Part shown: positions 1 to 64,000 of the stretch, in pieces
How positions within the stretch are numbered: position 1 is the first letter of the stretch
Layout of the letters: every line of letters begins with the position of its first letter
Virus record (IMG/VR): IMGVR_UViG_3300045391_001472
Coordinates: 7,736-71,735 of that record
Strand: one strand, 5' to 3'
Length of the DNA stretch: 64,000 bases
From: a virus
Lineage: Duplodnaviria > Caudoviricetes
Translations under genes and position numbers: made by a program
The notes under the pieces: model-generated
Database searches by the model: none
What the model was told of the DNA's origin: nothing
What the model saw: only the letters and a program-made list of their open reading frames with translations

Positions 1-20
1 TCCATTTAATAAACAATAAC

Positions 21-224
21 ATGAAACTTCCCTTACTTCTACTCATACTCCTAACTTCTTGTTCAATCCATCATTCTATTTGCAGAACCCCTTGTAAATG
101 GACATTTGAAAGAGGACAACTAAGATACATTCTAAATAAAGTTATTGTTGGTGATACATTGGTGGAGTATGTTCATGGATGCCCAAATAAAACATGGGTG
201 ATAACGGGAATAAATAAGAAATGA
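21..224 (+). CDS. small lipoprotein
   Basis: MK + hydrophobic stretch + LTSC lipobox; carries a D-T-L sequon. Confidence 0.6.
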   Translation: MKLPLLLLILLTSCSIHHSICRTPCKWTFERGQLRYILNKVIVGDTLVEYVHGCPNKTWVITGINKK

Positions 225-310
225 GAGATAAAGACTTCAAATGGTTTTTGATTATCTTCCTCTTAATGGTTTTGTTTGGGATTATTGGGGGTAGTGGATT
301 AGTGCAATAA
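221..310 (+). CDS. 29-aa single-TM peptide (below ORF-track cutoff)
   Basis: ATGA overlap with the upstream stop; MRDKDFKWFLIIFLLMVLFGIIGGSGLVQ. Confidence 0.4.
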   Translation: MRDKDFKWFLIIFLLMVLFGIIGGSGLVQ

Positions 311-484
311 GATTCTATGCCCACCAAAAAGCCCCAATAGAGATAGCAAATAAATAATAAGAATAATCAGGAAAACAGCCAGCACAATATTCTTAAACGG
401 GGGAGGAATTGGTATTAAGGTTATCAGCCAATAAACCAATCCGGCAACTAAGCAAACCACCAAAATAGTAATGAGTATATCCAT
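299..484 (-). CDS. two-TM small membrane protein (Thivi_2564-like)
   Basis: Two hydrophobic helices around IPIPPPFK, a pattern recognised from small bacterial membrane proteins. Confidence 0.6.
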   Translation of the reverse strand: MDILITILVVCLVAGLVYWLITLIPIPPPFKNIVLAVFLIILIIYLLSLLGLFGGHRILLH

Positions 485-529
485 AGTAGTTGGTTTTAAT
501 GTGGAGTAAGTTACAAAAAGTTAGCCAAT

Positions 530-560
530 AAAAAGGGGACAAGTAGATGAACAAGTCCCC
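530..560 (-). terminator. intrinsic terminator
   Basis: Minus strand GGGGAC...GTCCCC stem followed by TTTTT, downstream of the leftward operon. Confidence 0.65.
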
Positions 561-599
561 GTAATCATTAAATGATGATTCCTATGAAAAAAGCCAAGT

Positions 600-818
600 T
601 TATCCCTCTATACGAGAATTATTTCTTCTTTCCAATTCATTTGCGATTAGCTGGTAAAGTTTTACACGACTTCTTCCCGCTTGCTTTACAAAGCTCAATA
701 ATTTTTCTTTAGAAATGGATTTGAATTTTTTAATGATATAAGATACTTCCCATTTTTGTTTGGAAGCTACTAATTTCTTGTCCATTTTCCTTGACTTTGG
801 TTTACGTTTGGTTGGCAT
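600..818 (-). CDS. DUF3606-like small protein
   Basis: KWEVSYIIKKF...LLSFVKQAGRSRVKL resembles DUF3606; start placed at MPTKRK. Confidence 0.5.
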   Translation of the reverse strand: MPTKRKPKSRKMDKKLVASKQKWEVSYIIKKFKSISKEKLLSFVKQAGRSRVKLYQLIANELERRNNSRIEG

Positions 819-828
819 AAAATTGATT

Positions 829-993
829 TTATTGATTAATATTTGCCGCAACATAAGAAGTGGCTGCGGTTGTTGTTGATGGAATTATCATTCCAAAATT
901 GTTAAACAAATCATTATTACCCCATGTCCGTTGATTTAAGTGGACAGTATTACTGCTTTGGGCAGCACGGACTTTTTGACTACTGTCCAACAT
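829..993 (-). CDS. 54-aa hypothetical (below cutoff)
   Basis: TAATG coupling to the upstream gene; fills the gap; MLDSSQKVRAAQ... Confidence 0.35.
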   Translation of the reverse strand: MLDSSQKVRAAQSSNTVHLNQRTWGNNDLFNNFGMIIPSTTTAATSYVAANINQ

Positions 994-1205
994 TAGAAAG
1001 GGCGTAATAAAATTTCAATGTCTTGCAATTTGTCCTGATGGCTATCTGGAATTTTTTTAGCGATTTGAAGTAATGCTACTTTTTCGTCCGTTGCCAAACA
1101 AGTTTCGGGAGCAATTAATACAGAAGACTTAATTTCCTCTCTTTGATTTCCTTTGTCAATTTTTTCATGATAAAGAACTGCGAATTGGAAAAGTTTTTGT
1201 TGCAT
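993..1205 (-). CDS. small phage hypothetical protein
   Basis: LFQFAVLYH...LRPF pattern typical of small phage proteins; in operon. Confidence 0.6.
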   Translation of the reverse strand: MQQKLFQFAVLYHEKIDKGNQREEIKSSVLIAPETCLATDEKVALLQIAKKIPDSHQDKLQDIEILLRPF

Positions 1206-1222
1206 AAAATTGTTTTTTAAAG

Positions 1223-1498
1223 TTATTGATTTAATTCAGGATAAAGACTTTTTCTATTATCATAAATGGCTGGAAATCTTTTAATCGGTTCTTTTTGTTT
1301 ATCTGGAATAACTGGTTTGGTGATTAATTTATTTCTTATGTAGGGTGGTCTTAAATCAATTTGGTAATATCCATTGGGGTTATAAATATTCAACCATTTA
1401 GCAATTATGTTTCTTCTTTTTTCTGCGGTGTAATATTGGGCGGCTTCTATCTCCTTCCCATCCTTATTGAATAAGGTCATTCTTCCTGAATGTGGCAT
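1223..1498 (-). CDS. hypothetical protein
   Basis: ORF co-oriented in the leftward operon. Confidence 0.55.
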   Translation of the reverse strand: MPHSGRMTLFNKDGKEIEAAQYYTAEKRRNIIAKWLNIYNPNGYYQIDLRPPYIRNKLITKPVIPDKQKEPIKRFPAIYDNRKSLYPELNQ

Positions 1499-1525
1499 GG
1501 TTTGGTTTTAGGTGAATAAAATGTT

Positions 1526-1870
1526 TCACGTGCCAACTTTTTTACTTTGGTGCAATTCCATGTGATGATTTCTGCACAGCCAAACCACTTCTAATGGTTT
1601 AGAATAATCTTCATGGTGTGCTTGCGATTTTTTGTCTCCACATACAGAACATGGCATTTTAACCACAATACCCTTTTTGATATAGGCATTTAAATAAGAC
1701 CTGCAATTAGCCTTTATTCGTTGATGGTTTGGCAGTTCTGAATGTTTTGGTCTATTATCTCTCATGTACTTATTGTGGCACGACAAGCAATACGATTGTT
1801 TACCAACTCTATTTGGTTCTAATTTTACATTACACTTAACGCAAGTTGTGTTCTTTCTTAAGCTGGACAT
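1526..1870 (-). CDS. Zn-binding HNH-like protein
   Basis: CxxC pairs plus CSVCG...AHHEDYSKPLEVVWLCRNHH motif; start at MSSLRK. Confidence 0.65.
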   Translation of the reverse strand: MSSLRKNTTCVKCNVKLEPNRVGKQSYCLSCHNKYMRDNRPKHSELPNHQRIKANCRSYLNAYIKKGIVVKMPCSVCGDKKSQAHHEDYSKPLEVVWLCRNHHMELHQSKKVGT

Positions 1871-2087
1871 AAATATAGTTTTGATTAGGTAATGCCCGAA
1901 CACTAAACCCATCTCCCAAAATATCTTCAATTATATCCCTATTTCTATGCAAAAAGAATGGACTACCTCCTATTTCCAATCCATCTATATTTTCCCCTTC
2001 CCTACCTACTGTAATGTGCTTAATTGGGCGATAATTCCTAAACTTGAGTAATTCGTAGGCTTGCTGTATCGTTGAATTTTGAGGCAT
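1836..2087 (-). CDS. hypothetical protein
   Basis: ORF in operon. Confidence 0.5.
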   Translation of the reverse strand: MPQNSTIQQAYELLKFRNYRPIKHITVGREGENIDGLEIGGSPFFLHRNRDIIEDILGDGFSVRALPNQNYIYVQLKKEHNLR

Positions 2088-2097
2088 TAAATGGCTT

Positions 2098-2814
2098 CTA
2101 ATTGTTATTTTGATTTACGACAAGTTCATCATTGGCTTCATCGCCCCATGCCGTAATGACAAGATAGCCTCCTTTTACTTTACATAAAACGATTGGGTCA
2201 AGTTCAACTTTGTTTTTTGGCGGCGGCTCATAACCCTCATTTTCTATAATCCTTGCTTGAGATTCTTTAAAGGCTTCTTCAGAAAACATTTTCTTTACCG
2301 CAGCAATCTGAATTATCACTCTGTTTCTGGATGCAGATATAGCTTCAATTTTACCAACATTTGATAAGTTTATTTGAGAGCCAGCCGCCGGATTAAACGA
2401 ATTTGGGATAACATTAATTTCATAAGTATTAAGCCACGCCTCATTGGGTATTTTAATTGGCAGGTCTTGAAGGTAAACCTTAAATTTCATCATTTCTTTA
2501 ATATTCTTTTCTGGTATGTCTCCAATAAATTGATTTACTCTCCTAACATATAAATCATATTTTTCGCAAACTCTTTCTAATTGTGATTCAAAAATGAACT
2601 TATATATACCGCCGTATTTTCTTTCGTAGTTTTCTGGGTCAAATGGTCTATACGCAATATCAGAATAAAGTTTGGTGGCAATACTATTTGTAAATCCGCA
2701 TTGAGTTAGAAAGTCGGCCTTTCCTTTAAAGTCTCCAATATCATGCTTCTTTTTAATGAACGTAGATTCGGCTTCGAGTTCAGCGTGAACTTCTATAAAT
2801 GTTTTTGTTTCCAT
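2098..2814 (-). CDS. hypothetical phage protein
   Basis: 238-aa ORF ending DPIVLCKVKGGYLVITAWGDEA. Confidence 0.65.
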   Translation of the reverse strand: METKTFIEVHAELEAESTFIKKKHDIGDFKGKADFLTQCGFTNSIATKLYSDIAYRPFDPENYERKYGGIYKFIFESQLERVCEKYDLYVRRVNQFIGDIPEKNIKEMMKFKVYLQDLPIKIPNEAWLNTYEINVIPNSFNPAAGSQINLSNVGKIEAISASRNRVIIQIAAVKKMFSEEAFKESQARIIENEGYEPPPKNKVELDPIVLCKVKGGYLVITAWGDEANDELVVNQNNN

Positions 2815-3029
2815 AATTCATTTTGTTTTAAGTAATCAATATTTTTTTGTTCATTAAGAAAAGGAAATTCATGGTAGTCATCGCAATGTCCACAAAACTT
2901 TTCTTGAATATCCATAGGATGAAAACTTGTCAATCCGCAAACAAGACACTTAATTCCCTCTTGTCCGTTTTTATTTACCAATTCAAATGTTTTATCCATA
3001 GCTTGTAATATCTCTTTGTCTTGGGGCAT
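2793..3029 (-). CDS. small zinc-ribbon protein
   Basis: CLVCGLTSFHPMDIQEKFCGHC, two CxxC; TAATG coupling. Confidence 0.6.
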   Translation of the reverse strand: MPQDKEILQAMDKTFELVNKNGQEGIKCLVCGLTSFHPMDIQEKFCGHCDDYHEFPFLNEQKNIDYLKQNELWKQKHL

Positions 3030-3715
3030 TAGAATAGCTTTGGTTGGGCTTCTTGGGGAATAAAATTTAGAACGGCCTTATCGGATGGTTCAAAGTTAAA
3101 TGGTGCTTTCTGTTCGCCTTTTGGATATGACTGTTCTTGCCATAGCGGAATTAGATTTTTGTCGTAGGTAATCAAATATCTATGCTTTTGATTCTTTGGT
3201 CTCCATTCCCCGTCCAAATGTCGGCACTTACCTCTTTGAAGTTTTTTAAACGTTCCATTGAATTGCTTAACAAAGAAATCATTCTTTTGGTCAGTTAAAC
3301 CATAGTATTTAAAATTACAAGCCTGATAAATGTACCCTATATGATGACCGGTGTCAGCATAAGTTAATAGTGCCGAAACCTTAGTTTGTTTTCTGAATAT
3401 GTTAATTGAATTTGACAAAAAGAAACTTGTTATATTTTTTTCGTGGTTATGCGGATTAATACACAATCTTCCCAACTCATAAAATCCTTCTAATTTAAAC
3501 CCATCAATTCCAAAACACCCCTTTGCTATTTCTTTCGCTGATACGGTATGAAACACACAAACTCCAACCAATATTCTTTTTTCTTTATCAAACAATCCAT
3601 AGTTATATCCACTTCTATAATTTCCATCTTCATGCAAATAGTGATATTGGTCTAATAACTTTTTAGCTACATATCGGGTAATTCTTTCAATGAAATATTT
3701 TTCTTTTAATCCCAT
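3029..3715 (-). CDS. mom: Mom-like GNAT DNA-modification protein
   Basis: YHYLH, YGLF, LVGVCVF, ELGRLC, LLTYAD...HIGYIYQACNFKYYG match the Mom-family pattern. Confidence 0.7.
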   Translation of the reverse strand: MGLKEKYFIERITRYVAKKLLDQYHYLHEDGNYRSGYNYGLFDKEKRILVGVCVFHTVSAKEIAKGCFGIDGFKLEGFYELGRLCINPHNHEKNITSFFLSNSINIFRKQTKVSALLTYADTGHHIGYIYQACNFKYYGLTDQKNDFFVKQFNGTFKKLQRGKCRHLDGEWRPKNQKHRYLITYDKNLIPLWQEQSYPKGEQKAPFNFEPSDKAVLNFIPQEAQPKLF

Positions 3716-3717
3716 TT

Positions 3718-4152
3718 TTATTCATAATTAGGAAATAGAGATTGTTCTACATAATTTCTTCTATTAATATCAATAATGGGTGTATCGTGTTTGCCAGCTT
3801 GTAGGTCGTTCCAGAAATCTTGTAAATCGCTTTTTGAAATTTTAATGGTGTTAGCGATAAGTTCTGATTTGGTTGGTTGCTTTGGAATTTCAATAAACCA
3901 TTCTTTCATAATTCTTTTTCCATTGGAATCTTTTAACCATGTATCTTTTATTTCAATTCCCGATTCTTTCAAATCCATTATCCTACGAGGTAAAGACATT
4001 ATCCCCAATCCTAAAGCCTTTGGTACAGTAAGTCTTTCTCCCCGTTTCAATAATTTTAAAACATAGGTAGCTTGTTTGGAAAGACGTTCATGGTTTTCAT
4101 TTAAAAAATCTTCGCTTTCCTGATTATTTTCTCTTGCGTGTAATTCGACCAT
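3718..4152 (-). CDS. winged-HTH DNA-binding protein
   Basis: VLKLLKRGERLTVPKALGLGIMSLPRRIMDLKESGIEI resembles the HTH_39-type pattern. Confidence 0.6.
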   Translation of the reverse strand: MVELHARENNQESEDFLNENHERLSKQATYVLKLLKRGERLTVPKALGLGIMSLPRRIMDLKESGIEIKDTWLKDSNGKRIMKEWFIEIPKQPTKSELIANTIKISKSDLQDFWNDLQAGKHDTPIIDINRRNYVEQSLFPNYE

Positions 4153-4156
4153 AAAA

Positions 4157-4615
4157 CTAAATTAAAAAGTTACGTCCTTTTGGTTTTGAAGCATCATCAT
4201 TGAAGTTGTCTTTCTTCTTTGCTTGCTTTTTTGGTTTTTTATTTTTCTTATCCAATTCATCCAAATTCTTTTTAATCATTTCTATTTTTTCTTTTGGAAT
4301 AGCATCCATTTTTTCTTTCCAATAAAATTTATGAACTTCTTTTACTGCATCATCAATACTACTTCCTGAAATTTCTTCTTGTCTTTCCAAAGTAGGAGCA
4401 ATAGGTTCTTCTTTCATTAACTTTTCTAATTCTTCCCACGCTTTATCGGTTTCTTTTTTATCAACCAAAGTATAAGTTGGTTCTCGTTCTATTGTAATAC
4501 GAGGCACAATATTTTCATCGGGTACAGATTTTTCATCTTCGGTGTTAGCAAGCAACGGCTCTGGGGGTGTTGGTTTTTCTTTTGAACCAAATATTTTCTT
4601 GAATAGATTTTTCAT
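4157..4615 (-). CDS. charged low-complexity hypothetical
   Basis: E/K-rich ORF in operon. Confidence 0.5.
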   Translation of the reverse strand: MKNLFKKIFGSKEKPTPPEPLLANTEDEKSVPDENIVPRITIEREPTYTLVDKKETDKAWEELEKLMKEEPIAPTLERQEEISGSSIDDAVKEVHKFYWKEKMDAIPKEKIEMIKKNLDELDKKNKKPKKQAKKKDNFNDDASKPKGRNFLI

Positions 4616-4884
4616 AATAAATTTCCGATTGTGTAAATAATCTTAGCCGCCTCTAATTTTTCTTGAACTGTTTTATTGGGAAATAATTCGTGAACGTATT
4701 TCTTTAATTCTTTTTTCTCTCCTTCGGGCATTTTCTCTATTGGTGTTAAATCTCTATACGCTGCCATAAAAGCCATTTTAGAAACTCTGGTTGATACTAA
4801 TACTTTTAATCCATCTTCTCCATTCTTATTAAAATAAGGCAGGTAAATGTCATTAATCAGGCTATTAAACGGGAATCCTACCAT
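4612..4884 (-). CDS. hypothetical protein
   Basis: ORF with ATGA-type overlap with the next gene. Confidence 0.5.
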   Translation of the reverse strand: MVGFPFNSLINDIYLPYFNKNGEDGLKVLVSTRVSKMAFMAAYRDLTPIEKMPEGEKKELKKYVHELFPNKTVQEKLEAAKIIYTIGNLL

Positions 4885-4886
4885 AA

Positions 4887-5594
4887 CTAAAAATTGTTCT
4901 GTTGCTTGAGAATATTGTTTTCTCTTTTTAATAAAGCAACCTCATCCTTTCGTTCTTGGATTTTTTGCCTATATTTTAATGCTTCTTCTCCGAAAGGCGA
5001 AGTTCTATTATTTCTTTCAAAGGAATTATCATCCCCAAGTCTTTTAAACTCTTCATGTTTTTCCTCTTTTAATCTAACCGCTTCGCTAAACCTTTCATCC
5101 CTATATTCATTAAACCTAACCATGAATTTTACTTGGTCAATACCTTCATAAAAATCTTTGTATTCTCCCCGTGTAAGTTTCTGTAAAAACAACATCAAAT
5201 CTTCCAAAGAAATAATATCCCCGCCTGCTGCTGTATCTACTATTGTTTCAGCCAAATCTACTATTTGGGAGCTATTCATTTTTCTTGATACATTGATTGT
5301 TTCCATAGCCAATGTAAGAGCAACAGATATAATACTAATCGTGCCCCTTAAATCCATTTTTGCCATTGCTGGAATCCTTTCAGATATAGGGATATTAAAA
5401 AGAGACGGGTAATTAATAGAGCCGTTTTCATTCTTAAATTTTCTTAACTCTATATTCACACCAACTTTATCAATTTTACTTACATTGATAGTCTCATTTC
5501 CCGTTGTATCTTTCATAATTGCGACTGCCAAGTTCTTGACTAACGCCTTCTCTTGTAAACTCGTTGTTTTTTGAATTTGATTGTCCATTTCCAT
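4887..5594 (-). CDS. putative replication accessory / helicase-loader-like protein
   Basis: Follows the initiator-like gene; helical ISLEDLMLFLQKLTRGEYKDFY segment. Function inferred from position. Confidence 0.45.
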   Translation of the reverse strand: MEMDNQIQKTTSLQEKALVKNLAVAIMKDTTGNETINVSKIDKVGVNIELRKFKNENGSINYPSLFNIPISERIPAMAKMDLRGTISIISVALTLAMETINVSRKMNSSQIVDLAETIVDTAAGGDIISLEDLMLFLQKLTRGEYKDFYEGIDQVKFMVRFNEYRDERFSEAVRLKEEKHEEFKRLGDDNSFERNNRTSPFGEEALKYRQKIQERKDEVALLKRENNILKQQNNF

Positions 5595-5838
5595 TTATTT
5601 TAAGTTCAAAAAATCCTTTCCAACCATTAGCCATTGATTGTTTTATTATAGCTATGGCCTTTTCTTCATTCTTATTAGATACATCATTTAGCTGCATTAA
5701 TGCAGCTTGTTCGCTTAAAACACCCTTATACTTAAACTTATGCTCTTCCCATCTATATTGTCTCCATAAGTCCCATGTATCTAAGAAAGAATCAGAGAAG
5801 GGATTTATTATATTTTCAGGAAGAGTCTTTTTTTTCAT
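5494..5838 (-). CDS. replication-initiator C-terminal-like protein
   Basis: WDLWRQYRWE...AIIKQSMANGWKGFF motif seen in phage initiator C-termini. Confidence 0.55.
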   Translation of the reverse strand: MKKKTLPENIINPFSDSFLDTWDLWRQYRWEEHKFKYKGVLSEQAALMQLNDVSNKNEEKAIAIIKQSMANGWKGFFELKINGNGQSNSKNNEFTREGVSQELGSRNYERYNGK

Positions 5839-5884
5839 GTTTTTGTAATTTAAGTTTTAAATTCAGCTAATGGTGAAAGTTTTC

Positions 5885-6110
5885 AGAGGATAGGTCAGGA
5901 TAAGTGTTGGTGTAACCCCCAACCCCCAAAAGAGAGCTACACCAAACACCTGACCTTGATTCAGCTTAACGGAGTTAAGTATCATCGGATTTGGGCTGAA
6001 TAGGGGAAAGTGTTTCGTCCTCGCCTATCCATTTAACAGGGTTTTTACCTTTGCTTCGGTTCTGGGAGTGGTAGCTTACGGCATACTTCCATAGAGTATG
6101 CTTCTACTGA
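5885..6110. ncRNA. candidate multi-stem structured RNA or origin element
   Basis: GC-enriched intergenic region. Stems: AGGTCAGG 5892-5899/CCTGACCT 5949-5956; GTGTTGGTGTA/TACACCAAACAC; CTTAAC-GGA-GTTAAG; GCATACT/AGTATGC; GGATAGG/CCTATCC. Confidence 0.5.
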
Positions 6111-6301
6111 TTCTGTAATACATTAATCGCTTCATTCAAAAAATCACGAAGCCGGATTATTTGTTCTCCCCCCAACGTCATACAACTACTGTGAATTTCA
6201 TCCAAAACTTCTCCCATGCAAAAGGCAACTTTATTTTCTGTATTTAATTCAGATACTTCCAAATAAATATCTTCATCAATAAATTTCATATAGCAAATCA
6301 T
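6104..6301 (-). CDS. hypothetical protein
   Basis: 65-aa ORF downstream of a leader/terminator. Confidence 0.5.
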   Translation of the reverse strand: MICYMKFIDEDIYLEVSELNTENKVAFCMGEVLDEIHSSCMTLGGEQIIRLRDFLNEAINVLQNQ

Positions 6302-6321
6302 TTTGAATAAGTTTTAGGCAA

Positions 6322-6351
6322 TAAAAAAGCGTCAGGGCAAACCCCAACGCT
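6322..6351 (-). terminator. terminator/attenuator hairpin in a leader
   Basis: Minus strand AGCGTTGGGG-TTTG-CCCTGACGCT, 10-bp stem with 2 GU pairs, then a T-run. Confidence 0.65.
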
Positions 6352-6394
6352 GCTAATTGACTTATATGACGATTGACCCTTACGGTCAACAAGA

Positions 6395-6402
6395 CAAAGA
6401 TA
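6395..6402 (-). promoter_or_regulatory. Bacteroidota -7 promoter element
   Basis: TATCTTTG on minus strand matches TAnnTTTG. Confidence 0.55.
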
Positions 6403-6476
6403 GTAAAATAAATTAAAAGTCATTAATAAGTAATTAGCGATATAAAATTAGGGAATTAAATTCCACACTTCAAAAT

Positions 6477-6992
6477 CTATTTTTCCACAGGGGTTAATTT
6501 TTTAAATTCATCAAGGTACTTATGGTGTTCTTTTATTTGGTTTTCAAAGTGTTTGAATTTTCTTATTGCCACTTCAAATATTTCCATTTTTGAAAATGTA
6601 TCTAATCTATGTGTATCATTATGGCAACCGCATCCTGCACCAGCTATTACAAAATTCCATTCATTTGTTGCTACTGATGGGAAAATGTTCTTTGGGAAGA
6701 TGTGAGCAACTGCGTGTCTGAAATATTTTTCTGGGATAGGTTCACCACAATTACTGCAATAAGGAAATGGTTTTAAATGTTTCTCAATAATGTTATCATA
6801 CCACTTATCAAGTTCTGATTTTTCTCCAACCACATCATCTTTTTTTTCTTTTTTCATCTTCTCCATGTGTTTTTGTACTAATGATTTTCTTGATTCTTTA
6901 TACTTTTCATCTTGTCTTTTTCCTTGATGAAATTTACAATATCCATGACTGAAAACTGGATATATACAACCACTATGTAAACAAGCCTTCAT
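6477..6992 (-). CDS. HNH/NinG-like Zn-binding nuclease
   Basis: N-terminal C-x4-C...C-x2-H; CSNCG...AHIFPK...CGCHN; start at MKACL. Confidence 0.6.
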   Translation of the reverse strand: MKACLHSGCIYPVFSHGYCKFHQGKRQDEKYKESRKSLVQKHMEKMKKEKKDDVVGEKSELDKWYDNIIEKHLKPFPYCSNCGEPIPEKYFRHAVAHIFPKNIFPSVATNEWNFVIAGAGCGCHNDTHRLDTFSKMEIFEVAIRKFKHFENQIKEHHKYLDEFKKLTPVEK

Positions 6993-6996
6993 AAAA

Positions 6997-7004
6997 CAAA
7001 TATA
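6997..7004 (-). promoter_or_regulatory. Bacteroidota -7 promoter element (near-leaderless)
   Basis: TATATTTG ends 4 nt before the ATG at 6992. Confidence 0.5.
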
Positions 7005-7070
7005 TAGACTTGTTCGGGAATTTTCCAAACAAATATTTTGTAAAGTTAAATTACTTTGTATATTTACCGG

Positions 7071-7295
7071 ATGAAAGAAGGAAAAACACTACCAATTACT
7101 CAAACATTAACTATCTTAGAAAATAAGATTTTACAGATGATGGCAGATGATATTTCCATTGGAGAAATTGGGGAAAAATTAGAGATGAAACCAAAGACAA
7201 TTTATAATATCTTGATGGTTTTAAGAATTAAATTCAACTATAAAACCAATGAAGGAATGTTGGTAATGTTCTATAAAAATAAATTAATCAAGTGA
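7071..7295 (+). CDS. solo LuxR/GerE-type HTH regulator
   Basis: LENKILQMMADDISIGEIGEKLEMKPKTIYNILMVLRIKF; first gene of the rightward arm. Confidence 0.65.
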   Translation: MKEGKTLPITQTLTILENKILQMMADDISIGEIGEKLEMKPKTIYNILMVLRIKFNYKTNEGMLVMFYKNKLIK

Positions 7296-7513
7296 GTATT
7301 TATAACAGCATAGAAGACTTCTTACTTGCCAAAAACAAATGGGAAAGCACACCACTAAGAGCAACCAATGAAGGTCTATTTGAAATGATTGATGGTAAAT
7401 GGGAGAAGATAAATCAGTATGAAAGTAAGCCAACTTACCAACCACCACCTAAACAAAATTTAGATGGTACTCAAATTCCATTTGGAACAACACCAATAAA
7501 ACTTCAAAAATAA
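7292..7513 (+). CDS. hypothetical protein
   Basis: GTGA overlap; in operon. Confidence 0.5.
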   Translation: MSIYNSIEDFLLAKNKWESTPLRATNEGLFEMIDGKWEKINQYESKPTYQPPPKQNLDGTQIPFGTTPIKLQK

Positions 7514-7518
7514 AATTT

Positions 7519-7698
7519 ATGAAATTTATTTATAAAACAATACGAATAGAATCCAGTAAAGATTTAGACAACTTAAATAATCTTTATGACGAAGGGTGGG
7601 AGTTTGTAGATTCTGTTGCTCAAATAATATCTTCGGCTGGCGGTGGTGGTGCGGCAAGTATTGGATATATTTATTTTACTTTAAGAAAACAAAAATAA
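7519..7698 (+). CDS. DUF4177-like small protein (below cutoff)
   Basis: MKFIYKTIRI...LNNLYDEGWEFV...YFTLRKQK. Confidence 0.55.
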   Translation: MKFIYKTIRIESSKDLDNLNNLYDEGWEFVDSVAQIISSAGGGGAASIGYIYFTLRKQK

Positions 7699-7703
7699 AA
7701 AAC

Positions 7704-7883
7704 ATGGCACAAACACTATCAGAGAAACTTATTGCTGTTTTAGATAAAGGAAAATCTATTGAAGAAATGATTGAGGCTTATCATCAATTAGGTACTGCCT
7801 TGCACGAAAAAATAGAAACCCATCGAAAAGAATTAATCGAAAAAGCCAACCAACTACCTACCATTAACAAGGAGAAAACCTGA
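7704..7883 (+). CDS. small coiled-coil hypothetical
   Basis: Start at MAQTLSEK with an A-rich leader. Confidence 0.5.
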   Translation: MAQTLSEKLIAVLDKGKSIEEMIEAYHQLGTALHEKIETHRKELIEKANQLPTINKEKT

Positions 7884-7897
7884 TTTGTCTTATTTTT

Positions 7898-8395
7898 TTA
7901 ATAAAATCTTATTTCGGGCAATGCTAAATTTCCAGTTGTTAGGGTTGATAATGCGACAGGAGAAGATAGCTTATTGACAAAATCAACATCAATTTGCCAG
8001 TGACCATCTCCCGAATCATACCATCCAATACTATAAGAACCTTGAATATCGCCACTACTATAAAAAATCTGTGATACATCAAATGCTTCCGCAAATCCAC
8101 CTATCCATACCTTTTTTGTAATGGGAACAGTTGTAACAATGCTAAATACAGAAGTAGTACATCCAGAATAATCAACTACCCCAATAGTATTTTTTAATTC
8201 GTCTGCTGCTATTGGGTCTGTTGATGTTTGGCTAAGTAAAGCAGTATATACCAAATACCCCAATCCTCCTCCACCCAGATCAGCTATTGCTTGGGCGGTT
8301 GTTCGGACAGTTGACGAACTTTGTACTATTGGGACTTCTTCTGTTCCATCTAATGTAGCCGCAGCCGAAAGTTCACTAATCTTTACGTTAGACAT
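7898..8395 (-). CDS. tail-fibre/appendage-like structural protein (antisense orphan)
   Basis: N-terminal VKISELSAAATLDGTEEVPIVQ fibre-attachment-type motif; YLVYTALLSQT. Confidence 0.6.
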   Translation of the reverse strand: MSNVKISELSAAATLDGTEEVPIVQSSSTVRTTAQAIADLGGGGLGYLVYTALLSQTSTDPIAADELKNTIGVVDYSGCTTSVFSIVTTVPITKKVWIGGFAEAFDVSQIFYSSGDIQGSYSIGWYDSGDGHWQIDVDFVNKLSSPVALSTLTTGNLALPEIRFY

Positions 8396-8526
8396 GGTAG
8401 TTGGATATTGATTTTAAAAACGGGACTTCTATTGGATTATAAAGGTATATAAATTATTTTTTTCTTATTGTAGATTTAATTCTACATTTACACGCCCCAA
8501 AATGGTTAATAACAACATCTTCTAAA

Positions 8527-8682
8527 ATGTCAGATAAAAAAAATAAAAACACAAAATGCGTACGGATTAGTGAAAACACCCATCAGGAAGTAGTTAAGCA
8601 TGTTGGGGATAAAATCAAAATTGGAGCATTTGTAGATGAAGCATCTCTTGAAAAGATTAAAAAAGAAAAAGCAAAAAAATGA
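8527..8682 (+). CDS. ribbon-helix-helix-like DNA-binding protein (below cutoff)
   Basis: TKCVRISENTHQEVVKHV...IGAFVDEASLEKI, beta-alpha-alpha pattern, 51 aa. Confidence 0.55.
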   Translation: MSDKKNKNTKCVRISENTHQEVVKHVGDKIKIGAFVDEASLEKIKKEKAKK

Positions 8683-8774
8683 AATGTTTTCATATATGGA
8701 TAATAGTAGAAGAATATGGAAGAAAATATTTTCGTTGTTATCGGTGTAATGAAATTAAAGAAAGAAAGAAATGA
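8679..8774 (+). CDS. 31-aa zinc-ribbon mini-protein
   Basis: CFHIW...CYRC; ATGA overlaps on both sides. Confidence 0.5.
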   Translation: MKCFHIWIIVEEYGRKYFRCYRCNEIKERKK

Positions 8775-9742
8775 TTATCTCTCCATATAAGAATGGGTTT
8801 TGCGACCAGCCAGTTTTTAATATTACAAGCCAAATAAAAACGGATACTCCCATCATCCAATTAACCCAATTCACAGATTTTATTTTCGATGAAAAATGGT
8901 ATGAATTAGATAAATATATCCTTGCTGATTTTTTGGAACTGGGTGCTAATGGATGGAATCAGGAAGAAACATTGTTGTTTGGCGTTAATGGAGAAAAATT
9001 TACAAAATCACAAACTGAAGATTGGTTAAAGTTCAATCAGTTTGTAAAAGATAAAAATCCTGTTATCTACTTCAAGAGAGAACTTTTAAACAAAGACAAA
9101 GCAGATAATATTTACCCAATAGAATTTCCTGCGTTATTTCAAACACCCCCCGTTCAAAGCAAAGAAGAATTTGATAGTAGAGAATTGGAGTTGTTTTTTA
9201 ATTGGGGGTACTCTCACGAACTTCGCAGAGCCACGCACGGCTTAATATTTCTTCATGCCACAACATCAAATATTGAAGTAGTGGATTCTTTTCAAAACAT
9301 AGAACAAACATTAAAAGAAAGAAATGGTCATTCAAGAACATGGGCAACTATATTCACTCCACATTTTTCAAGAGTAGATATTCAAACGGTTTATTATTTT
9401 CAAAGCAAAAGCAAATTGTCTTTGTCTCTCTATGGTGCAGGTACAAAATGTTTCAGAAATCTTGAAGCTCCGCTTAATTCAATAATGGTTATGCAAGACG
9501 ATGATATTTCATGGGGATATGATTGGATAGATGGGTTTAATTGTATCAAAATTCCAAAAGCAAAAACATTTGAAGAAATAAGAGGATTAGAAAACCAATA
9601 CAGGGCGATTGAAACAATCGAACAAGCATTAAAAAGAGATGACCTTTATGAAATTTATAAGAACGGGATAGCTACTTGCGATAAATACAGAATTGACAAT
9701 TATGTGAATAATTATTTACAACCATTAATCAATAGTATATGA
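8771..9742 (+). CDS. putative GT-B glycosyltransferase
   Basis: YFKRE, ELFFNWG...RR, SKLSLSLYGAGTKCFRNLE resemble GT1/exostosin-type C-terminal motifs. Confidence 0.55.
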   Translation: MIISPYKNGFCDQPVFNITSQIKTDTPIIQLTQFTDFIFDEKWYELDKYILADFLELGANGWNQEETLLFGVNGEKFTKSQTEDWLKFNQFVKDKNPVIYFKRELLNKDKADNIYPIEFPALFQTPPVQSKEEFDSRELELFFNWGYSHELRRATHGLIFLHATTSNIEVVDSFQNIEQTLKERNGHSRTWATIFTPHFSRVDIQTVYYFQSKSKLSLSLYGAGTKCFRNLEAPLNSIMVMQDDDISWGYDWIDGFNCIKIPKAKTFEEIRGLENQYRAIETIEQALKRDDLYEIYKNGIATCDKYRIDNYVNNYLQPLINSI

Positions 9743-9987
9743 AATTGTTTTTTTTCAACCCAAACGACTATGGAGCAGAATATCTTGTTCTGTCTGATTC
9801 AAAAGAAAACGCCTTAATGGCGGTTATAAAATATTTATCAGAAGAAGCATCTAAGGAAGAGCCTAAATATACTTCAAAAAAAAGACAGTATGATGAATGG
9901 AAAGATAGAGCTATTGATAATTTACCAGAAGATTATACGATTGATGTATTTGATAAAGACGAGGTGGTTGAAACCTATTATGGATAA
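9739..9987 (+). CDS. hypothetical protein
   Basis: ATGA overlap; in operon. Confidence 0.55.
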   Translation: MKLFFFNPNDYGAEYLVLSDSKENALMAVIKYLSEEASKEEPKYTSKKRQYDEWKDRAIDNLPEDYTIDVFDKDEVVETYYG

Positions 9988-9999
9988 AATAAAAAACAA

Positions 10000-10680
10000 A
10001 TGACAGCCGAACATATCCAAAACTCAATAGACAAAGCAGTAAGGGGAGAATCTAATCTTACTGAAAAACAATTAGCGGTTGGAGGCTTTTCCACAGTTAC
10101 AATGCGCCATTTGTGGAACAACCTATGCAACATAAAGGGAGCTTATTTAGAAGTTGGTTTGTGGACGGGAGGAACATTTACTGCATCATTTAATAAAGAT
10201 TGTGTTTCGATAGGCATAGAAAATTTTCAACAAGATTTTAGTGTGGTTGGAGTAAAAGAAATTCTTGAAAAGAATCTTGAAGAAAATAAAGACAGGGCAA
10301 AAGAGGTTATTGTTCACTATGAAGATTGTTTTAAGATTGATAAATCTTTATTACCAGATAATATTGATATTCTGTTTTATGATGGCATCCACCATGAATT
10401 TGAGCAATCAAAAGCATTACCAGCATTTTTAGATAAGATGGCTAATAGGTTTTTATATGTGGTTGATGATTTCGGGTGGAAAGAAGTTTTTGACGGCACT
10501 AATAAAGGATTAAGCGAATTAAAAGATAAAATTGAAATAGAAAAATGTTGGGTGTTGCGAGGGTATTATCCAGAGAATGATTCAATTTGGCACAATCAAG
10601 TTGCAATCTATCTTATCAATAAAAAACAATCAGAACAAGAAATAAAAGAATACGCAGAATCAATACTTGGAGTACAATGA
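10000..10680 (+). CDS. class I SAM methyltransferase (Methyltransf_24-like)
   Basis: YLEVGLWTGGT, IDILFYDGIH, YVVDDFGW. Confidence 0.8.
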   Translation: MTAEHIQNSIDKAVRGESNLTEKQLAVGGFSTVTMRHLWNNLCNIKGAYLEVGLWTGGTFTASFNKDCVSIGIENFQQDFSVVGVKEILEKNLEENKDRAKEVIVHYEDCFKIDKSLLPDNIDILFYDGIHHEFEQSKALPAFLDKMANRFLYVVDDFGWKEVFDGTNKGLSELKDKIEIEKCWVLRGYYPENDSIWHNQVAIYLINKKQSEQEIKEYAESILGVQ

Positions 10681-11459
10681 GTAAACTATTATCGCTTATT
10701 ATTACAGCAGATACTCGAAAAGGGTTTAATAACGAATCTATTTCTGTTGGTGAGTTTGAAAATGGACAACCAAATGGAACAAGGTCTGTGGACTTTCTTT
10801 TGGAAGGGGTGCTTCAAAAAATAAATTTCTTCAGGGGTTACGATATTCAAGTAGTGCTTTTTATTGACCAGCATGAACAAATACCAGATAGATTGTTCAT
10901 GCAGATTTGTAATATAGTTCATGCTTGTGGAAATAATTCAAAAGTAATTTGCAAACCACACGACAGAACTCAATACAGATGGAATGATAAAATTTACATT
11001 GAAGCATTGAAATTAGCCGAAGGGGATTATGTAGTAAAATTTGATGCCGATTGCAACGCATACAGAAGCAATGAATGTGATATTGTAGATGCGTATATGG
11101 ATTTATTAGACGAGGGGTATAAATATATTTGTCAGCCAAAACATCCTGAGCAAAAAGAGAAATGGGGATTTGCAAGTACGCAGTTCTTTGTTTGCAAAAG
11201 AGAAACATTGGATTTGCCATTAATTGAGCAATCATTATACACGCCATTGAAAGGAAAGCACAATCCCTGCCTTGAGTTTACATTGGCAATTTTAGCAGGA
11301 GAAGATAATGTTCTATACCCTCCAAGAGATAACGATAGTTATATGATATTTTGCTGGTGGAAGTACGAAAGCGGATTATTAAAAAAACTAAATGAGATGT
11401 TATACCCAGAAGTAAAAGAATTTATTTTAAAATCTGGTATAACTGCAACAAGTTGGTAA
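10677..11459 (+). CDS. GT-A (GT2-like) glycosyltransferase
   Basis: VVLFIDQH, EALKLAEGDYVVKFDAD (DxD motif). Confidence 0.65.
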   Translation: MSKLLSLIITADTRKGFNNESISVGEFENGQPNGTRSVDFLLEGVLQKINFFRGYDIQVVLFIDQHEQIPDRLFMQICNIVHACGNNSKVICKPHDRTQYRWNDKIYIEALKLAEGDYVVKFDADCNAYRSNECDIVDAYMDLLDEGYKYICQPKHPEQKEKWGFASTQFFVCKRETLDLPLIEQSLYTPLKGKHNPCLEFTLAILAGEDNVLYPPRDNDSYMIFCWWKYESGLLKKLNEMLYPEVKEFILKSGITATSW

Positions 11460-11460
11460 A

Positions 11461-12105
11461 ATGAAAAAAAAATTAAAAAATAAGATTTTTGGAAGACTTG
11501 CGCCTTTGTCTGTACGATATGATAAAATAAAAACAAAATCATATTGGACGTGTCTTTGTACTTGTGGAACTATAAAAGAAGTGGAAGAATGGAGTCTTGT
11601 TAATGGTAAAATAGTAAGCTGCGGATGCTTTTTGAGAGAAAAACGCACTAAACACGGGTATAGAATAGGGGGAGCAGAACCGCCAGAATACAAAGCGTGG
11701 GCAAATATGAAAGATAGGTGTAAGAATAGTAATCATAGAAACTATAAAGACTATGGCGGAAGAGGTATAAAAGTTTGTCAGCGTTGGGATAATTCGTTTG
11801 AAAATTTTTTAGCAGACATGGGCAAAAGACCATCCCCTAAGCATAGCGTTGATAGATACCCAAATCCCGACGGAGACTACAAGCCATCAAATTGTAGGTG
11901 GGCGACAATAAAAGAGCAGAATAGAAATAAGGGGAAAGGTAACAACACTATCATTACTTACAACGGTACGAGCAGATGTATTTCCGAGTGGATAGAGGTT
12001 ATGGGATTAACGGCTGGGGCATTTTTTGGCAGACGTAGAAGAGGATGGAGCATAGAAGACACTCTTACAATTCCTGTTAAAAAATTTAATTATGACAAGG
12101 CTTAA
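11461..12105 (+). CDS. free-standing HNH homing endonuclease
   Basis: CLCTCG...SCGC, WANMKDRC...YGGRGIKVCQRW, HSVDRYPNPDGDYKPSNCRWAT. Confidence 0.85.
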   Translation: MKKKLKNKIFGRLAPLSVRYDKIKTKSYWTCLCTCGTIKEVEEWSLVNGKIVSCGCFLREKRTKHGYRIGGAEPPEYKAWANMKDRCKNSNHRNYKDYGGRGIKVCQRWDNSFENFLADMGKRPSPKHSVDRYPNPDGDYKPSNCRWATIKEQNRNKGKGNNTIITYNGTSRCISEWIEVMGLTAGAFFGRRRRGWSIEDTLTIPVKKFNYDKA

Positions 12106-12622
12106 TGTTGGGTCGGGCAAGATTCGCATGAATGGCTATACAAAAATAGACATAGAGCCATCGCATGAGCCTGATATTGTAGGAGATGTTTTGACAATGG
12201 ATTTTAAAGATGTTGAAGTGATTTATTTATCTCATTCATTTGAACATTTTGGATTTCCGCATGATGCGCTAAAAGCATTAAAGTTGTTTTATAAATGGCT
12301 AAAGCCTGATGGTATATTGAGATTAGCCGTTCCTGATTTAGAACTTGCGGTTAAAGCATATTATCAAGGAAGTGATTTGGGGTTTTTATATGGAGGTGAT
12401 TTCAAGGGATATTATTACAACGACACACCGGGAGAAAGATTAAACTTTTTTGTGAAAGCGTGGAATCATCAAATGTGTTATGACTATACCACTTTAAAAT
12501 TATTATTAGAAGAAGCGGGATTTATAAGGATAGGAAGAAGAAATGCAAATGAAAGTTTGATTGAAGGATTTAACCACGATAGATTTATATCTGAATCATT
12601 ATATGTTGAATGTATAAAATGA
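12092..12622 (+). CDS. SAM methyltransferase (Methyltransf_11-like)
   Basis: RLNVGSG, IYLSHSFEH, WLKPDGILRLAVPD. Confidence 0.85.
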   Translation: MTRLNVGSGKIRMNGYTKIDIEPSHEPDIVGDVLTMDFKDVEVIYLSHSFEHFGFPHDALKALKLFYKWLKPDGILRLAVPDLELAVKAYYQGSDLGFLYGGDFKGYYYNDTPGERLNFFVKAWNHQMCYDYTTLKLLLEEAGFIRIGRRNANESLIEGFNHDRFISESLYVECIK

Positions 12623-13494
12623 ACATTTTAATATCAACAACGACTAACTGGAATGTAGGGGATAATTTTATCGCCTTTGGAGTAAAGAATATCTTGAAAC
12701 ATATATTCCCAGAACAACCCAACTATATCCACTATGATAGAAACCCAAATAACATGATAGACTATCCCCATAATCAAAGAATGAAAAAAGGATTAAGGGG
12801 AACATTTATGAACAATCCGATTGATTGGAATTTAATTGACATCGTAATTTTAGCCGGAACACCTGAATGGCTGCACCATCCACTTGAACCAATATATGAA
12901 GGCTTAGTTGACCATCCAGAAATACCGCTTTGGGCAATAGGGATTGGCTATACAGAACCACAATTTGTTTTACCATTAACCGATGCAGAAGTAAAAGTTC
13001 TAAAAAGAGAAAATACCTTAATCATTACGAGGCAACAGGAATTATCGGATAGATTAGAGCCAATATTGGAAAGAAAGATTCCTGCGTTACCATGTCCTGC
13101 ATTATTTTGTTTTGAAGATTTTCCAGAAAAGAAAAGAGAGAAACTATATATTGTTACAACTATGAATGTTGTCGGGGATGATTCTATCTGTCATTCGGTG
13201 GAAGAAATAAATGGGTATAAAAATTTTATAAGTTCTGACCCACATGATGTATTAAATTATATTGGAGAGTATAGAATAGTAAAAAGCCAAAGACTACATG
13301 GAACTATTGCCGCAATTAGTTCTGGGGCTAAGGCTACTTCGTGGGGAGATGATTTTAGAATAAAGCAGGCTATGGAATTATTTTCAGAAGTAATAGAAGC
13401 AGACAGAACAGATATTACCGTTTTCAAAACAAGAATTTTAAACCAATACATTAATATAATAAAAGAATATGCAAAGCCATTTACAACCAAATGA
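12619..13494 (+). CDS. polysaccharide pyruvyl transferase family protein
   Basis: NVGDNFI, AIGIG, ITRQ, SQRLHGTIAA. Confidence 0.75.
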   Translation: MNILISTTTNWNVGDNFIAFGVKNILKHIFPEQPNYIHYDRNPNNMIDYPHNQRMKKGLRGTFMNNPIDWNLIDIVILAGTPEWLHHPLEPIYEGLVDHPEIPLWAIGIGYTEPQFVLPLTDAEVKVLKRENTLIITRQQELSDRLEPILERKIPALPCPALFCFEDFPEKKREKLYIVTTMNVVGDDSICHSVEEINGYKNFISSDPHDVLNYIGEYRIVKSQRLHGTIAAISSGAKATSWGDDFRIKQAMELFSEVIEADRTDITVFKTRILNQYINIIKEYAKPFTTK

Positions 13495-14059
13495 TACAAG
13501 AGATCAATTTCTATTGGTAGAAAAATATTGTAAAAATTTGGGACTGGATATAGGTTGCGGCACAAATAGATTTTCTCCAACTGTTCTTACTATAGATTGG
13601 TATGACCATGTTGATACGGATATGATTTGGAATTGCGCCCCCGAACCAAAAGAAGGAGAACAGCAATATGTTTATCCTTATCCATTTAGAGAAAACAGAT
13701 TTGACTTTGTTTTCGCAAGTCATATATTGGAAGATTTTTTACCAAGTGTTATACAATGGGTTTTTGATGAATGGTTACGATTAATAAAAGTCGGCGGATA
13801 TTTAGTAATACTTGTTCCTGATATGGAAAATCATCGCTATCCAGATTGGGATGAAAAATTTACAGAGGATGATGAAGAAGTAAAAAGAGGAGAAAGAAAA
13901 GTAAACGAGTTGAAGGGGAATCCATCTCACAGAATTTGTATGGGTCTAACACTACTGCATAAACTAAAAAACGAATCACAATACAAAACGGAAATCGTTC
14001 AAGAAGATACATTCACCCACGATAGAATGACGTTGGACTTTATACTTAAAAAATTATGA
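13469..14059 (+). CDS. SAM methyltransferase (Methyltransf_11-like)
   Basis: GLDIGCG, FDFVFASHILED, WLRLIKVGGYLVILVPD. Confidence 0.85.
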   Translation: MQSHLQPNDTRDQFLLVEKYCKNLGLDIGCGTNRFSPTVLTIDWYDHVDTDMIWNCAPEPKEGEQQYVYPYPFRENRFDFVFASHILEDFLPSVIQWVFDEWLRLIKVGGYLVILVPDMENHRYPDWDEKFTEDDEEVKRGERKVNELKGNPSHRICMGLTLLHKLKNESQYKTEIVQEDTFTHDRMTLDFILKKL

Positions 14060-14949
14060 AAAAGAAAAAACCATATTCATTTTTACACGATGGCACTATT
14101 GGGGATGTGTGGGCTTCAATGCCAGCCATAATGGAATATTGGAGACAGACAGGCAATAAGGCTATTGTGTATCTTAGAAACGGGCAACGTGCAAAATATT
14201 ATAAAGGGGCAACTCATCCTACCCGAAACGAACAGGGAAAAATGGTAATGCTAAATAAGCAAATGATTAAAATGATGATTCCGCTTTTAAAAGCACAACC
14301 TTATATAAAAGATGCAAAAACATACAATGGAGAAAAAATTGATGTGAACCTAAATGTTATACGAGATACTTTCGTGAATATGCCCAACCACCCACTTCAA
14401 AAATGGTATTTCTATGTGTACCCTGATTTAACTTGCGATTTAAGCGAGCAATGGTTTTTTGTCCCAGATACTAAAAAAGATTTTGCTAAAAATAAAACCA
14501 TTGTATGCAGAACCGAACGGTATAATAATCCACAAGTAGAATATAATTTTATAAAGGATTATCAAAGGGATGTAATATTTTCTGGAACAGAAAAAGAATA
14601 TTTGTTGTTTTGCAGAAAAAATAAAATAAATATTCCAAGACTTAAAATAAAAAATTTTTTAGAATTGGCTCAAGCCTTAAAGCAGTCAAGGGGGTTGGTT
14701 TCTAATCAAACTATGATATTCCAAATCGCAGAAGGATTGAAAATACCAAGAGGAGTAGAATTGTGCAAGGATGCTCCAAACGTAACTACATTTGGTAAAA
14801 ATGGATTTGAAGGATATTCTCAACAATCGGTAGAGTTTTTCTTTCATAGAATTAATGGTACGATAAGAGAGTATTATGATAGGGCAATAAAAAAGGCAGC
14901 AGAAAGCCGCCTTAGTTCTTTTAAATCAGATAAATCTACTACGCATTAA
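14056..14949 (+). CDS. GT9-like glycosyltransferase
   Basis: HDGTIGDVWASMP; LELAQALKQSRGLVSNQTMIFQIAEGLKIP. Confidence 0.65.
   Translation: MKKKKPYSFLHDGTIGDVWASMPAIMEYWRQTGNKAIVYLRNGQRAKYYKGATHPTRNEQGKMVMLNKQMIKMMIPLLKAQPYIKDAKTYNGEKIDVNLNVIRDTFVNMPNHPLQKWYFYVYPDLTCDLSEQWFFVPDTKKDFAKNKTIVCRTERYNNPQVEYNFIKDYQRDVIFSGTEKEYLLFCRKNKINIPRLKIKNFLELAQALKQSRGLVSNQTMIFQIAEGLKIPRGVELCKDAPNVTTFGKNGFEGYSQQSVEFFFHRINGTIREYYDRAIKKAAESRLSSFKSDKSTTH
14890..14913 (-). terminator. terminator for the antisense gene 14939-15181
   Basis: Minus strand AAGGCGGC-TTTCT-GCTGCCTT plus T-run. Confidence 0.55.
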
Positions 14950-15181
14950 ATAATGCGATGAGGGCAGATTGTGTTTTTTCTGAATAATACAAATCGTTAT
15001 TCACGGTCTGTATGGCAGAGTAAACATACACTCCGGTACTCAAATGTTTAGTTGGAGAGTTGGATGTGTCACGGATTAAAATCCCTTGTGTTGGGAAACC
15101 TATTTTAGTTACTTGATTTAACGGAATAGGTGCTTTTTGATTAATCTGATAGACGTTGACGGCTACAACATTGGTTGCCAT
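14939..15181 (-). CDS. small beta-rich protein, possible head decoration (antisense orphan)
   Basis: 80 aa ending YYSEKTQSALIALFNA; own terminator and leader motif. Function is a guess. Confidence 0.5.
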   Translation of the reverse strand: MATNVVAVNVYQINQKAPIPLNQVTKIGFPTQGILIRDTSNSPTKHLSTGVYVYSAIQTVNNDLYYSEKTQSALIALFNA

Positions 15182-15291
15182 AGAAAATTGGATTTTGGGT
15201 GAATGAATGATTGTTTGAATCCGGTATAAAATTATAATTAAGGATTGTTGGCTATTAAAACTTTATACTTGCTTATACTAAAAATTATTTT

Positions 15292-15573
15292 ATGGGATTG
15301 GGAGAAGTATTACAACAAGCAGCAGAAAAAGATATAGCATCGGTAAATAAATTGAATGGACTAAAGTATGAAGAGGTAGTTGAGGACGATAAATTTTATA
15401 TTCGATTCTCATGCACTAAATTCAAAGAAGCTACCATTGAATGTGAAATACCTTACACCATTGATGAAGAAAAAAGAAACTATGCACGAATGTATTTTTT
15501 ATCAATGGTATTTAATGCGGCTATACATGGCTTAAAAAGAAATAGGAATAAAACAAAAAAACGTTGGAAATGA
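15292..15573 (+). CDS. hypothetical protein
   Basis: ORF coupled to groEL by ATGA overlap. Confidence 0.55.
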   Translation: MGLGEVLQQAAEKDIASVNKLNGLKYEEVVEDDKFYIRFSCTKFKEATIECEIPYTIDEEKRNYARMYFLSMVFNAAIHGLKRNRNKTKKRWK

Positions 15574-17168
15574 ATAAGCAAGCACTATACGGAAAAGAAG
15601 CAAGAGATAAAATGTTTGTCGGTATAAAAAAGATTACTGATGCGGTAAGGGTTACGATGGGGGCGGCAGGACGTTGCGTTTTAATTGGCAATGCAGTATA
15701 TGGGAATGATGGACTCCTACATTTTCCCACCATTATCACCAAAGACGGATGGACAGTAACAAGGCATTTTGATATTGAAAATCCAGTTGAGCAAAGGGGC
15801 GCAATGCTAATTAAAGAGGCTGCACAAAAGACGGTTGACCAAGCCGGAGATGCAACTACCGCAACTTGCGTTTTAGCAGAAGCATTAATTTCAGAAGGAA
15901 TGAAGCTGATAGATGAAGGTGCAAATCCAATGGAATTAAAAAAAGGAATTGATGAAGCGGTTGAATATGTGGTTAAAGAATTACAGAAGATGTCTATTCC
16001 TGTTCGTGGAAATATTGAAAGGGTAAGACAAATAGCAACCGTTAGTGCAAATAATGATAAAGAAATTGGTAATCTAATTGCAGAAGCAATCTCAAAAATA
16101 GGGTATGATGGCATTATTGATATTGCAACAAGTAATGGAGTAGATACTACTATCAGCGTAAGCGAAGGTGTAAAATTTGACAATGGTTGGATAAGTCCCT
16201 TGTTTATAAATAATATGGCAAAAGAAACTTGCGAATTTGAAAATCCATATATTTTGCTTTATGAAAAAAAGATTACCCATCACTCACAAATACAATCTGC
16301 TTTAGAAGAAATTTTAAAACTACAAAAACCACCTTTGCTAATTATATGTGAAGATGCAGAACAAGAAGGGTTGGCTTTTTTAGCGGGGAATAATTACAAT
16401 AAAAAAATACAAGTGTGTGCAGTTAAATGTCCTGACTTTGGAGATGCAAAAAGAGATTGGATGGAAGATTTGGCATTATTGACAGGTGCAACTTACATTA
16501 GCGATATACGAGGGGTGAAAATTGAAACAGCAAAAAAAGAACATTTTGGTAGGGCGAAAAAAATAATTGTATCAAAAGGGGAAACAGTTATTGTTGAAGG
16601 TAACGGAGGTAAAGAACAGATAGAATTATTTATTGATGACCTAAAAGAATTACTTACGAAAGCAGAAAGCGACCAAGAGAAATTATTAATTGAAAAAAGA
16701 ATAGCAAGATTAACGGGTGCAGCCGCAGTAATCAGAGTTGGGGCAGCAACGGAAAGTGAATTGAAAGAAAAAATGGATAGAGTAGATGATGCGGTAAAAG
16801 CAACTAAGGCTGCAATAGCAGAAGGATTTGTTGCTGGAGGTGGGATAGCTTTTGCAAAAACCGATATAATGATTGAAAAAAAAGCCGTAAGTGATTTGGG
16901 TAGGGGGTGGGTGTTAGTAAATAACATACTAAAACAGCCATTTAAACAAATATGTATAAACGCCGGTATAAATGCGGAAGAAAAATTAAAGGAAGTAATA
17001 TATCAAAAACAAACTATTGGGTATGATGTTTTAAACGGAAAATCGGTAGATATGATAGATGTTGGTATTATAGATTCAACAAAAGCATTACGCTGTGCTT
17101 TGATTAATGCCGCTTCTATTGCAGGAGTATTTCTAACTACTGAATGTTCAATCATAACCACTCACTAA
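15570..17168 (+). CDS. groEL: phage chaperonin GroEL
   Basis: AVRVTMGAAGR, ITKDG, AGDATT, TVSANND, RIARLTG, IRVGAATESELKEKMDRVDDAV, GFVAGGG. Confidence 0.95.
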   Translation: MNKQALYGKEARDKMFVGIKKITDAVRVTMGAAGRCVLIGNAVYGNDGLLHFPTIITKDGWTVTRHFDIENPVEQRGAMLIKEAAQKTVDQAGDATTATCVLAEALISEGMKLIDEGANPMELKKGIDEAVEYVVKELQKMSIPVRGNIERVRQIATVSANNDKEIGNLIAEAISKIGYDGIIDIATSNGVDTTISVSEGVKFDNGWISPLFINNMAKETCEFENPYILLYEKKITHHSQIQSALEEILKLQKPPLLIICEDAEQEGLAFLAGNNYNKKIQVCAVKCPDFGDAKRDWMEDLALLTGATYISDIRGVKIETAKKEHFGRAKKIIVSKGETVIVEGNGGKEQIELFIDDLKELLTKAESDQEKLLIEKRIARLTGAAAVIRVGAATESELKEKMDRVDDAVKATKAAIAEGFVAGGGIAFAKTDIMIEKKAVSDLGRGWVLVNNILKQPFKQICINAGINAEEKLKEVIYQKQTIGYDVLNGKSVDMIDVGIIDSTKALRCALINAASIAGVFLTTECSIITTH

Positions 17169-17170
17169 AT

Positions 17171-17440
17171 ATGATTCAAGCAACAAATAATTTTGTTTTT
17201 ATTATCAGGGATGAAGCAGAAAAAGAAACAAATGGATTATTCATTCCAGAGCAAGGTGTAGAAAAACCATCTCAAGGAACTATTTATAGTGTAGGTGAAT
17301 TAGTACAAGACAAATCAATTCAGAAAGATAAGAAAGCAGTCTTTATGAAGGGCAACGGACAAGAAATAAAATATAAGGGGGAAACTTATTTAGTATTGGA
17401 TGGAGATAGAATAATTGGAGTAGATGATAACGACAAATAA
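17171..17440 (+). CDS. groES: co-chaperonin GroES
   Basis: FVFIIRDE...GLFIP...GTIYSVG...GETYLVLDGDRIIGV; follows groEL. Confidence 0.85.
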   Translation: MIQATNNFVFIIRDEAEKETNGLFIPEQGVEKPSQGTIYSVGELVQDKSIQKDKKAVFMKGNGQEIKYKGETYLVLDGDRIIGVDDNDK

Positions 17441-17975
17441 TAAGATTTTGGTGAGGGTGAATATGCGGCAAAAAGAATCTTTTGTTGTAAATGGAATTGA
17501 ATTAAAAACAGCTACTCAATTTGATACTAATTATAGAGAAAGACAACCAGTAATTGCCCAAGTCGTAAACGACAACGATGTTTTAGATAAAGATGATATT
17601 ATCATTTGTCACCACAATTTATTTTATCATAAATCCCCCTATTATTTATACGCTAATTTATTTTCAATTCCTGCTAATAAAGTAATTTTTGCAAAACTGA
17701 ATATTGAAGACGCTTCCTTGTTTCCTGTGTACGGTAATTTCTTATGCAATCGTGTTAATATCGAAACACTACTTACCGTACCAACACCCAAGCAGCATTT
17801 AGATCGAGTTGTGGTTACTCATAAAGGCAATACAAAATACATGGAAGGACAACTTCTTTTCACTACTCCTTACGCCTATTACGAAATGGTTTACATTGTT
17901 AATGGGGAAGAATATAGAACGCATAAATGCCACGAAAGTTCTGTTTGTGGAGTGTTGATTGAAGATATGGCTTAG
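17424..17975 (+). CDS. tandem GroES-fold-like phage protein
   Basis: Two beta-barrel-like halves (DDIIICHHN; GQLLFTTP); sits between groES and portal. Confidence 0.45.
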   Translation: MITTNNKILVRVNMRQKESFVVNGIELKTATQFDTNYRERQPVIAQVVNDNDVLDKDDIIICHHNLFYHKSPYYLYANLFSIPANKVIFAKLNIEDASLFPVYGNFLCNRVNIETLLTVPTPKQHLDRVVVTHKGNTKYMEGQLLFTTPYAYYEMVYIVNGEEYRTHKCHESSVCGVLIEDMA

Positions 17976-17990
17976 TTTTCAACAATTTGT

Positions 17991-17998
17991 TATATTTG
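17991..17998 (+). promoter_or_regulatory. Bacteroidota -7 promoter for the portal operon
   Basis: TTGT-TATATTTG, ending 20 nt before the ATG at 18019. Confidence 0.6.
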
Positions 17999-18018
17999 TT
18001 TCAAATATCCAATTTACT

Positions 18019-20496
18019 ATGGCGAACCTTCCTGCTAATACAGGGCTGCCGTCTAATAACCAATTTTCAGACCCAAGCCTCAACCGATTCTTTTTAACCC
18101 CAGAAGAAAAACAATCTAAAGAACGAGGCAAACAAATAGTACAGGCCTTTTACAAAACTCAAACCCAATCAGATAATCTTAATTTCTTTCGTACCCGTAA
18201 TGCCAGATGGATAGAAATTCTTTTATGGGCAAAAGGAAGCCAACGGATGCAGGAGTTCATGGACTACATGAATGTATCAGACGCAAATAAAGCGTGGGTT
18301 AATATTGATACTACACAACAAAGATTAGCGGCAAAGTTTGTAGGGGTTTTAGTTGAATCAATGGCAAAAAACTATATCTATCCTTGCGTGGACGCTATTG
18401 ATGATGGAAGTTTAAATGAAAAAGAAGAAAGATTATTTGAAGCTCTTTACAGAATGTATGAAGTAGAAACCATTCGGGATATGCAAGAGCAAGCAGGGAT
18501 GCAACTTGAACCACATGGAGTATTTGTTCCCGATGACGAACTTTCCGCAAGAGTTTACTTTGAATTACAAGACAGACTTTCAAAAGAAATAAGATTTGAA
18601 GAAATGCTTGCCAAACTTCAAAACGATATTCATTTCGATAAAGTCATTAACAGAAAAACGCTTTACGATTTAATTGTTTTAAATTTTGGATGTACCAAGA
18701 TTGACAGAGTAGCCCCGCAACAATACACGGTAAGAAAATGTATTCCAAACAATATGGTGTATAATTTTTTTATGAATGATGTGGGGGCTTGTGAAATTAC
18801 CCAAATAGGAGAGTTCTATAATCTAAAAGTAAGAGATTTAAGAAGTCGTTTTGGGGAACAAAATATTCCGGGTGGTTTAACTGAAAAGCAGATATATGAT
18901 TTAGCAAAACTATCCAGTCATAAGGCTATCGGTACGTTCAATTATATGTGGAACGATACATGGGCAATGAGTAATTATTATCTCAATAGACCTTATGACG
19001 ATTGTAATGTTCTGTTGTTTGATTGTGAAATTGACTGTGGAGAAGATGTTTATTTTGTTGCGAAGAAAGATAATTATGGTAAAGAAAATATTACTCCTAA
19101 AAATGGAGTTCCTTATCAAACCAAAGACAAGAACGGTAAAATAGTTCAACAAGATAAACCAGAAGATGTAGAAATAATTAAGCGTTCAAAAAATACATGG
19201 ATGCGTGGCGTATATGCTCCTTATGGAGATGTAATGCTTTATTGGGGACAACCAGACATCATTATTTCTCCTTACACCAATACATACAAGTCGCTATCTT
19301 CTTACACCGTTAATATTCCAAATAACGATGGAGAATATGTACCTTCTTTGTTTGAAAGATGCCTTGAGCCACTAAGAGAATATACGCTAACGAAGTTGAA
19401 AAGAAAGCAACTTATCGCTAAACTAACACCAACTGGTTATAGGATAGATATTGAAAGTGCAAGAAATATTGATTTGGGAAATGGAGATACTGTTTCATGG
19501 GAAGAAATTGTAAGAATAAAAGACCAAACAGGGGTAGAGGTTTGGAGCAGCAAAGGTATCAATCCACTTGAACCGCAAGCCCCACCAATAAGCCCCGCAT
19601 CAGCAGATGATACTATTCAGAAAATAATTGGACTTACCAATATCTTACAGGGTATTGCAATGGAAATAAGAGATGTAATTGGAGTGCCAATGTATAGAGA
19701 TGGAAGCGATGTGGGCGACAGAACTTCGGCTAAATTAGCAGAGAGTCAAGTGAAAGGCTCTTATAATACAACCGATTTTATTCAGAATGGTAATATGCAA
19801 CTATGGGAAGAAACATTTTATAAAATTTGTTTGCTTCATTGGAATGATGTTGTAAAACAAGAGCCAGAATCAAAAAACGATTTACTAAACACAAGATTTG
19901 ATGTAAGGGTGAAAATGAAGATAAGCGAATATGAAAAAGAGTTATTGGAAGCAGACATACAGCGATTCTCTCAAATGCAAGATAGTAATGGGCAACCATT
20001 AATTACCCCTAAAGATGCAATGATGATACGACAAATAGATAATTATAAATTAGCGATTATGTATTTGCAAAGCGTAGTGGATGAGAATAGGAAGAAAGCA
20101 ATTCAGGATAGCGAAAGACTACAACTCCAAAATCAACAGGTGCAGCAAGCATCTGCTAAACAAGCTGCCGACCAAGCAAAGATTTTACAAGATGAAAAGA
20201 TAAAAGCAGAAAAAGATTTAGCAGAATTTCAGGGAAGAATAGAAAAAGAAAAACTTGCACTTACCGCCATTGGGAATATAGCAGCTAAAGGACTTCCATT
20301 ACCAACTTATTTTTCTACAATAGTAAATAATCTTATTCCCAATATTTCAATTCCACTGCAACAAGAAAATAAAGAAATGGCAGAAGATATTCAGCAAAAC
20401 GAAATGATGGAAGAAGCGGCAGAGCAACAACAAATGCAACAACAACAAACACCAATGCAAGGGCAACCACAAGGTCAACCAATGATGCAACAATAA
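18019..20496 (+). CDS. portal protein
   Basis: About 825 aa, head-module position, IRDVIGVPMYRDGS motif, Q-rich C-terminal helix; start at MANLPA. Confidence 0.8.
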   Translation: MANLPANTGLPSNNQFSDPSLNRFFLTPEEKQSKERGKQIVQAFYKTQTQSDNLNFFRTRNARWIEILLWAKGSQRMQEFMDYMNVSDANKAWVNIDTTQQRLAAKFVGVLVESMAKNYIYPCVDAIDDGSLNEKEERLFEALYRMYEVETIRDMQEQAGMQLEPHGVFVPDDELSARVYFELQDRLSKEIRFEEMLAKLQNDIHFDKVINRKTLYDLIVLNFGCTKIDRVAPQQYTVRKCIPNNMVYNFFMNDVGACEITQIGEFYNLKVRDLRSRFGEQNIPGGLTEKQIYDLAKLSSHKAIGTFNYMWNDTWAMSNYYLNRPYDDCNVLLFDCEIDCGEDVYFVAKKDNYGKENITPKNGVPYQTKDKNGKIVQQDKPEDVEIIKRSKNTWMRGVYAPYGDVMLYWGQPDIIISPYTNTYKSLSSYTVNIPNNDGEYVPSLFERCLEPLREYTLTKLKRKQLIAKLTPTGYRIDIESARNIDLGNGDTVSWEEIVRIKDQTGVEVWSSKGINPLEPQAPPISPASADDTIQKIIGLTNILQGIAMEIRDVIGVPMYRDGSDVGDRTSAKLAESQVKGSYNTTDFIQNGNMQLWEETFYKICLLHWNDVVKQEPESKNDLLNTRFDVRVKMKISEYEKELLEADIQRFSQMQDSNGQPLITPKDAMMIRQIDNYKLAIMYLQSVVDENRKKAIQDSERLQLQNQQVQQASAKQAADQAKILQDEKIKAEKDLAEFQGRIEKEKLALTAIGNIAAKGLPLPTYFSTIVNNLIPNISIPLQQENKEMAEDIQQNEMMEEAAEQQQMQQQQTPMQGQPQGQPMMQQ

Positions 20497-20508
20497 AAAT
20501 TTACTACT

Positions 20509-20709
20509 ATGAAAGTAACATTGAAAAAGAAAAATCCATCTCAAAAAACTATAACCTTCAATAAGGGAGGTTTGCATAGTTCAACACACACACCGCAAGG
20601 AGAAAAAATTCCTGCTTCAAAAATAGCAGCAGCTAAATCAGGAGCATACGGCTCAAAAGCTAAAAAGGAAGCTCTGTTTGCTCAAAACGTTTTAACTGGA
20701 GGGCATTAA
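20509..20709 (+). CDS. small basic phage protein (GGLH...PQGEKIPASK type)
   Basis: Pattern recognised in many phage structural modules. Confidence 0.6.
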   Translation: MKVTLKKKNPSQKTITFNKGGLHSSTHTPQGEKIPASKIAAAKSGAYGSKAKKEALFAQNVLTGGH

Positions 20710-20711
20710 TT

Positions 20712-21344
20712 ATGAGAACGGTAGAATATAGCCCAAACGAACAAATTGGGGCAGTTTTTTATTTATATGATGTATGGGATTCCATATATAGGAAGGCGGC
20801 ATTTAGATGTACGTGCGGTAAAATATTTTCTGCGAGAATAGATAAAGTTAGACGATTTGAAACAATCAGTTGTGGTTGTAAAGTGGGTAAAAATCCAAAT
20901 AGTAGAAATCACACAACTCACGGAGGCCGAAAACTTCCTTTGTATAGTGTTTGGTGCGCCATGAAAGCAAGATGTTACAATAAAAAAAGAACGCAGTACA
21001 AAGATTACGGCGGAAAAGGAGTAATTGTTTGCGAAGAATGGAAAAAAGATTTTAAGGCATTTTATAATTGGGCAATAAATAATGGGTGGAAAAAGGGACT
21101 TCAATTAGATAAAGACATCAAGGGAGACGGATTATTATATTCACCAGAAACGTGTTGTTTTGTAACTCCTAAAAACAACTCAAATAAAAGAAGAAATAAT
21201 AAAATACTGTTACATAACGGACAATCTAAAACGGCTTCTGAATGGGCTGCGTTTTATAATATAAAATATCAAACATTTCTTACAAGATTAAATAGGGGAT
21301 GGAGTTTTGAAGAAACGGTATTTGGAAAATCAATAAAAAATTAA
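20712..21344 (+). CDS. HNH homing endonuclease
   Basis: CTCG...SCGC, WCAMKARC...YGGKGVIVCEEW, LDKDIKG..LYSPETCCFVT; TAATG-coupled to terL. Confidence 0.85.
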   Translation: MRTVEYSPNEQIGAVFYLYDVWDSIYRKAAFRCTCGKIFSARIDKVRRFETISCGCKVGKNPNSRNHTTHGGRKLPLYSVWCAMKARCYNKKRTQYKDYGGKGVIVCEEWKKDFKAFYNWAINNGWKKGLQLDKDIKGDGLLYSPETCCFVTPKNNSNKRRNNKILLHNGQSKTASEWAAFYNIKYQTFLTRLNRGWSFEETVFGKSIKN

Positions 21345-23413
21345 TGCCAACACTTCATATACAAGGCATTGATGCAGAATATCGTGATTTATTTCCCGAT
21401 GAAGAAATACTGTATAAAAATTTACCACAAAAAGAACAAAAATTTAAAAGGCCAGACATTCCTTTTACAGATGATGATTTAGTCGCTATTGCAAATAATG
21501 AGCATTCTTATACTGAGTTGCAAAAAAAATGGGTTGCTAAAGAAGAATGGAGAATAGATAACGGTGTCTATGCAATGATAAACGGAGTTCTTACTTTTAT
21601 TCCCGGTTCAGTATATGGGTATGTTTGTTATTGGACACTTGAAAACGGCAAAAAACCAGACTATCGAAATTGTACCAGAAAAATATTTATCTTAAAAGAG
21701 TATCTATGTTTTAAAACGCCAGTATTAGCTTTGACAAGAGGTAAATCAAGACGTAAAGGAGCAACGTCTGAGGGAACATTTTGGGAGTGGTGGATATGTG
21801 GAAGAAAGGAAGAAAAAATAGGAGGAATGGTTTCGTATAATACCGAATCTGCAAGTAAAATTTTTCAGATGTTGTTTATGCGAGGATTCAAATCAATTAT
21901 TCCTTGCTTTGTTAGAGAGTTTGATAGTAACAGCGAAAATTTTATTCGTTTTGTTAAACCAGTAGAAAAGAAAAAAAAAGGAGTCCCGATTAAAAGAGAG
22001 GGTCTTAATAGTTACATAGATTATCAGCCAACAACAGTGAATAGTTATGATTCTGGTCGTGTTAGTTATTTGCTTTTAGATGAATTTGGAAAATGGGAAA
22101 AGGTAGATATAAATACATATTGGTCAAAAGTAAAACCCACATTAACAGAAGGTTCTAAAAAAGTAGGATTTTCATATATTCCTACTACGGTTAACCCCAA
22201 AAATAAAGGAGGAGAAAATTATAGAATTTTTTGGGAAGAAGCAAATCAAGAGGCCATTAATCCAAAGACCAATAAACCGTATGGTATCAACACACCAAGT
22301 AGAGTAGTAAGAATATTTGACCCTGCCACAGAAGGATATGAAGGATGTATTGATGAATTTGGAGAAAGTGTAATAGAAGACCCTGTAGAACCAATAATGG
22401 GAAATGATGGAGAATGGATAACCGAAGGGTCTTTAACTAAAATACGCAGAGAAAGAGAGGGGCTGGAAGGAATTAGATTAATGGAGCATCGTAGAGATTA
22501 CCCAATAGATGTTTTTGATTTATTTGCTTTTGAAACAGGAAGCTGTGAGTTCAATGAAGAAAGATTGATTGCTCAATTACGCTGGTTAGAAGAAAATCCA
22601 GTTTATTTAAGAAGGGTAAGATTGTATAGAGAGAAAGTAACCAAGAAAAACATTTTTACAGAAAGAGATGAAACGTTTGATGAAGTAAGATACATGGATG
22701 ATAATGCGGGAGAATGGCTGTTGTTTGAAAAACCGATGAAAGAAAATCTATATGACCATCACGGATTATTTAAGCCATTAAATGAAATAAGATATTCAAT
22801 AGGGGTTGATACCATTAAGAGTGGATTTACAATCAATGGCTCAACGGCCACTATTTGCGTATTTAAAAAATCACATATCATAGAAGGAAAAGAAACAGGA
22901 CTATACCCGGTAGCTATTTATATGGGCAAGCCGAGATTGATGCAACACTTATATGAACAAGTACTGATGGCTTGCTTATGGTATGGTTGCCGTGTGAATT
23001 TTGAAATAGATGCAGGAACGGCTTTCTATGATTATTTTCTTTCAAAAGATTCTCAAAAATTCTTAGAGTGGACACCAAGAATAGCCGTTGATGTTACTAA
23101 AAAGCAAATGAAAATAAAACCGGGAACAGAAAGTGCTAATCCATTTCAATTTGCTATGCAATTAGAGGTAGCTAAAAAATATTTTGATGGTACACAGACC
23201 GATGGATATAACGGAAATGTTCATAGGGTGGTATTCCCCATATTATTAAACCAAGCGTTAGAATATAACCATAGCGATAGAACAAAAAGTGACGTAGTCA
23301 TTTCTCTAATGATGGCATTATTGCCGTGTTTTGGTTCAACGGATGTTATCTATGAGCCAGAATACAAGCGTCCGAAGATTCTACCTCAATTTAAAATCAA
23401 AATGGTAGGATAA
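21344..23413 (+). CDS. terL: terminase large subunit
   Basis: KSRRKGAT Walker A-like, YLLLDEFGKW Walker B, SIGVD RNase H-like nuclease, DVVISLMMAL. Confidence 0.9.
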   Translation: MPTLHIQGIDAEYRDLFPDEEILYKNLPQKEQKFKRPDIPFTDDDLVAIANNEHSYTELQKKWVAKEEWRIDNGVYAMINGVLTFIPGSVYGYVCYWTLENGKKPDYRNCTRKIFILKEYLCFKTPVLALTRGKSRRKGATSEGTFWEWWICGRKEEKIGGMVSYNTESASKIFQMLFMRGFKSIIPCFVREFDSNSENFIRFVKPVEKKKKGVPIKREGLNSYIDYQPTTVNSYDSGRVSYLLLDEFGKWEKVDINTYWSKVKPTLTEGSKKVGFSYIPTTVNPKNKGGENYRIFWEEANQEAINPKTNKPYGINTPSRVVRIFDPATEGYEGCIDEFGESVIEDPVEPIMGNDGEWITEGSLTKIRREREGLEGIRLMEHRRDYPIDVFDLFAFETGSCEFNEERLIAQLRWLEENPVYLRRVRLYREKVTKKNIFTERDETFDEVRYMDDNAGEWLLFEKPMKENLYDHHGLFKPLNEIRYSIGVDTIKSGFTINGSTATICVFKKSHIIEGKETGLYPVAIYMGKPRLMQHLYEQVLMACLWYGCRVNFEIDAGTAFYDYFLSKDSQKFLEWTPRIAVDVTKKQMKIKPGTESANPFQFAMQLEVAKKYFDGTQTDGYNGNVHRVVFPILLNQALEYNHSDRTKSDVVISLMMALLPCFGSTDVIYEPEYKRPKILPQFKIKMVG

Positions 23414-23576
23414 TTTTTTCTTCTGCTACAAAAGTCATTGTTTTTTTTATTAACCAATGTAATGACCTTTCTCTTGTAAAAGCCATTTGTTGAAGTTTGG
23501 GTTTTGCATCTCCCAGTCTTACAGGGAATGGCTTGTTTGTCGGTATTTGATTGGATTTGGATTTTGGCTTTGCCAT
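23397..23576 (-). CDS. Arc/RHH-like DNA-binding protein, antisense (below cutoff)
   Basis: MAKPKSKSNQIPTNKPFPVRLGDAKPKLQQMAFTRERSLHWLIKKTMTFVAEEKIILPF; TACCTTCG promoter-like element upstream. Confidence 0.6.
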   Translation of the reverse strand: MAKPKSKSNQIPTNKPFPVRLGDAKPKLQQMAFTRERSLHWLIKKTMTFVAEEKIILPF

Positions 23577-23673
23577 GTACTTTTGGAAATCGAAGGTATA
23601 ACAAAGTATAAAGATTTCAAAGTTCCTTCATTAACAATTTAATTTTACCTCAAATCTAATATCCCCATAATTT

Positions 23674-24915
23674 ATGGCAGACGATAATAATGTTCAACCA
23701 ACACAGCCAACGAATGCTGGTATTCAAACACCGCAAGCCCCTGTTGTCCCAGAAGAAGTTAAAAATCAAATGCAAGCAAGTTTAGCTTTGTGGAATGGAG
23801 GTGAAATGCCCAAACCAGAAACACTTGCAGCAACCGAAACAACTCAAACAGTAGTAATACCAACTACCCAAACCGATACTACGGGAACTCAGGTAGCCGC
23901 AACAACTACGACAACCCCTGCTCCTGAATTTTCTTTCGATACGTTAAAGACAAAATTTGGTTATGAAAAACCAGAAGACGCTTTAACCGAAATCGAGCAG
24001 CTAAGAGCGGCAAGAGAGAAATATAATTCTCCTGTCGCAGACGAGGATATTGAGTTTGAGAATGAATTTTCAGAAAAACTTTTCAAAGCGGTAAAAGCAG
24101 GTAAAACAAAAGAGGTTTACCAAATGCTTGCTACACAAGAAAAAATAAACGAATTAACTTCTATTGAAGTTTCAAAAGACAATGCCGCCGATATTATCAA
24201 ATACGGTATGCAGTTGAAATATAAGAATCTTACACCCGAACAAATAGATTACAAATACAGCAAACAATTCGCTGTCCCCAAAAAACCCGTTCAAGATACC
24301 GTTAATGAAAGTGATGAAGATTACGAGAACAGGTTAAATGAATGGAAATCTCAAGTTCAGGATATTGAAATGGAAAAGATGATTGAAGCTAAACTCTATG
24401 TTCCCGAACTTGAAAAAGAAAAAGCCACTTTAGTTTTACCAGATATACCAGAAGATGAAGGCTACCTTAACTATAAGAAGATGGTTGAGGAGCAATCAAA
24501 ATTGAATGAAGAAGTTGTAAATGCTTACAAAACTTTCACACCAAAATCATTTGAAGCAAAATTAAATTTTAAGGATGAAGCCTCGAAGATTGATTTTGAT
24601 TTTCAGTATGAACCGGATGCGGAAAGTTTTAAAAAAACCATTGAAGCCCTTTCTACCCCAAACAAATTGAGCGAACTCTTTTTAAAATCAGACGGAACAA
24701 CTGATAGAGAAGAATTTGCTAAAGTGATTTATTTTGGGTTAAACAGGAACAGGATTTTAACGGAAGCAATGAAGCAAACAAAAAATGCAACGATTAAAGC
24801 TGGATTACCAGACAATTCAAATGGTGGATTGGTAAAACAAATGCCACAGTCGCAGCAATTATCAGATTTTGATAAACAAATGCAAGCGAGCTTGGCAATA
24901 GGTGGACGGAGATAA
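23674..24915 (+). CDS. capsid scaffold-like protein
   Basis: Acidic and helical, T/P-rich N-terminal linker, directly upstream of the capsid gene. Confidence 0.65.
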   Translation: MADDNNVQPTQPTNAGIQTPQAPVVPEEVKNQMQASLALWNGGEMPKPETLAATETTQTVVIPTTQTDTTGTQVAATTTTTPAPEFSFDTLKTKFGYEKPEDALTEIEQLRAAREKYNSPVADEDIEFENEFSEKLFKAVKAGKTKEVYQMLATQEKINELTSIEVSKDNAADIIKYGMQLKYKNLTPEQIDYKYSKQFAVPKKPVQDTVNESDEDYENRLNEWKSQVQDIEMEKMIEAKLYVPELEKEKATLVLPDIPEDEGYLNYKKMVEEQSKLNEEVVNAYKTFTPKSFEAKLNFKDEASKIDFDFQYEPDAESFKKTIEALSTPNKLSELFLKSDGTTDREEFAKVIYFGLNRNRILTEAMKQTKNATIKAGLPDNSNGGLVKQMPQSQQLSDFDKQMQASLAIGGRR

Positions 24916-24946
24916 AATATTCTATTAAAAACTAAATTTTAAAGTT

Positions 24947-26350
24947 ATGCCTTCAGCGATAGTAAGGGGTGCAACTGGTCAACCCGGCCCGATAGCATAC
25001 CCAAGTGGGATAACAACAGCGATATTCAATGATTTGAATTTTGTTATTCCCGATTACATTCCCGGACTTATCGCAAAGTATGGGAATAGTTCATATATGC
25101 TTGCAATGGAAATCTTAGGAAATACTGTTGTTGAGCAAGTGAACACACAAACAAACACATTTTCTCATTTTGAAAAAGGAAGAATCTTTGGTTCTGCCTT
25201 AGTAGCTCAAAATGTTACAGGAATCGTTTCGGGAGCAGATGTTGTAGCTGTCCTGAAATACCCAGAATCTTATGATGATACGGCTGGCACACAAGCCCCC
25301 TTTGCTCTTTTACAAACCATCAAAGTTCGTTCTAATGGTCGTAAAGCAAGAGTAACTGCTATTACAAGAACTGCAACCGCTTTCCAAGTCACCCTTCATC
25401 CATTAGGAGATTATGCTTTGATTACTGGTACAACTGGTTCACAGCTTAATGCTAATGAAGGATTGGAGTTAGTGGGTAATCAGTTGGCAGGGCAGGCTTC
25501 AGATAGTCAAACAACTCTTCAATCGAAACTGTATCGTTACGACAATACGGCTACCGTTATTCGTGCTTCTGTTAAATCAACCGACTTAGCAAGCATGAAC
25601 AAAACACAGATTGATTTTGGCGGTGGAAACTTCTACGAGCCTTATTTAGCAGTAAAAGAGATGAATACCAGAATGATGATGTCTATTGAAGATGCTGTCA
25701 TGGAGGGTGTTCCTTCTGCTAATACCGATGATACGGGTACAGCGGGTGTTCTTCCTGATGTAGAATCAAGAGGTTCAGAAGTGGACTATGTAGCAGGAGC
25801 ATTTGCGGTTGGTGACTTCCAAAATGTAACACAAGTTTTGGATGCCAATGGGGGGCCTCCTGAATATCATTTCCTCCAAGACCTTTTACAACGTCAGGAC
25901 ATCAATAATCTTTTGTTCGGTATTTATAAGAATGGAGCTATCCGTTATGATTCAGTAGGTTTCAGCCAAGAAGCTGCTACTACTTACGGATTCAAAGGGT
26001 TCTCTACCGATACATTTGATTTCCACTTCCACCGTTACAAAGGATTTACTGCACAAGCATTATATGGTTATACTCCAACACAAGGAGATTATCGTGCAAA
26101 CTTTGGTTTTGCCGTTCCTCAAGGAATGACACAAGATGCAAAGGATAGCGAAACAAGACCATATATGCAATGGGTATATCAGCAAAATCCTGATATTCCA
26201 GCAGGAATGAGAATTTATTCATGGGAACTCGGTTACACTAAACCAACCAAAACTACCATAGCTGAAAACAGGTATGAGCAGATTTCTTACGTTGGTTCAA
26301 GAGTAACTGCGGCAGAACAATTCGTTATTTTAAAAGGATTGATTTCTTAG
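24947..26350 (+). CDS. major capsid protein
   Basis: 467 aa between scaffold and a strong terminator; YDNTATVIRASVKSTD and EDAVMEG...GTAGVLP fit crAss-like HK97-fold capsids. Confidence 0.8.
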   Translation: MPSAIVRGATGQPGPIAYPSGITTAIFNDLNFVIPDYIPGLIAKYGNSSYMLAMEILGNTVVEQVNTQTNTFSHFEKGRIFGSALVAQNVTGIVSGADVVAVLKYPESYDDTAGTQAPFALLQTIKVRSNGRKARVTAITRTATAFQVTLHPLGDYALITGTTGSQLNANEGLELVGNQLAGQASDSQTTLQSKLYRYDNTATVIRASVKSTDLASMNKTQIDFGGGNFYEPYLAVKEMNTRMMMSIEDAVMEGVPSANTDDTGTAGVLPDVESRGSEVDYVAGAFAVGDFQNVTQVLDANGGPPEYHFLQDLLQRQDINNLLFGIYKNGAIRYDSVGFSQEAATTYGFKGFSTDTFDFHFHRYKGFTAQALYGYTPTQGDYRANFGFAVPQGMTQDAKDSETRPYMQWVYQQNPDIPAGMRIYSWELGYTKPTKTTIAENRYEQISYVGSRVTAAEQFVILKGLIS

Positions 26351-26369
26351 TTCTTATTTTATTAATCAG

Positions 26370-26393
26370 GAAGGGGAGCAATCCCCTTCTTTT
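26370..26393 (+). terminator. intrinsic terminator after the capsid gene
   Basis: GAAGGGGA-GCAA-TCCCCTTC-TTTT (GNRA loop). Confidence 0.85.
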
Positions 26394-26406
26394 AAAATTT
26401 TAAACA

Positions 26407-27381
26407 ATGGCAGACGCTACATTAACAATGGAAGCCCCATTATCCAAGAAGGGAGGAAGGATAACGGTTACGGTTGAGGGCGAAGAAGTGATAAAAGATT
26501 CTCCCGAACATTTAGCTCTTTCACAAGAATTTGATTTAGGGAAAAGGTATATGTTTGAATTAGCCTCTAAAAATCCAGAAAGGATTTATCCCGTTATCAA
26601 TATGCGAACCAAACGTCCTGCAATCCTTCCAGAATATAAACCGTTTCAGAATTTGGTTTATACTTCTCAAATAATCTGGAACGGCAGGAGAAGAATGATT
26701 CGTTATTATGATGGATGCGATACAATCTTCGTGGACAAACAACCAAAGGATAGTGAGCTAATCAAACAATTAATTTCTCAAACAAGGCGCAGAAATTTTA
26801 CCGATGGTTATATTGGCTTTACAGGAGATGAAAGGATGCTTTTACTCTATCTATACATTTGCAGTTGGAATGGCAACAGTCTATTCAGAACAAGAACAGC
26901 AAGTACCGTTTTTGTTCCCGTAGATTCAGATATTAAAATTGCAAACGAAGCAGAAAGATTAGATGCAATTGAAGAAGCTCTTGCTCTTGCCAAAAATGCC
27001 ACAGCGCAGAAGATGTTCATTCATGGAGAATATTTGGGAATATCCAGAGAAGACCAAAATTCGGGAAATGAATTGACTGAAAAGGAATTTAGGATTAAAT
27101 ACCGCAAGGCAGCACAAGAAAATCCTAATAAATTCATTGAGAGTTATGGTAATAGGTCAATAGAGATTCAGTATTTTATTGACAAGGCTTTAGAGAGGGG
27201 TATTATTAGCAATAAGCTAAATCCAAATAAAGCAACATGGGGAACAAATAACGCAGAGATATGTGATATTTCGGGGCTTCGTTCACAAGAAGCTATTTCG
27301 CAAAAATTGTTTGAGTTTTCCCAAACAGAAGAAGGTGCAGAATTTTTAGTACAATTAAAGGCATTGAGTGAAAGTCTTTAA
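26407..27381 (+). CDS. conserved post-capsid protein (crAss-like position)
   Basis: MIRYYDGCDTIFVDKQ motif; position between capsid and tail rings. Confidence 0.6.
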   Translation: MADATLTMEAPLSKKGGRITVTVEGEEVIKDSPEHLALSQEFDLGKRYMFELASKNPERIYPVINMRTKRPAILPEYKPFQNLVYTSQIIWNGRRRMIRYYDGCDTIFVDKQPKDSELIKQLISQTRRRNFTDGYIGFTGDERMLLLYLYICSWNGNSLFRTRTASTVFVPVDSDIKIANEAERLDAIEEALALAKNATAQKMFIHGEYLGISREDQNSGNELTEKEFRIKYRKAAQENPNKFIESYGNRSIEIQYFIDKALERGIISNKLNPNKATWGTNNAEICDISGLRSQEAISQKLFEFSQTEEGAEFLVQLKALSESL

Positions 27382-27413
27382 TAAGTAATATGAATTTTAA
27401 AATTTAATAATCC

Positions 27414-27440
27414 AAAGTCCTGCTTCGGTGGGACTTTTTT
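27414..27440 (+). terminator. intrinsic terminator
   Basis: AAAGTCCTGC-TTCG-GTGGGACTTT-TTT (cUUCGg loop). Confidence 0.8.
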
Positions 27441-27448
27441 ACTTTATT

Positions 27449-28156
27449 ATGGCAGACTTTGTAATATATAAGATAGTATCTCCAAAAGGAAATGTATATA
27501 TAGGGAAAACAAATAGTTTTAAAAAGAGAATGGATTGGTATAGGTCTGGTTTCAAATTAGAAAAACAACCATTAATATGCAGGTCTATAAAAAAATATGG
27601 ATTACAAAATCACTCCATAGAAATAATAGATGAAATTAATGGTAATAATGATTTTGCATCTGACAAAGAAATGTTTTGGATTCGTTCTTATATGTCAAAT
27701 AGATGTAAATATCCTCAACAAAAAGGCTTGAATTTAACTGATGGCGGAGAAGGAATGTCGGGGTATAAACAAAGTGATGAAATGAAAAGGAGGTTATCTG
27801 AAAAAATGAAAAACAATCCAACTCAAATGACAAGGTTAAAAACATTAGCAGTTGGGCATATTGGTGCTTATAAAGGCAGGAAAAGACCATCGTGGGTTGG
27901 AGAAAAAATGTCTAAAACCACTAAGGGAAGACCGCTATCGTTAGCGCATAAGAAAGCATTAAGTTTAGCAAAAAAGGGCAAGAGGTCAAATAATAAAAGA
28001 CCAATATTAATATTTAAAAAAAGTGGAGAATTTGTCTCGGAATATTTATATGTGAAAGATGCCATAAAATCAATTAATGGTACACAAAGCGCAGTATATA
28101 AAGTATTAATTGGGGAAGCTACTCATCACAAAAATTATACATTTAAATATAAATAA
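27449..28156 (+). CDS. GIY-YIG homing endonuclease with NUMOD3-like repeats
   Basis: VIYKI...VYIGKT, GLNLTDGGEG, LSLAHKKALS. Confidence 0.9.
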   Translation: MADFVIYKIVSPKGNVYIGKTNSFKKRMDWYRSGFKLEKQPLICRSIKKYGLQNHSIEIIDEINGNNDFASDKEMFWIRSYMSNRCKYPQQKGLNLTDGGEGMSGYKQSDEMKRRLSEKMKNNPTQMTRLKTLAVGHIGAYKGRKRPSWVGEKMSKTTKGRPLSLAHKKALSLAKKGKRSNNKRPILIFKKSGEFVSEYLYVKDAIKSINGTQSAVYKVLIGEATHHKNYTFKYK

Positions 28157-28830
28157 TGAATTGGGACGTGAATATGGTGTATTTATTGTTACAAAAACTT
28201 TCTCGCAAAAACCAAGCGGGGGGAATTTCTGCTTCTGACTTTTTTTATATATGGAACGCAGAACAACAATCTTACTTTGATGATTTAACTGGAAGATGGC
28301 AAATAAGAAACAATACCAAAACCGGAATAAATACAGGGTTAGTGGTAGATGAAACCGTCTTACAAGATTTAGCTCCTTTCACAATTCCAATTACATTAAC
28401 TGTAAGCGCAGGAAAAGCATCAAAGCCAGATGATTTCTTTTTTAGGATGGCATTGAGGGCGGATGGGAAAAAAGTTCAATTCATTAATCCCGGACAAATA
28501 AGTTATGTAAACGAAAGCGTAATTGATACTCCAAGTATAGTTAATGGTAAATATTACGCAACAGAATATGAAGACTATTATTTAGTGCTTCCTTCGGCAA
28601 CACCAAGCATTGATTTAGATTATATCGCTACTCCAGAAGATGTAGTGTGGGGATATGTTTTTGATGCAGATGGAAGACAAATTTATAGCCCACTAAGAAG
28701 TGTGCAACCCAAGTGGGCAAATGCAACCATAATCACCATTACAAAAAGAGCATTTGATAATATGGGCGTAAGCTATAAAGATGCTGATTTTACAAATTTT
28801 GGAAGAACCGCACAAGTAAGCGGAGATTAA
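28156..28830 (+). CDS. head-tail adaptor / tail ring protein
   Basis: Position after the head genes; LDYIATPEDVVWGY motif. Confidence 0.6.
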   Translation: MNWDVNMVYLLLQKLSRKNQAGGISASDFFYIWNAEQQSYFDDLTGRWQIRNNTKTGINTGLVVDETVLQDLAPFTIPITLTVSAGKASKPDDFFFRMALRADGKKVQFINPGQISYVNESVIDTPSIVNGKYYATEYEDYYLVLPSATPSIDLDYIATPEDVVWGYVFDADGRQIYSPLRSVQPKWANATIITITKRAFDNMGVSYKDADFTNFGRTAQVSGD

Positions 28831-28841
28831 AATTTTAAACA

Positions 28842-29294
28842 ATGGCAAGTAGTTTAACAAGGTCAACATTAGCGGTAACGATTTCAGAGGTCATTACTCT
28901 GAATGACCAATTATTTAATAGTGAAAATCAAGCGTTGATTACTGATGTTTATAAGATTGATGAAAGAGGAATGTCGTTGCCAACGGATTCAGAAACTACT
29001 ATTTGTTTATTTGCTACGCAAGATGCAGCAGGAACGTTTGTAAGAGATAAAACAAAATATGTTCGTATCACTAATAAAGATACCGTAAACTATGCAAGGA
29101 TAAGAGTAAAGAAAAATGGAGCAGACGCTTTTGATATTCGGTTAGACCCTTCTCAATCAATGATGATGGGAAACGCAAAATTGAATGTATCGGAAACGGC
29201 TTCTTCATTTGTAACATTTCAGGATGCAGATACAATAAGCGGTCAGGGGTGTGGAGGAGCAGTAGATATTGATTATTTCATAGCATCAACTTAG
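28842..29294 (+). CDS. putative tail structural protein
   Basis: Beta-rich; KYVRITNKD motif; in tail module. Confidence 0.5.
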   Translation: MASSLTRSTLAVTISEVITLNDQLFNSENQALITDVYKIDERGMSLPTDSETTICLFATQDAAGTFVRDKTKYVRITNKDTVNYARIRVKKNGADAFDIRLDPSQSMMMGNAKLNVSETASSFVTFQDADTISGQGCGGAVDIDYFIAST

Positions 29295-29298
29295 AAAC

Positions 29299-29511
29299 AT
29301 GACAATAGATATTTCTTTAAAAGATTGGATTTTACAGATAACGGGTATTGAAATTTGGAAACAAAAAACTATTGGGAGAAGAAATCAAAATAATTCTCCC
29401 CAACCAGTTCACACCACACCAAATACTCCATCAGTAGAATCTGATTTTTTAATAACGGAAAATGGTAATTTCTTGATAACAGAAAATGACAACTTTTTAA
29501 TTACAGAATAA
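29299..29511 (+). CDS. small tail protein with triple FLITE repeat
   Basis: C-terminus SDFLITENGNFLITENDNFLITE. Confidence 0.6.
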   Translation: MTIDISLKDWILQITGIEIWKQKTIGRRNQNNSPQPVHTTPNTPSVESDFLITENGNFLITENDNFLITE

Positions 29512-29512
29512 G

Positions 29513-30172
29513 ATGGCTCAAATAGTATATACAAAGGCGCAGTTAGTTGAGAGGATTCAAAAACATTTGAACAATGGATTTCCGGGAAGTGACTGGAAAA
29601 TCTCAACAAATGAAATGCTATTGTATATTGATACTAACATTCCCTTTATTCTCAAGGGGCAAATGTTCGATAATGCTAAAGTTACGGGGGTAATTGATGT
29701 TCCTGAAGCCTTTCTTGTAACTTATAATTATACTATTTCTTCTCAAGATAATAATACAAAAGAGTGGTATATCACATTAGCCCAACCACCACTTGCTTTG
29801 CCAACAGGATATGATATTACACAGGTTTATTTAGCTAATCCTGCTGATGGAAAAAGCCAAAATGCGTACCCTATAAAAGTAAAAAGAGTTCCCTATAGAG
29901 ATTATATGCCAAAGCCAAATGGTTTTTTTTACAGAGTAAGTAATGGGCAAAAGCTTTATCTGAAAACAAGTGATGGAAGTTCTTTGTATGGGTATAGTTT
30001 ATTTGTTGAACAACCAGTAAGCAGGACAGATGATATTAATGCAGCAATGACATTACCAGATGATGCGATTGAAATGTTGTTTAATAAAACAGTAGCGACA
30101 ATATTACAGAGGTATAATATACCACAAGATATAGTGCAGGATAATTTACCAGCAGGAAATAAAACAAGTTAA
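29513..30172 (+). CDS. tail tubular/ring protein
   Basis: N-terminal helical QLVERIQKHL; C-terminal LPDDAIEML; tail module. Confidence 0.6.
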   Translation: MAQIVYTKAQLVERIQKHLNNGFPGSDWKISTNEMLLYIDTNIPFILKGQMFDNAKVTGVIDVPEAFLVTYNYTISSQDNNTKEWYITLAQPPLALPTGYDITQVYLANPADGKSQNAYPIKVKRVPYRDYMPKPNGFFYRVSNGQKLYLKTSDGSSLYGYSLFVEQPVSRTDDINAAMTLPDDAIEMLFNKTVATILQRYNIPQDIVQDNLPAGNKTS

Positions 30173-30174
30173 AC

Positions 30175-30453
30175 ATGGCATTTTCATCAGATGTTGTATT
30201 AACGCAATCTTATCTTGTTGTAACACCTGATTTGGATTTTACGCCTGAAGTATCATTGAGTGCGGTAGGAACAAATTTGGGGCAAGTGGTAGCATATAGT
30301 CCTTTGGTTGATGGAGTAAATGTTTATGATATTGTTTTGTTTATGGATAAAGGGCAGCAACAAATTTCACAACCAGAAACTAATTCGAGACTTATTTTAA
30401 TAGAATATAATGACATTATAATTGTTAATCATCCACCACCATTACCGCCATAA
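30175..30453 (+). CDS. small tail-associated protein
   Basis: ORF in tail module. Confidence 0.5.
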   Translation: MAFSSDVVLTQSYLVVTPDLDFTPEVSLSAVGTNLGQVVAYSPLVDGVNVYDIVLFMDKGQQQISQPETNSRLILIEYNDIIIVNHPPPLPP

Positions 30454-30456
30454 TAT

Positions 30457-30729
30457 ATGATAGTATTTTCTGGAACTACAACGGGTGAAGTTACTGAGGT
30501 GGCAAATGGTATTCCATTTGGAGTAATGTCATTCTCTATTGTGATGAATAGCGCAGGAAGTTTAGAGATTGCTATTGGTAATGATGATGGGTATGTAAAA
30601 ATATGGGCAGCAACAACTTTAAATACATTGGATAAAGTTTATAATGATGACCCAATAAGGGTGCAATCTGATAAAAAAATTAAGATAACAACAAGTAGTT
30701 CTTGTGATTATTATTTTTCAATAACATGA
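30457..30729 (+). CDS. small jelly-roll-like tail protein
   Basis: Beta-rich 90 aa ending CDYYFSIT. Confidence 0.5.
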   Translation: MIVFSGTTTGEVTEVANGIPFGVMSFSIVMNSAGSLEIAIGNDDGYVKIWAATTLNTLDKVYNDDPIRVQSDKKIKITTSSSCDYYFSIT

Positions 30730-33700
30730 GCATAGTTGTAATAGATAGATATGGTAATCGAAAGATTATAATGGTAACAACTTCGGTTGGAGTATCTGCT
30801 GTTACTTCTGCTCAACTTGCCGATGAGATTTCTGCTCGTTCTGCTGCTGATGCTGCTTTGTCTGTAAGAATTGATGGCGTAAGTGTTGGCGGAGCATCTG
30901 TTACTTCTGCTGAATATACTTCATTGGTTAATAGAGTTAGTTCTAATTCCACTCAAATGACTTCTGCGGATAATGCCATTAGCGCAGCCGTAGCAGTTGT
31001 TTCAGCTAATGTAACTTCTTTGGCTTCAGATGTTGGACGTATTTCTTTAAATGTTTCTGCAATGTCCACTAAGATTGATACGGTTAGTGCTGCGGTGGCT
31101 GTGGTATCTGCAAATGTTACTTCGCTTGCGTCTGATGTTGGGAGAATATCAACCAATGTTTCTGCTATCAGTACAAGAGTTGATGTTGTTTCAGCAAATG
31201 AAGCATCCTTAGCAAGTGATGTTGGAAGAATTAGTCTAAACGTATCTGCTATGTCCACAAAGATTGCAGATAATACTTCGGCAATTCAAGCCAATAGTGC
31301 GGATGTAACAAGTTTGAAAAATAGAGTTTCCGCAATATCGTCCAATGTAACATCTATTTCAGGAAGATTAGATACCGTATCGGCTGCGGTAACTTCTGTT
31401 GCTGCAACCGTATCAACTAAGAATCAAAAAATAACAATAGATAATCAGGGAAGTGCAACTATAACAGACCCTGCTACAATTAATTTCTTTGGTAATGCCG
31501 TTAGCACTTTTGTTAGTTCGGGAGTAACTAAGATAAATGTTTCTGCTGCGGCAGGAACAGGAAGTGTAACCTCTGCTGATTTTGTTTCATTAAGAAGTGT
31601 TGTGCAAGCTAATTCTGCTGATGTTACTTCGTTGAAAAATCGTGTAAGTGGAATATCTTCTAATGTTACCTCATTATCGGGAAGGGTAGATACAAATTCC
31701 GCCGACCTTACTTCATTCAAACAATCAATAAATAATTTTGGAGATGTTTCAATTTCTTCTCCAACATCCGCACAAGTATTAAGGTATGTAAGCGCAAGTG
31801 GTCAATGGGTAAATCAAACTATAACCGCAGGTGGTGGTAGTGTAACTTCTGCCGCTTATACTTCTTTGGTAGATAGAGTATCCGCAAATAGTACCCAAAT
31901 GACAAGTGCTGATAATGCTATTTCGGCAGCGGTAGCTGTGGTATCAGCAAATGTAACTTCTTTAGCCTCCGATGTTGGTCGAATATCATTAAATGTATCG
32001 GCAATGTCCACAACGATTGCCACCAATTCGGCTGACGTAACTTCTTTAAAAAATAGAGTATCTGCAATTTCATCTAATGTTACTTCTCTTTCAGGAAGGG
32101 TTGATACAAACAGCGCAGACGTTACATCATTAAAAGATAGGGTGTCCGCAAACTCAACAGTCGTAACAAATATTTCAGCAAATGTTACTTCAATCGCAGG
32201 ACGCTTAGATACTGTAAGTGCTAACGTAACTTCATTGGCAAGTGATGTAGGAAGAATAAGTTTGAATGTATCTGCAATGAGTACAAAAGTAGATACGGTT
32301 AGTGCGGCAGTTGCAACAGTTTCGGCAAATGTTACTTCTTTGGCATCGGATGTAGGAAGAATTTCTTTGAATGTTTCTGCCATGAGTACATTGGTGGCTA
32401 ATGTAAATTCAGCCGTACAAGCTAATAGCGCAGATGTAACTTCATTGAAAAATCGTGTTAGTGCAATATCAAGTAATGTAACTTCAATCGCAGGTCGTGT
32501 TGATACTAATTCGGCTGATGTGACAAGTTTAAAAGATAGGGTGTCTGCAATTTCTTCTGATTTAACATCTACACAAAATAGGGTAAGTACTATATCATCC
32601 AACGTAACTTCGATTTCTGGCAGAGTAGATACGGTATCAGCAAACGTTACAAGTCTTGCTTCCGATGTGGGAAGAATTTCAACTAACGTATCTGCAATGT
32701 CAACAAAAGTTGATACAGTAAGCGCAGCAGTAGCATCCGTTCAGTCTATTGTTAGCACACTTCAATTTCCCGCAATAGAATCAGTAACTACAAGTTCTTA
32801 TACATTTAGTGCGGGGGATAATGGGAAAGTGAAATATTTTACTTATTCAACAAGCGCAATCAATATAACCGTTCCCACCGGACTTGCTTCAGGATGGGAG
32901 GCCACTATATTTAGGGAAACAAATGCAAAATCAATAGTACTATCAGCAGCAGCAACAGTTTCGGTAGAGGCGCAAGCATTAACATTAGCAGCAGCAAAAA
33001 CAGCAGCTACGATTATACATAGGGGTTCAAATAATTTTATTGCAGTTGGAGCATTTGAACAAGCAACAGCAGGAGGTGGTGGTAGTGTAACAAGCGCAGA
33101 ATATGTTTCTTTAGTTGATAGAGTAAGCGCAATTTCATCAAACGTAACAAGTATTTCAGGCAGAGTAGATACTAATTCAGCTAATGTAACTTCTTTATCT
33201 GGCAGAGTTGATGCCAATTCTGCTCAAATGACATCAGCCGATAATGCTATCTCTGCGGCACAAGCAGCTACAAGTGCAGCCCAAAATGCCACATCCGCAA
33301 GAGTGCAAACCATATCAGCAGGATTAGGAGGAGTTCAGTTGGCTATTGTAGGTACGTTGCAATCTACTTCTGCTGCCGCATTAGCAAAAATAAGTGGGCT
33401 TAGTTTATCTCTTGCTGCTAATGCCGTTTATCAACTTGATGGATATTTTATGCACAACGGAAGTGCATTAAGTGTATTTGGTTTTGGTATTTCTACATCT
33501 GCTACTACTTTTTTAAATGTAACAGGAAGATGGTTCGGTAATTTCTCTATCGCTAATAATTTTGGAACAAGTTCTATGTCTGCAACTTTTGCACAAGTGG
33601 GATTCTTTAATGAAGCAAGTTTTGGGTCAGTAACGTATTCGGCATTGTGTTCTGTTAATGCTACACTCGGAACAGAAATAAAAGCATTAATAGCTACCAG

Positions 33701-33800
33701 TACAGCAGGGGGAAGTATTCAGTTTAAATTTAAGTCGGGAGGTAGTGGTGTGCTTAGAATATTGGCGGGTTCATTTGTAAAAGCATTTAAGTTGGCTTAA
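30726..33800 (+). CDS. Ser/Thr-rich coiled-coil tail fibre
   Basis: Heptads with V/I/L/M core; fibre motifs DVSISSPTSAQVLRY...W and YTFSAGDNGK...ITVPTGL; C-terminal beta domain. Confidence 0.8.
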   Translation: MSIVVIDRYGNRKIIMVTTSVGVSAVTSAQLADEISARSAADAALSVRIDGVSVGGASVTSAEYTSLVNRVSSNSTQMTSADNAISAAVAVVSANVTSLASDVGRISLNVSAMSTKIDTVSAAVAVVSANVTSLASDVGRISTNVSAISTRVDVVSANEASLASDVGRISLNVSAMSTKIADNTSAIQANSADVTSLKNRVSAISSNVTSISGRLDTVSAAVTSVAATVSTKNQKITIDNQGSATITDPATINFFGNAVSTFVSSGVTKINVSAAAGTGSVTSADFVSLRSVVQANSADVTSLKNRVSGISSNVTSLSGRVDTNSADLTSFKQSINNFGDVSISSPTSAQVLRYVSASGQWVNQTITAGGGSVTSAAYTSLVDRVSANSTQMTSADNAISAAVAVVSANVTSLASDVGRISLNVSAMSTTIATNSADVTSLKNRVSAISSNVTSLSGRVDTNSADVTSLKDRVSANSTVVTNISANVTSIAGRLDTVSANVTSLASDVGRISLNVSAMSTKVDTVSAAVATVSANVTSLASDVGRISLNVSAMSTLVANVNSAVQANSADVTSLKNRVSAISSNVTSIAGRVDTNSADVTSLKDRVSAISSDLTSTQNRVSTISSNVTSISGRVDTVSANVTSLASDVGRISTNVSAMSTKVDTVSAAVASVQSIVSTLQFPAIESVTTSSYTFSAGDNGKVKYFTYSTSAINITVPTGLASGWEATIFRETNAKSIVLSAAATVSVEAQALTLAAAKTAATIIHRGSNNFIAVGAFEQATAGGGGSVTSAEYVSLVDRVSAISSNVTSISGRVDTNSANVTSLSGRVDANSAQMTSADNAISAAQAATSAAQNATSARVQTISAGLGGVQLAIVGTLQSTSAAALAKISGLSLSLAANAVYQLDGYFMHNGSALSVFGFGISTSATTFLNVTGRWFGNFSIANNFGTSSMSATFAQVGFFNEASFGSVTYSALCSVNATLGTEIKALIATSTAGGSIQFKFKSGGSGVLRILAGSFVKAFKLA
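30900..33260 (+). repeat. intragenic heptad repeats of the fibre
   Basis: SLASDVGRIS x7, NSADVTSLK x6, QMTSADNAISAA x3 in the translation. Confidence 0.9.
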
Positions 33801-33811
33801 TAATATTTTTT

Positions 33812-36520
33812 ATGGAAGTAAAAGGCAAATTAGATTTTTCAGAAAAACATAAAACAAGCTATTGTATTCCGTCTGACATTAGAGACGTACAGATACTTAC
33901 CAATATTAAAAAAGTAAAAGAAAGAATACAACAAGAAGAATTAAAAGACGAGCCTATTGCTATTGTTGGTTTTGGTGGTTCTTTAAATGATACATGGGAA
34001 GAAATAGGAAAGTTTAAAAATATTTTTACTTGTTCGGGCGCACATAAATTTTTATTGGACAAAGGATTTAAATCAACCGATTTCAAAAGATGGATGCACA
34101 ATGATCTTGACCCAAGACCGCATAAAGTAAAACTTTTAGGAGATCCGCAAGATGGAATTGAATACTATGCAGCTTCAACTATCCATCCAAACTATATTGA
34201 TAAGTTAAATAGCTTTGATTTAAAACTATGGCACATATTCGCCAACGAAGATGATGGATTCAGAATATTGCCACATGGAGAATTTTTGTTTACAGGAGGG
34301 AGTGATGTAGGGATGAGAACATTAGTGCTTGCAAGATTCTTAGGGTATAGAGAATTTCATGTATTTGGATTTGATGGTAGCGTACACAAAGTATCGGGCT
34401 TCCATGCAGCCGAACACCCGAACAAACCGCCACATTGTTTTGAAGTAGAAATAAACGATAAAACATTTTTAACCACGCCAGCACTTCTTGAATGTGCAAA
34501 GCAATTACCAAGAGAGATAGACGAGCTTTCTGATGTAACAACTAAGTTTTATGGAGAAGGAATTGCCCAAGAAATAATGAGAGATTATAAAAGAAAGGCT
34601 AATTATAAATCGGGTTATTTATGGATGAATAAAGAAAGATTAATAAGTGATGAATATATAAACCTAAATGCCGAATTACACGAAAGAAATACAAGTTATG
34701 GAACTGGTGGAGCAAAACACGCAGAGACAGTAAAAAAACTTGTCAAAACATTAATCACAGAAGATAATCCAATTCCTTCTGTATTGGACTATGGCGCAGG
34801 GAAACAGTTTTTAGCAAAGGCATTACCATTCCCAATATGGTCTTATGACCCCGCTATTCCTGAAATTTCAGAGATACCCAAACCAGCAGACCTTACAATT
34901 TGCACAGATGTATTGGAACATATAGAACCTGACAAATTAAACTTTGTTTTACAGGATTTGAAAAGATGCGTTAAGCAAATTGGATATTTTGTTATCAGTA
35001 CAAGACAGGCAGTAAAAACGTATGCTAACGGCAAGAATACTCACTTGATTGTTAAAGATAGAAATTGGTGGGAAAAGATGTTGTCAAAATATTTTTCAAT
35101 CCCTCCAAATGGTATAACAGAAAAAAAAGACGTAAGTGAATTGCATATTGTGGTTGCACCAAAACTAACTGAAGAAAAAATAAAAGAAGATATAACTGAA
35201 GTGAATGGTATTAAATTCCATACACCAAATGAACTTACCAAATGGAGAGCCAATACCCTTCTCACAAAAGAACCATGTACGATTGAGTGGTTAAATGGGA
35301 TGAAAAAAGATGCTGTGTTTTTTGATGTAGGAGCTTGCGTAGGAAGTTATTCGATGATAGCCGCTAAGAATGGTATGCAAGTATATTCTTTTGAACCAGA
35401 GCCAGAAAATTTTGCATTACTTGAAAAGAATTTTGAACTAAACGGGTTTAATCCATCGGCATTTTGTATAGCAGCAAGCGATGAAAAAAAAGTAAGCAAT
35501 CTATATGTAACTAAAGGAGGTGCAGGACAAAGTTTTCATCAATTCGGAGAAGGGGAAAGTAAGATTAAGAAAATGTGTATGGGAGTTCCCCTTGATGATT
35601 TTTTAGAGATGGGATTGCCGCACCCTGATTATTTAAAAATTGATGTAGATGGATTTGAGCCAAAAGTAATTAAGGGCGCAGAAAAAATATTACAGAACGG
35701 ATTAACTTCTTTACTTGTAGAAGTAGATACCAATAATGAAGAACATAAAAAAATGGTAGAACATATTTGCTCATTAGGGTATGAGTATGATGAAAAGCAA
35801 GTAGATAAAGCAATGAGAAAAGAAGGAACATTTAAAGGAGTTGCCGAATATATTTTTAAAAAAATAAAGATGCCAACAAAAGACAGAATTACAGGCGAAG
35901 TCGTAGAGGACTTTCTGTTTATAAAAAAGGCTGAAATGATTGATTATCCATTTAATTATTTATACATTAATGGATTTTTTTCGCCTACCACATATAGCAA
36001 GCTGGTAAATAATTTTCCAGAAAAATACGAACCAATAGAAAAAACAAGAGGAACAAAGGGCTATCCAAAGAGGTTTACGGCTACTTTGGATAATGGGTAT
36101 TGGAAAGACGTTAGTGATGTTTTATTAGATGGCAAATTTAAAAAAGTTCTTTTAGATAAATTTAATATTAAGGGCGATGGATTTACGGAAGATTTATTAT
36201 TGGTTAGGGATTACGAAGGCTATCAAATACCACCACATACCGATTCATTAAGGAAGGTAATTACTGTTTTACTTTATTTACCAGAAGATAACAGCATCGA
36301 ACACGAAGGAACAAGTATCTATGTACCAAAAGAAAAAGGATTTACTTGTGATAAAGGGATTCATTACAATTTTGATGATTTTGAAAAGGTGTGGACTGCT
36401 CCATTTAAACCAAATTCAGCATTAATATTCGCAAGAACAAATAACAGTTTTCATGGAGTAGAGCCAACAAACAGTCAAGTAGAAAGAAATGTTTTATTGT
36501 ATAATATTAATAAGAAATGA
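33812..36520 (+). CDS. four-domain enzyme: Maf/MptE-like (DUF115) + SAM MTase + FkbM MTase + 2OG-Fe(II) oxygenase
   Basis: IAIVGFGGSL...GGSDVG...LGYREFHVFGFD; VLDYGAGK...CTDVLEHIEP; FDVGACVG...FEPEP...KIDVDGFE; PPHTD...SFHGV...RNVL. Confidence 0.8.
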   Translation: MEVKGKLDFSEKHKTSYCIPSDIRDVQILTNIKKVKERIQQEELKDEPIAIVGFGGSLNDTWEEIGKFKNIFTCSGAHKFLLDKGFKSTDFKRWMHNDLDPRPHKVKLLGDPQDGIEYYAASTIHPNYIDKLNSFDLKLWHIFANEDDGFRILPHGEFLFTGGSDVGMRTLVLARFLGYREFHVFGFDGSVHKVSGFHAAEHPNKPPHCFEVEINDKTFLTTPALLECAKQLPREIDELSDVTTKFYGEGIAQEIMRDYKRKANYKSGYLWMNKERLISDEYINLNAELHERNTSYGTGGAKHAETVKKLVKTLITEDNPIPSVLDYGAGKQFLAKALPFPIWSYDPAIPEISEIPKPADLTICTDVLEHIEPDKLNFVLQDLKRCVKQIGYFVISTRQAVKTYANGKNTHLIVKDRNWWEKMLSKYFSIPPNGITEKKDVSELHIVVAPKLTEEKIKEDITEVNGIKFHTPNELTKWRANTLLTKEPCTIEWLNGMKKDAVFFDVGACVGSYSMIAAKNGMQVYSFEPEPENFALLEKNFELNGFNPSAFCIAASDEKKVSNLYVTKGGAGQSFHQFGEGESKIKKMCMGVPLDDFLEMGLPHPDYLKIDVDGFEPKVIKGAEKILQNGLTSLLVEVDTNNEEHKKMVEHICSLGYEYDEKQVDKAMRKEGTFKGVAEYIFKKIKMPTKDRITGEVVEDFLFIKKAEMIDYPFNYLYINGFFSPTTYSKLVNNFPEKYEPIEKTRGTKGYPKRFTATLDNGYWKDVSDVLLDGKFKKVLLDKFNIKGDGFTEDLLLVRDYEGYQIPPHTDSLRKVITVLLYLPEDNSIEHEGTSIYVPKEKGFTCDKGIHYNFDDFEKVWTAPFKPNSALIFARTNNSFHGVEPTNSQVERNVLLYNINKK

Positions 36521-36524
36521 AAAA

Positions 36525-36746
36525 ATGAGTACTTGTGTTGAAAAATCCATAAGGATAGAAATAACAAAAAAGATAAAAGGATTGCCGTATAAAAAAGGAG
36601 AAATTCTTAACGTTACCAAATCGTTAATGAGGCAACATAATGGAAAGTTGTATTATAGCAAGGAATATTATGATTATGAAGTGCCAAATGGACGTGGCAT
36701 ATTATTCCATGAAATCCCTATAAAACATTGTAAAGTAATAAAATGA
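36525..36746 (+). CDS. hypothetical protein
   Basis: Start at MSTCVEK; ATGA overlap with the next gene. Confidence 0.45.
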   Translation: MSTCVEKSIRIEITKKIKGLPYKKGEILNVTKSLMRQHNGKLYYSKEYYDYEVPNGRGILFHEIPIKHCKVIK

Positions 36747-37483
36747 AAAAGTACAATATATACATGGGATATGACAGCCGTGAAAAGTTAGCTTATGAAG
36801 TAGCTAAATTCTCTATCCTTCAAAGAACAAATGATAAAGAAGTGAATATCATTCCCATTGATCGCTTCACCACTAAGAGCATTTTAAAACGTCCTGTAAG
36901 AATAGAAGGTTATCAATTATATGATGAGATTTCAAGTGCTCCAATGAGTACAGATTTTGCAATTGCAAGATTTTGTGTGCCATTTTTACAAAATGAAGGA
37001 TGGGCATTATTCATTGATTCAGATATTATCTGCCTTGAAGATATACGAAAACTATTTTCATTAGTAGATGATAAATACGCTGTGATGTGTGTGAAACATA
37101 GCCATATTCCAAAATCAGATGAAAAATTCCACGATGCCGGAATGATACAAACTACCTATGAAAAAAAGAATTGGTCAAGTTGCATTTTATTCAACTGTTC
37201 TCATCCTGCAAACAAAAATCTTACGCTTGAAAAATTAAATACATGGAGAGGGTTAGACCTTCATCAATTCAAGTGGTTGCAAGAAAGTGAAATTGGGGAA
37301 TTAAATCAGGAATGGAACTTTTTAGTAGAAGTGAATGAGGGAAATTTGGAAGAACAGAAAATATTGCATTACACAAACGGTCAGCCCGGATGGGGCGAAA
37401 AATGGATTCCACATCCAACAGATTATATGTGGAATAAAGAGTATCAAAATTATCGTGAACAATATTATGGAGTAGCACTTTAA
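36743..37483 (+). CDS. GT8-like glycosyltransferase
   Basis: GYDSRE, STDFAIARF, ALFIDSD (DxD), NWSSCILFNC, EWNFLV, HYTNG. Confidence 0.8.
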   Translation: MKKYNIYMGYDSREKLAYEVAKFSILQRTNDKEVNIIPIDRFTTKSILKRPVRIEGYQLYDEISSAPMSTDFAIARFCVPFLQNEGWALFIDSDIICLEDIRKLFSLVDDKYAVMCVKHSHIPKSDEKFHDAGMIQTTYEKKNWSSCILFNCSHPANKNLTLEKLNTWRGLDLHQFKWLQESEIGELNQEWNFLVEVNEGNLEEQKILHYTNGQPGWGEKWIPHPTDYMWNKEYQNYREQYYGVAL

Positions 37484-37487
37484 AAAA

Positions 37488-38282
37488 ATGTTTGCAGCAA
37501 AAGGAGTCATATCGTCAAGTTATTTACCCGCATCTGGTTACGACCCAAGCGCACAAGCCTTTTTTACAGCAACAGGCATAACAGATTTAACAATTAAAGA
37601 TGCTGTTAATACTTTAGTGTTATCTGCAAAATCAAATGGATGGTGGACAAAATGCACAACTATCTATCCAATGGTAGGAGGAACATCTACAACTTGCAAG
37701 TATAATTTAAAAGATACCACCGCTTATACATTAACAGAACACGGAACAATATCGTATGCAAGCACAGGAGTTACCGGAAATGGTTCTACTGGATATTTAG
37801 ATACAGGATTAGCCGCAAATGTTCTTAGTCAGAATGATTACCATATTTCATTTTATAGCCGAAGCAATATAAATAATACCGAAGTAGAAATTGGTTCAAG
37901 GGGAAGCAATATTGATAATGATTGTTTCTTAGAAATAAGAACATCTGACACCACTTATTTTGCAGAAAACTCAACAGTAGTCAACACTATTAATTTTCTT
38001 GATACCGATTCAAGAGGATTTTATTTAGGAGAAAGAACTACCTCTACTCACTCTGAAGTATATAGAAATGGTACATCAAAACAAACCGGAGGGCAAACAA
38101 GCGCAGCATTAAATTCTCAAAATATTTATATCTGTGCATTAAACAATAACGGGACAGCAGCTTTTTTTTCAACGAAGGAATGTGCTTTTGCAACAGCAGG
38201 ATTAAGTTTAGGTACAACGTTAGAAACAACCATGTATTCGGATATTCAAGTATTTCAAACAAGTTTAAGCCGCCAAGTATGA
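37488..38282 (+). CDS. tail-associated lectin-like (ConA-fold-like) protein
   Basis: DPSAQAFFTATGITD...IYPMVGGT...YNLKD N-terminus recognised from phage appendage proteins. Confidence 0.6.
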   Translation: MFAAKGVISSSYLPASGYDPSAQAFFTATGITDLTIKDAVNTLVLSAKSNGWWTKCTTIYPMVGGTSTTCKYNLKDTTAYTLTEHGTISYASTGVTGNGSTGYLDTGLAANVLSQNDYHISFYSRSNINNTEVEIGSRGSNIDNDCFLEIRTSDTTYFAENSTVVNTINFLDTDSRGFYLGERTTSTHSEVYRNGTSKQTGGQTSAALNSQNIYICALNNNGTAAFFSTKECAFATAGLSLGTTLETTMYSDIQVFQTSLSRQV

Positions 38283-38386
38283 GAAATAGAATTAAATACA
38301 GCAATCAAAATGACCCTGCAAACTTTTATACCATAACATAATGATAAAAAATGTAATTTTAATACGAAAATCCAATATTCCAATCC

Positions 38387-39127
38387 ATGAGTAATACACC
38401 CAATATAGGTACGCTTACTCCTTTGAAAACTATTGTCGCTTATTGCCTTGATGAAAGCGATAAAAGCGTTGGAGATTTTGATAAGTGTTGGATATTAGCT
38501 TTTAGAGGATTAGTAGATGCCAATTACGATATTGCAGCCCAACCAAAAACGGTAAGACTTCCGGTATTAGGCAATCAAACAATTCCTTTACCTGCCGATT
38601 GTTTATCCGTAAGTAAGATTGGTATATTAAATGAGAAAGGAGAAATAAATGCCCTTAAAATAAATAATGCTCTTACTACATGGAGAGACAATAACCCAAA
38701 TAGACTTCAAGACTTAGTACCAAATATCAATGACGGTATTGGCAATTTCCCAATTATCCCTTTCTATAACTATTATTATGCAGGAGGAGTTTATCAGTTA
38801 TATGGGGTTGGAGGTGGATTAATAACTTATGGTGATTGTAGAATAGACGAAAGAAATCGTGTTATTATTTTCAATGAAGATTTTCAATACCATGATGTAA
38901 TGTTAGAATACATTACTGCTCCTGAAAAAGACACCGATTTTCAAGTACCAACTTGTATGCAGGAAGCTATTGTGGCTTTTGTAAAATGGAAATTGAAATT
39001 AGCAACACCGCAAGATTATTATGCTGAATTAACCAAAGCAAGAAGAAGAATGCCGAATAAAAAATTCATATTACAATCATTCAATGAAGTTATAAGACGC
39101 GCAGACGCACAAAAATTAAGATCGTAG
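38387..39127 (+). CDS. tail ring/adaptor protein
   Basis: PKTVRLPV...LPADCLSVSKIG, VMLEYIT; precedes the nozzle gene. Confidence 0.6.
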   Translation: MSNTPNIGTLTPLKTIVAYCLDESDKSVGDFDKCWILAFRGLVDANYDIAAQPKTVRLPVLGNQTIPLPADCLSVSKIGILNEKGEINALKINNALTTWRDNNPNRLQDLVPNINDGIGNFPIIPFYNYYYAGGVYQLYGVGGGLITYGDCRIDERNRVIIFNEDFQYHDVMLEYITAPEKDTDFQVPTCMQEAIVAFVKWKLKLATPQDYYAELTKARRRMPNKKFILQSFNEVIRRADAQKLRS

Positions 39128-42100
39128 ATGCCGCAACCAGATTTAAAACAGTTAATGGGGTTCTTAAATTCCGATGATAACAACGAAACCATCGGACAGA
39201 ATCATCACAAGATGGCATTTAATATGCGGTTTAGAGGTATGCCCGGAAATCTGCGTGGTGAATCTGTTCCCGGAACAATAAAAATAACCAACAATGACTT
39301 ACCAGTAGGGGATAACGAATGTATTGGTAGCTTTTACGATGGATTGAAACAAAGAATTATTTGGTTTAATTGGAATAGTAATGACAGGCATGGTATTTAC
39401 CAATATTCATTAGCCACACAAACCATTACCCCTCTTTTTATTTGCTTTACTAATAGTCAAACAGATATTTTAGGATTTGATTTAGACTTCCCTATTGCAT
39501 CAGTAAACGTTCTTTATACAACCGATGCGGATGGAGATATTATTCATTGGGTAGCGAGGAATAATCGTCCCATGAAATTAAACATCAAAGACGCTTTGGC
39601 TAATACTTATGGTAGTAATTGGCTGGAAGAATATTTAACAGTAGCAAGACCGCAAATAACCATACCTCCTGTATGTAGCTATACCAATGATGCAACAGTT
39701 AATATAAATAATTTAAGAAAAAAACTTTTTGAATTTAGAGTACGTCCAATTTATAAAGATTTTACAAAAGGCACATGGTCGTCATGGAGTAAAATACCAT
39801 CTCCCGCAAATCCAGATAGTATTGCAACCGACATTGACCCAACAAAAAATAACCGTATTGATATTATCATACAAACAGGAAATGCGGATTGTACTTCTTT
39901 AGAGATATGTGCAAGAGAAAGTCAAGCCTCAAATGCTCAAAACACAGAGCCAACGACAGCAGATTTTTCAGACCCTTATAGTATAGTTACATTAAAGAAA
40001 ACAGATTTTTCTATTCCAGACAATGCGCTTTATACTTATCAATTTTTTAATGATGGAGCATACCTTCCTATTGATATTGAAGAAAGCGACTTAGAATGGG
40101 ATAGAGTTCCTTATCGTGCTAATACCCAAGAATTACTAAATGGGAATGTTATTATCTATGGTGGTATAACCGAAGGATATGATTTTGGAGAAACATTAAA
40201 TGTAACATCTTCTATAACTACCATTGACAATACATCTAATATAGGATTGACTATATTTTTAGTCTCTCAAACTTATAGGCTTGACTATTATTTTAGTGGA
40301 GGAGTTACAAACGTAGTTTCTGTTACATTAAAATTTACGGCTGATGCAGTACAAGGAATTACTAATGGAACGGTTACTTATGTATTAAGTCCGGGAGATA
40401 ATCTTACCAACGTTATCAACGGTTTGTTTGCTCAATTTCCAATTGCCGGGACTCATGCTAACTTTGTTGCTCAATTAAATGCGCCAAATTCAATTACGGT
40501 TTTTGCCAGAGATCATTTTACATCACAACTCGACCCACTAACGGGTTCGTTTACTATTGATACATCAGGTAGTTCTCCCACAGATATTAGTATAGCAACC
40601 TACCATCCTCGTTTCAGATATACTTTTGTATTAGTTTATATGGATGATTTTGGCGTAAGCGATGGAGCGCATTTACAGGCATCAACAATGAGTTTGTTAA
40701 TGCCAGAGGAAACGACAACAGGAGGGTTAGCATCGCAGATTCCGCAAATAACTTTTAATATTTTTCATCAACCTCCGATATGGGCTACAAGATTTTCATG
40801 GGCAAGAACGATTAATTTGACAGCAGTACGGACTTACCCTATTGTAACATATACCACTCAAAAAGATAATAATAGCGATTATGCTTACATGGAGATAACT
40901 CCTTATCAAACCAATAGCAATAATTATCCAGTTTATGATTTTGTTGTGGGAGACAGAGTAAGAATATTGGGAGAATTTGTGGCTAATAGTGCAGGTACGG
41001 TTAATGCTCTTGATTTTCCTATCGTTGATTTAGTAACAAACCCTATAATAAATGGTTCTACAAAAACAGGAATATTCGTTAAAGTGCCATTTAATACTGC
41101 ATTGAATAATTTTGGAGCAGGCCATAATAATTGGTTAATAGAAATTTATACTCCTGCTCCCAATACTGTTACCGACCAACAGGTTTATTATGAGTTTGGA
41201 GAAACTTACCCTGTTTTAAATGCTGGTACAAGCACAAGGGCGCATGGGGGACAACAGCAAGACCAAATTGCAGGGACTCAACCCGCTATTTATAATTTTA
41301 TAAGAGGAGATTTTTATCAACGTAGTCGAAGATATATTACGGCATCGAACGTATCTAATACAGTAAGTGTAATTGCTTCTTCTGTTTCCGATCTATATCC
41401 ATCAAGAGTTCAAAGTATAGGAAGGCCATTTCAGATAGACCAATTTGCTGTACGAACATATTTTACCACAATGGTAAGATGGAGTTTACAATACGAGCAA
41501 AATTCATCTATTAATCAAACCAACCGTTTTTATCCATTAAATTTTGATGAAATAGACAGAGCAAAGGGGGCAATTCAAAGATTAAAAGTAAGAGATAGGG
41601 TGTTAAGGGTATTTCAAAATAGGGGTGTTGGTTCTTATGGTATTTATGCAAAGTTCATTCAGAACAATTCAGGACAATCACAACTTGTAACTACCGATGA
41701 CATCATTACAAAAAACAATATTAATTATTATGTTGGAGAATATGGAATGGGCGACCAATATTGTAATTTAACAAGCGCATCCATAGCATCAAGAGATTAT
41801 TTTATTGACCCCGTAAGAGGTTATCATATTAGGGTGAGTGATGATGGCATAACCCCATTGAATGAAAAATACAAAGGTCAATTTTATATCAGAGGATTGC
41901 TTATACCATACAATCAAACCATATTAAGAAGCAATGGAAGTTTGTCGAAGATATTAGGGTGTTATGATTACTTAGAGGAACAACCTATGGTTTTTTTGCA
42001 AGGGGGCATTCCGCTAAAAGATGTTTCAGTAAATAATTTAACTGCCATCGAATCTTTTTCAAATGCTCCTATTCGGTATAATTTATCCTTTTCTGGAGAT

Positions 42101-42937
42101 GTAGTAGATGGAGATATAATTTCACTTCACTTAACCAATAATAATGCTACTTCAAAAGATTTTAGTTATACTGTTATTGCATCAGACACTAAATCTTCCA
42201 TGATAGCAGCTATCATTTCTCTTATTAACACAGATGGAACATTTACCGCAACTACGCAAACGGTAGGTGGTAATTTGGGTATTCTAATTACATCTATTGT
42301 AGAGCCGGGATTGGGGATGGATTCGCAGAACACGGCTACAACTATTACTTATCCTACTATCATTTACCCCACGACTATTAATCCAAAGTCATTTTCTTTT
42401 AATGAAACAAGATTGGGTTATTGTAGTTTCTACGAAAACACAGAAGAAGCATTGAATCCAGATTGGATAACCTGTGCAGAAGAAACTATTTACTCATGGA
42501 AGAATGGAGATTTTTATGTTCATAATGACGATGGAGATAACAGAACATTTTACGGTGTACCATTCTATCCAAGCATTACTCTTGTCTTTAATTCTCAAAT
42601 TGCAATTAAAAAAGTATTTAATGCGATTGCTTATCAGGGAAACCAAATTTGGGAAAGCGATACATTGGGGGATATAAATACTTCAATGGTCAGTCCTCAA
42701 ACTAACTTACAACAAATTTCAAAACTGGTAGCAAAAGATTATGAGATACAAGAGAATGTAAGATATGCAGGATTGCTTAGAGATGCTAATAGTCTGCCAA
42801 ATGCAAGATTGGCCTTGTGGGATGGGGCATTTCTTAATGGAAATTGGGTAGAAGTAAAACTTATTTATAAAGGAAGTAAATTTGGGTGGGTGTTTGCTCC
42901 ATACGTTTTGTGGGAGCCATCCCCTCGTAATCTATAA
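39128..42937 (+). CDS. tail stabilisation/nozzle protein (P22 gp10-like)
   Basis: 1269 aa beta-propeller-like; ANTQELLNGNVIIYGG, YFIDPVRG, PSITLVFN; podovirus tail position. Confidence 0.75.
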   Translation: MPQPDLKQLMGFLNSDDNNETIGQNHHKMAFNMRFRGMPGNLRGESVPGTIKITNNDLPVGDNECIGSFYDGLKQRIIWFNWNSNDRHGIYQYSLATQTITPLFICFTNSQTDILGFDLDFPIASVNVLYTTDADGDIIHWVARNNRPMKLNIKDALANTYGSNWLEEYLTVARPQITIPPVCSYTNDATVNINNLRKKLFEFRVRPIYKDFTKGTWSSWSKIPSPANPDSIATDIDPTKNNRIDIIIQTGNADCTSLEICARESQASNAQNTEPTTADFSDPYSIVTLKKTDFSIPDNALYTYQFFNDGAYLPIDIEESDLEWDRVPYRANTQELLNGNVIIYGGITEGYDFGETLNVTSSITTIDNTSNIGLTIFLVSQTYRLDYYFSGGVTNVVSVTLKFTADAVQGITNGTVTYVLSPGDNLTNVINGLFAQFPIAGTHANFVAQLNAPNSITVFARDHFTSQLDPLTGSFTIDTSGSSPTDISIATYHPRFRYTFVLVYMDDFGVSDGAHLQASTMSLLMPEETTTGGLASQIPQITFNIFHQPPIWATRFSWARTINLTAVRTYPIVTYTTQKDNNSDYAYMEITPYQTNSNNYPVYDFVVGDRVRILGEFVANSAGTVNALDFPIVDLVTNPIINGSTKTGIFVKVPFNTALNNFGAGHNNWLIEIYTPAPNTVTDQQVYYEFGETYPVLNAGTSTRAHGGQQQDQIAGTQPAIYNFIRGDFYQRSRRYITASNVSNTVSVIASSVSDLYPSRVQSIGRPFQIDQFAVRTYFTTMVRWSLQYEQNSSINQTNRFYPLNFDEIDRAKGAIQRLKVRDRVLRVFQNRGVGSYGIYAKFIQNNSGQSQLVTTDDIITKNNINYYVGEYGMGDQYCNLTSASIASRDYFIDPVRGYHIRVSDDGITPLNEKYKGQFYIRGLLIPYNQTILRSNGSLSKILGCYDYLEEQPMVFLQGGIPLKDVSVNNLTAIESFSNAPIRYNLSFSGDVVDGDIISLHLTNNNATSKDFSYTVIASDTKSSMIAAIISLINTDGTFTATTQTVGGNLGILITSIVEPGLGMDSQNTATTITYPTIIYPTTINPKSFSFNETRLGYCSFYENTEEALNPDWITCAEETIYSWKNGDFYVHNDDGDNRTFYGVPFYPSITLVFNSQIAIKKVFNAIAYQGNQIWESDTLGDINTSMVSPQTNLQQISKLVAKDYEIQENVRYAGLLRDANSLPNARLALWDGAFLNGNWVEVKLIYKGSKFGWVFAPYVLWEPSPRNL

Positions 42938-42948
42938 TTCAATATTCT

Positions 42949-43518
42949 ATGGCAGATATATTATCAGCACTCAATCCTTTTGCAGCAGGAGCAGAAGCAT
43001 TGGGCGGCTTAATTAAAATAGGAGTAGGGATAGGGCAACGAGCCAAAGGAAATAAACTCCTGAAAGAAGCTAATACAGAAGATTTAGCTAATCAAGCGGA
43101 ATTTAAGAAAAACGCTTCTATCGGTTTACCGTCTGAGCAATATAACCAAGCCATGAAAAACATTCAACGGCAACAATTATTTGCTATGAGAAGCGCAGGC
43201 GATAGACGTTCGGGATTGGCATTATTACCAACTATACAAGATGCTACCAATACAGCTATTGGTAATTTAGATGTAACTAATGCACAAGCAAGAATGGCTA
43301 ATCAAAATAAATTGTTGTCTTATAATGTAAATAAATTTTTGAGAGATAGAGAATACGCATTAGGGGTTAAGGGAATGGGTAATCAAAATTTGTTTGGAGG
43401 AGTTGACCAATTTGCAGCAGGAGGGTTACAATTCGGTGGTTCATTAGGAAATGGGAGTAACGGATATGGAAATTCAGTAAGCAGAAGTGCAGATACATAT
43501 AGTAGTCCACATAGATAA
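42949..43518 (+). CDS. small ejection/internal virion protein
   Basis: G/A-rich hydrophobic N-terminus plus Q/N helix; first of three post-tail genes. Confidence 0.6.
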   Translation: MADILSALNPFAAGAEALGGLIKIGVGIGQRAKGNKLLKEANTEDLANQAEFKKNASIGLPSEQYNQAMKNIQRQQLFAMRSAGDRRSGLALLPTIQDATNTAIGNLDVTNAQARMANQNKLLSYNVNKFLRDREYALGVKGMGNQNLFGGVDQFAAGGLQFGGSLGNGSNGYGNSVSRSADTYSSPHR

Positions 43519-43526
43519 AAAATAAA

Positions 43527-44909
43527 ATGCCAAATCAACTTCCACAAGGTGATATTTTTGCTGTCGGGACACCGTACCTTGACAGACTTTCTAATCGTTT
43601 GTATGCTCATCAACAATTATTGGAGCAACAACGGATGAAAGAACTGCAATCATTAGATGATGATTTTAAAAAGTCAATTACCAATATAAGAAGTGCCGAT
43701 ATTCCAGAGTTTACCAAAGCCTATAATGATTATCGGATGGCAAGAATAAGCCAACTAAGAAAACCAGCTACCGATAGAAATGAATATTTTCAGCAACAAC
43801 AGGACGTAAATCAAAAGTTAGCCAATGCTTATTCATTACTTAATGATAGTGTAACTGAAAAAGCAAGAGAAAAAGACTTAGCCACTAAAATACATGGAAA
43901 TTGGAAAAACTATACCGATAATGCAAGCGATTGGCTAAAGACAAGAATGGGAGTGCCAACATCACAACTATCAACATTCACGACCAAAGATGAAAAAGGC
44001 AATCCAATTACTTATGATAGCGAAGAACCTATTTTATATAAAGGGGGTTTTGATTTTTCAAAAGACATTAAAAATGCTTATGGAGTCGCACAAAAAGATT
44101 TAGGGACAATAGATGAAACAAAAGACCCAAAATCTATTCAAAAAACCATTGGTAAATATAAGGGATATAATAGCCCATTTGCTGCTTATTCCCAATTAGT
44201 AAGTTCTCTTGCTGACCCAAGAAAAGCAAATTCATTCATAAAGACGCATCAATTTTCACCAGAAGTAGAACAGCAAATAGAAAACAGATTTAATTCAATA
44301 GTATCTAATCCAACGTATCAACATCTATACGGATTAACAGGAGATGAAATATTTCCAGCAGACGATACAGAGTTAGGTCATGCGGCTAAAATGGCTGTAA
44401 TGCTTGCACTAACACCACCATCAAGAGAAGAAGTTTTAAAAACAGACGAAAAAGCAAAAATGGATTATGGGAAAGATATAGCATTTGAGAAAATGGACAA
44501 AGCAGATAAAATAGCAATGAAACATATCTGGTATAATGCCTCATTGCAGGGCAAAAGCGGCGGCAATTATAATGTTTCTGAATTGCAATTACCCGATGGA
44601 AGTACGGATTTAACTAAGCCATTGCAAGGAATAAATGTAAATAATATTGTAACGGGGAAAGCCTTTAAGTCTGACAATATCAAATATGACCCAACTACAA
44701 AACAAATTACCTATAATGATGTAGTGGATAATAAAGAATACACCATTCCTGCACAAAAATTCAGACAAATAATTTCAACCATCAATACAGTACAAGATTT
44801 AAAAATATATGATAATTTAATTCAAGGAATTGATAAAGCATATACCAAACCAAAAACAAGCAGTACACCAAAGAACAGACCGCCTTTATCAAGTTTCTTA
44901 AAAAAATAA
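43527..44909 (+). CDS. ejection/internal virion protein
   Basis: Helical 460 aa between the small and giant ejection genes. Confidence 0.55.
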   Translation: MPNQLPQGDIFAVGTPYLDRLSNRLYAHQQLLEQQRMKELQSLDDDFKKSITNIRSADIPEFTKAYNDYRMARISQLRKPATDRNEYFQQQQDVNQKLANAYSLLNDSVTEKAREKDLATKIHGNWKNYTDNASDWLKTRMGVPTSQLSTFTTKDEKGNPITYDSEEPILYKGGFDFSKDIKNAYGVAQKDLGTIDETKDPKSIQKTIGKYKGYNSPFAAYSQLVSSLADPRKANSFIKTHQFSPEVEQQIENRFNSIVSNPTYQHLYGLTGDEIFPADDTELGHAAKMAVMLALTPPSREEVLKTDEKAKMDYGKDIAFEKMDKADKIAMKHIWYNASLQGKSGGNYNVSELQLPDGSTDLTKPLQGINVNNIVTGKAFKSDNIKYDPTTKQITYNDVVDNKEYTIPAQKFRQIISTINTVQDLKIYDNLIQGIDKAYTKPKTSSTPKNRPPLSSFLKK

Positions 44910-44912
44910 ATA

Positions 44913-47900
44913 ATGCCTGACGGAGATAAAATACCATTTGATTATTTAGGAGCTAAGAAAGCAGGATATTCCGATTCAGAGATTCAAGGATTTTTGAAAC
45001 AGAATTATAATTTTGATTTTGATATTACCAATGCAAGAACATCAGGATATTCAGATAAAGAAATAGCTGATTATATCACAGCATACGAGCCACCTTCAAA
45101 AAAAAAAGAAGTTGGTGGACTTTCTTCATTCATGCAAGGGATTGGTTCAGAAATTGGTGGTCAAGTTGGGAATGGCAAAGCCCCATTAGAAAATGTAATC
45201 ACTCAAAAGACATTCAAGAAGAATGAACGTCCATTTGACCAAACAAAAGAAGAAGCAGTTACTTCAGCTACCAATAAGCTAAATGATATAATGTATAGCG
45301 AAGGGGAAGATTGGAAAGACCCCTTAAGAGCATCCATTAACGGATTAAAAAAATCAACTACACCCAAAGACGCAGCCACTCATTTAGGAGTAAACACACT
45401 CATTGAAAATGCTATCATGCCAACAGGCTTTGATGCAAAACAAACTTTGAATAATTCTATTTGGGGAAAATTAGATAACAATAATCTTACTTCAAAAGCA
45501 TTAAGAGAAAAAGCACAACAATACGATATTGCAACTGCACCGTTAAAAGAAAGTTTTGACAATAAAGATTTAAATAATTTAAACGATTATTCAAAAGATG
45601 TTTATTCTGATTTATTGGGTAATGCAGCTATAAAAAAATATGCACAGGACAATCCGCAATTTCAAAAAGAATTAGATGCAACAGGCATAAGTCTTAATGA
45701 CCCTGATTTATTTAATAGACTTCCAAGTGGTAAAAGAGGTGCAATATTAAATCAGGAATTACAAGATAAAGATTGGAGGACTTATATTGAAAAAGAAAAT
45801 CCAAAACTTGCACCGATATTTGAGCATACTGCACAAAATCTTCTTACAAAAAATATTGATTACGGAATTAACCAAGTAGCTAATAAAGTAAGTAAAGCCG
45901 TTCAAGAAACAGGATATAACAACATAGAGCCAATATTTAATTTCCATAATAAAGGGCATGAGGAAATGAATGATTTGGTAGCCAAACAAGTTCTTAATCC
46001 ACAAGAATACCAAATTTGGAATGACCATATAAAAGATAATCAATCTCAATACATGGATGAGCCTTCATTGTTTGAAGGCATCGCAAGCGGAATAAAAAAT
46101 ACTGCATCGGGGTATGCAAAAACATTTACAGAGCCATTTACCACAGCATCCCAAGCAGTACAAGATAAATGGGAGAAAGAAGCAAGCAATGTAAGTGCAG
46201 ACCCGAAAGGATTAATGAAATACACAAGGGATTTGGGGAATGTTGTAGGATTGGTGGGTACAATAATGGCGGGTGGAAATGTAACTGGATTAGGTAACGC
46301 ATCCAATACGGCAGTAGCATTTTTCGGAGACCAACTTGAACAGGGAAAACAAAAATATCCAGACAGCCCAATTAAAGCATGGACTTCGGCAGCAGTTAAT
46401 ACAACATTGTACGCTGCATTATCAAAAGATATATTTCCAACTGGAAAAATAAATCAGGCATTTAAAAGTATAGAACCAGAAGTTTCCAAAGTAGTAGATA
46501 ATTTAACCACAGGAAATATTTCAAAAGAAATAGCAAGACAGCAATTAAATACGTTAGGTAAGAAAGCATTTGATTTTATTGGAGAGACATTAAAGGGCGG
46601 TGCAAAAATTTCAGCCGAACTTACTACACTTACAGGAATCAATAGAGGATTAGATAAGATAATGGGAATGGATGATAAAGCCTTTAGTGAATACCATCCT
46701 GATGATGAATTGGCAAAAACATTAAGCAATACATTTTTAACATTTCTTCCAGTTGCAGGAGCAGCAAGAGCAGGAGAAATGAGACAAAGAAATAAAGTAG
46801 CCGAAGAATCTTATTATCAAGCAGCCGCCAATCCAAAATATTTTAATAGAGTTATTGATGAATTAGCGGTAAAAGACCCAACCATTAATGCAGAAGAATT
46901 AAAAAATAATTTACAATTCCTTACTGATACAAAAGCAGAGTTAGATAAAAGAAAGATTGACCCAAAGAATCAGGGAAGATTTTTATTGGAGGCATTAAAA
47001 GAAAGAGCCAATCCAAAAGAAGAAAACAAAAATGCAGAACCGACTTTTCAGAAACAAGCACAAGAAGATAAAAAAGCATCTCAAGAAATAAAAGAAAGGA
47101 TATTGAATGGAGAGGATGCTGATGCAATAATTACAAAAGCCGACCAAGAAAAAATTGATGAAGCAGAAGAAAAAAGAGTTGAACTTGAAAGACTTCAAAA
47201 GGACAAGGAATTAGATGACAAAGATTTCAAAGCCAAAAGAAGTGAATTGGACGGAAGAACCCCCGAAGATAAACCCAAAATAGAAAGACTTGAAGAAGAT
47301 AAAAAAAGAAGCGATGAAGATTATCAAAGGGAAGTGGAAAAGCTAAGTCCAAAGCAGCCAGAAACCGAAACTCAAAGCCCCCCTACTGTAAGTAATGAGG
47401 TGAAGGGTAATGAAGTGGGGGATAATAAGATAGCTACTAAAGAAACAGATATTCCAGAAGAAGGTAAGCCGTTCCAATTTTCTTATTTAAGAAATAAAGA
47501 AAAAGCTCCTAATATGGGAGAAAGGTTTGGACAACACATAGAACCATCAGGAAAATATGTAGTGGTTAGTGATGGAGATTTTGCTAAAGGGAAAGAAAAT
47601 TTTGAAACAGGAAATATGAGATTTGACAAACCACTTGTTATTGATTTTGGTGGTGGTTATGGAGAAGAAAGTAATTGGAAAAAAGTTTTAAGTAAAAGAT
47701 ATGATGATAAAACGGGAAAAGAATTAAGTGAAGCAATAAAAAAAGATGGGTATGATGGAATAGTAACAATATCAGAAGATAAAAACGGAACAAAATATAC
47801 ATCTGAAATAGTTGCATTAGACCCAAAAGAAATAAAAAATGAAAAATCAGAAAATGAAATTCAGCAGTCCACAGAAATTAAAGAGCCTTCAGTTACAGAA

Positions 47901-50900
47901 CTTAATCAAGATAGCGGAGAGCCAGAAAAAACAGAACCTCCAAAAGAGCCTCCAACAGAAGCCCCAATAGAGGAAAAGCCTGAAGGTGGAAAGAAAAAAG
48001 CATTGGCTACAAGGCTTGTAGAATCCAAAAACATTCCAGAAGAAGCCCGTAAAGGGATTGAAGAAAAGGGGCTAAAATACGAGCCACAGAGCCGCGAAGA
48101 AGCAGCAACCATAGCCAAGACAATACTTGATGAAGCAGGCTTAGATGAAGCCATATTGCAGGCACAGGCAGGTAAATTTGGGGGAGATGTAAATACACTT
48201 GTCCAAACGGAAGCCCTAAACCGATTAGCTGAATTGTCGGACAAAGAACCCGAAGGGGCAACCAAATTTGAGTATGATAAAAAGTTTGCCGAAATAGCCA
48301 CAAACCTTGATGAATGGTTAAGAACACAAGCCGGACGGGGAATATCCGCTTTGAATTACTTCTATAAAAAATCTCCTTTAGGTATTGTAATGATGGAAAA
48401 TGCAAAAAGGGGAGAAGACTTCAAACAATGGTCAAAGCCAAAAGATAAATCATGGAAAGAGTTTTATGAGGAATTAAAAAAAGAACCTGAATTTGAACAG
48501 ATATTCAAAGAAGAAGTAAAAGCAGAATTAAAAAAAGAAAGAGCCGAAGCAAGGAAAACAAGAACGAAAAAAGTAGATGAGTTTTTTGATAAAGCCAAAG
48601 ATCAGTTTAAGGATAAAGGAGCAATGTATTCCACCATCATTCCTCCAAAAGTTATTACCGCAACATTGGAGGGGATGAAACGGGCCTATCATGCAGGGGA
48701 AGCGGTAGTTAAAATAGTACAAGATGCTATTGATTATGTTTCTGAAAAATTAGGACATAGTGATTGGGATAAAGAAAAGTTCAGAAAGGAATGGGAAGAA
48801 AAATTAAAAGATAAATTCACGCAATCTCCACTTGAAAAATATAAAGAAAGATTAAGGGGACAAATTGATGCACTTAACGAACAAATCAATAAGAAGAAAC
48901 GAAACATAAAACCAGAAACAAAAACTGAATTAGATAAAGAAGCCGAAGATTTAACCAAGCAAAGAGATGAACTTAAAAAACAACTTGATGAAATTGTACC
49001 TATAAAAGAAACAGAGGAATATAGAAAGAAGTTCATTGAACGATACAGAAAGAAACTAAGAGGACTTTCGGAAAAAGATAAAGATGAGGTTATCAGGCGT
49101 TCTTTCAAAGAACTAATTGAAAACGGAGCATTGGAATTTGATGATTTTAAAAAGATAATTGGACAAGTAACGGGAAGGGGAGAATTAACACCGGAGCAAG
49201 TAGCCAAAATGAAGGATTTGGTCAAGATGTTGAATGGCGCAGAAGAAGCGGGTAAGAAAGTTCAGGAGGAAAGAACAAAAGAATCATTGATTAATTTTCA
49301 CGCAGCGCAATTAAAAGCAGGAAAAGCACATCGGGAATTGAACGAACTGTTCAATAATAAACCCGATATAGTAAAGCGATTAACTTCTATCATGCAGTTA
49401 AATACATTGGGTATTCCGTCTTTAATCAACAACCCAATTTATAATGTATTCAATCAAATGTTCGTAAGACTTCCTGTTGGATTGACAAATGATATAATTG
49501 ATAGAACATTGGCTGCAATAGCTAAACTTAGAGGCAAGCCTTATGAAAGAGAATGGAATGTATTAGAAACACAAAAAGAATTTTGGAGAGGATTAGGATT
49601 AGGTGCAAAAGAATCAGCAGAACAATTATTGACTGGATTAAATAGACAAGACTATATCCAAAAAGAGGTTTATGGCCAGCAAATCAGACCTTTCCGAGCA
49701 ATGAGAGATTTGATTAAAAATATACAGGGTAAAAAACCATTAAGCTCTGCTCAAAAATGGGATAAAGCATTGCAGGCAACTGTTGGTATTCCGGCAGAAG
49801 CTATTGCAAGAGTTTTGAATTTGGGAGATAAACCCCAAAGATTTGCAGCAGAAAGAGCGCAGGCATCTACGTTTGCAAAAGAATTAGGATTAAAAGATGT
49901 AATGGATAAAGCAATCTTCATGGAATTTCCAAGAGAAGAGGCATACAGAGCCTATAAAGCAAAAGGATTAAGTGATGTTGAAGCAGGAAAGAAAGCCGAT
50001 TATATAAAAGATGTTATCATTAAAGAAGGCCAGCGTTCAACTTTCCAACAAGATAATTTATTAAATCAGGTACTCACAAGAGCCTTTGGAGTATTTGGGG
50101 GAAAAGAAAGTGGGACAGCGAATTTATTAAAATCATTAACTGTTTCTCCATACATAAAAATTCCATCCAATGCTTTTTGGTCATTTTATAATTTAGTAAA
50201 TCCTGAAGTAGCATTACTTCAATCAATGATACATGGAGCAAGAGCGTGGAAATTAAAAGGGCAGGAAGGCAATGCTTCAAAATTAGCATTTAGAGAAGCA
50301 AGATATTGGATGGGTCATGCGATTACGGGTATAGCATTAAGGGCGGTAGTTTCTCAACTGGTGAACAATGGAATATTTACTCCAAGTCAAGAAGATGAAA
50401 CAAAAAAAGAAAGAGAAGGTAGAGCATTTTTTGAGCCACAAGGAACAGTTAATCTAACCAAATTAGGAGCATGGTTAAGAGGTGAAAATCCAAAAGATAC
50501 AAAAGGAGGAGTAACGATTTCAAGTAGATGGTTTGGGGTTTTAGGAATGACAGGAAATTCTATCGCTAAGAAGTACGAAGATATGACGCCCGAACAAAGA
50601 GAAAAACAACAAGAGTTTTGGAATATAGCATTAGGTGGAATGGAAGTAGATGGATTAAGCGAATTACAGAATGGAGTATTTAGCAATACATCTGCAATAA
50701 TAAACGCATTGGGAAGTGGTAGTTATGGAGCGCAGCAATATGGATTGAATGTGATGAATATGGTAATGAATATAGGACACCCTGCCGCATTAGCACAAAT
50801 ATCAAGGGCGCAACTTCCGTATTATACTACAAGCAAAGCAGATAATTTTAAAAAGCAATTAGAAAATTCAATACTTGTTCGTTCATCGGCTATAAGAAGT

Positions 50901-51416
50901 TTACTGAATAAATATCCTGAACCAAAACTAAGCATTTGGGGAGAACCGATGTTGAAGCCGGGCAATACCATTGAAAGACTTTTTGGAATAAACCATGTGA
51001 ATAAAGACAATTTTGCAAAACCCATTTATGAAGATGTAAAAGAAACGGGAGATATTGGATTTTTTCCTCCACCTGTTCCACCAACATTAGGAAAGAAAAA
51101 ATTAAATACAGAACAATCAAGAAGATTAATTGAATTGGTAGGACAAGCAAGAAAGAACTTAGTTGCTCCCTATATCAATGACATGGCAGAAATAGAAGGC
51201 TTTGGATTAAAGTACAGCGAACTAAAAGATAAAGATTTAAGAAAAAAAGTATTATCCTATCTATACGATTTAGGAAAAGAAGAAGGAGTTAAAAACTTCA
51301 TCAATGATTACCCTGAATTTAAAAAAGAAGGATTGGATATAGCCGATGAGATAAACAAAGCAAGGATGGAAGTATTTCAAGAAATCAATAAAGTAAAGAT
51401 TCTTAAACACCAATAA
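44913..51416 (+). CDS. giant ejection / polyvalent virion protein with ART-like insert
   Basis: 2167 aa; twin GYSDxEI N-terminal repeats; central YLRN...GYDGIVT...SEIVALDP domain; long helical C-terminal half. Confidence 0.7.
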   Translation: MPDGDKIPFDYLGAKKAGYSDSEIQGFLKQNYNFDFDITNARTSGYSDKEIADYITAYEPPSKKKEVGGLSSFMQGIGSEIGGQVGNGKAPLENVITQKTFKKNERPFDQTKEEAVTSATNKLNDIMYSEGEDWKDPLRASINGLKKSTTPKDAATHLGVNTLIENAIMPTGFDAKQTLNNSIWGKLDNNNLTSKALREKAQQYDIATAPLKESFDNKDLNNLNDYSKDVYSDLLGNAAIKKYAQDNPQFQKELDATGISLNDPDLFNRLPSGKRGAILNQELQDKDWRTYIEKENPKLAPIFEHTAQNLLTKNIDYGINQVANKVSKAVQETGYNNIEPIFNFHNKGHEEMNDLVAKQVLNPQEYQIWNDHIKDNQSQYMDEPSLFEGIASGIKNTASGYAKTFTEPFTTASQAVQDKWEKEASNVSADPKGLMKYTRDLGNVVGLVGTIMAGGNVTGLGNASNTAVAFFGDQLEQGKQKYPDSPIKAWTSAAVNTTLYAALSKDIFPTGKINQAFKSIEPEVSKVVDNLTTGNISKEIARQQLNTLGKKAFDFIGETLKGGAKISAELTTLTGINRGLDKIMGMDDKAFSEYHPDDELAKTLSNTFLTFLPVAGAARAGEMRQRNKVAEESYYQAAANPKYFNRVIDELAVKDPTINAEELKNNLQFLTDTKAELDKRKIDPKNQGRFLLEALKERANPKEENKNAEPTFQKQAQEDKKASQEIKERILNGEDADAIITKADQEKIDEAEEKRVELERLQKDKELDDKDFKAKRSELDGRTPEDKPKIERLEEDKKRSDEDYQREVEKLSPKQPETETQSPPTVSNEVKGNEVGDNKIATKETDIPEEGKPFQFSYLRNKEKAPNMGERFGQHIEPSGKYVVVSDGDFAKGKENFETGNMRFDKPLVIDFGGGYGEESNWKKVLSKRYDDKTGKELSEAIKKDGYDGIVTISEDKNGTKYTSEIVALDPKEIKNEKSENEIQQSTEIKEPSVTELNQDSGEPEKTEPPKEPPTEAPIEEKPEGGKKKALATRLVESKNIPEEARKGIEEKGLKYEPQSREEAATIAKTILDEAGLDEAILQAQAGKFGGDVNTLVQTEALNRLAELSDKEPEGATKFEYDKKFAEIATNLDEWLRTQAGRGISALNYFYKKSPLGIVMMENAKRGEDFKQWSKPKDKSWKEFYEELKKEPEFEQIFKEEVKAELKKERAEARKTRTKKVDEFFDKAKDQFKDKGAMYSTIIPPKVITATLEGMKRAYHAGEAVVKIVQDAIDYVSEKLGHSDWDKEKFRKEWEEKLKDKFTQSPLEKYKERLRGQIDALNEQINKKKRNIKPETKTELDKEAEDLTKQRDELKKQLDEIVPIKETEEYRKKFIERYRKKLRGLSEKDKDEVIRRSFKELIENGALEFDDFKKIIGQVTGRGELTPEQVAKMKDLVKMLNGAEEAGKKVQEERTKESLINFHAAQLKAGKAHRELNELFNNKPDIVKRLTSIMQLNTLGIPSLINNPIYNVFNQMFVRLPVGLTNDIIDRTLAAIAKLRGKPYEREWNVLETQKEFWRGLGLGAKESAEQLLTGLNRQDYIQKEVYGQQIRPFRAMRDLIKNIQGKKPLSSAQKWDKALQATVGIPAEAIARVLNLGDKPQRFAAERAQASTFAKELGLKDVMDKAIFMEFPREEAYRAYKAKGLSDVEAGKKADYIKDVIIKEGQRSTFQQDNLLNQVLTRAFGVFGGKESGTANLLKSLTVSPYIKIPSNAFWSFYNLVNPEVALLQSMIHGARAWKLKGQEGNASKLAFREARYWMGHAITGIALRAVVSQLVNNGIFTPSQEDETKKEREGRAFFEPQGTVNLTKLGAWLRGENPKDTKGGVTISSRWFGVLGMTGNSIAKKYEDMTPEQREKQQEFWNIALGGMEVDGLSELQNGVFSNTSAIINALGSGSYGAQQYGLNVMNMVMNIGHPAALAQISRAQLPYYTTSKADNFKKQLENSILVRSSAIRSLLNKYPEPKLSIWGEPMLKPGNTIERLFGINHVNKDNFAKPIYEDVKETGDIGFFPPPVPPTLGKKKLNTEQSRRLIELVGQARKNLVAPYINDMAEIEGFGLKYSELKDKDLRKKVLSYLYDLGKEEGVKNFINDYPEFKKEGLDIADEINKARMEVFQEINKVKILKHQ

Positions 51417-51428
51417 AAACATACAACT

Positions 51429-51620
51429 ATGCCATTTAAAAGTAGGGCGCAGGAACGGGCAGCATTTGGAGGATATTTAGGTGCTGAAATGAAAGCTAAA
51501 GCCCAACAATGGGCAGATGAAACACCAAGTCAAAAAGCTCTTCCAGATCATGTTGCCAAAAAGAAATCAGTAAAATTAAGGGTAAAAAAGAAGCCAAAAA
51601 ACGACAACGATATGTCATAA
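51429..51620 (+). CDS. small basic phage protein (MPFKS-x-AQ type)
   Basis: MPFKSRAQ...WADETP..KALPDHV. Confidence 0.6.
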   Translation: MPFKSRAQERAAFGGYLGAEMKAKAQQWADETPSQKALPDHVAKKKSVKLRVKKKPKNDNDMS

Positions 51621-51662
51621 ATTATATTTATTTTTACTTAACAATCCAATATTCTAAAACCA

Positions 51663-52181
51663 ATGGCACTTTCACCTGCGTTCACAATTTCGCAGTCTGC
51701 GTTAAGTCCATCAAATATTACTGCTACTGATACCAGTACGGGAAGTGATGGAGCGATAACATCCAGACGTATTTACTTTCAAACTTCACAAGGAACTTAT
51801 TTAGTAGAAAGTGGAACTTCCACAGATTATGAAGTTTGGAGCTATTCGGATTCTTCAGAAACTTTCAATGTTCTAACAACCGATCAAGCCCTCTCTATTA
51901 CGGTTCAATGGTTAGATGTTTCCAATAATGTACTTTATAGTTTAACACAAGTATTTTGCCTTTCAGAATTTAACCAACAATTTTTCTATTACTTAATCCA
52001 GCAACAAGCATTAACCCCTAATATAATTCAGGATTCAAATTATTTTTCAAACATAGCAAACTATTGGATGAATATAACAGGGGCAATACAGGCAATAGAG
52101 ATTGGAGCAGACGTAAGCGCATCCCAAAACTGTTTAAATAGGGCAACATATATGATGGATAATCAAGCCAACTTTTTTTAA
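51663..52181 (+). CDS. putative structural protein
   Basis: Ig-like N-terminus (ITATDTSTG); own promoter-like leader. Confidence 0.55.
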   Translation: MALSPAFTISQSALSPSNITATDTSTGSDGAITSRRIYFQTSQGTYLVESGTSTDYEVWSYSDSSETFNVLTTDQALSITVQWLDVSNNVLYSLTQVFCLSEFNQQFFYYLIQQQALTPNIIQDSNYFSNIANYWMNITGAIQAIEIGADVSASQNCLNRATYMMDNQANFF

Positions 52182-52735
52182 TGCCAACCATCCTCTCCAT
52201 ATCTGATATTATTGAACTCGGAAGGGTTTCAACTTACCTTTCTGCAAACTATACAAGTAAGCAAGCATTATTTGGAGGAAGTGTTATTAAGCCAACACCC
52301 CCTGTTCAAATTGCTTTTGTTACCGATGCTTTAGATTGGGGAAATTCGGGAGGGGCGCAAACATCAGCTTCCCTTCGTTCAACAGCAAATTATCTTTATT
52401 GGCTTTGCGGTAAATTTCAATTACAAGCACAAAATATTATTAGCGGAAGTGGTGGTGGAAGTGTAGTACCAACTCCAAGCGGTAGTTCATCTCCAAATCC
52501 ATTAGACTTTATTGTAGCAGATGATACATTCATTGCAACAGGAGAAGATACAGTTACCATTACTCAATTCATAGGGTTTAATGTCGAATTTGATAGGAAT
52601 GGGCAACCTCAATACACAACTAATCCATCAGATGGTTCAACATATTTTTCATGGAATAAAGTAACAGGTGAATTTGCATTATTGAATGGCGCAGCACAAG
52701 AAAGCGAAAGATTTAGAATAGTACCAACAAGATAA
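52181..52735 (+). CDS. putative fibre adaptor/structural protein
   Basis: TAATG coupling; G/S linker; FSWNKVTGEF; precedes the fibre. Confidence 0.5.
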   Translation: MPTILSISDIIELGRVSTYLSANYTSKQALFGGSVIKPTPPVQIAFVTDALDWGNSGGAQTSASLRSTANYLYWLCGKFQLQAQNIISGSGGGSVVPTPSGSSSPNPLDFIVADDTFIATGEDTVTITQFIGFNVEFDRNGQPQYTTNPSDGSTYFSWNKVTGEFALLNGAAQESERFRIVPTR

Positions 52736-52741
52736 AAATTT

Positions 52742-55177
52742 ATGAAAAAAATATTTCTGCTTATAACGATTCTCATTTTTTCATTGAGAGGAATTTGCCA
52801 GTACCCCATTCAGCAAAACATTGGAAGTGGTTCTACATTAGTTCAAGTTCCTCCCAATGGAGCAATGAAAGCATCTTTAATTAATAGAAGTTTTGTAGAT
52901 ACGATTGCCGCAAACCTGACAAACATAAAATACTATGCAGGAGCAATGATATTTACAACAGGCGTAGGACTTCCAGTAGATGTTTTTACAAATGTTTTAT
53001 GGATTAGAGATTTGACTGCAACCAAATGGTTAAAAGGGAGTGGGGGAAATATAACCTCTATCAATACTCTAACTGATTCAACTATTATCGTGTGTTACTC
53101 AAATGGCGTTTGTGATACACTATCATTCTCCAATACAGTAAATAACAATATCAATAACATCTACAATAACTCCATCACTAATATTTTTTTAATTAATGGT
53201 GATTCATGTATTGTAAGACAACTTGGAACTGGGATTAATCTTGATACTACTTGTTTTGGTTTTAAAATTTGCTCATTTGGTTCAACAGCGAATGGTTGTA
53301 AATTATGGGCTTGTTCATGCCCTGATACAGTTAATATAACCCCAACCTGCGATACAATAGATGTTACTTGTGCATCATTGTTTATGGCCGATAATGGGGT
53401 TGACCAAATTGAGCCGGGACATTTTCAATTAGGAGCAAAGCCCCTTCTACATTATACTTATATAGATGGGAATTATAATAAATTTGATATATTAAATAGG
53501 GTTATCCAAGATTATGGATTAGTAATAAGAGAATATCAATCATGGACAAATAATACGGCTATTTTAGGAATGAAACTCGATAATGAAAATGTAAGAATAG
53601 GATTTAATTATACGGGCGACCCAATTAGAACTACTCCAACTTATATTCCCGGCTATGCCACACCATACAAAGGATATTTTCTTTCAAGTAATGGTATTGG
53701 ATATATCAATCAACAACAAGGAAGACTTTTAGTAGATAGCAATACATGGAAAACAGCATTTGTATTTTTTCATGGGAAAGATACCGCCAATGATATTGCA
53801 TTAAGTTTAGGAGGAACACCCGCACCATTCACAGGGAATACCACTACCACCAACATGAGTAGTGCAATAGGATTGAATATTTATACCACAGGTAAAATAC
53901 AATATCCATTTTATATCCCCTCATCCTCATTTGAAAGTGGAGATACAACAGCCAATAAACCCGCCACTCTTGATGCTAATGGTAATGTAGGAAGATTAGA
54001 CCATTGGCCGAGTGGAGGAACAACGGCTACTCCCGCAGGAAATTATGGCGATGTTCAATTAAATAGGAATGGTGCATTTGCTACTCCCGCATCGGATAGT
54101 TTAATTTTTAATTCTGCACGATTAACAATATTAGGGCATCAAACAATTACTTCAGCTAACACAACAGGAACTACTACTTCTGCGTCATTAGTATTAAATG
54201 CAAATAGTCTTTTAGCTGGTACTGGATTTTATGCCGCATCATCTACTTTAACAAGTGGTTCGTTGGTTGATTTAGCTATTACTGGAACAGCAGCATTAAC
54301 TAATCAAAAAGGTATAAATATTTCTCTAAGTGGTGCAAACGGAACTGGCGCACAGACCACTTATGGTTTTTATGTATCTAATGCACATTCTGGAACTTCC
54401 TCTACAAATTATGCAGGTTATTTTAGCGCAGTAAATGGAACAACAAATAATACTGGGTTATATGCAGAAGGAAGTACCTATGGAGTATTTAGTTCTACTG
54501 ATGGTGCTGGCGGTATTGGTGTACTTGGACAAGCAACGAGTAGCGGAACTGGCGTGTATGCCGCCAGCGTATCTGGTACGGCAGCAAGATTAGTATCAAA
54601 TCCTTCTTCTACTAATACAGTAGTTACAGTAGGTACAATAGAAAGATTAACAAGTGGCACAGCAGCTAATGGAATTGGGGGGAGTTTAGATTTTCTTAAT
54701 AAAACAGTTGCTGGGGTTACATTAACATCAACTCAATTAATATCAAAATGGACTGCTGCTGCTTTTTCAACAAGAACTTCGCAGTTTATAATTACAGGAA
54801 CGAATAGAGGTACAAGCGTAAATAAATTCATTGTTGATAGTAGTATGATACAGGCTTCTGCTATTAGGTTCTCAACAGCAAAAGGGGCGGATGTTGGGAG
54901 TGCAAATGATTTGACATTAGGAGCAGATGGAAATGTTTTTCACATTACAAGTAATACAACCATCAACGCAATAGTTGTAGCAAATTGGCAAGCAGGAAGT
55001 GAAATCACTTTAATATTTGATTCCAACCCAACCGTAAAAAATAATACAAGTGGAAGTGCAGGAACAGCAGTAATGTTATTAGCAGGGGGCGTAGATTTTT
55101 CAGCAACAGCAAATGACGTTTTGAAATTAGTGTATGATGGGACAAGTTGGTATGAAGTAAGTCGTTCAGTAAACTAA
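52742..55177 (+). CDS. tail-fibre/spike-like protein with Sec signal peptide
   Basis: MKKIFLLITILIFSLRGIC|Q; 10 clustered Cys; G/T/S/A beta-helix-like body; C-terminal GNVFHIT...YDGTSWYEVSR fibre-tip domain. Confidence 0.75.
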   Translation: MKKIFLLITILIFSLRGICQYPIQQNIGSGSTLVQVPPNGAMKASLINRSFVDTIAANLTNIKYYAGAMIFTTGVGLPVDVFTNVLWIRDLTATKWLKGSGGNITSINTLTDSTIIVCYSNGVCDTLSFSNTVNNNINNIYNNSITNIFLINGDSCIVRQLGTGINLDTTCFGFKICSFGSTANGCKLWACSCPDTVNITPTCDTIDVTCASLFMADNGVDQIEPGHFQLGAKPLLHYTYIDGNYNKFDILNRVIQDYGLVIREYQSWTNNTAILGMKLDNENVRIGFNYTGDPIRTTPTYIPGYATPYKGYFLSSNGIGYINQQQGRLLVDSNTWKTAFVFFHGKDTANDIALSLGGTPAPFTGNTTTTNMSSAIGLNIYTTGKIQYPFYIPSSSFESGDTTANKPATLDANGNVGRLDHWPSGGTTATPAGNYGDVQLNRNGAFATPASDSLIFNSARLTILGHQTITSANTTGTTTSASLVLNANSLLAGTGFYAASSTLTSGSLVDLAITGTAALTNQKGINISLSGANGTGAQTTYGFYVSNAHSGTSSTNYAGYFSAVNGTTNNTGLYAEGSTYGVFSSTDGAGGIGVLGQATSSGTGVYAASVSGTAARLVSNPSSTNTVVTVGTIERLTSGTAANGIGGSLDFLNKTVAGVTLTSTQLISKWTAAAFSTRTSQFIITGTNRGTSVNKFIVDSSMIQASAIRFSTAKGADVGSANDLTLGADGNVFHITSNTTINAIVVANWQAGSEITLIFDSNPTVKNNTSGSAGTAVMLLAGGVDFSATANDVLKLVYDGTSWYEVSRSVN

Positions 55178-55221
55178 TAAAAAGAAACAACATTAATTAA
55201 TCTAATAAAAACAATTATTTT

Positions 55222-55644
55222 ATGCAAATAGTAAATTTATCAGGAACATGGGATAATAATAAACCCAAAGTATCATGGACAATAGATTTCCCTGCTGGTT
55301 ATTCTTCATGCCATGAATTAGACTGTTTAAGGTTTTTAAATGGTACGTTAATAGATACTCTTGCACCCGGCTTTGTTGACCCAGTTGATTGCAATGCTCT
55401 TGGATTTAATGTATCGAAAGCAGCATGGAGTTTTACAGATGATTTTTCAACATGGCCTTCAGGGGAACAGGCAGTACCACTTCCACAACCGGGAGATACT
55501 TTAGAATATGCCATGACTGGTGATTTATCGGATGGAACATTAATTGCAAGCAATCCTTATCGGATTCAATTTGTAATTCCAACGGCAGCAGCACCAACAG
55601 CAAATAATACTCCTGTTTCAAAAGCACACGGTAAAAAAAAATGA
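55222..55644 (+). CDS. FN3/Ig-like small protein
   Basis: VSWTIDFP...SFTDD...GDTLEYAM beta pattern. Confidence 0.45.
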   Translation: MQIVNLSGTWDNNKPKVSWTIDFPAGYSSCHELDCLRFLNGTLIDTLAPGFVDPVDCNALGFNVSKAAWSFTDDFSTWPSGEQAVPLPQPGDTLEYAMTGDLSDGTLIASNPYRIQFVIPTAAAPTANNTPVSKAHGKKK

Positions 55645-55683
55645 CGAAAAGAAAATAATCTATAACAACCTTAACCATCTATT

Positions 55684-55965
55684 ATGAATCCCATCCAATT
55701 AACATTAACTATCATTGGAATAATTGGGGGATTGATTTCGTTGATAAATTCATTAGCGAAACAACATAAAAGAGCAGTTCAGGTTTCGGCTATTTTAATG
55801 ATAGTGGTTGGTGTAATAGTGATAGCGGGGCATATAGCAAAGGATAGATTACTTTATCAGATACCCGCAGATCAAATAGGGATGTCATTATTGTCTGCTA
55901 TATTTTTTATCATTTGCGGTGTATTGTTTTTAGTAAATTCTTTTCATATTAATTATAAAAAATAA
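55684..55965 (+). CDS. 3-TM membrane protein
   Basis: Three hydrophobic segments. Confidence 0.65.
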   Translation: MNPIQLTLTIIGIIGGLISLINSLAKQHKRAVQVSAILMIVVGVIVIAGHIAKDRLLYQIPADQIGMSLLSAIFFIICGVLFLVNSFHINYKK

Positions 55966-55976
55966 AAACCACCATT

Positions 55977-56318
55977 ATGAAGTATATCTTAGGAGGATTA
56001 GACCCTGAATTATTCTTAGCCTGTATGTTTTTTGCAGGATTGGGAATTTTATTTGTTCTTTTATTGGGAACAAATCTTCGTCAAACGGATAGCACAGGTA
56101 AAGTGCAAGCCTTTTCTTGGGCTTATTTATGGAGTGATAATTTCAAAAGGATATTAGCTTCACTCATTGCAGTATTGGTAACACTTAGATTTATGACTGA
56201 ATTAATAGGTATTCCATTAAGCCCATTCAATGCTTTTTGCATTGGTACTGCATGGGATGGTATTGCGTTATTGATTAAACAAAAGTCAACAATTCTTGAC
56301 CCAAAACCTAAACCATAA
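55977..56318 (+). CDS. holin-like 3-TM protein
   Basis: Three hydrophobic segments, basic C-terminus, in the lysis region. Confidence 0.55.
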   Translation: MKYILGGLDPELFLACMFFAGLGILFVLLLGTNLRQTDSTGKVQAFSWAYLWSDNFKRILASLIAVLVTLRFMTELIGIPLSPFNAFCIGTAWDGIALLIKQKSTILDPKPKP

Positions 56319-56755
56319 TGCCTCCTGAACAGGAATTTAATAAAGCGATCAAAACATTCTCTGCCACCAAAAGAGGATTTTATATCTTTCTGATACTTGC
56401 AGTATTAGTAGGAATGTTTTTGGTTGGGAAGTATTTTAGGAATACACCTATTGCAGATTGTACCAAATGCGAAGAAGAAAAGAAAGTATTAGTAGATGTA
56501 ATGTTGGATATAAGAAAACAAATGAAACCACTCATAGGCGATACTACTCATTCAGCATTTGATATTCATTTTAATTCAGGAGCAGCTTTATTATTTCCGT
56601 TTGTTGATACTGTACCAAAGAAAAGAGTTGCGGCTAAAGTTCAAGTGGTTCAATTAAAAAACCAACAGCAACAAGTAGCCGTAAAAGTAACACACGAAAT
56701 AGATTCGATAATAAGAAAACTTCAACAACACCAGCAACAAAAACCTAAAAACTAA
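56318..56755 (+). CDS. single-TM protein with periplasmic CxxC/coiled coil
   Basis: TM near the N-terminus; CTKC; DTT, DTV and DSI sequons. Confidence 0.6.
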   Translation: MPPEQEFNKAIKTFSATKRGFYIFLILAVLVGMFLVGKYFRNTPIADCTKCEEEKKVLVDVMLDIRKQMKPLIGDTTHSAFDIHFNSGAALLFPFVDTVPKKRVAAKVQVVQLKNQQQQVAVKVTHEIDSIIRKLQQHQQQKPKN

Positions 56756-56760
56756 AACCA

Positions 56761-56952
56761 ATGGGACAACAACAATATGTAGTACAGTACAATGATGTTA
56801 CTGATTTATACTTGGTGGTCTATGACCCCGATTATAATAATTGTAAATGGGGAAATGCTGAATCAGCTTTGACGTGGACAACATTGGAGGGGGCGCAAGC
56901 AATGGCGGCAAGTATAGGACACGGTACTGTGGGAACGCCTAAACCTCATTAA
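56761..56952 (+). CDS. small soluble protein
   Basis: 63 aa ending GTVGTPKPH; TAATG-coupled to the 4-TM gene. Confidence 0.55.
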   Translation: MGQQQYVVQYNDVTDLYLVVYDPDYNNCKWGNAESALTWTTLEGAQAMAASIGHGTVGTPKPH

Positions 56953-57308
56953 TGAAAAGTAAGCTAAAATATTTTATTATTTATTTCCCTGTAATATTGG
57001 TTGCACTTCAGGTATTTGGCAATCTTCTTTTTTTTATAAGTCCAGATACATATAATTCAAAAGGATTTTATATTGATACATTTTTGGGAACGAATGTATT
57101 TTTTTCAGTTTTTTTGTTAGTATTTACTTTTACCTTTAAATTTTGTGGGATTAGTAAAGCGGCGGCTATCGCTGAATGTTCATTTGCTTTATTTTATTTG
57201 ATTTTTCAAAGAGATGATATTTATAATATTTTGTTTCAAGTTATTGTGGGAACGTTGGCAATATTATTGACATTCTATTTTATTAGTAAAAAAATAATAT
57301 ACCAATGA
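56952..57308 (+). CDS. 4-TM membrane protein
   Basis: Four hydrophobic segments. Confidence 0.65.
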   Translation: MKSKLKYFIIYFPVILVALQVFGNLLFFISPDTYNSKGFYIDTFLGTNVFFSVFLLVFTFTFKFCGISKAAAIAECSFALFYLIFQRDDIYNILFQVIVGTLAILLTFYFISKKIIYQ

Positions 57309-57577
57309 CAACATCAAAAAATGCAGCAGACCCTCAAAATGACAGAGAATTGTTTTTTAAATTAGAAGGCAAATTAGAAAAATTAATATTTTCTATTGAC
57401 CACTTAGCTGATACATTTAAAGAATGGAAAACTACTGAATTTGCAAAAATGGAAACAACAGTAGAAGATTTATTAAAATGGAAAAATCAGGAAGTAGGAA
57501 AGTGGAAAGCATTAACCATTGGAATAGGAATTTTAACTTTAGTATCATTGTATCTTGCTATTAAAAATGCAGCTTAA
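57305..57577 (+). CDS. coiled-coil plus C-terminal TM protein (holin-like)
   Basis: Coiled coil followed by WKALTIGIGILTLVSLYLAI. Confidence 0.55.
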   Translation: MTTSKNAADPQNDRELFFKLEGKLEKLIFSIDHLADTFKEWKTTEFAKMETTVEDLLKWKNQEVGKWKALTIGIGILTLVSLYLAIKNAA

Positions 57578-57806
57578 TAATGCTCTATGGATATTAGTAA
57601 TTGGGATGATATTTGAAATACTGGTTTTAGTATTCGTTGTTGTGTTTGTAATAACGCAAAGAAGCTGGATGATAAAGAGTTTTAGTAATTGCATGACAAA
57701 AATGAAAGAGGTTGAGAGGGAAATGGAAACAATAAAAAAAGTAAATATCAATATAGGAGAAGTAAAAGAGATTTTAACTGAAGTTGAAAAAATAATTAAA
57801 AAATAA
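57567..57806 (+). CDS. N-terminal TM plus coiled-coil protein
   Basis: Long hydrophobic N-terminus, charged helix; start at MQLNN. Confidence 0.5.
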   Translation: MQLNNALWILVIGMIFEILVLVFVVVFVITQRSWMIKSFSNCMTKMKEVEREMETIKKVNINIGEVKEILTEVEKIIKK

Positions 57807-57810
57807 AACT

Positions 57811-58077
57811 ATGCTACTAAACATTTTTCACACAGGGGGGGTAACATTAGCTCTAACTATTTTTTGGTTAGGACTTACTTCATGGTTTTTATATCAGGCA
57901 AGCAAAGCCCATAATAGTGGATGGTATCAGATCAATCCAACCACACACGAAAAAACAGAAGGGAAAGATAAGATACCATTTACTCAAATACCTCAATTTT
58001 GGTTTGCTGTTGCAGTAACAGTAATGTATATAATTGTTATGGTTTTTGTTGTTGCACCTGACTATAAAGGAGTATAA
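57811..58077 (+). CDS. 2-TM membrane protein
   Basis: Two hydrophobic segments. Confidence 0.6.
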   Translation: MLLNIFHTGGVTLALTIFWLGLTSWFLYQASKAHNSGWYQINPTTHEKTEGKDKIPFTQIPQFWFAVAVTVMYIIVMVFVVAPDYKGV

Positions 58078-58451
58078 TGCTTATTTTACAAGCCGCCTAT
58101 ATTGTCTTTGTAATTTTACTTGCAAAAGTAAATAGCAATATTATTAAGAATAATAGGAAAGTGTGGCACTTCGGAAATGCTTTACTTCATTTAACGATTG
58201 CTTGCTTTACTTCTTTTATTTGGTGGTGGGGAATTGGACTTGCTATATTATGCAACACAAGAGTATTTTTCGATTCATTCTTAAACTATTTTAGATTTGG
58301 CAGGATAAATTATGTTAGTTCTTCCCCTGCAAGTTTTATTGATAGAATGGAATTAAGAGTATTTGGCAATGAGTTTTATTTACCCAAAATGATGTATCTA
58401 TTAACTTCACTTAGTCTAAATTGTTTTTATTATATTCTGATTTATAAATGA
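58077..58451 (+). CDS. multi-TM membrane protein
   Basis: Hydrophobic; WHFGN and FFDSFLNYFR motifs. Confidence 0.6.
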   Translation: MLILQAAYIVFVILLAKVNSNIIKNNRKVWHFGNALLHLTIACFTSFIWWWGIGLAILCNTRVFFDSFLNYFRFGRINYVSSSPASFIDRMELRVFGNEFYLPKMMYLLTSLSLNCFYYILIYK

Positions 58452-58801
58452 AACTAACAAAGCATAATGTAATAGTAGGATTGATAATTTTAGTTATTGT
58501 CATTGGTGGAGTTATTTTATTCTCGTTATTAAAATCCAATAAGCAAGTAAAAGATATTTACTTTGATAAATACATGGCATTAAAAGACTCAATGATTAGT
58601 CATGCTCAACAAGACGCAAATAATTATAGAGATTTATATTTACAATCAAAGAAGGATGATTCTTTAACAATGGCAAATCTTATTCAATCACAAAAAATAT
58701 TCAGATTAAATATAAATGAAAGCCTCAAAAACATACCCATTAATCTTGCTCGTATTGCTAACAATGATGACAGTATCAGGGCTGCGTTCTCAAGGAATTG
58801 A
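58448..58801 (+). CDS. i-spanin (Rz)-like protein
   Basis: N-terminal TM plus coiled coil; overlaps the next gene; DSM, DSL and DSI sequons. Confidence 0.55.
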   Translation: MKLTKHNVIVGLIILVIVIGGVILFSLLKSNKQVKDIYFDKYMALKDSMISHAQQDANNYRDLYLQSKKDDSLTMANLIQSQKIFRLNINESLKNIPINLARIANNDDSIRAAFSRN

Positions 58802-59144
58802 TACTACGGGTAAATTGTGGATTAATAGACAAGATGCTTTAAGAAAATTAGCACAAGCTGATTCATTAAAAGTTTACAAAGTATGGTTAATGCAATGCTC
58901 TAACGATGTTGATACACTTTATAAAATTGCCAATCTCAAACAATCCCAAATAAACAACTTATTAAATGCTGATAAATCAAATCAAACAGCTATTGAATTA
59001 TTGAAAAACCAAAAACAAGATTATGAAAACAAAATCAAATCCGATGAAAAACTTTTATTAAAAGAAAGACGTAAAAAGAAATGGGCTTTATTTGGAGGAA
59101 CGGCAGCAATGGGCATACTTACTTTTCTTTACTTAACCAAATAG
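58716..59144 (+). CDS. spanin partner-like exported coiled-coil protein with C-terminal TM
   Basis: Signal-like N-terminus, coiled coil, C-terminal WALFGGTAAMGILTFLYL; DTT, DSL and DTL sequons. Confidence 0.5.
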   Translation: MKASKTYPLILLVLLTMMTVSGLRSQGIDTTGKLWINRQDALRKLAQADSLKVYKVWLMQCSNDVDTLYKIANLKQSQINNLLNADKSNQTAIELLKNQKQDYENKIKSDEKLLLKERRKKKWALFGGTAAMGILTFLYLTK

Positions 59145-59147
59145 CTT

Positions 59148-59657
59148 ATGTGGGGTTTTGCATGGAATATATTCAACAAAAAAGAAGATAATAAAATGAA
59201 AGATGCCATCTCAATACCAAGAGTTAAACAACTTCATCCAAAAGTAATTGATGACTTCAAAAACTTCATTACGGATGCCGAACAAGGATTAGGAATTGTA
59301 ATAAGAGTTACACAAGGATTGAGAACATTTGAAGAGCAGCAGGCTTTATACGATATGGGTAGAACAAAGCCCGGTAAGATCGTTACCAAAGCAAAGCCCG
59401 GACAATCTTATCATCAATACGGTTTAGCGATTGATACAGTAGAGATAATTAATAATGGTAAAGATGTTGATTGGAATTACGATATGGCTAAATTAGTGCC
59501 TTATGCCCATAAATACGGTATCACATGGGGCGGCTCATTTCAAAACTTCAAAGACTACCCACACTTCGAGAAAACGATGGGTTATAATTGGAGAGATTTA
59601 TTAGCTAAATATAATGCAAAGGATTTTATTACAGGAACACAATATGTCAACATATAA
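59148..59657 (+). CDS. endolysin, M15 family L-Ala-D-Glu peptidase (CwlK-like)
   Basis: QGLRTFEEQQALY, SYHQYGLAID, WGGSF...DYPHFE. Confidence 0.9.
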   Translation: MWGFAWNIFNKKEDNKMKDAISIPRVKQLHPKVIDDFKNFITDAEQGLGIVIRVTQGLRTFEEQQALYDMGRTKPGKIVTKAKPGQSYHQYGLAIDTVEIINNGKDVDWNYDMAKLVPYAHKYGITWGGSFQNFKDYPHFEKTMGYNWRDLLAKYNAKDFITGTQYVNI

Positions 59658-59841
59658 TCCAAATCCTATCTTTCTCTCCTTCCAACACATATTTAAACCA
59701 TAAACTTCTCGTTCCAGTTCCTTTTATATCCTGTCTTATTAGACGGTATAAATAGCTTTCACTCATTTTATGATTTCTTCTTGTTCGTTGTGGATTGTAT
59801 TTAGCTGCATATTCAGCTAAGGATATTTTTCTTTTTTTCAT
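59647..59841 (-). CDS. small DNA-binding protein (HTH-like)
   Basis: ISLAEYAAKY...SESYLYRLIRQ; TAATTTCG promoter-like element just upstream. Confidence 0.55.
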   Translation of the reverse strand: MKKRKISLAEYAAKYNPQRTRRNHKMSESYLYRLIRQDIKGTGTRSLWFKYVLEGEKDRIWIIC

Positions 59842-59889
59842 GTATGCGAAATTACTGAACATTGAACTTTGAACCAAATAATAATAAAT

Positions 59890-59918
59890 AAAAAGCCCCA
59901 CATTAGATAATGCAGGGC
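59890..59918 (-). terminator. intrinsic terminator of the right early operon
   Basis: Minus strand GCCCTGCATT...AATGTGGGGC plus TTTTT. Confidence 0.7.
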
Positions 59919-59947
59919 ATGGGTAATACTAAACACAAGAACAGAGG

Positions 59948-60133
59948 TTAAGCAGTTAGTTTTTTGACTTTGGTTATTTTTCTAACAGTTAGTTGATTGT
60001 TTTGCAAACCATCTCTTACATGGGCTACTTCTCTCATTGCATCTCCTAATTTATTTCCTTCAATATGCCAATTCAAATGGTCTAATTTTCCCATAACAAC
60101 TTCCAATTTTTTTAGTGCTGCTGATTTTGTCAT
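59948..60133 (-). CDS. hypothetical protein
   Basis: ORF in early operon. Confidence 0.5.
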   Translation of the reverse strand: MTKSAALKKLEVVMGKLDHLNWHIEGNKLGDAMREVAHVRDGLQNNQLTVRKITKVKKLTA

Positions 60134-60144
60134 AATAATAGTTT

Positions 60145-60426
60145 TTAAGGTTTATAAATAAATCTTCTTTTCTCAATCATATTCAATCCACATAGTGTAA
60201 ATGTTTTTTCTTGTCTGGATGCTTCCAGTTTATAAACGTTCAAAGTGCTATCACATAAATAGCTTTTATCTAAGGTATCGGTTCTTATAAATGAGGTATC
60301 AATTAAATTATATTTATCTGATAGCATTATGCAGAGTTCACAATGTTTGGGAATATCTTTTTGAGTCCAATGATTTTTAGAACAAGAAAAAATAATCATG
60401 GATAGTATTAGTAGGGGAGTTTTCAT
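60145..60426 (-). CDS. early lipoprotein
   Basis: MKTPLLILSMIIFSC lipobox; CELC; DTL and DST sequons. Confidence 0.7.
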   Translation of the reverse strand: MKTPLLILSMIIFSCSKNHWTQKDIPKHCELCIMLSDKYNLIDTSFIRTDTLDKSYLCDSTLNVYKLEASRQEKTFTLCGLNMIEKRRFIYKP

Positions 60427-60429
60427 GGC

Positions 60430-60633
60430 TTATCCTCCTATTACAGATAAGTGAGGATATTTTTTTGCCTTTCTGATTGCATTTTTTTCATTCAATGCCC
60501 AGACTATTTGCGCCCCTATTTCAAATCTCTTTAATCCATTTGGTCGTGGAGCTTCAATATTTGAATATTGAGAGGATAGAATAGTTTCTGCTCTCTTTCC
60601 TAAGTTTTTCATTTTGTAAATTGTAATACTCAT
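60430..60633 (-). CDS. hypothetical protein
   Basis: VWALNEKNAIRKA motif; start at MSITIY. Confidence 0.5.
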   Translation of the reverse strand: MSITIYKMKNLGKRAETILSSQYSNIEAPRPNGLKRFEIGAQIVWALNEKNAIRKAKKYPHLSVIGG

Positions 60634-60643
60634 AAATTTTATT

Positions 60644-60838
60644 TTATCGGTTATTAATTTCAATTTTCAATTCATTAGGTAGCATTATTACCCCTTCAAA
60701 TAATCCTGCACGTTTAGCTTGATTAACCATTTTACAGGCTTTATCAAAGTATAAATCATCTCCCATTGTATGACATAGCTCGGCTATGAATTTCTTCTTT
60801 TCCATTTCGGATAGTTTATTCCATTTACTGTTAGTCAT
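60644..60838 (-). CDS. hypothetical protein
   Basis: ORF in early operon. Confidence 0.5.
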   Translation of the reverse strand: MTNSKWNKLSEMEKKKFIAELCHTMGDDLYFDKACKMVNQAKRAGLFEGVIMLPNELKIEINNR

Positions 60839-61203
60839 GGTTGAAGTGGTTTAGATGTTAAATGCCAATATCCGCAAATATTACATTGATAGGCTCTAAT
60901 AGGTAAGATATGTCTTTCTGCTTGCTTTCCCTTTGCTCTGATCTCACGCAAATGCTTTTTAGCTTCTTCTTCACTCATGTAAAAATATTTAGTACATGGT
61001 AAGGTAACAGTAGGAATTTCTTTTTTTTCTTCTTGCTTGCCTTTTAGATTATCCAAATTTTCTTCTATGTATGCTTTCATTTCAGGATAATCAGCCATGT
61101 GCTTTTTATTCCCATATATTCCGAGCAGGTAACTTGCAGGAAGATTTTTCAAAGAGGTAAATTTATATTTACCAAATGGTATTAACCAATTATCGTGATT
61201 CAT
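60835..61203 (-). CDS. DUF3820-like (PFGKYK) domain fused to a C-terminal Zn-finger
   Basis: IPFGKYK..LKNLPASYL; C..K..Y.SEEEA...RAYQCNICGYWHLTS. Confidence 0.65.
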   Translation of the reverse strand: MNHDNWLIPFGKYKFTSLKNLPASYLLGIYGNKKHMADYPEMKAYIEENLDNLKGKQEEKKEIPTVTLPCTKYFYMSEEEAKKHLREIRAKGKQAERHILPIRAYQCNICGYWHLTSKPLQP

Positions 61204-61325
61204 TTGTTTAAGAGGGAAGATATAACCGCTTCCCATCGGTTTAATAGTTAATCAAATATCATCATATCCAAGTATTTTAATAATCAGTAGAAAGAGTAAG
61301 GCTTTCATCGTGGTTAGTTGTGGGG

Positions 61326-61643
61326 TTAATAATGATAATAATGTTTTATAGCCGTAAGGCAAGCTCTATAAACGCCTTGTATTTTAGATACATTGTTTTT
61401 GAACGAATCGAATTTTTTACTTGATATTGCCGGATAATGCAAATAGGTATTTTCGCAATCTATCACAACAACATAACCTCTTTTTTCTAATTGGGCGATC
61501 ACTTGCATTAATCCATTAAAGTCTATCGTTAATCCAATACCTTTCCAGCGCATAAAATCACAAAATAGGTTTGCCACTATATTAGGCACTTCAATAGTTT
61601 CTTTAATTTCTTTTACTGTTGGCGTATCTATTTGAGTTGTCAT
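61326..61643 (-). CDS. hypothetical protein
   Basis: ORF in early operon. Confidence 0.5.
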   Translation of the reverse strand: MTTQIDTPTVKEIKETIEVPNIVANLFCDFMRWKGIGLTIDFNGLMQVIAQLEKRGYVVVIDCENTYLHYPAISSKKFDSFKNNVSKIQGVYRACLTAIKHYYHY

Positions 61644-61664
61644 GTGTTTAGTTTTTAAAAAAGG

Positions 61665-61916
61665 TTAATCAATACATACTGTTAATACATCATTGGTAAG
61701 ATCATTTCCCAAAATATACAATATCATTTTATCATTATCAGCATACATTGAACGCAGCATTTTAACCACTCCTTTTATATTTCTATTTCTTAAACCTGAT
61801 TGAATGGCTGCTGCTATCATGCCGCCCTTTGCTTCTGTAATGTCTTCCAATGCTATTGATATTTTAACGAGCTTGAAACTATTGGCTAAGTCAGGTAATG
61901 AGGATAATGTTTGCAT
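61665..61916 (-). CDS. hypothetical protein
   Basis: ORF in early operon. Confidence 0.5.
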   Translation of the reverse strand: MQTLSSLPDLANSFKLVKISIALEDITEAKGGMIAAAIQSGLRNRNIKGVVKMLRSMYADNDKMILYILGNDLTNDVLTVCID

Positions 61917-61935
61917 AATGGTTAATTGTTATATG

Positions 61936-62673
61936 TTATTTTAATAGTTTTTGTTGAGTTATTTCCATTAAAGATTTTTGCAATTTCAATGAAGCCTTTA
62001 AAAGTTTGTCGGTGTATATTCTTAAATAAAAGGTTCTATTATAGTCTCCAATATCAATAGTTCCATCTTCTCTTATAAATAAACCGCCTTTTAAATTACC
62101 GGTTTTTGCATCTTTAACAGTCATATCAGATACGCCAATGTTTAAAAAATTTCCTCCCATCATTTCAAATATTTTATTGCCTTCTTCATCTGTAAGATTT
62201 ACAATATCTCCCGTATTTATTTTGCCTATAAAATTCTCTTCCAAATTTGTCCAAATTTTAGCAAAGTCAATGGTATCTTTTATTCCAAGATTAGGGAGTG
62301 AAATTTCTAATTTGCCACCGTCTTTTATTTCAATATCCTTTTCTTTTACAATAATCTCTTTTTTGCCTGTAACGGCCTTAGCAACTTCTTTTTTAACCTT
62401 TTTATCTGTTGGCGAATCTGCAAATGATATTGACGGCTCTTTAGCGGTTAATTTAGCCGAAACTACGGCATAATTCCAATTACTATCAATGTCTGCGAAG
62501 TCCATTATTTCAGCCATTGTATCGCCTGCAATAAGAGAATCCAATTTATCTAAATCAATTTCTCCGCTTTCAATATAATCTCCATTAATAATGCAATTAA
62601 AATAAAAACGTTTATCGCATCTTTCATGGCTCATCATTAAAGGCTCAATCCATAAATATATATTCGTGTTCAT
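61936..62673 (-). CDS. hypothetical protein
   Basis: 245-aa ORF in early operon. Confidence 0.55.
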   Translation of the reverse strand: MNTNIYLWIEPLMMSHERCDKRFYFNCIINGDYIESGEIDLDKLDSLIAGDTMAEIMDFADIDSNWNYAVVSAKLTAKEPSISFADSPTDKKVKKEVAKAVTGKKEIIVKEKDIEIKDGGKLEISLPNLGIKDTIDFAKIWTNLEENFIGKINTGDIVNLTDEEGNKIFEMMGGNFLNIGVSDMTVKDAKTGNLKGGLFIREDGTIDIGDYNRTFYLRIYTDKLLKASLKLQKSLMEITQQKLLK

Positions 62674-62674
62674 T

Positions 62675-62875
62675 TTAATTATTATTTTCAGCGTTCATAC
62701 AATACATTCTATAATAATCTCCCATTGAGCCAGTCTGCATACAACCGCTAATCATTCCTTGAATTTCTTGTTTTATCTGATCTTTGCCTATCCTTTCACC
62801 ATCATCCGCAAACTGTTTTAAATACTCTTTAATGGCTTTTACTTCGTTGTTTGTAAGTTCTATTGTGATTTTCAT
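62675..62875 (-). CDS. hypothetical protein
   Basis: ORF in early operon. Confidence 0.5.
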   Translation of the reverse strand: MKITIELTNNEVKAIKEYLKQFADDGERIGKDQIKQEIQGMISGCMQTGSMGDYYRMYCMNAENNN

Positions 62876-62949
62876 TATAGTAAATTTGAGGTTATTAAAA
62901 AGACGGGTTTTTGATATAGTTCCCCCGTTAAACTACTACACAAAGCAAC

Positions 62950-63900
62950 TTACCATTTTAATAAGTTAGCAATATATTTTACGTCTTCTTTTGGTATTGT
63001 GTGGCATCCTGCTTTAATATAATCCTTGCCAGTTTCAGTTATTGTGTAATTCATTACAGGGATTGACAAGTCTTTGCAGCTTCCTTCTATACATCCATTT
63101 AATTGAACATAGGCACGTTTAGCAATCTCGACAGGTATTTGCACGCCTTTAGATGTTTCAAGTCTCTTTTGAGCCTTATTATACCTTAGTCTTGTCATAT
63201 AATCGCTGCTTTGCTCATAATATCTGATTAGTTGCATTAAATTACTTGGCAAGTCTTTTATAGCTTCGTCATCATATTTGCGCCACAAGTCAAGATATGT
63301 TTGATAGGCTTTTGCACCTTGTTTTATTTTTCTTTCATTTGCGGCATCTTGTTTGGCCTTTGCTTCTCTTGCCTTCTCTATAAAATCAGGCGACTTTACA
63401 AGGCTCAAAAGGGTTTTTAATTCCTTATCTTTTATAGGTAAAGAGAAATATTTGCAATAGGCTTGTAATTGATTTACGTTAGTTTGAATGACTGATAAAC
63501 GGCTTTCGGGCTTGTTTCTTTTGTTCCCTAATTCCAGCATCATTTTTTTAATATTTCCTTTCCAGTAGTTTAGATTAGCTGAATGAATTAAAGTAAAAGA
63601 CTGTTTATTTAGTGGCTTATCATTGCCATAATATTTTACGGGAACATCATAACACCAAATAATATTTTTATGGCTTATTGCTCCTCTGGCTTTGCTTATA
63701 TGCTTTGCCGTTGTATTGGAGTAAGAGGAAAGGGTAAATAAAACATCATTTCCCTCTATTGTGGCAATTGGAAAATGTTTACCATAACTAAAGATCGTTG
63801 CGCCTTCAAAAAATAAGCTGCCGTTAGAATTTCTCCCAGCATCTTGCGACTGTTGCGACCAAATATGGGGAACGTCTGAATTGTTAAATACTTTTTTCAT
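62950..63900 (-). CDS. conserved early phage protein of unknown function
   Basis: PHIWSQQSQDAG, IFSYGKHFPIA, YSNTTAKH, LETSKGVQIP, IKAGCHTIP motifs. Confidence 0.7.
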   Translation of the reverse strand: MKKVFNNSDVPHIWSQQSQDAGRNSNGSLFFEGATIFSYGKHFPIATIEGNDVLFTLSSYSNTTAKHISKARGAISHKNIIWCYDVPVKYYGNDKPLNKQSFTLIHSANLNYWKGNIKKMMLELGNKRNKPESRLSVIQTNVNQLQAYCKYFSLPIKDKELKTLLSLVKSPDFIEKAREAKAKQDAANERKIKQGAKAYQTYLDLWRKYDDEAIKDLPSNLMQLIRYYEQSSDYMTRLRYNKAQKRLETSKGVQIPVEIAKRAYVQLNGCIEGSCKDLSIPVMNYTITETGKDYIKAGCHTIPKEDVKYIANLLKW

Positions 63901-64000
63901 TGCTTTGTGTTTTGTGTTAAGAAAAATTGTTATTTAGTATATTAAAGGTTAAATAAAATAGATTACATATTTTTTAAAGCGGCTTCCATTTCGGAAAAAT

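Follow-up and report, generated by a model that had tools for sequence, protein, structure and literature searches.

Tailed phages are taken to build all of their virion parts in the cytoplasm, and a family-wide secretion signal on fibres would differ from this picture. Such a signal appears to be encoded by a fibre-like gene in the DNA analysed here (a 64,000-nucleotide stretch of a phage genome, hereafter the window), which raises the question of whether the appendage leaves the cytoplasm and, if so, whether it still reaches the particle. To our knowledge, every tailed phage studied so far builds its tail in the cytoplasm, and we know of no route by which a periplasmic protein could join a tailed-phage particle. 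Judging from the gene and its relatives, the fibre-like protein very probably matures in the periplasm and not in the cytoplasm. The combination of a predicted export signal, paired Cys and a putative sugar-attachment motif on a fibre-like protein is common to hundreds of relatives.

Leader Peptide and Its Conservation

The protein of 811 aa is encoded by the ORF 52742..55177 (+ strand), and its N-terminus MKKIFLLITILIFSLRGIC is followed by Q20. The feature in question is as follows:

52742..52798, + strand: predicted Sec/signal peptidase I signal peptide, aa 1-19 (sequence and family conservation; predicted cleavage between C19 and Q20)

The leader consists of the n-region MKK and a 12-residue h-region (mean Kyte-Doolittle hydropathy 3.1); the predicted cleavage site has G in position -3 and C in position -1. 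Leaders were called by a simple heuristic rule combined with conservation rather than by a trained predictor. The original prediction of a Sec leader preceding Gln20 is borne out by the sequence, the hydropathy rule and the conservation of the family. The gene starts 6 nt past the upstream stop and the next in-frame Met is aa 42; translation from a downstream start codon, set beforehand as a point that would count against export, is ruled out by the retention of the leader across the family.

The family, defined by the N-terminal 440 aa, comprises at least 956 clusters at E<=1e-3 and 647 at E<=1e-10. A leader is present in 128 of the top 150 representatives; in 126 of these 128, Gln follows the h-region and the leader is 18-20 residues long, while residue -1 is S, A or G in 121/126 relatives. 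Signal peptidase I substrates of Bacteroidota follow the Q-rule, i.e., Gln at +1 (PMC10653852), and both Q20 of the window protein and the 126 relatives from the top-150 sample agree with it. This near-universal occurrence of small residues at -3 and -1 with Gln at +1 is sensible only if signal peptidase I cuts there.

Type IX secretion was rejected as the destination, since the Pfam sorting domain (Por_Secre_tail or type B CTD) is absent from the window protein and 46 family members; neither a T9SS C-terminal domain nor a lipid anchor for surface display was found in this set. As a separate observation, the C-termini differ between relatives, unlike a conserved T9SS sorting domain. Among cultured phages, no relative of the N-terminal domain was recovered by tblastn with three N-terminal queries against 50,697 GenBank phage records, and pattern scans of IMG/VR and GTDB genomes, the sensitivity of which is low, likewise found none.

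Domain Architecture and Fibre Identity

Downstream of the leader, the mature protein can be divided into five parts:

52799..53050, + strand: mature N-terminal segment and small domain D1, aa 20-103 (conservation, AF2)
53093..53371, + strand: Cys-rich beta-hairpin region, aa 118-210 (ten Cys and four sequons; successive beta-hairpins in AF2)
53384..54040, + strand: conserved domain D2, aa 215-433 (profile matches, AF2, fold alignment)
54041..54487, + strand: Gly/Ser/Thr-rich shaft, aa 434-582 (sequence)
54488..55174, + strand: distal fibre module, aa 583-811 (sequence identity)

The pLDDT of the AF2 model was 73.9 with a 40-sequence alignment and 31 with five sequences. Mature residues 1-26 were modelled with low confidence and are followed by a small alpha/beta unit; this part of the protein carries a D53-T54-x-A-N motif, of which D53, T54, A57 and N58 are invariant in A1 and conserved to at least 90% in A2 and A3. 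Domain D2 (pLDDT mostly 70-92) also occurs behind other N-termini, as profile positions ~200-430 match internally in leaderless proteins, and mature residues 250-372 align to ORF18 of Geobacillus virus E2 (7chu_A; Z 10.2, rmsd 2.0 A over 88 residues). The Gly/Ser/Thr-rich shaft is common to P0002, P0003 and P0005.

Distally, aa 583-808 are related at 44% identity to P0006 (aa 183-409), which is a fibre-like protein without a leader from a crAss-like phage. The C-terminal end of the protein annotated as tail fiber in Alteromonas phage XX1924 matches aa 697-811 at 37.6% identity. The suggestion that the C-terminus is a fibre tip thus stands in part: the extreme end (aa 697-811) matches the XX1924 tail fiber, and aa 583-808 resemble a module that is internal in P0006. 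Elsewhere in the family, the C-termini include Peptidase_S74, beta-helix (or pectate lyase) and GDSL esterase domains.

Direct database matches were few. Pfam and PHROGs gave no match for the fibre or its three neighbours, apart from a match of the 172-aa protein to Flagellin_D3 that stayed below threshold; the PDB sequence search found no match, Foldseek against PDB returned only noise and ESM Atlas held no match at >=0.9. A fold search of BFVD yielded weak matches with low TM-scores, some of which are tail fibres. Relation to recognised fibres and a modular build are evident from the distal modules, the ORF18 fold and the variable ends, and the 811-aa protein is best explained as a modular receptor-binding fibre of a phage related to crAss.

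Genomic Neighbourhood and Host Group

The features that place the fibre gene in its genome are the following:

30726-33800: 1024-aa coiled-coil protein, a leaderless fibre candidate (sequence)
39128..42937, + strand: crAss-type muzzle protein, no leader (PF25729 crAss_MUZ_C, E 9e-9, above the curated cut-off)
51663..52735, + strand: conserved pair of leaderless genes, 172 aa and 184 aa (homologues at the same position in L002, L003, L004, L008 and L011)
55222..55644, + strand: 140-aa gene directly 3' of the fibre gene, no leader (ORF without Pfam or PHROG match)
55684..59657, + strand: small membrane/exported proteins, a likely lysis cassette (TM and leader scan)
59148-59657, + strand: M15/VanY endolysin at the cassette end (Peptidase_M15_4 and VanY matches)

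In BLASTP, the window muzzle matches gp114 and gp115 of Cellulophaga phage phi18:3, and ring-like and muzzle matches extend over gp113-115, while the Crass capsid and ring models of Pfam found no match among the proteins of the window phage. TerL of the window phage is nearest to that of Cellulophaga podophages. Together with the crAss-type muzzle, this makes the earlier designation of the phage as a podovirus a reasonable one. The host group is best explained as Flavobacteriia-type Bacteroidota.

All eight loci examined are syntenic phages with a crAss-type tail. In these, leaders are found on almost all of the appendage genes that follow the 172/180-aa pair and on none of the upstream structural genes. 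For the 172-aa and 184-aa proteins, which are leaderless in all homologues, neither a family nor a solved relative was found (Pfam, PHROGs, PDB sequence); they are candidate cytoplasmic docking partners of the fibre. Genes of 135-140 aa occupy the position of the window's 140-aa gene in L002, L004 and L005; the post-fibre genes of L004 and L005 are alike and leaderless, and the L002 counterpart bears a leader. The order of fibre, membrane genes and endolysin is repeated in L002, L004, L008 and L011.

Cysteines and O-Glycosylation Motifs

The protein contains 11 Cys, one inside the leader (aa 19) and ten beyond it (aa 118, 124, 156, 171, 177, 186, 191, 193, 203 and 210; nt 53093-53371). None occurs later, just as had been noted at the outset. 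Across the family, Cys 156-171, 177-193, 186-210 and 191-203 are gained or lost strictly in pairs (presence/absence phi = 1.00), as are, somewhat less strictly, Cys 118-124 (phi = 0.81). The mature Cys count is even in 88 members and odd in 38, with C-x5-C as the commonest spacing. The pairwise covariation argues for five structural disulfides, indicating how the ten Cys of the window protein would be paired. Structural disulfides are disfavoured in the cytoplasm.

Motifs of the D[ST][AILVMT] type, the sequon of the general O-glycosylation system, are found at aa 53, 112, 125, 168, 195, 204, 347, 401 and 452, matching the original list of nine, six of them N-terminal, exactly. Two of those in the hairpin region follow directly on a Cys (C-D-T-L and C-D-T-I), an arrangement seen for 205/688 Cys of the family. 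Between aa 20 and 230, six motifs stand against 0.94 expected, and none of 5000 shuffles reached six; the other 581 aa of the fibre show no enrichment (three vs 2.5 expected). The phage's other 108 ORFs hold 51 motifs vs 56 expected and the Ser/Thr-rich 1024-aa coiled-coil fibre holds six vs 6.5, so that Ser/Thr richness is not the source of the enrichment. As a cause of the motif count, it is ruled out by the shuffles and by the coiled-coil fibre; the comparison with cytoplasmic Ser/Thr-rich proteins, proposed as a test that could overturn the idea, separates the enriched fibre from the unenriched coiled-coil one. Within the phage, enrichment is limited to predicted envelope proteins. In the family, the first 210 mature residues show an observed/expected ratio of 5.4, against 0.98, 0.77 and 0.64 for control motifs (scrambled or with Glu) in the same region.

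Bacteroidota attach glycans to this motif only in proteins outside the cytoplasm; occupancy there is usually close to complete, and introduced sites acquire glycans as well (PMC12871550). The window fibre has the profile of such a substrate, i.e., the motif in a protein whose non-cytoplasmic location is predicted from its leader. It may also be observed that much of the sequon excess in the family sits in the conserved DTTAAN and C-D-T-I, where it could be structural.

Leader-Bearing Proteins of Cultured Phages and Other Parallels

The succession of leader, small residue and Gln is also found in gp085-087 of Cellulophaga phage phi18:3 (NC_021794.1) and gp091-gp094 of phi10:1 (KC821618.1). These seven proteins are annotated as structural by experimental MS/MS in GenBank notes that do not state removal of the leader. 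They resemble the window fibre in appendage size (317-785 aa), in position between tail and lysis/membrane genes and in their Flavobacteriia hosts, and phi18:3 shares portal, ring and muzzle homologues with the window phage. Unlike the window fibre, gp085-087 have few Cys and one sequon each. BLASTP of gp085-087 against the window-genome ORFs, the related loci and 167 family proteins returned nothing at E<=1e-3; the Cellulophaga proteins are hence analogues only. The first 118 aa of gp086 from phi18:3, a stretch that takes in the leader, are shared by siphoviruses and podoviruses at 82-83% identity; this would not be expected of a tail-specific docking domain. The literature search found no paper commenting on the leaders of phi18:3 gp085-087 or phi10:1 gp091-094, nor any description of Sec signals on tailed-phage fibres.

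Classical tail fibres and tailspikes (crAss001 gp22-gp26, XX1924) share with the window fibre a conserved N-terminal part and exchangeable distal modules, but are leaderless, assembled in the cytoplasm and devoid of the Cys-hairpin region and the sequon excess. A leader is absent from the appendages checked in crAss001 (gp21-26) and Maribacter phage Panino, and is thus not universal among related phages.

Beyond phages, the architecture is paralleled by the MAT fibres of Bdellovibrio bacteriovorus, which combine a signal peptide, a conserved beta-rich N-domain and a mosaic body and tip, with S74 ends in some (PMC10769870). These differ in being encoded by a bacterium and shown on its own surface (Caulton et al., 2024, PMC10769870), and the sections of that report drawn on here describe no Q-rule or Bacteroidota O-glycosylation setting; they do show that phage-type fibres are able to fold after Sec export. 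Prophage proteins of Porphyromonas gingivalis are likewise phage-encoded and have Q-rule leaders, read as an adaptation to the host secretion system (Matrishin et al., 2023, PMC10367356). These proteins have no assigned function and are thought to modify the host envelope, and tail fibres, Cys or sequons form no part of that analysis (PMC10367356).

Proposed Route to the Virion and Alternative Explanations

Export of the window fibre-like protein from the cytoplasm is likely on the features described above. The original prediction that the appendage leaves the cytoplasm is strongly supported by the conservation of the leader and Gln at +1, the Cys covariation and the sequon enrichment in the family and in envelope proteins; for the exported protein it had offered two fates, joining virions at lysis or blocking receptors as a surface or secreted protein. 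The preprotein would be exported by SecYEG, signal peptidase I would cut between C19 and Q20, host glutaminyl cyclase would turn Q20 into pyroglutamate and five disulfides would form in the hairpin region in the periplasm, and this part of the route is probable. It is somewhat less certain, albeit still favoured, that the general O-glycosylation system of the host would modify some or all D-(S/T)-x sites, with the six between aa 53 and aa 206 as the main targets. The fibre would then oligomerise in the periplasm, and once holin and endolysin have opened up the inner membrane and the wall, it would meet finished particles and dock via its conserved mature N-terminus, perhaps on the upstream leaderless 172-aa and 184-aa proteins.

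The whole chain, including this joining of the virion at lysis, is put forward tentatively. By analogy, the MS/MS annotations in Cellulophaga phages favour a virion route for the window fibre. A two-compartment route, in which appendages are Sec-exported, trimmed, pyroGlu-capped, disulfide-bonded and glycosylated before they are joined to cytoplasm-built particles, may conceivably be shared by the cultured Cellulophaga phages and a large group of Bacteroidota phages not yet in culture.

It is possible, though on the unlikely side, that the protein is exported and acts off the particle, either in the periplasm or at the infected cell's surface. There it could bind or destroy receptors, thereby keeping progeny from being trapped and preventing superinfection, or it could aid release or serve as a MAT-like adhesin. 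Every indication of export applies equally to this explanation, the fibre gene adjoins the lysis and membrane cassette and the family C-termini include receptor-destroying enzyme types (beta-helix or pectate lyase, GDSL esterase). Since the phage encodes a second fibre candidate, the leaderless 1024-aa protein, receptor binding by the particle does not have to fall to the exported protein. Furthermore, the bacterial MAT fibres are a cell-surface device with leader, conserved N-domain and mosaic trimeric fibre (PMC10769870), and the gp086 N-terminus common to siphoviruses and podoviruses fits a partner other than the tail. Virion joining, on the other hand, is suggested by the seven analogous leader-bearing proteins of two cultured phages annotated in virions by MS/MS, and receptor-binding proteins anchored in virions are usually built as in this family, from a conserved N-terminus and distal modules that can be exchanged. 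The lack of a surface-targeting T9SS CTD or lipid anchor in the window protein and 46 family members also speaks against action on the surface. Moreover, some relatives give five consecutive genes (~3450 aa) to leader-bearing proteins, with no leaderless appendage gene in that block of a 73-kb contig.

Assembly of a particle-bound pool in the cytoplasm is improbable. Here, the hydrophobic N-terminus would be either an uncleaved membrane tether, which might time or place assembly, or an inefficient leader giving two pools. As far as is known, tails are assembled in the cytoplasm in all tailed phages studied, no leader is needed for the same distal modules to fold in a crAss-like phage and an Alteromonas phage, and the virion annotations are silent on absence of the leader from the particle-bound form. 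Such a pool is nevertheless at odds with the near-universal small -3/-1 residues and Gln at +1, which imply cleavage by signal peptidase I, with the structural disulfides to which Cys covariation points and with a sequon excess confined to the N-terminal part of the fibre and other envelope proteins.

That the protein is a lipoprotein, cut by signal peptidase II before Cys19 and lipid-anchored in the membrane, is highly improbable: Cys does end the hydrophobic stretch (..LRGIC-Q), but Ile at -1 and Gly at -2 make a poor lipobox, Cys holds this position in 1/126 relatives, the window protein alone, against S, A or G in 121/126, and the closest relative reads ..LRGLS-QG.

Implications

Should the fibre follow the route through the periplasm to the virion, this would be a sign that receptor-binding structures are able to mature in the periplasm and to bear glycans of the host type. 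It would bear on the timing of assembly and lysis, the extracellular stability of fibres and infectivity on host glycosylation mutants, as well as on how fibres are annotated and expressed for host-range work. If the protein instead acts off the particle, the family would constitute a large class of secreted, fibre-like phage effectors that has so far gone unrecognised. The question can be tested in culture, as phi18:3 and phi10:1 have leader-bearing proteins that have already been detected in particles.

Phage genome and likely host

The source virus record (71,735 bp) carries inverted terminal repeats, and the window covers its bases 7736-71735. The phage is a tailed phage, with the following landmark genes.

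Landmark genes of the window phage
15564-17168, GroEL, full-length (PHROG 5725, E 6e-138), just 5' of the portal gene
17959-20496, portal
21344-23413, large terminase (TerL)
39128-42937, crAss-type muzzle protein (PF25729)
59148-59657, M15/VanY endolysin

TerL shares ~25% identity with the TerL of Cellulophaga, Maribacter and Flavobacterium phages, and the portal, ring-like protein and muzzle match those of the Cellulophaga podophage phi18:3, so that a short-tailed phage of a Flavobacteriia-type Bacteroidota host is a reasonable, not proven, assignment. The related phages phi18:3 and Panino each have an annotated GroES-like gene. The giant protein (44913-51416, 2167 aa) has zero Cys, as do its counterparts in five related loci, and holds no D-(S/T)-(A/I/L/V/M/T) sequon (4.35 expected).

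Conservation of the predicted signal peptide

The ORF at 52742-55177 (+) starts 6 nt past the preceding gene and encodes 811 aa, beginning with MKK, 12 uninterrupted hydrophobic residues and RGIC, followed by Gln20; the ORF sequence bears out the leader, Gln20, cysteines and motifs described in the original prediction. All five first-found homologues start with the same type of leader, then a small residue and Gln. A profile of the N-terminal 440 residues of the homologues (alignment A1), scored against 1.84 billion representative proteins, retrieved 956 clusters at E<=1e-3, of which 647 also passed E<=1e-10. Among the best 150 of the 956 clusters, a leader is present in 128, and Gln follows the hydrophobic stretch in 126 of these, with S, A or G at position -1 in 121 of the 126 and a leader length of 18-20. 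The 22 without a leader are truncated gene calls or share only profile positions ~200-430 behind a different N-terminus. The strict retention of this cleavage-site pattern, including the +1 Gln characteristic of signal peptidase I substrates in Bacteroidota (PMC10653852), speaks for a leader that is both translated and cleaved. The same conservation rules out a start codon downstream of the leader, which the original prediction had named as a refuting outcome.

Leaderless relatives (P0107, P0109, P0110, P0114, P0116 and P0120) share only the conserved domain D2 (aa 215-433 of the window protein) with the family and have another Cys-rich N-terminus in place of the leader (such as MENCNCSENCPETTDLCKG...), a further unexplained N-terminal module on fibre-like proteins.

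Cysteines and fibre identity

Apart from Cys19 in the leader, the window protein has ten Cys, all within aa 118-210, where the AF2 model places successive beta-hairpins. In a 40-sequence alignment (A3), these ten columns are gained and lost strictly pairwise (phi = 1.00 for pairs 156-171, 177-193, 186-210 and 191-203, and 0.81 for 118-124), the sequences being related and the independent events thus fewer than their number. Such pairwise behaviour is the pattern of structural disulfides, not of metal sites. Across the family, the mature Cys count is even in 88 members and odd in 38, C-x5-C is the most frequent spacing, and a sequon directly follows 205 of the 688 N-terminal Cys (for example, C-D-T-I/L/V). 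Export of the protein, its cleavage ahead of Gln20 and formation of the disulfides are all highly probable; that it is instead a lipoprotein is most improbable.

No Pfam or PHROG family matches the window protein, and a tblastn search of 50,697 GenBank phage records turned up no relative for its N-terminal domain. Other comparisons point to a fibre: residues 583-808 share 44% identity with an internal module of a leaderless crAss-like phage protein, and residues 697-811 share 37.6% with the C-terminus of a protein annotated as tail fibre in an Alteromonas phage. The AF2 model (40 sequences) is all-beta (pLDDT 73.9), and D2 in this model aligns to one domain of Geobacillus virus E2 ORF18 (Z 10.2, rmsd 2.0 A, 88 residues). 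C-terminal domains in the family include Peptidase_S74, beta-helix, GDSL or pectate-lyase, while a T9SS sorting domain occurs in none of the 46 members examined. The protein is best described as a tail-fibre-like receptor-binding protein, very probably routed through Sec.

Sequon enrichment and probable glycosylation

Of the nine sequons, six fall within aa 20-230, where shuffling predicts 0.94; the remaining 581 residues hold three (2.5 expected), and the phage's 108 further ORFs hold 51 (56 expected). Contrary to the concern that sequons might be as frequent in S/T-rich cytoplasmic proteins, the Ser/Thr-rich 1024-aa coiled-coil fibre has six against 6.5 expected, whereas the window protein is enriched. 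Composition as the cause is rejected by shuffling and the proteome control. When ORFs with two or more motifs are compared, three predicted envelope proteins show the largest excess, and a few leaderless proteins (4887-5594, 55222-55644 and 61936-62673) reach about threefold.

Predicted envelope proteins with the strongest sequon excess
56318-56755, predicted envelope protein, 3 motifs vs 0.23 expected
58716-59144, predicted envelope protein, 3 motifs vs 0.44 expected
60145-60426 (-), predicted lipoprotein, 2 motifs vs 0.38 expected

Across 126 family members, the first 210 residues of the mature protein contain 647 motifs against 120 expected (O/E 5.4), much of this excess being conserved motifs and so not independent events; O/E falls to 3.1 in the next 220 residues and 1.25 in distal parts. 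Control patterns gave 0.98 (X-S/T-D), 0.77 (S/T-D-X), 0.64 (E-S/T-X) and 1.25 (N-S/T-X). The family excess could also have a structural reason. A recent review (PMC12871550) places glycosylation of the motif in non-cytoplasmic proteins alone, where it is usually close to complete, with newly introduced copies modified as well; glycosylation would therefore be the default expectation, and is probable, if the window protein is exported.

Leader-bearing appendages in related phages

Each of the eight genomic contexts examined is a phage contig, and several share the order muzzle, giant protein, ~55 aa, ~172 aa, ~180-275 aa, appendage genes, membrane genes and endolysin. Past the 172/180-aa pair, nearly all appendage genes carry a Gln-type or a lipoprotein leader (five consecutively in one locus), and none of the structural genes upstream carries one. 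In the related loci L011 (4642-15008), L009 (7038-14474) and L008 (10001-16305), appendage-like genes with a leader follow one another in runs of four or five and include beta-helix, SprB-like, BNR-like and PKD-containing proteins; such genes total up to ~3450 aa in one 73-kb related genome.

In phi18:3, gp085, gp086 and gp087 lie just before the lysis genes, each opening with a leader and then a small residue and Gln, and are annotated as structural or tail 'based on experimental MS/MS proteomics analysis'; four of five such genes (gp091-gp095) in the siphovirus phi10:1 carry the same annotation, which is silent on leader removal. These proteins are analogues of the window fibre, not homologues. 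The first 118 residues of gp086 (phi18:3 locus, 4545-6902), leader included, are 82-83% identical across Cellulophaga siphoviruses and podoviruses (phi10:1, phi19:1, phi19:3 and phi13:2), the protein beyond them differing. The leader and N-domain appear to travel as a cassette among unrelated phages that share a host, and their retention across both morphologies is unexpected for a tail-specific anchor. No leader was found in crAss001 gp21-26 or the appendages of Maribacter phage Panino, and the trait is therefore lineage-specific.

Possible fates of the probably exported fibre

Both the receptor-binding-protein design and the virion annotations of the analogous proteins tentatively favour a fibre that joins the virion at lysis, attaching to particles once holin and endolysin allow mixing of the compartments. 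Somewhat less likely is an off-virion role (receptor masking or destruction, a release aid, or an adhesin like the Bdellovibrio mosaic adhesive trimer fibres, as outlined in PMC10769870), which another leaderless fibre candidate in the phage keeps alive. A cytoplasmic particle-bound pool, with the leader unused or uncleaved, is improbable. No description of tailed-phage fibres with secretion signals turned up in the papers searched, the nearest being proteins of unknown function in Porphyromonas prophages that follow the Q-rule, that is, Gln at +1 (PMC10367356). Only two-compartment assembly, if true, would make the finding categorically new.

Other genes in the window

Directly after the 1024-aa fibre, among the tail genes, lie a 902-aa fusion (33812-36520; MptE/Maf-like, FkbM, further methyltransferase and 2OG-Fe(II) oxygenase domains) and, next, a GT8 glycosyltransferase (36743-37483). 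The two might form a phage-encoded system that glycosylates or modifies a virion protein in the cytoplasm. The endolysin is immediately preceded by two overlapping genes, 58448-58801 (N-terminal membrane anchor) and 58716-59144 (Sec leader predicted to be cut before Gln, ..SGLRS-QG, with no lipobox Cys), which resemble a spanin pair with a non-lipoprotein outer partner. The 93-aa product of 60145-60426, which lies among the early genes read leftward and has a lipoprotein-type leader (..MIIFSC) and five Cys, may be a superinfection exclusion candidate.
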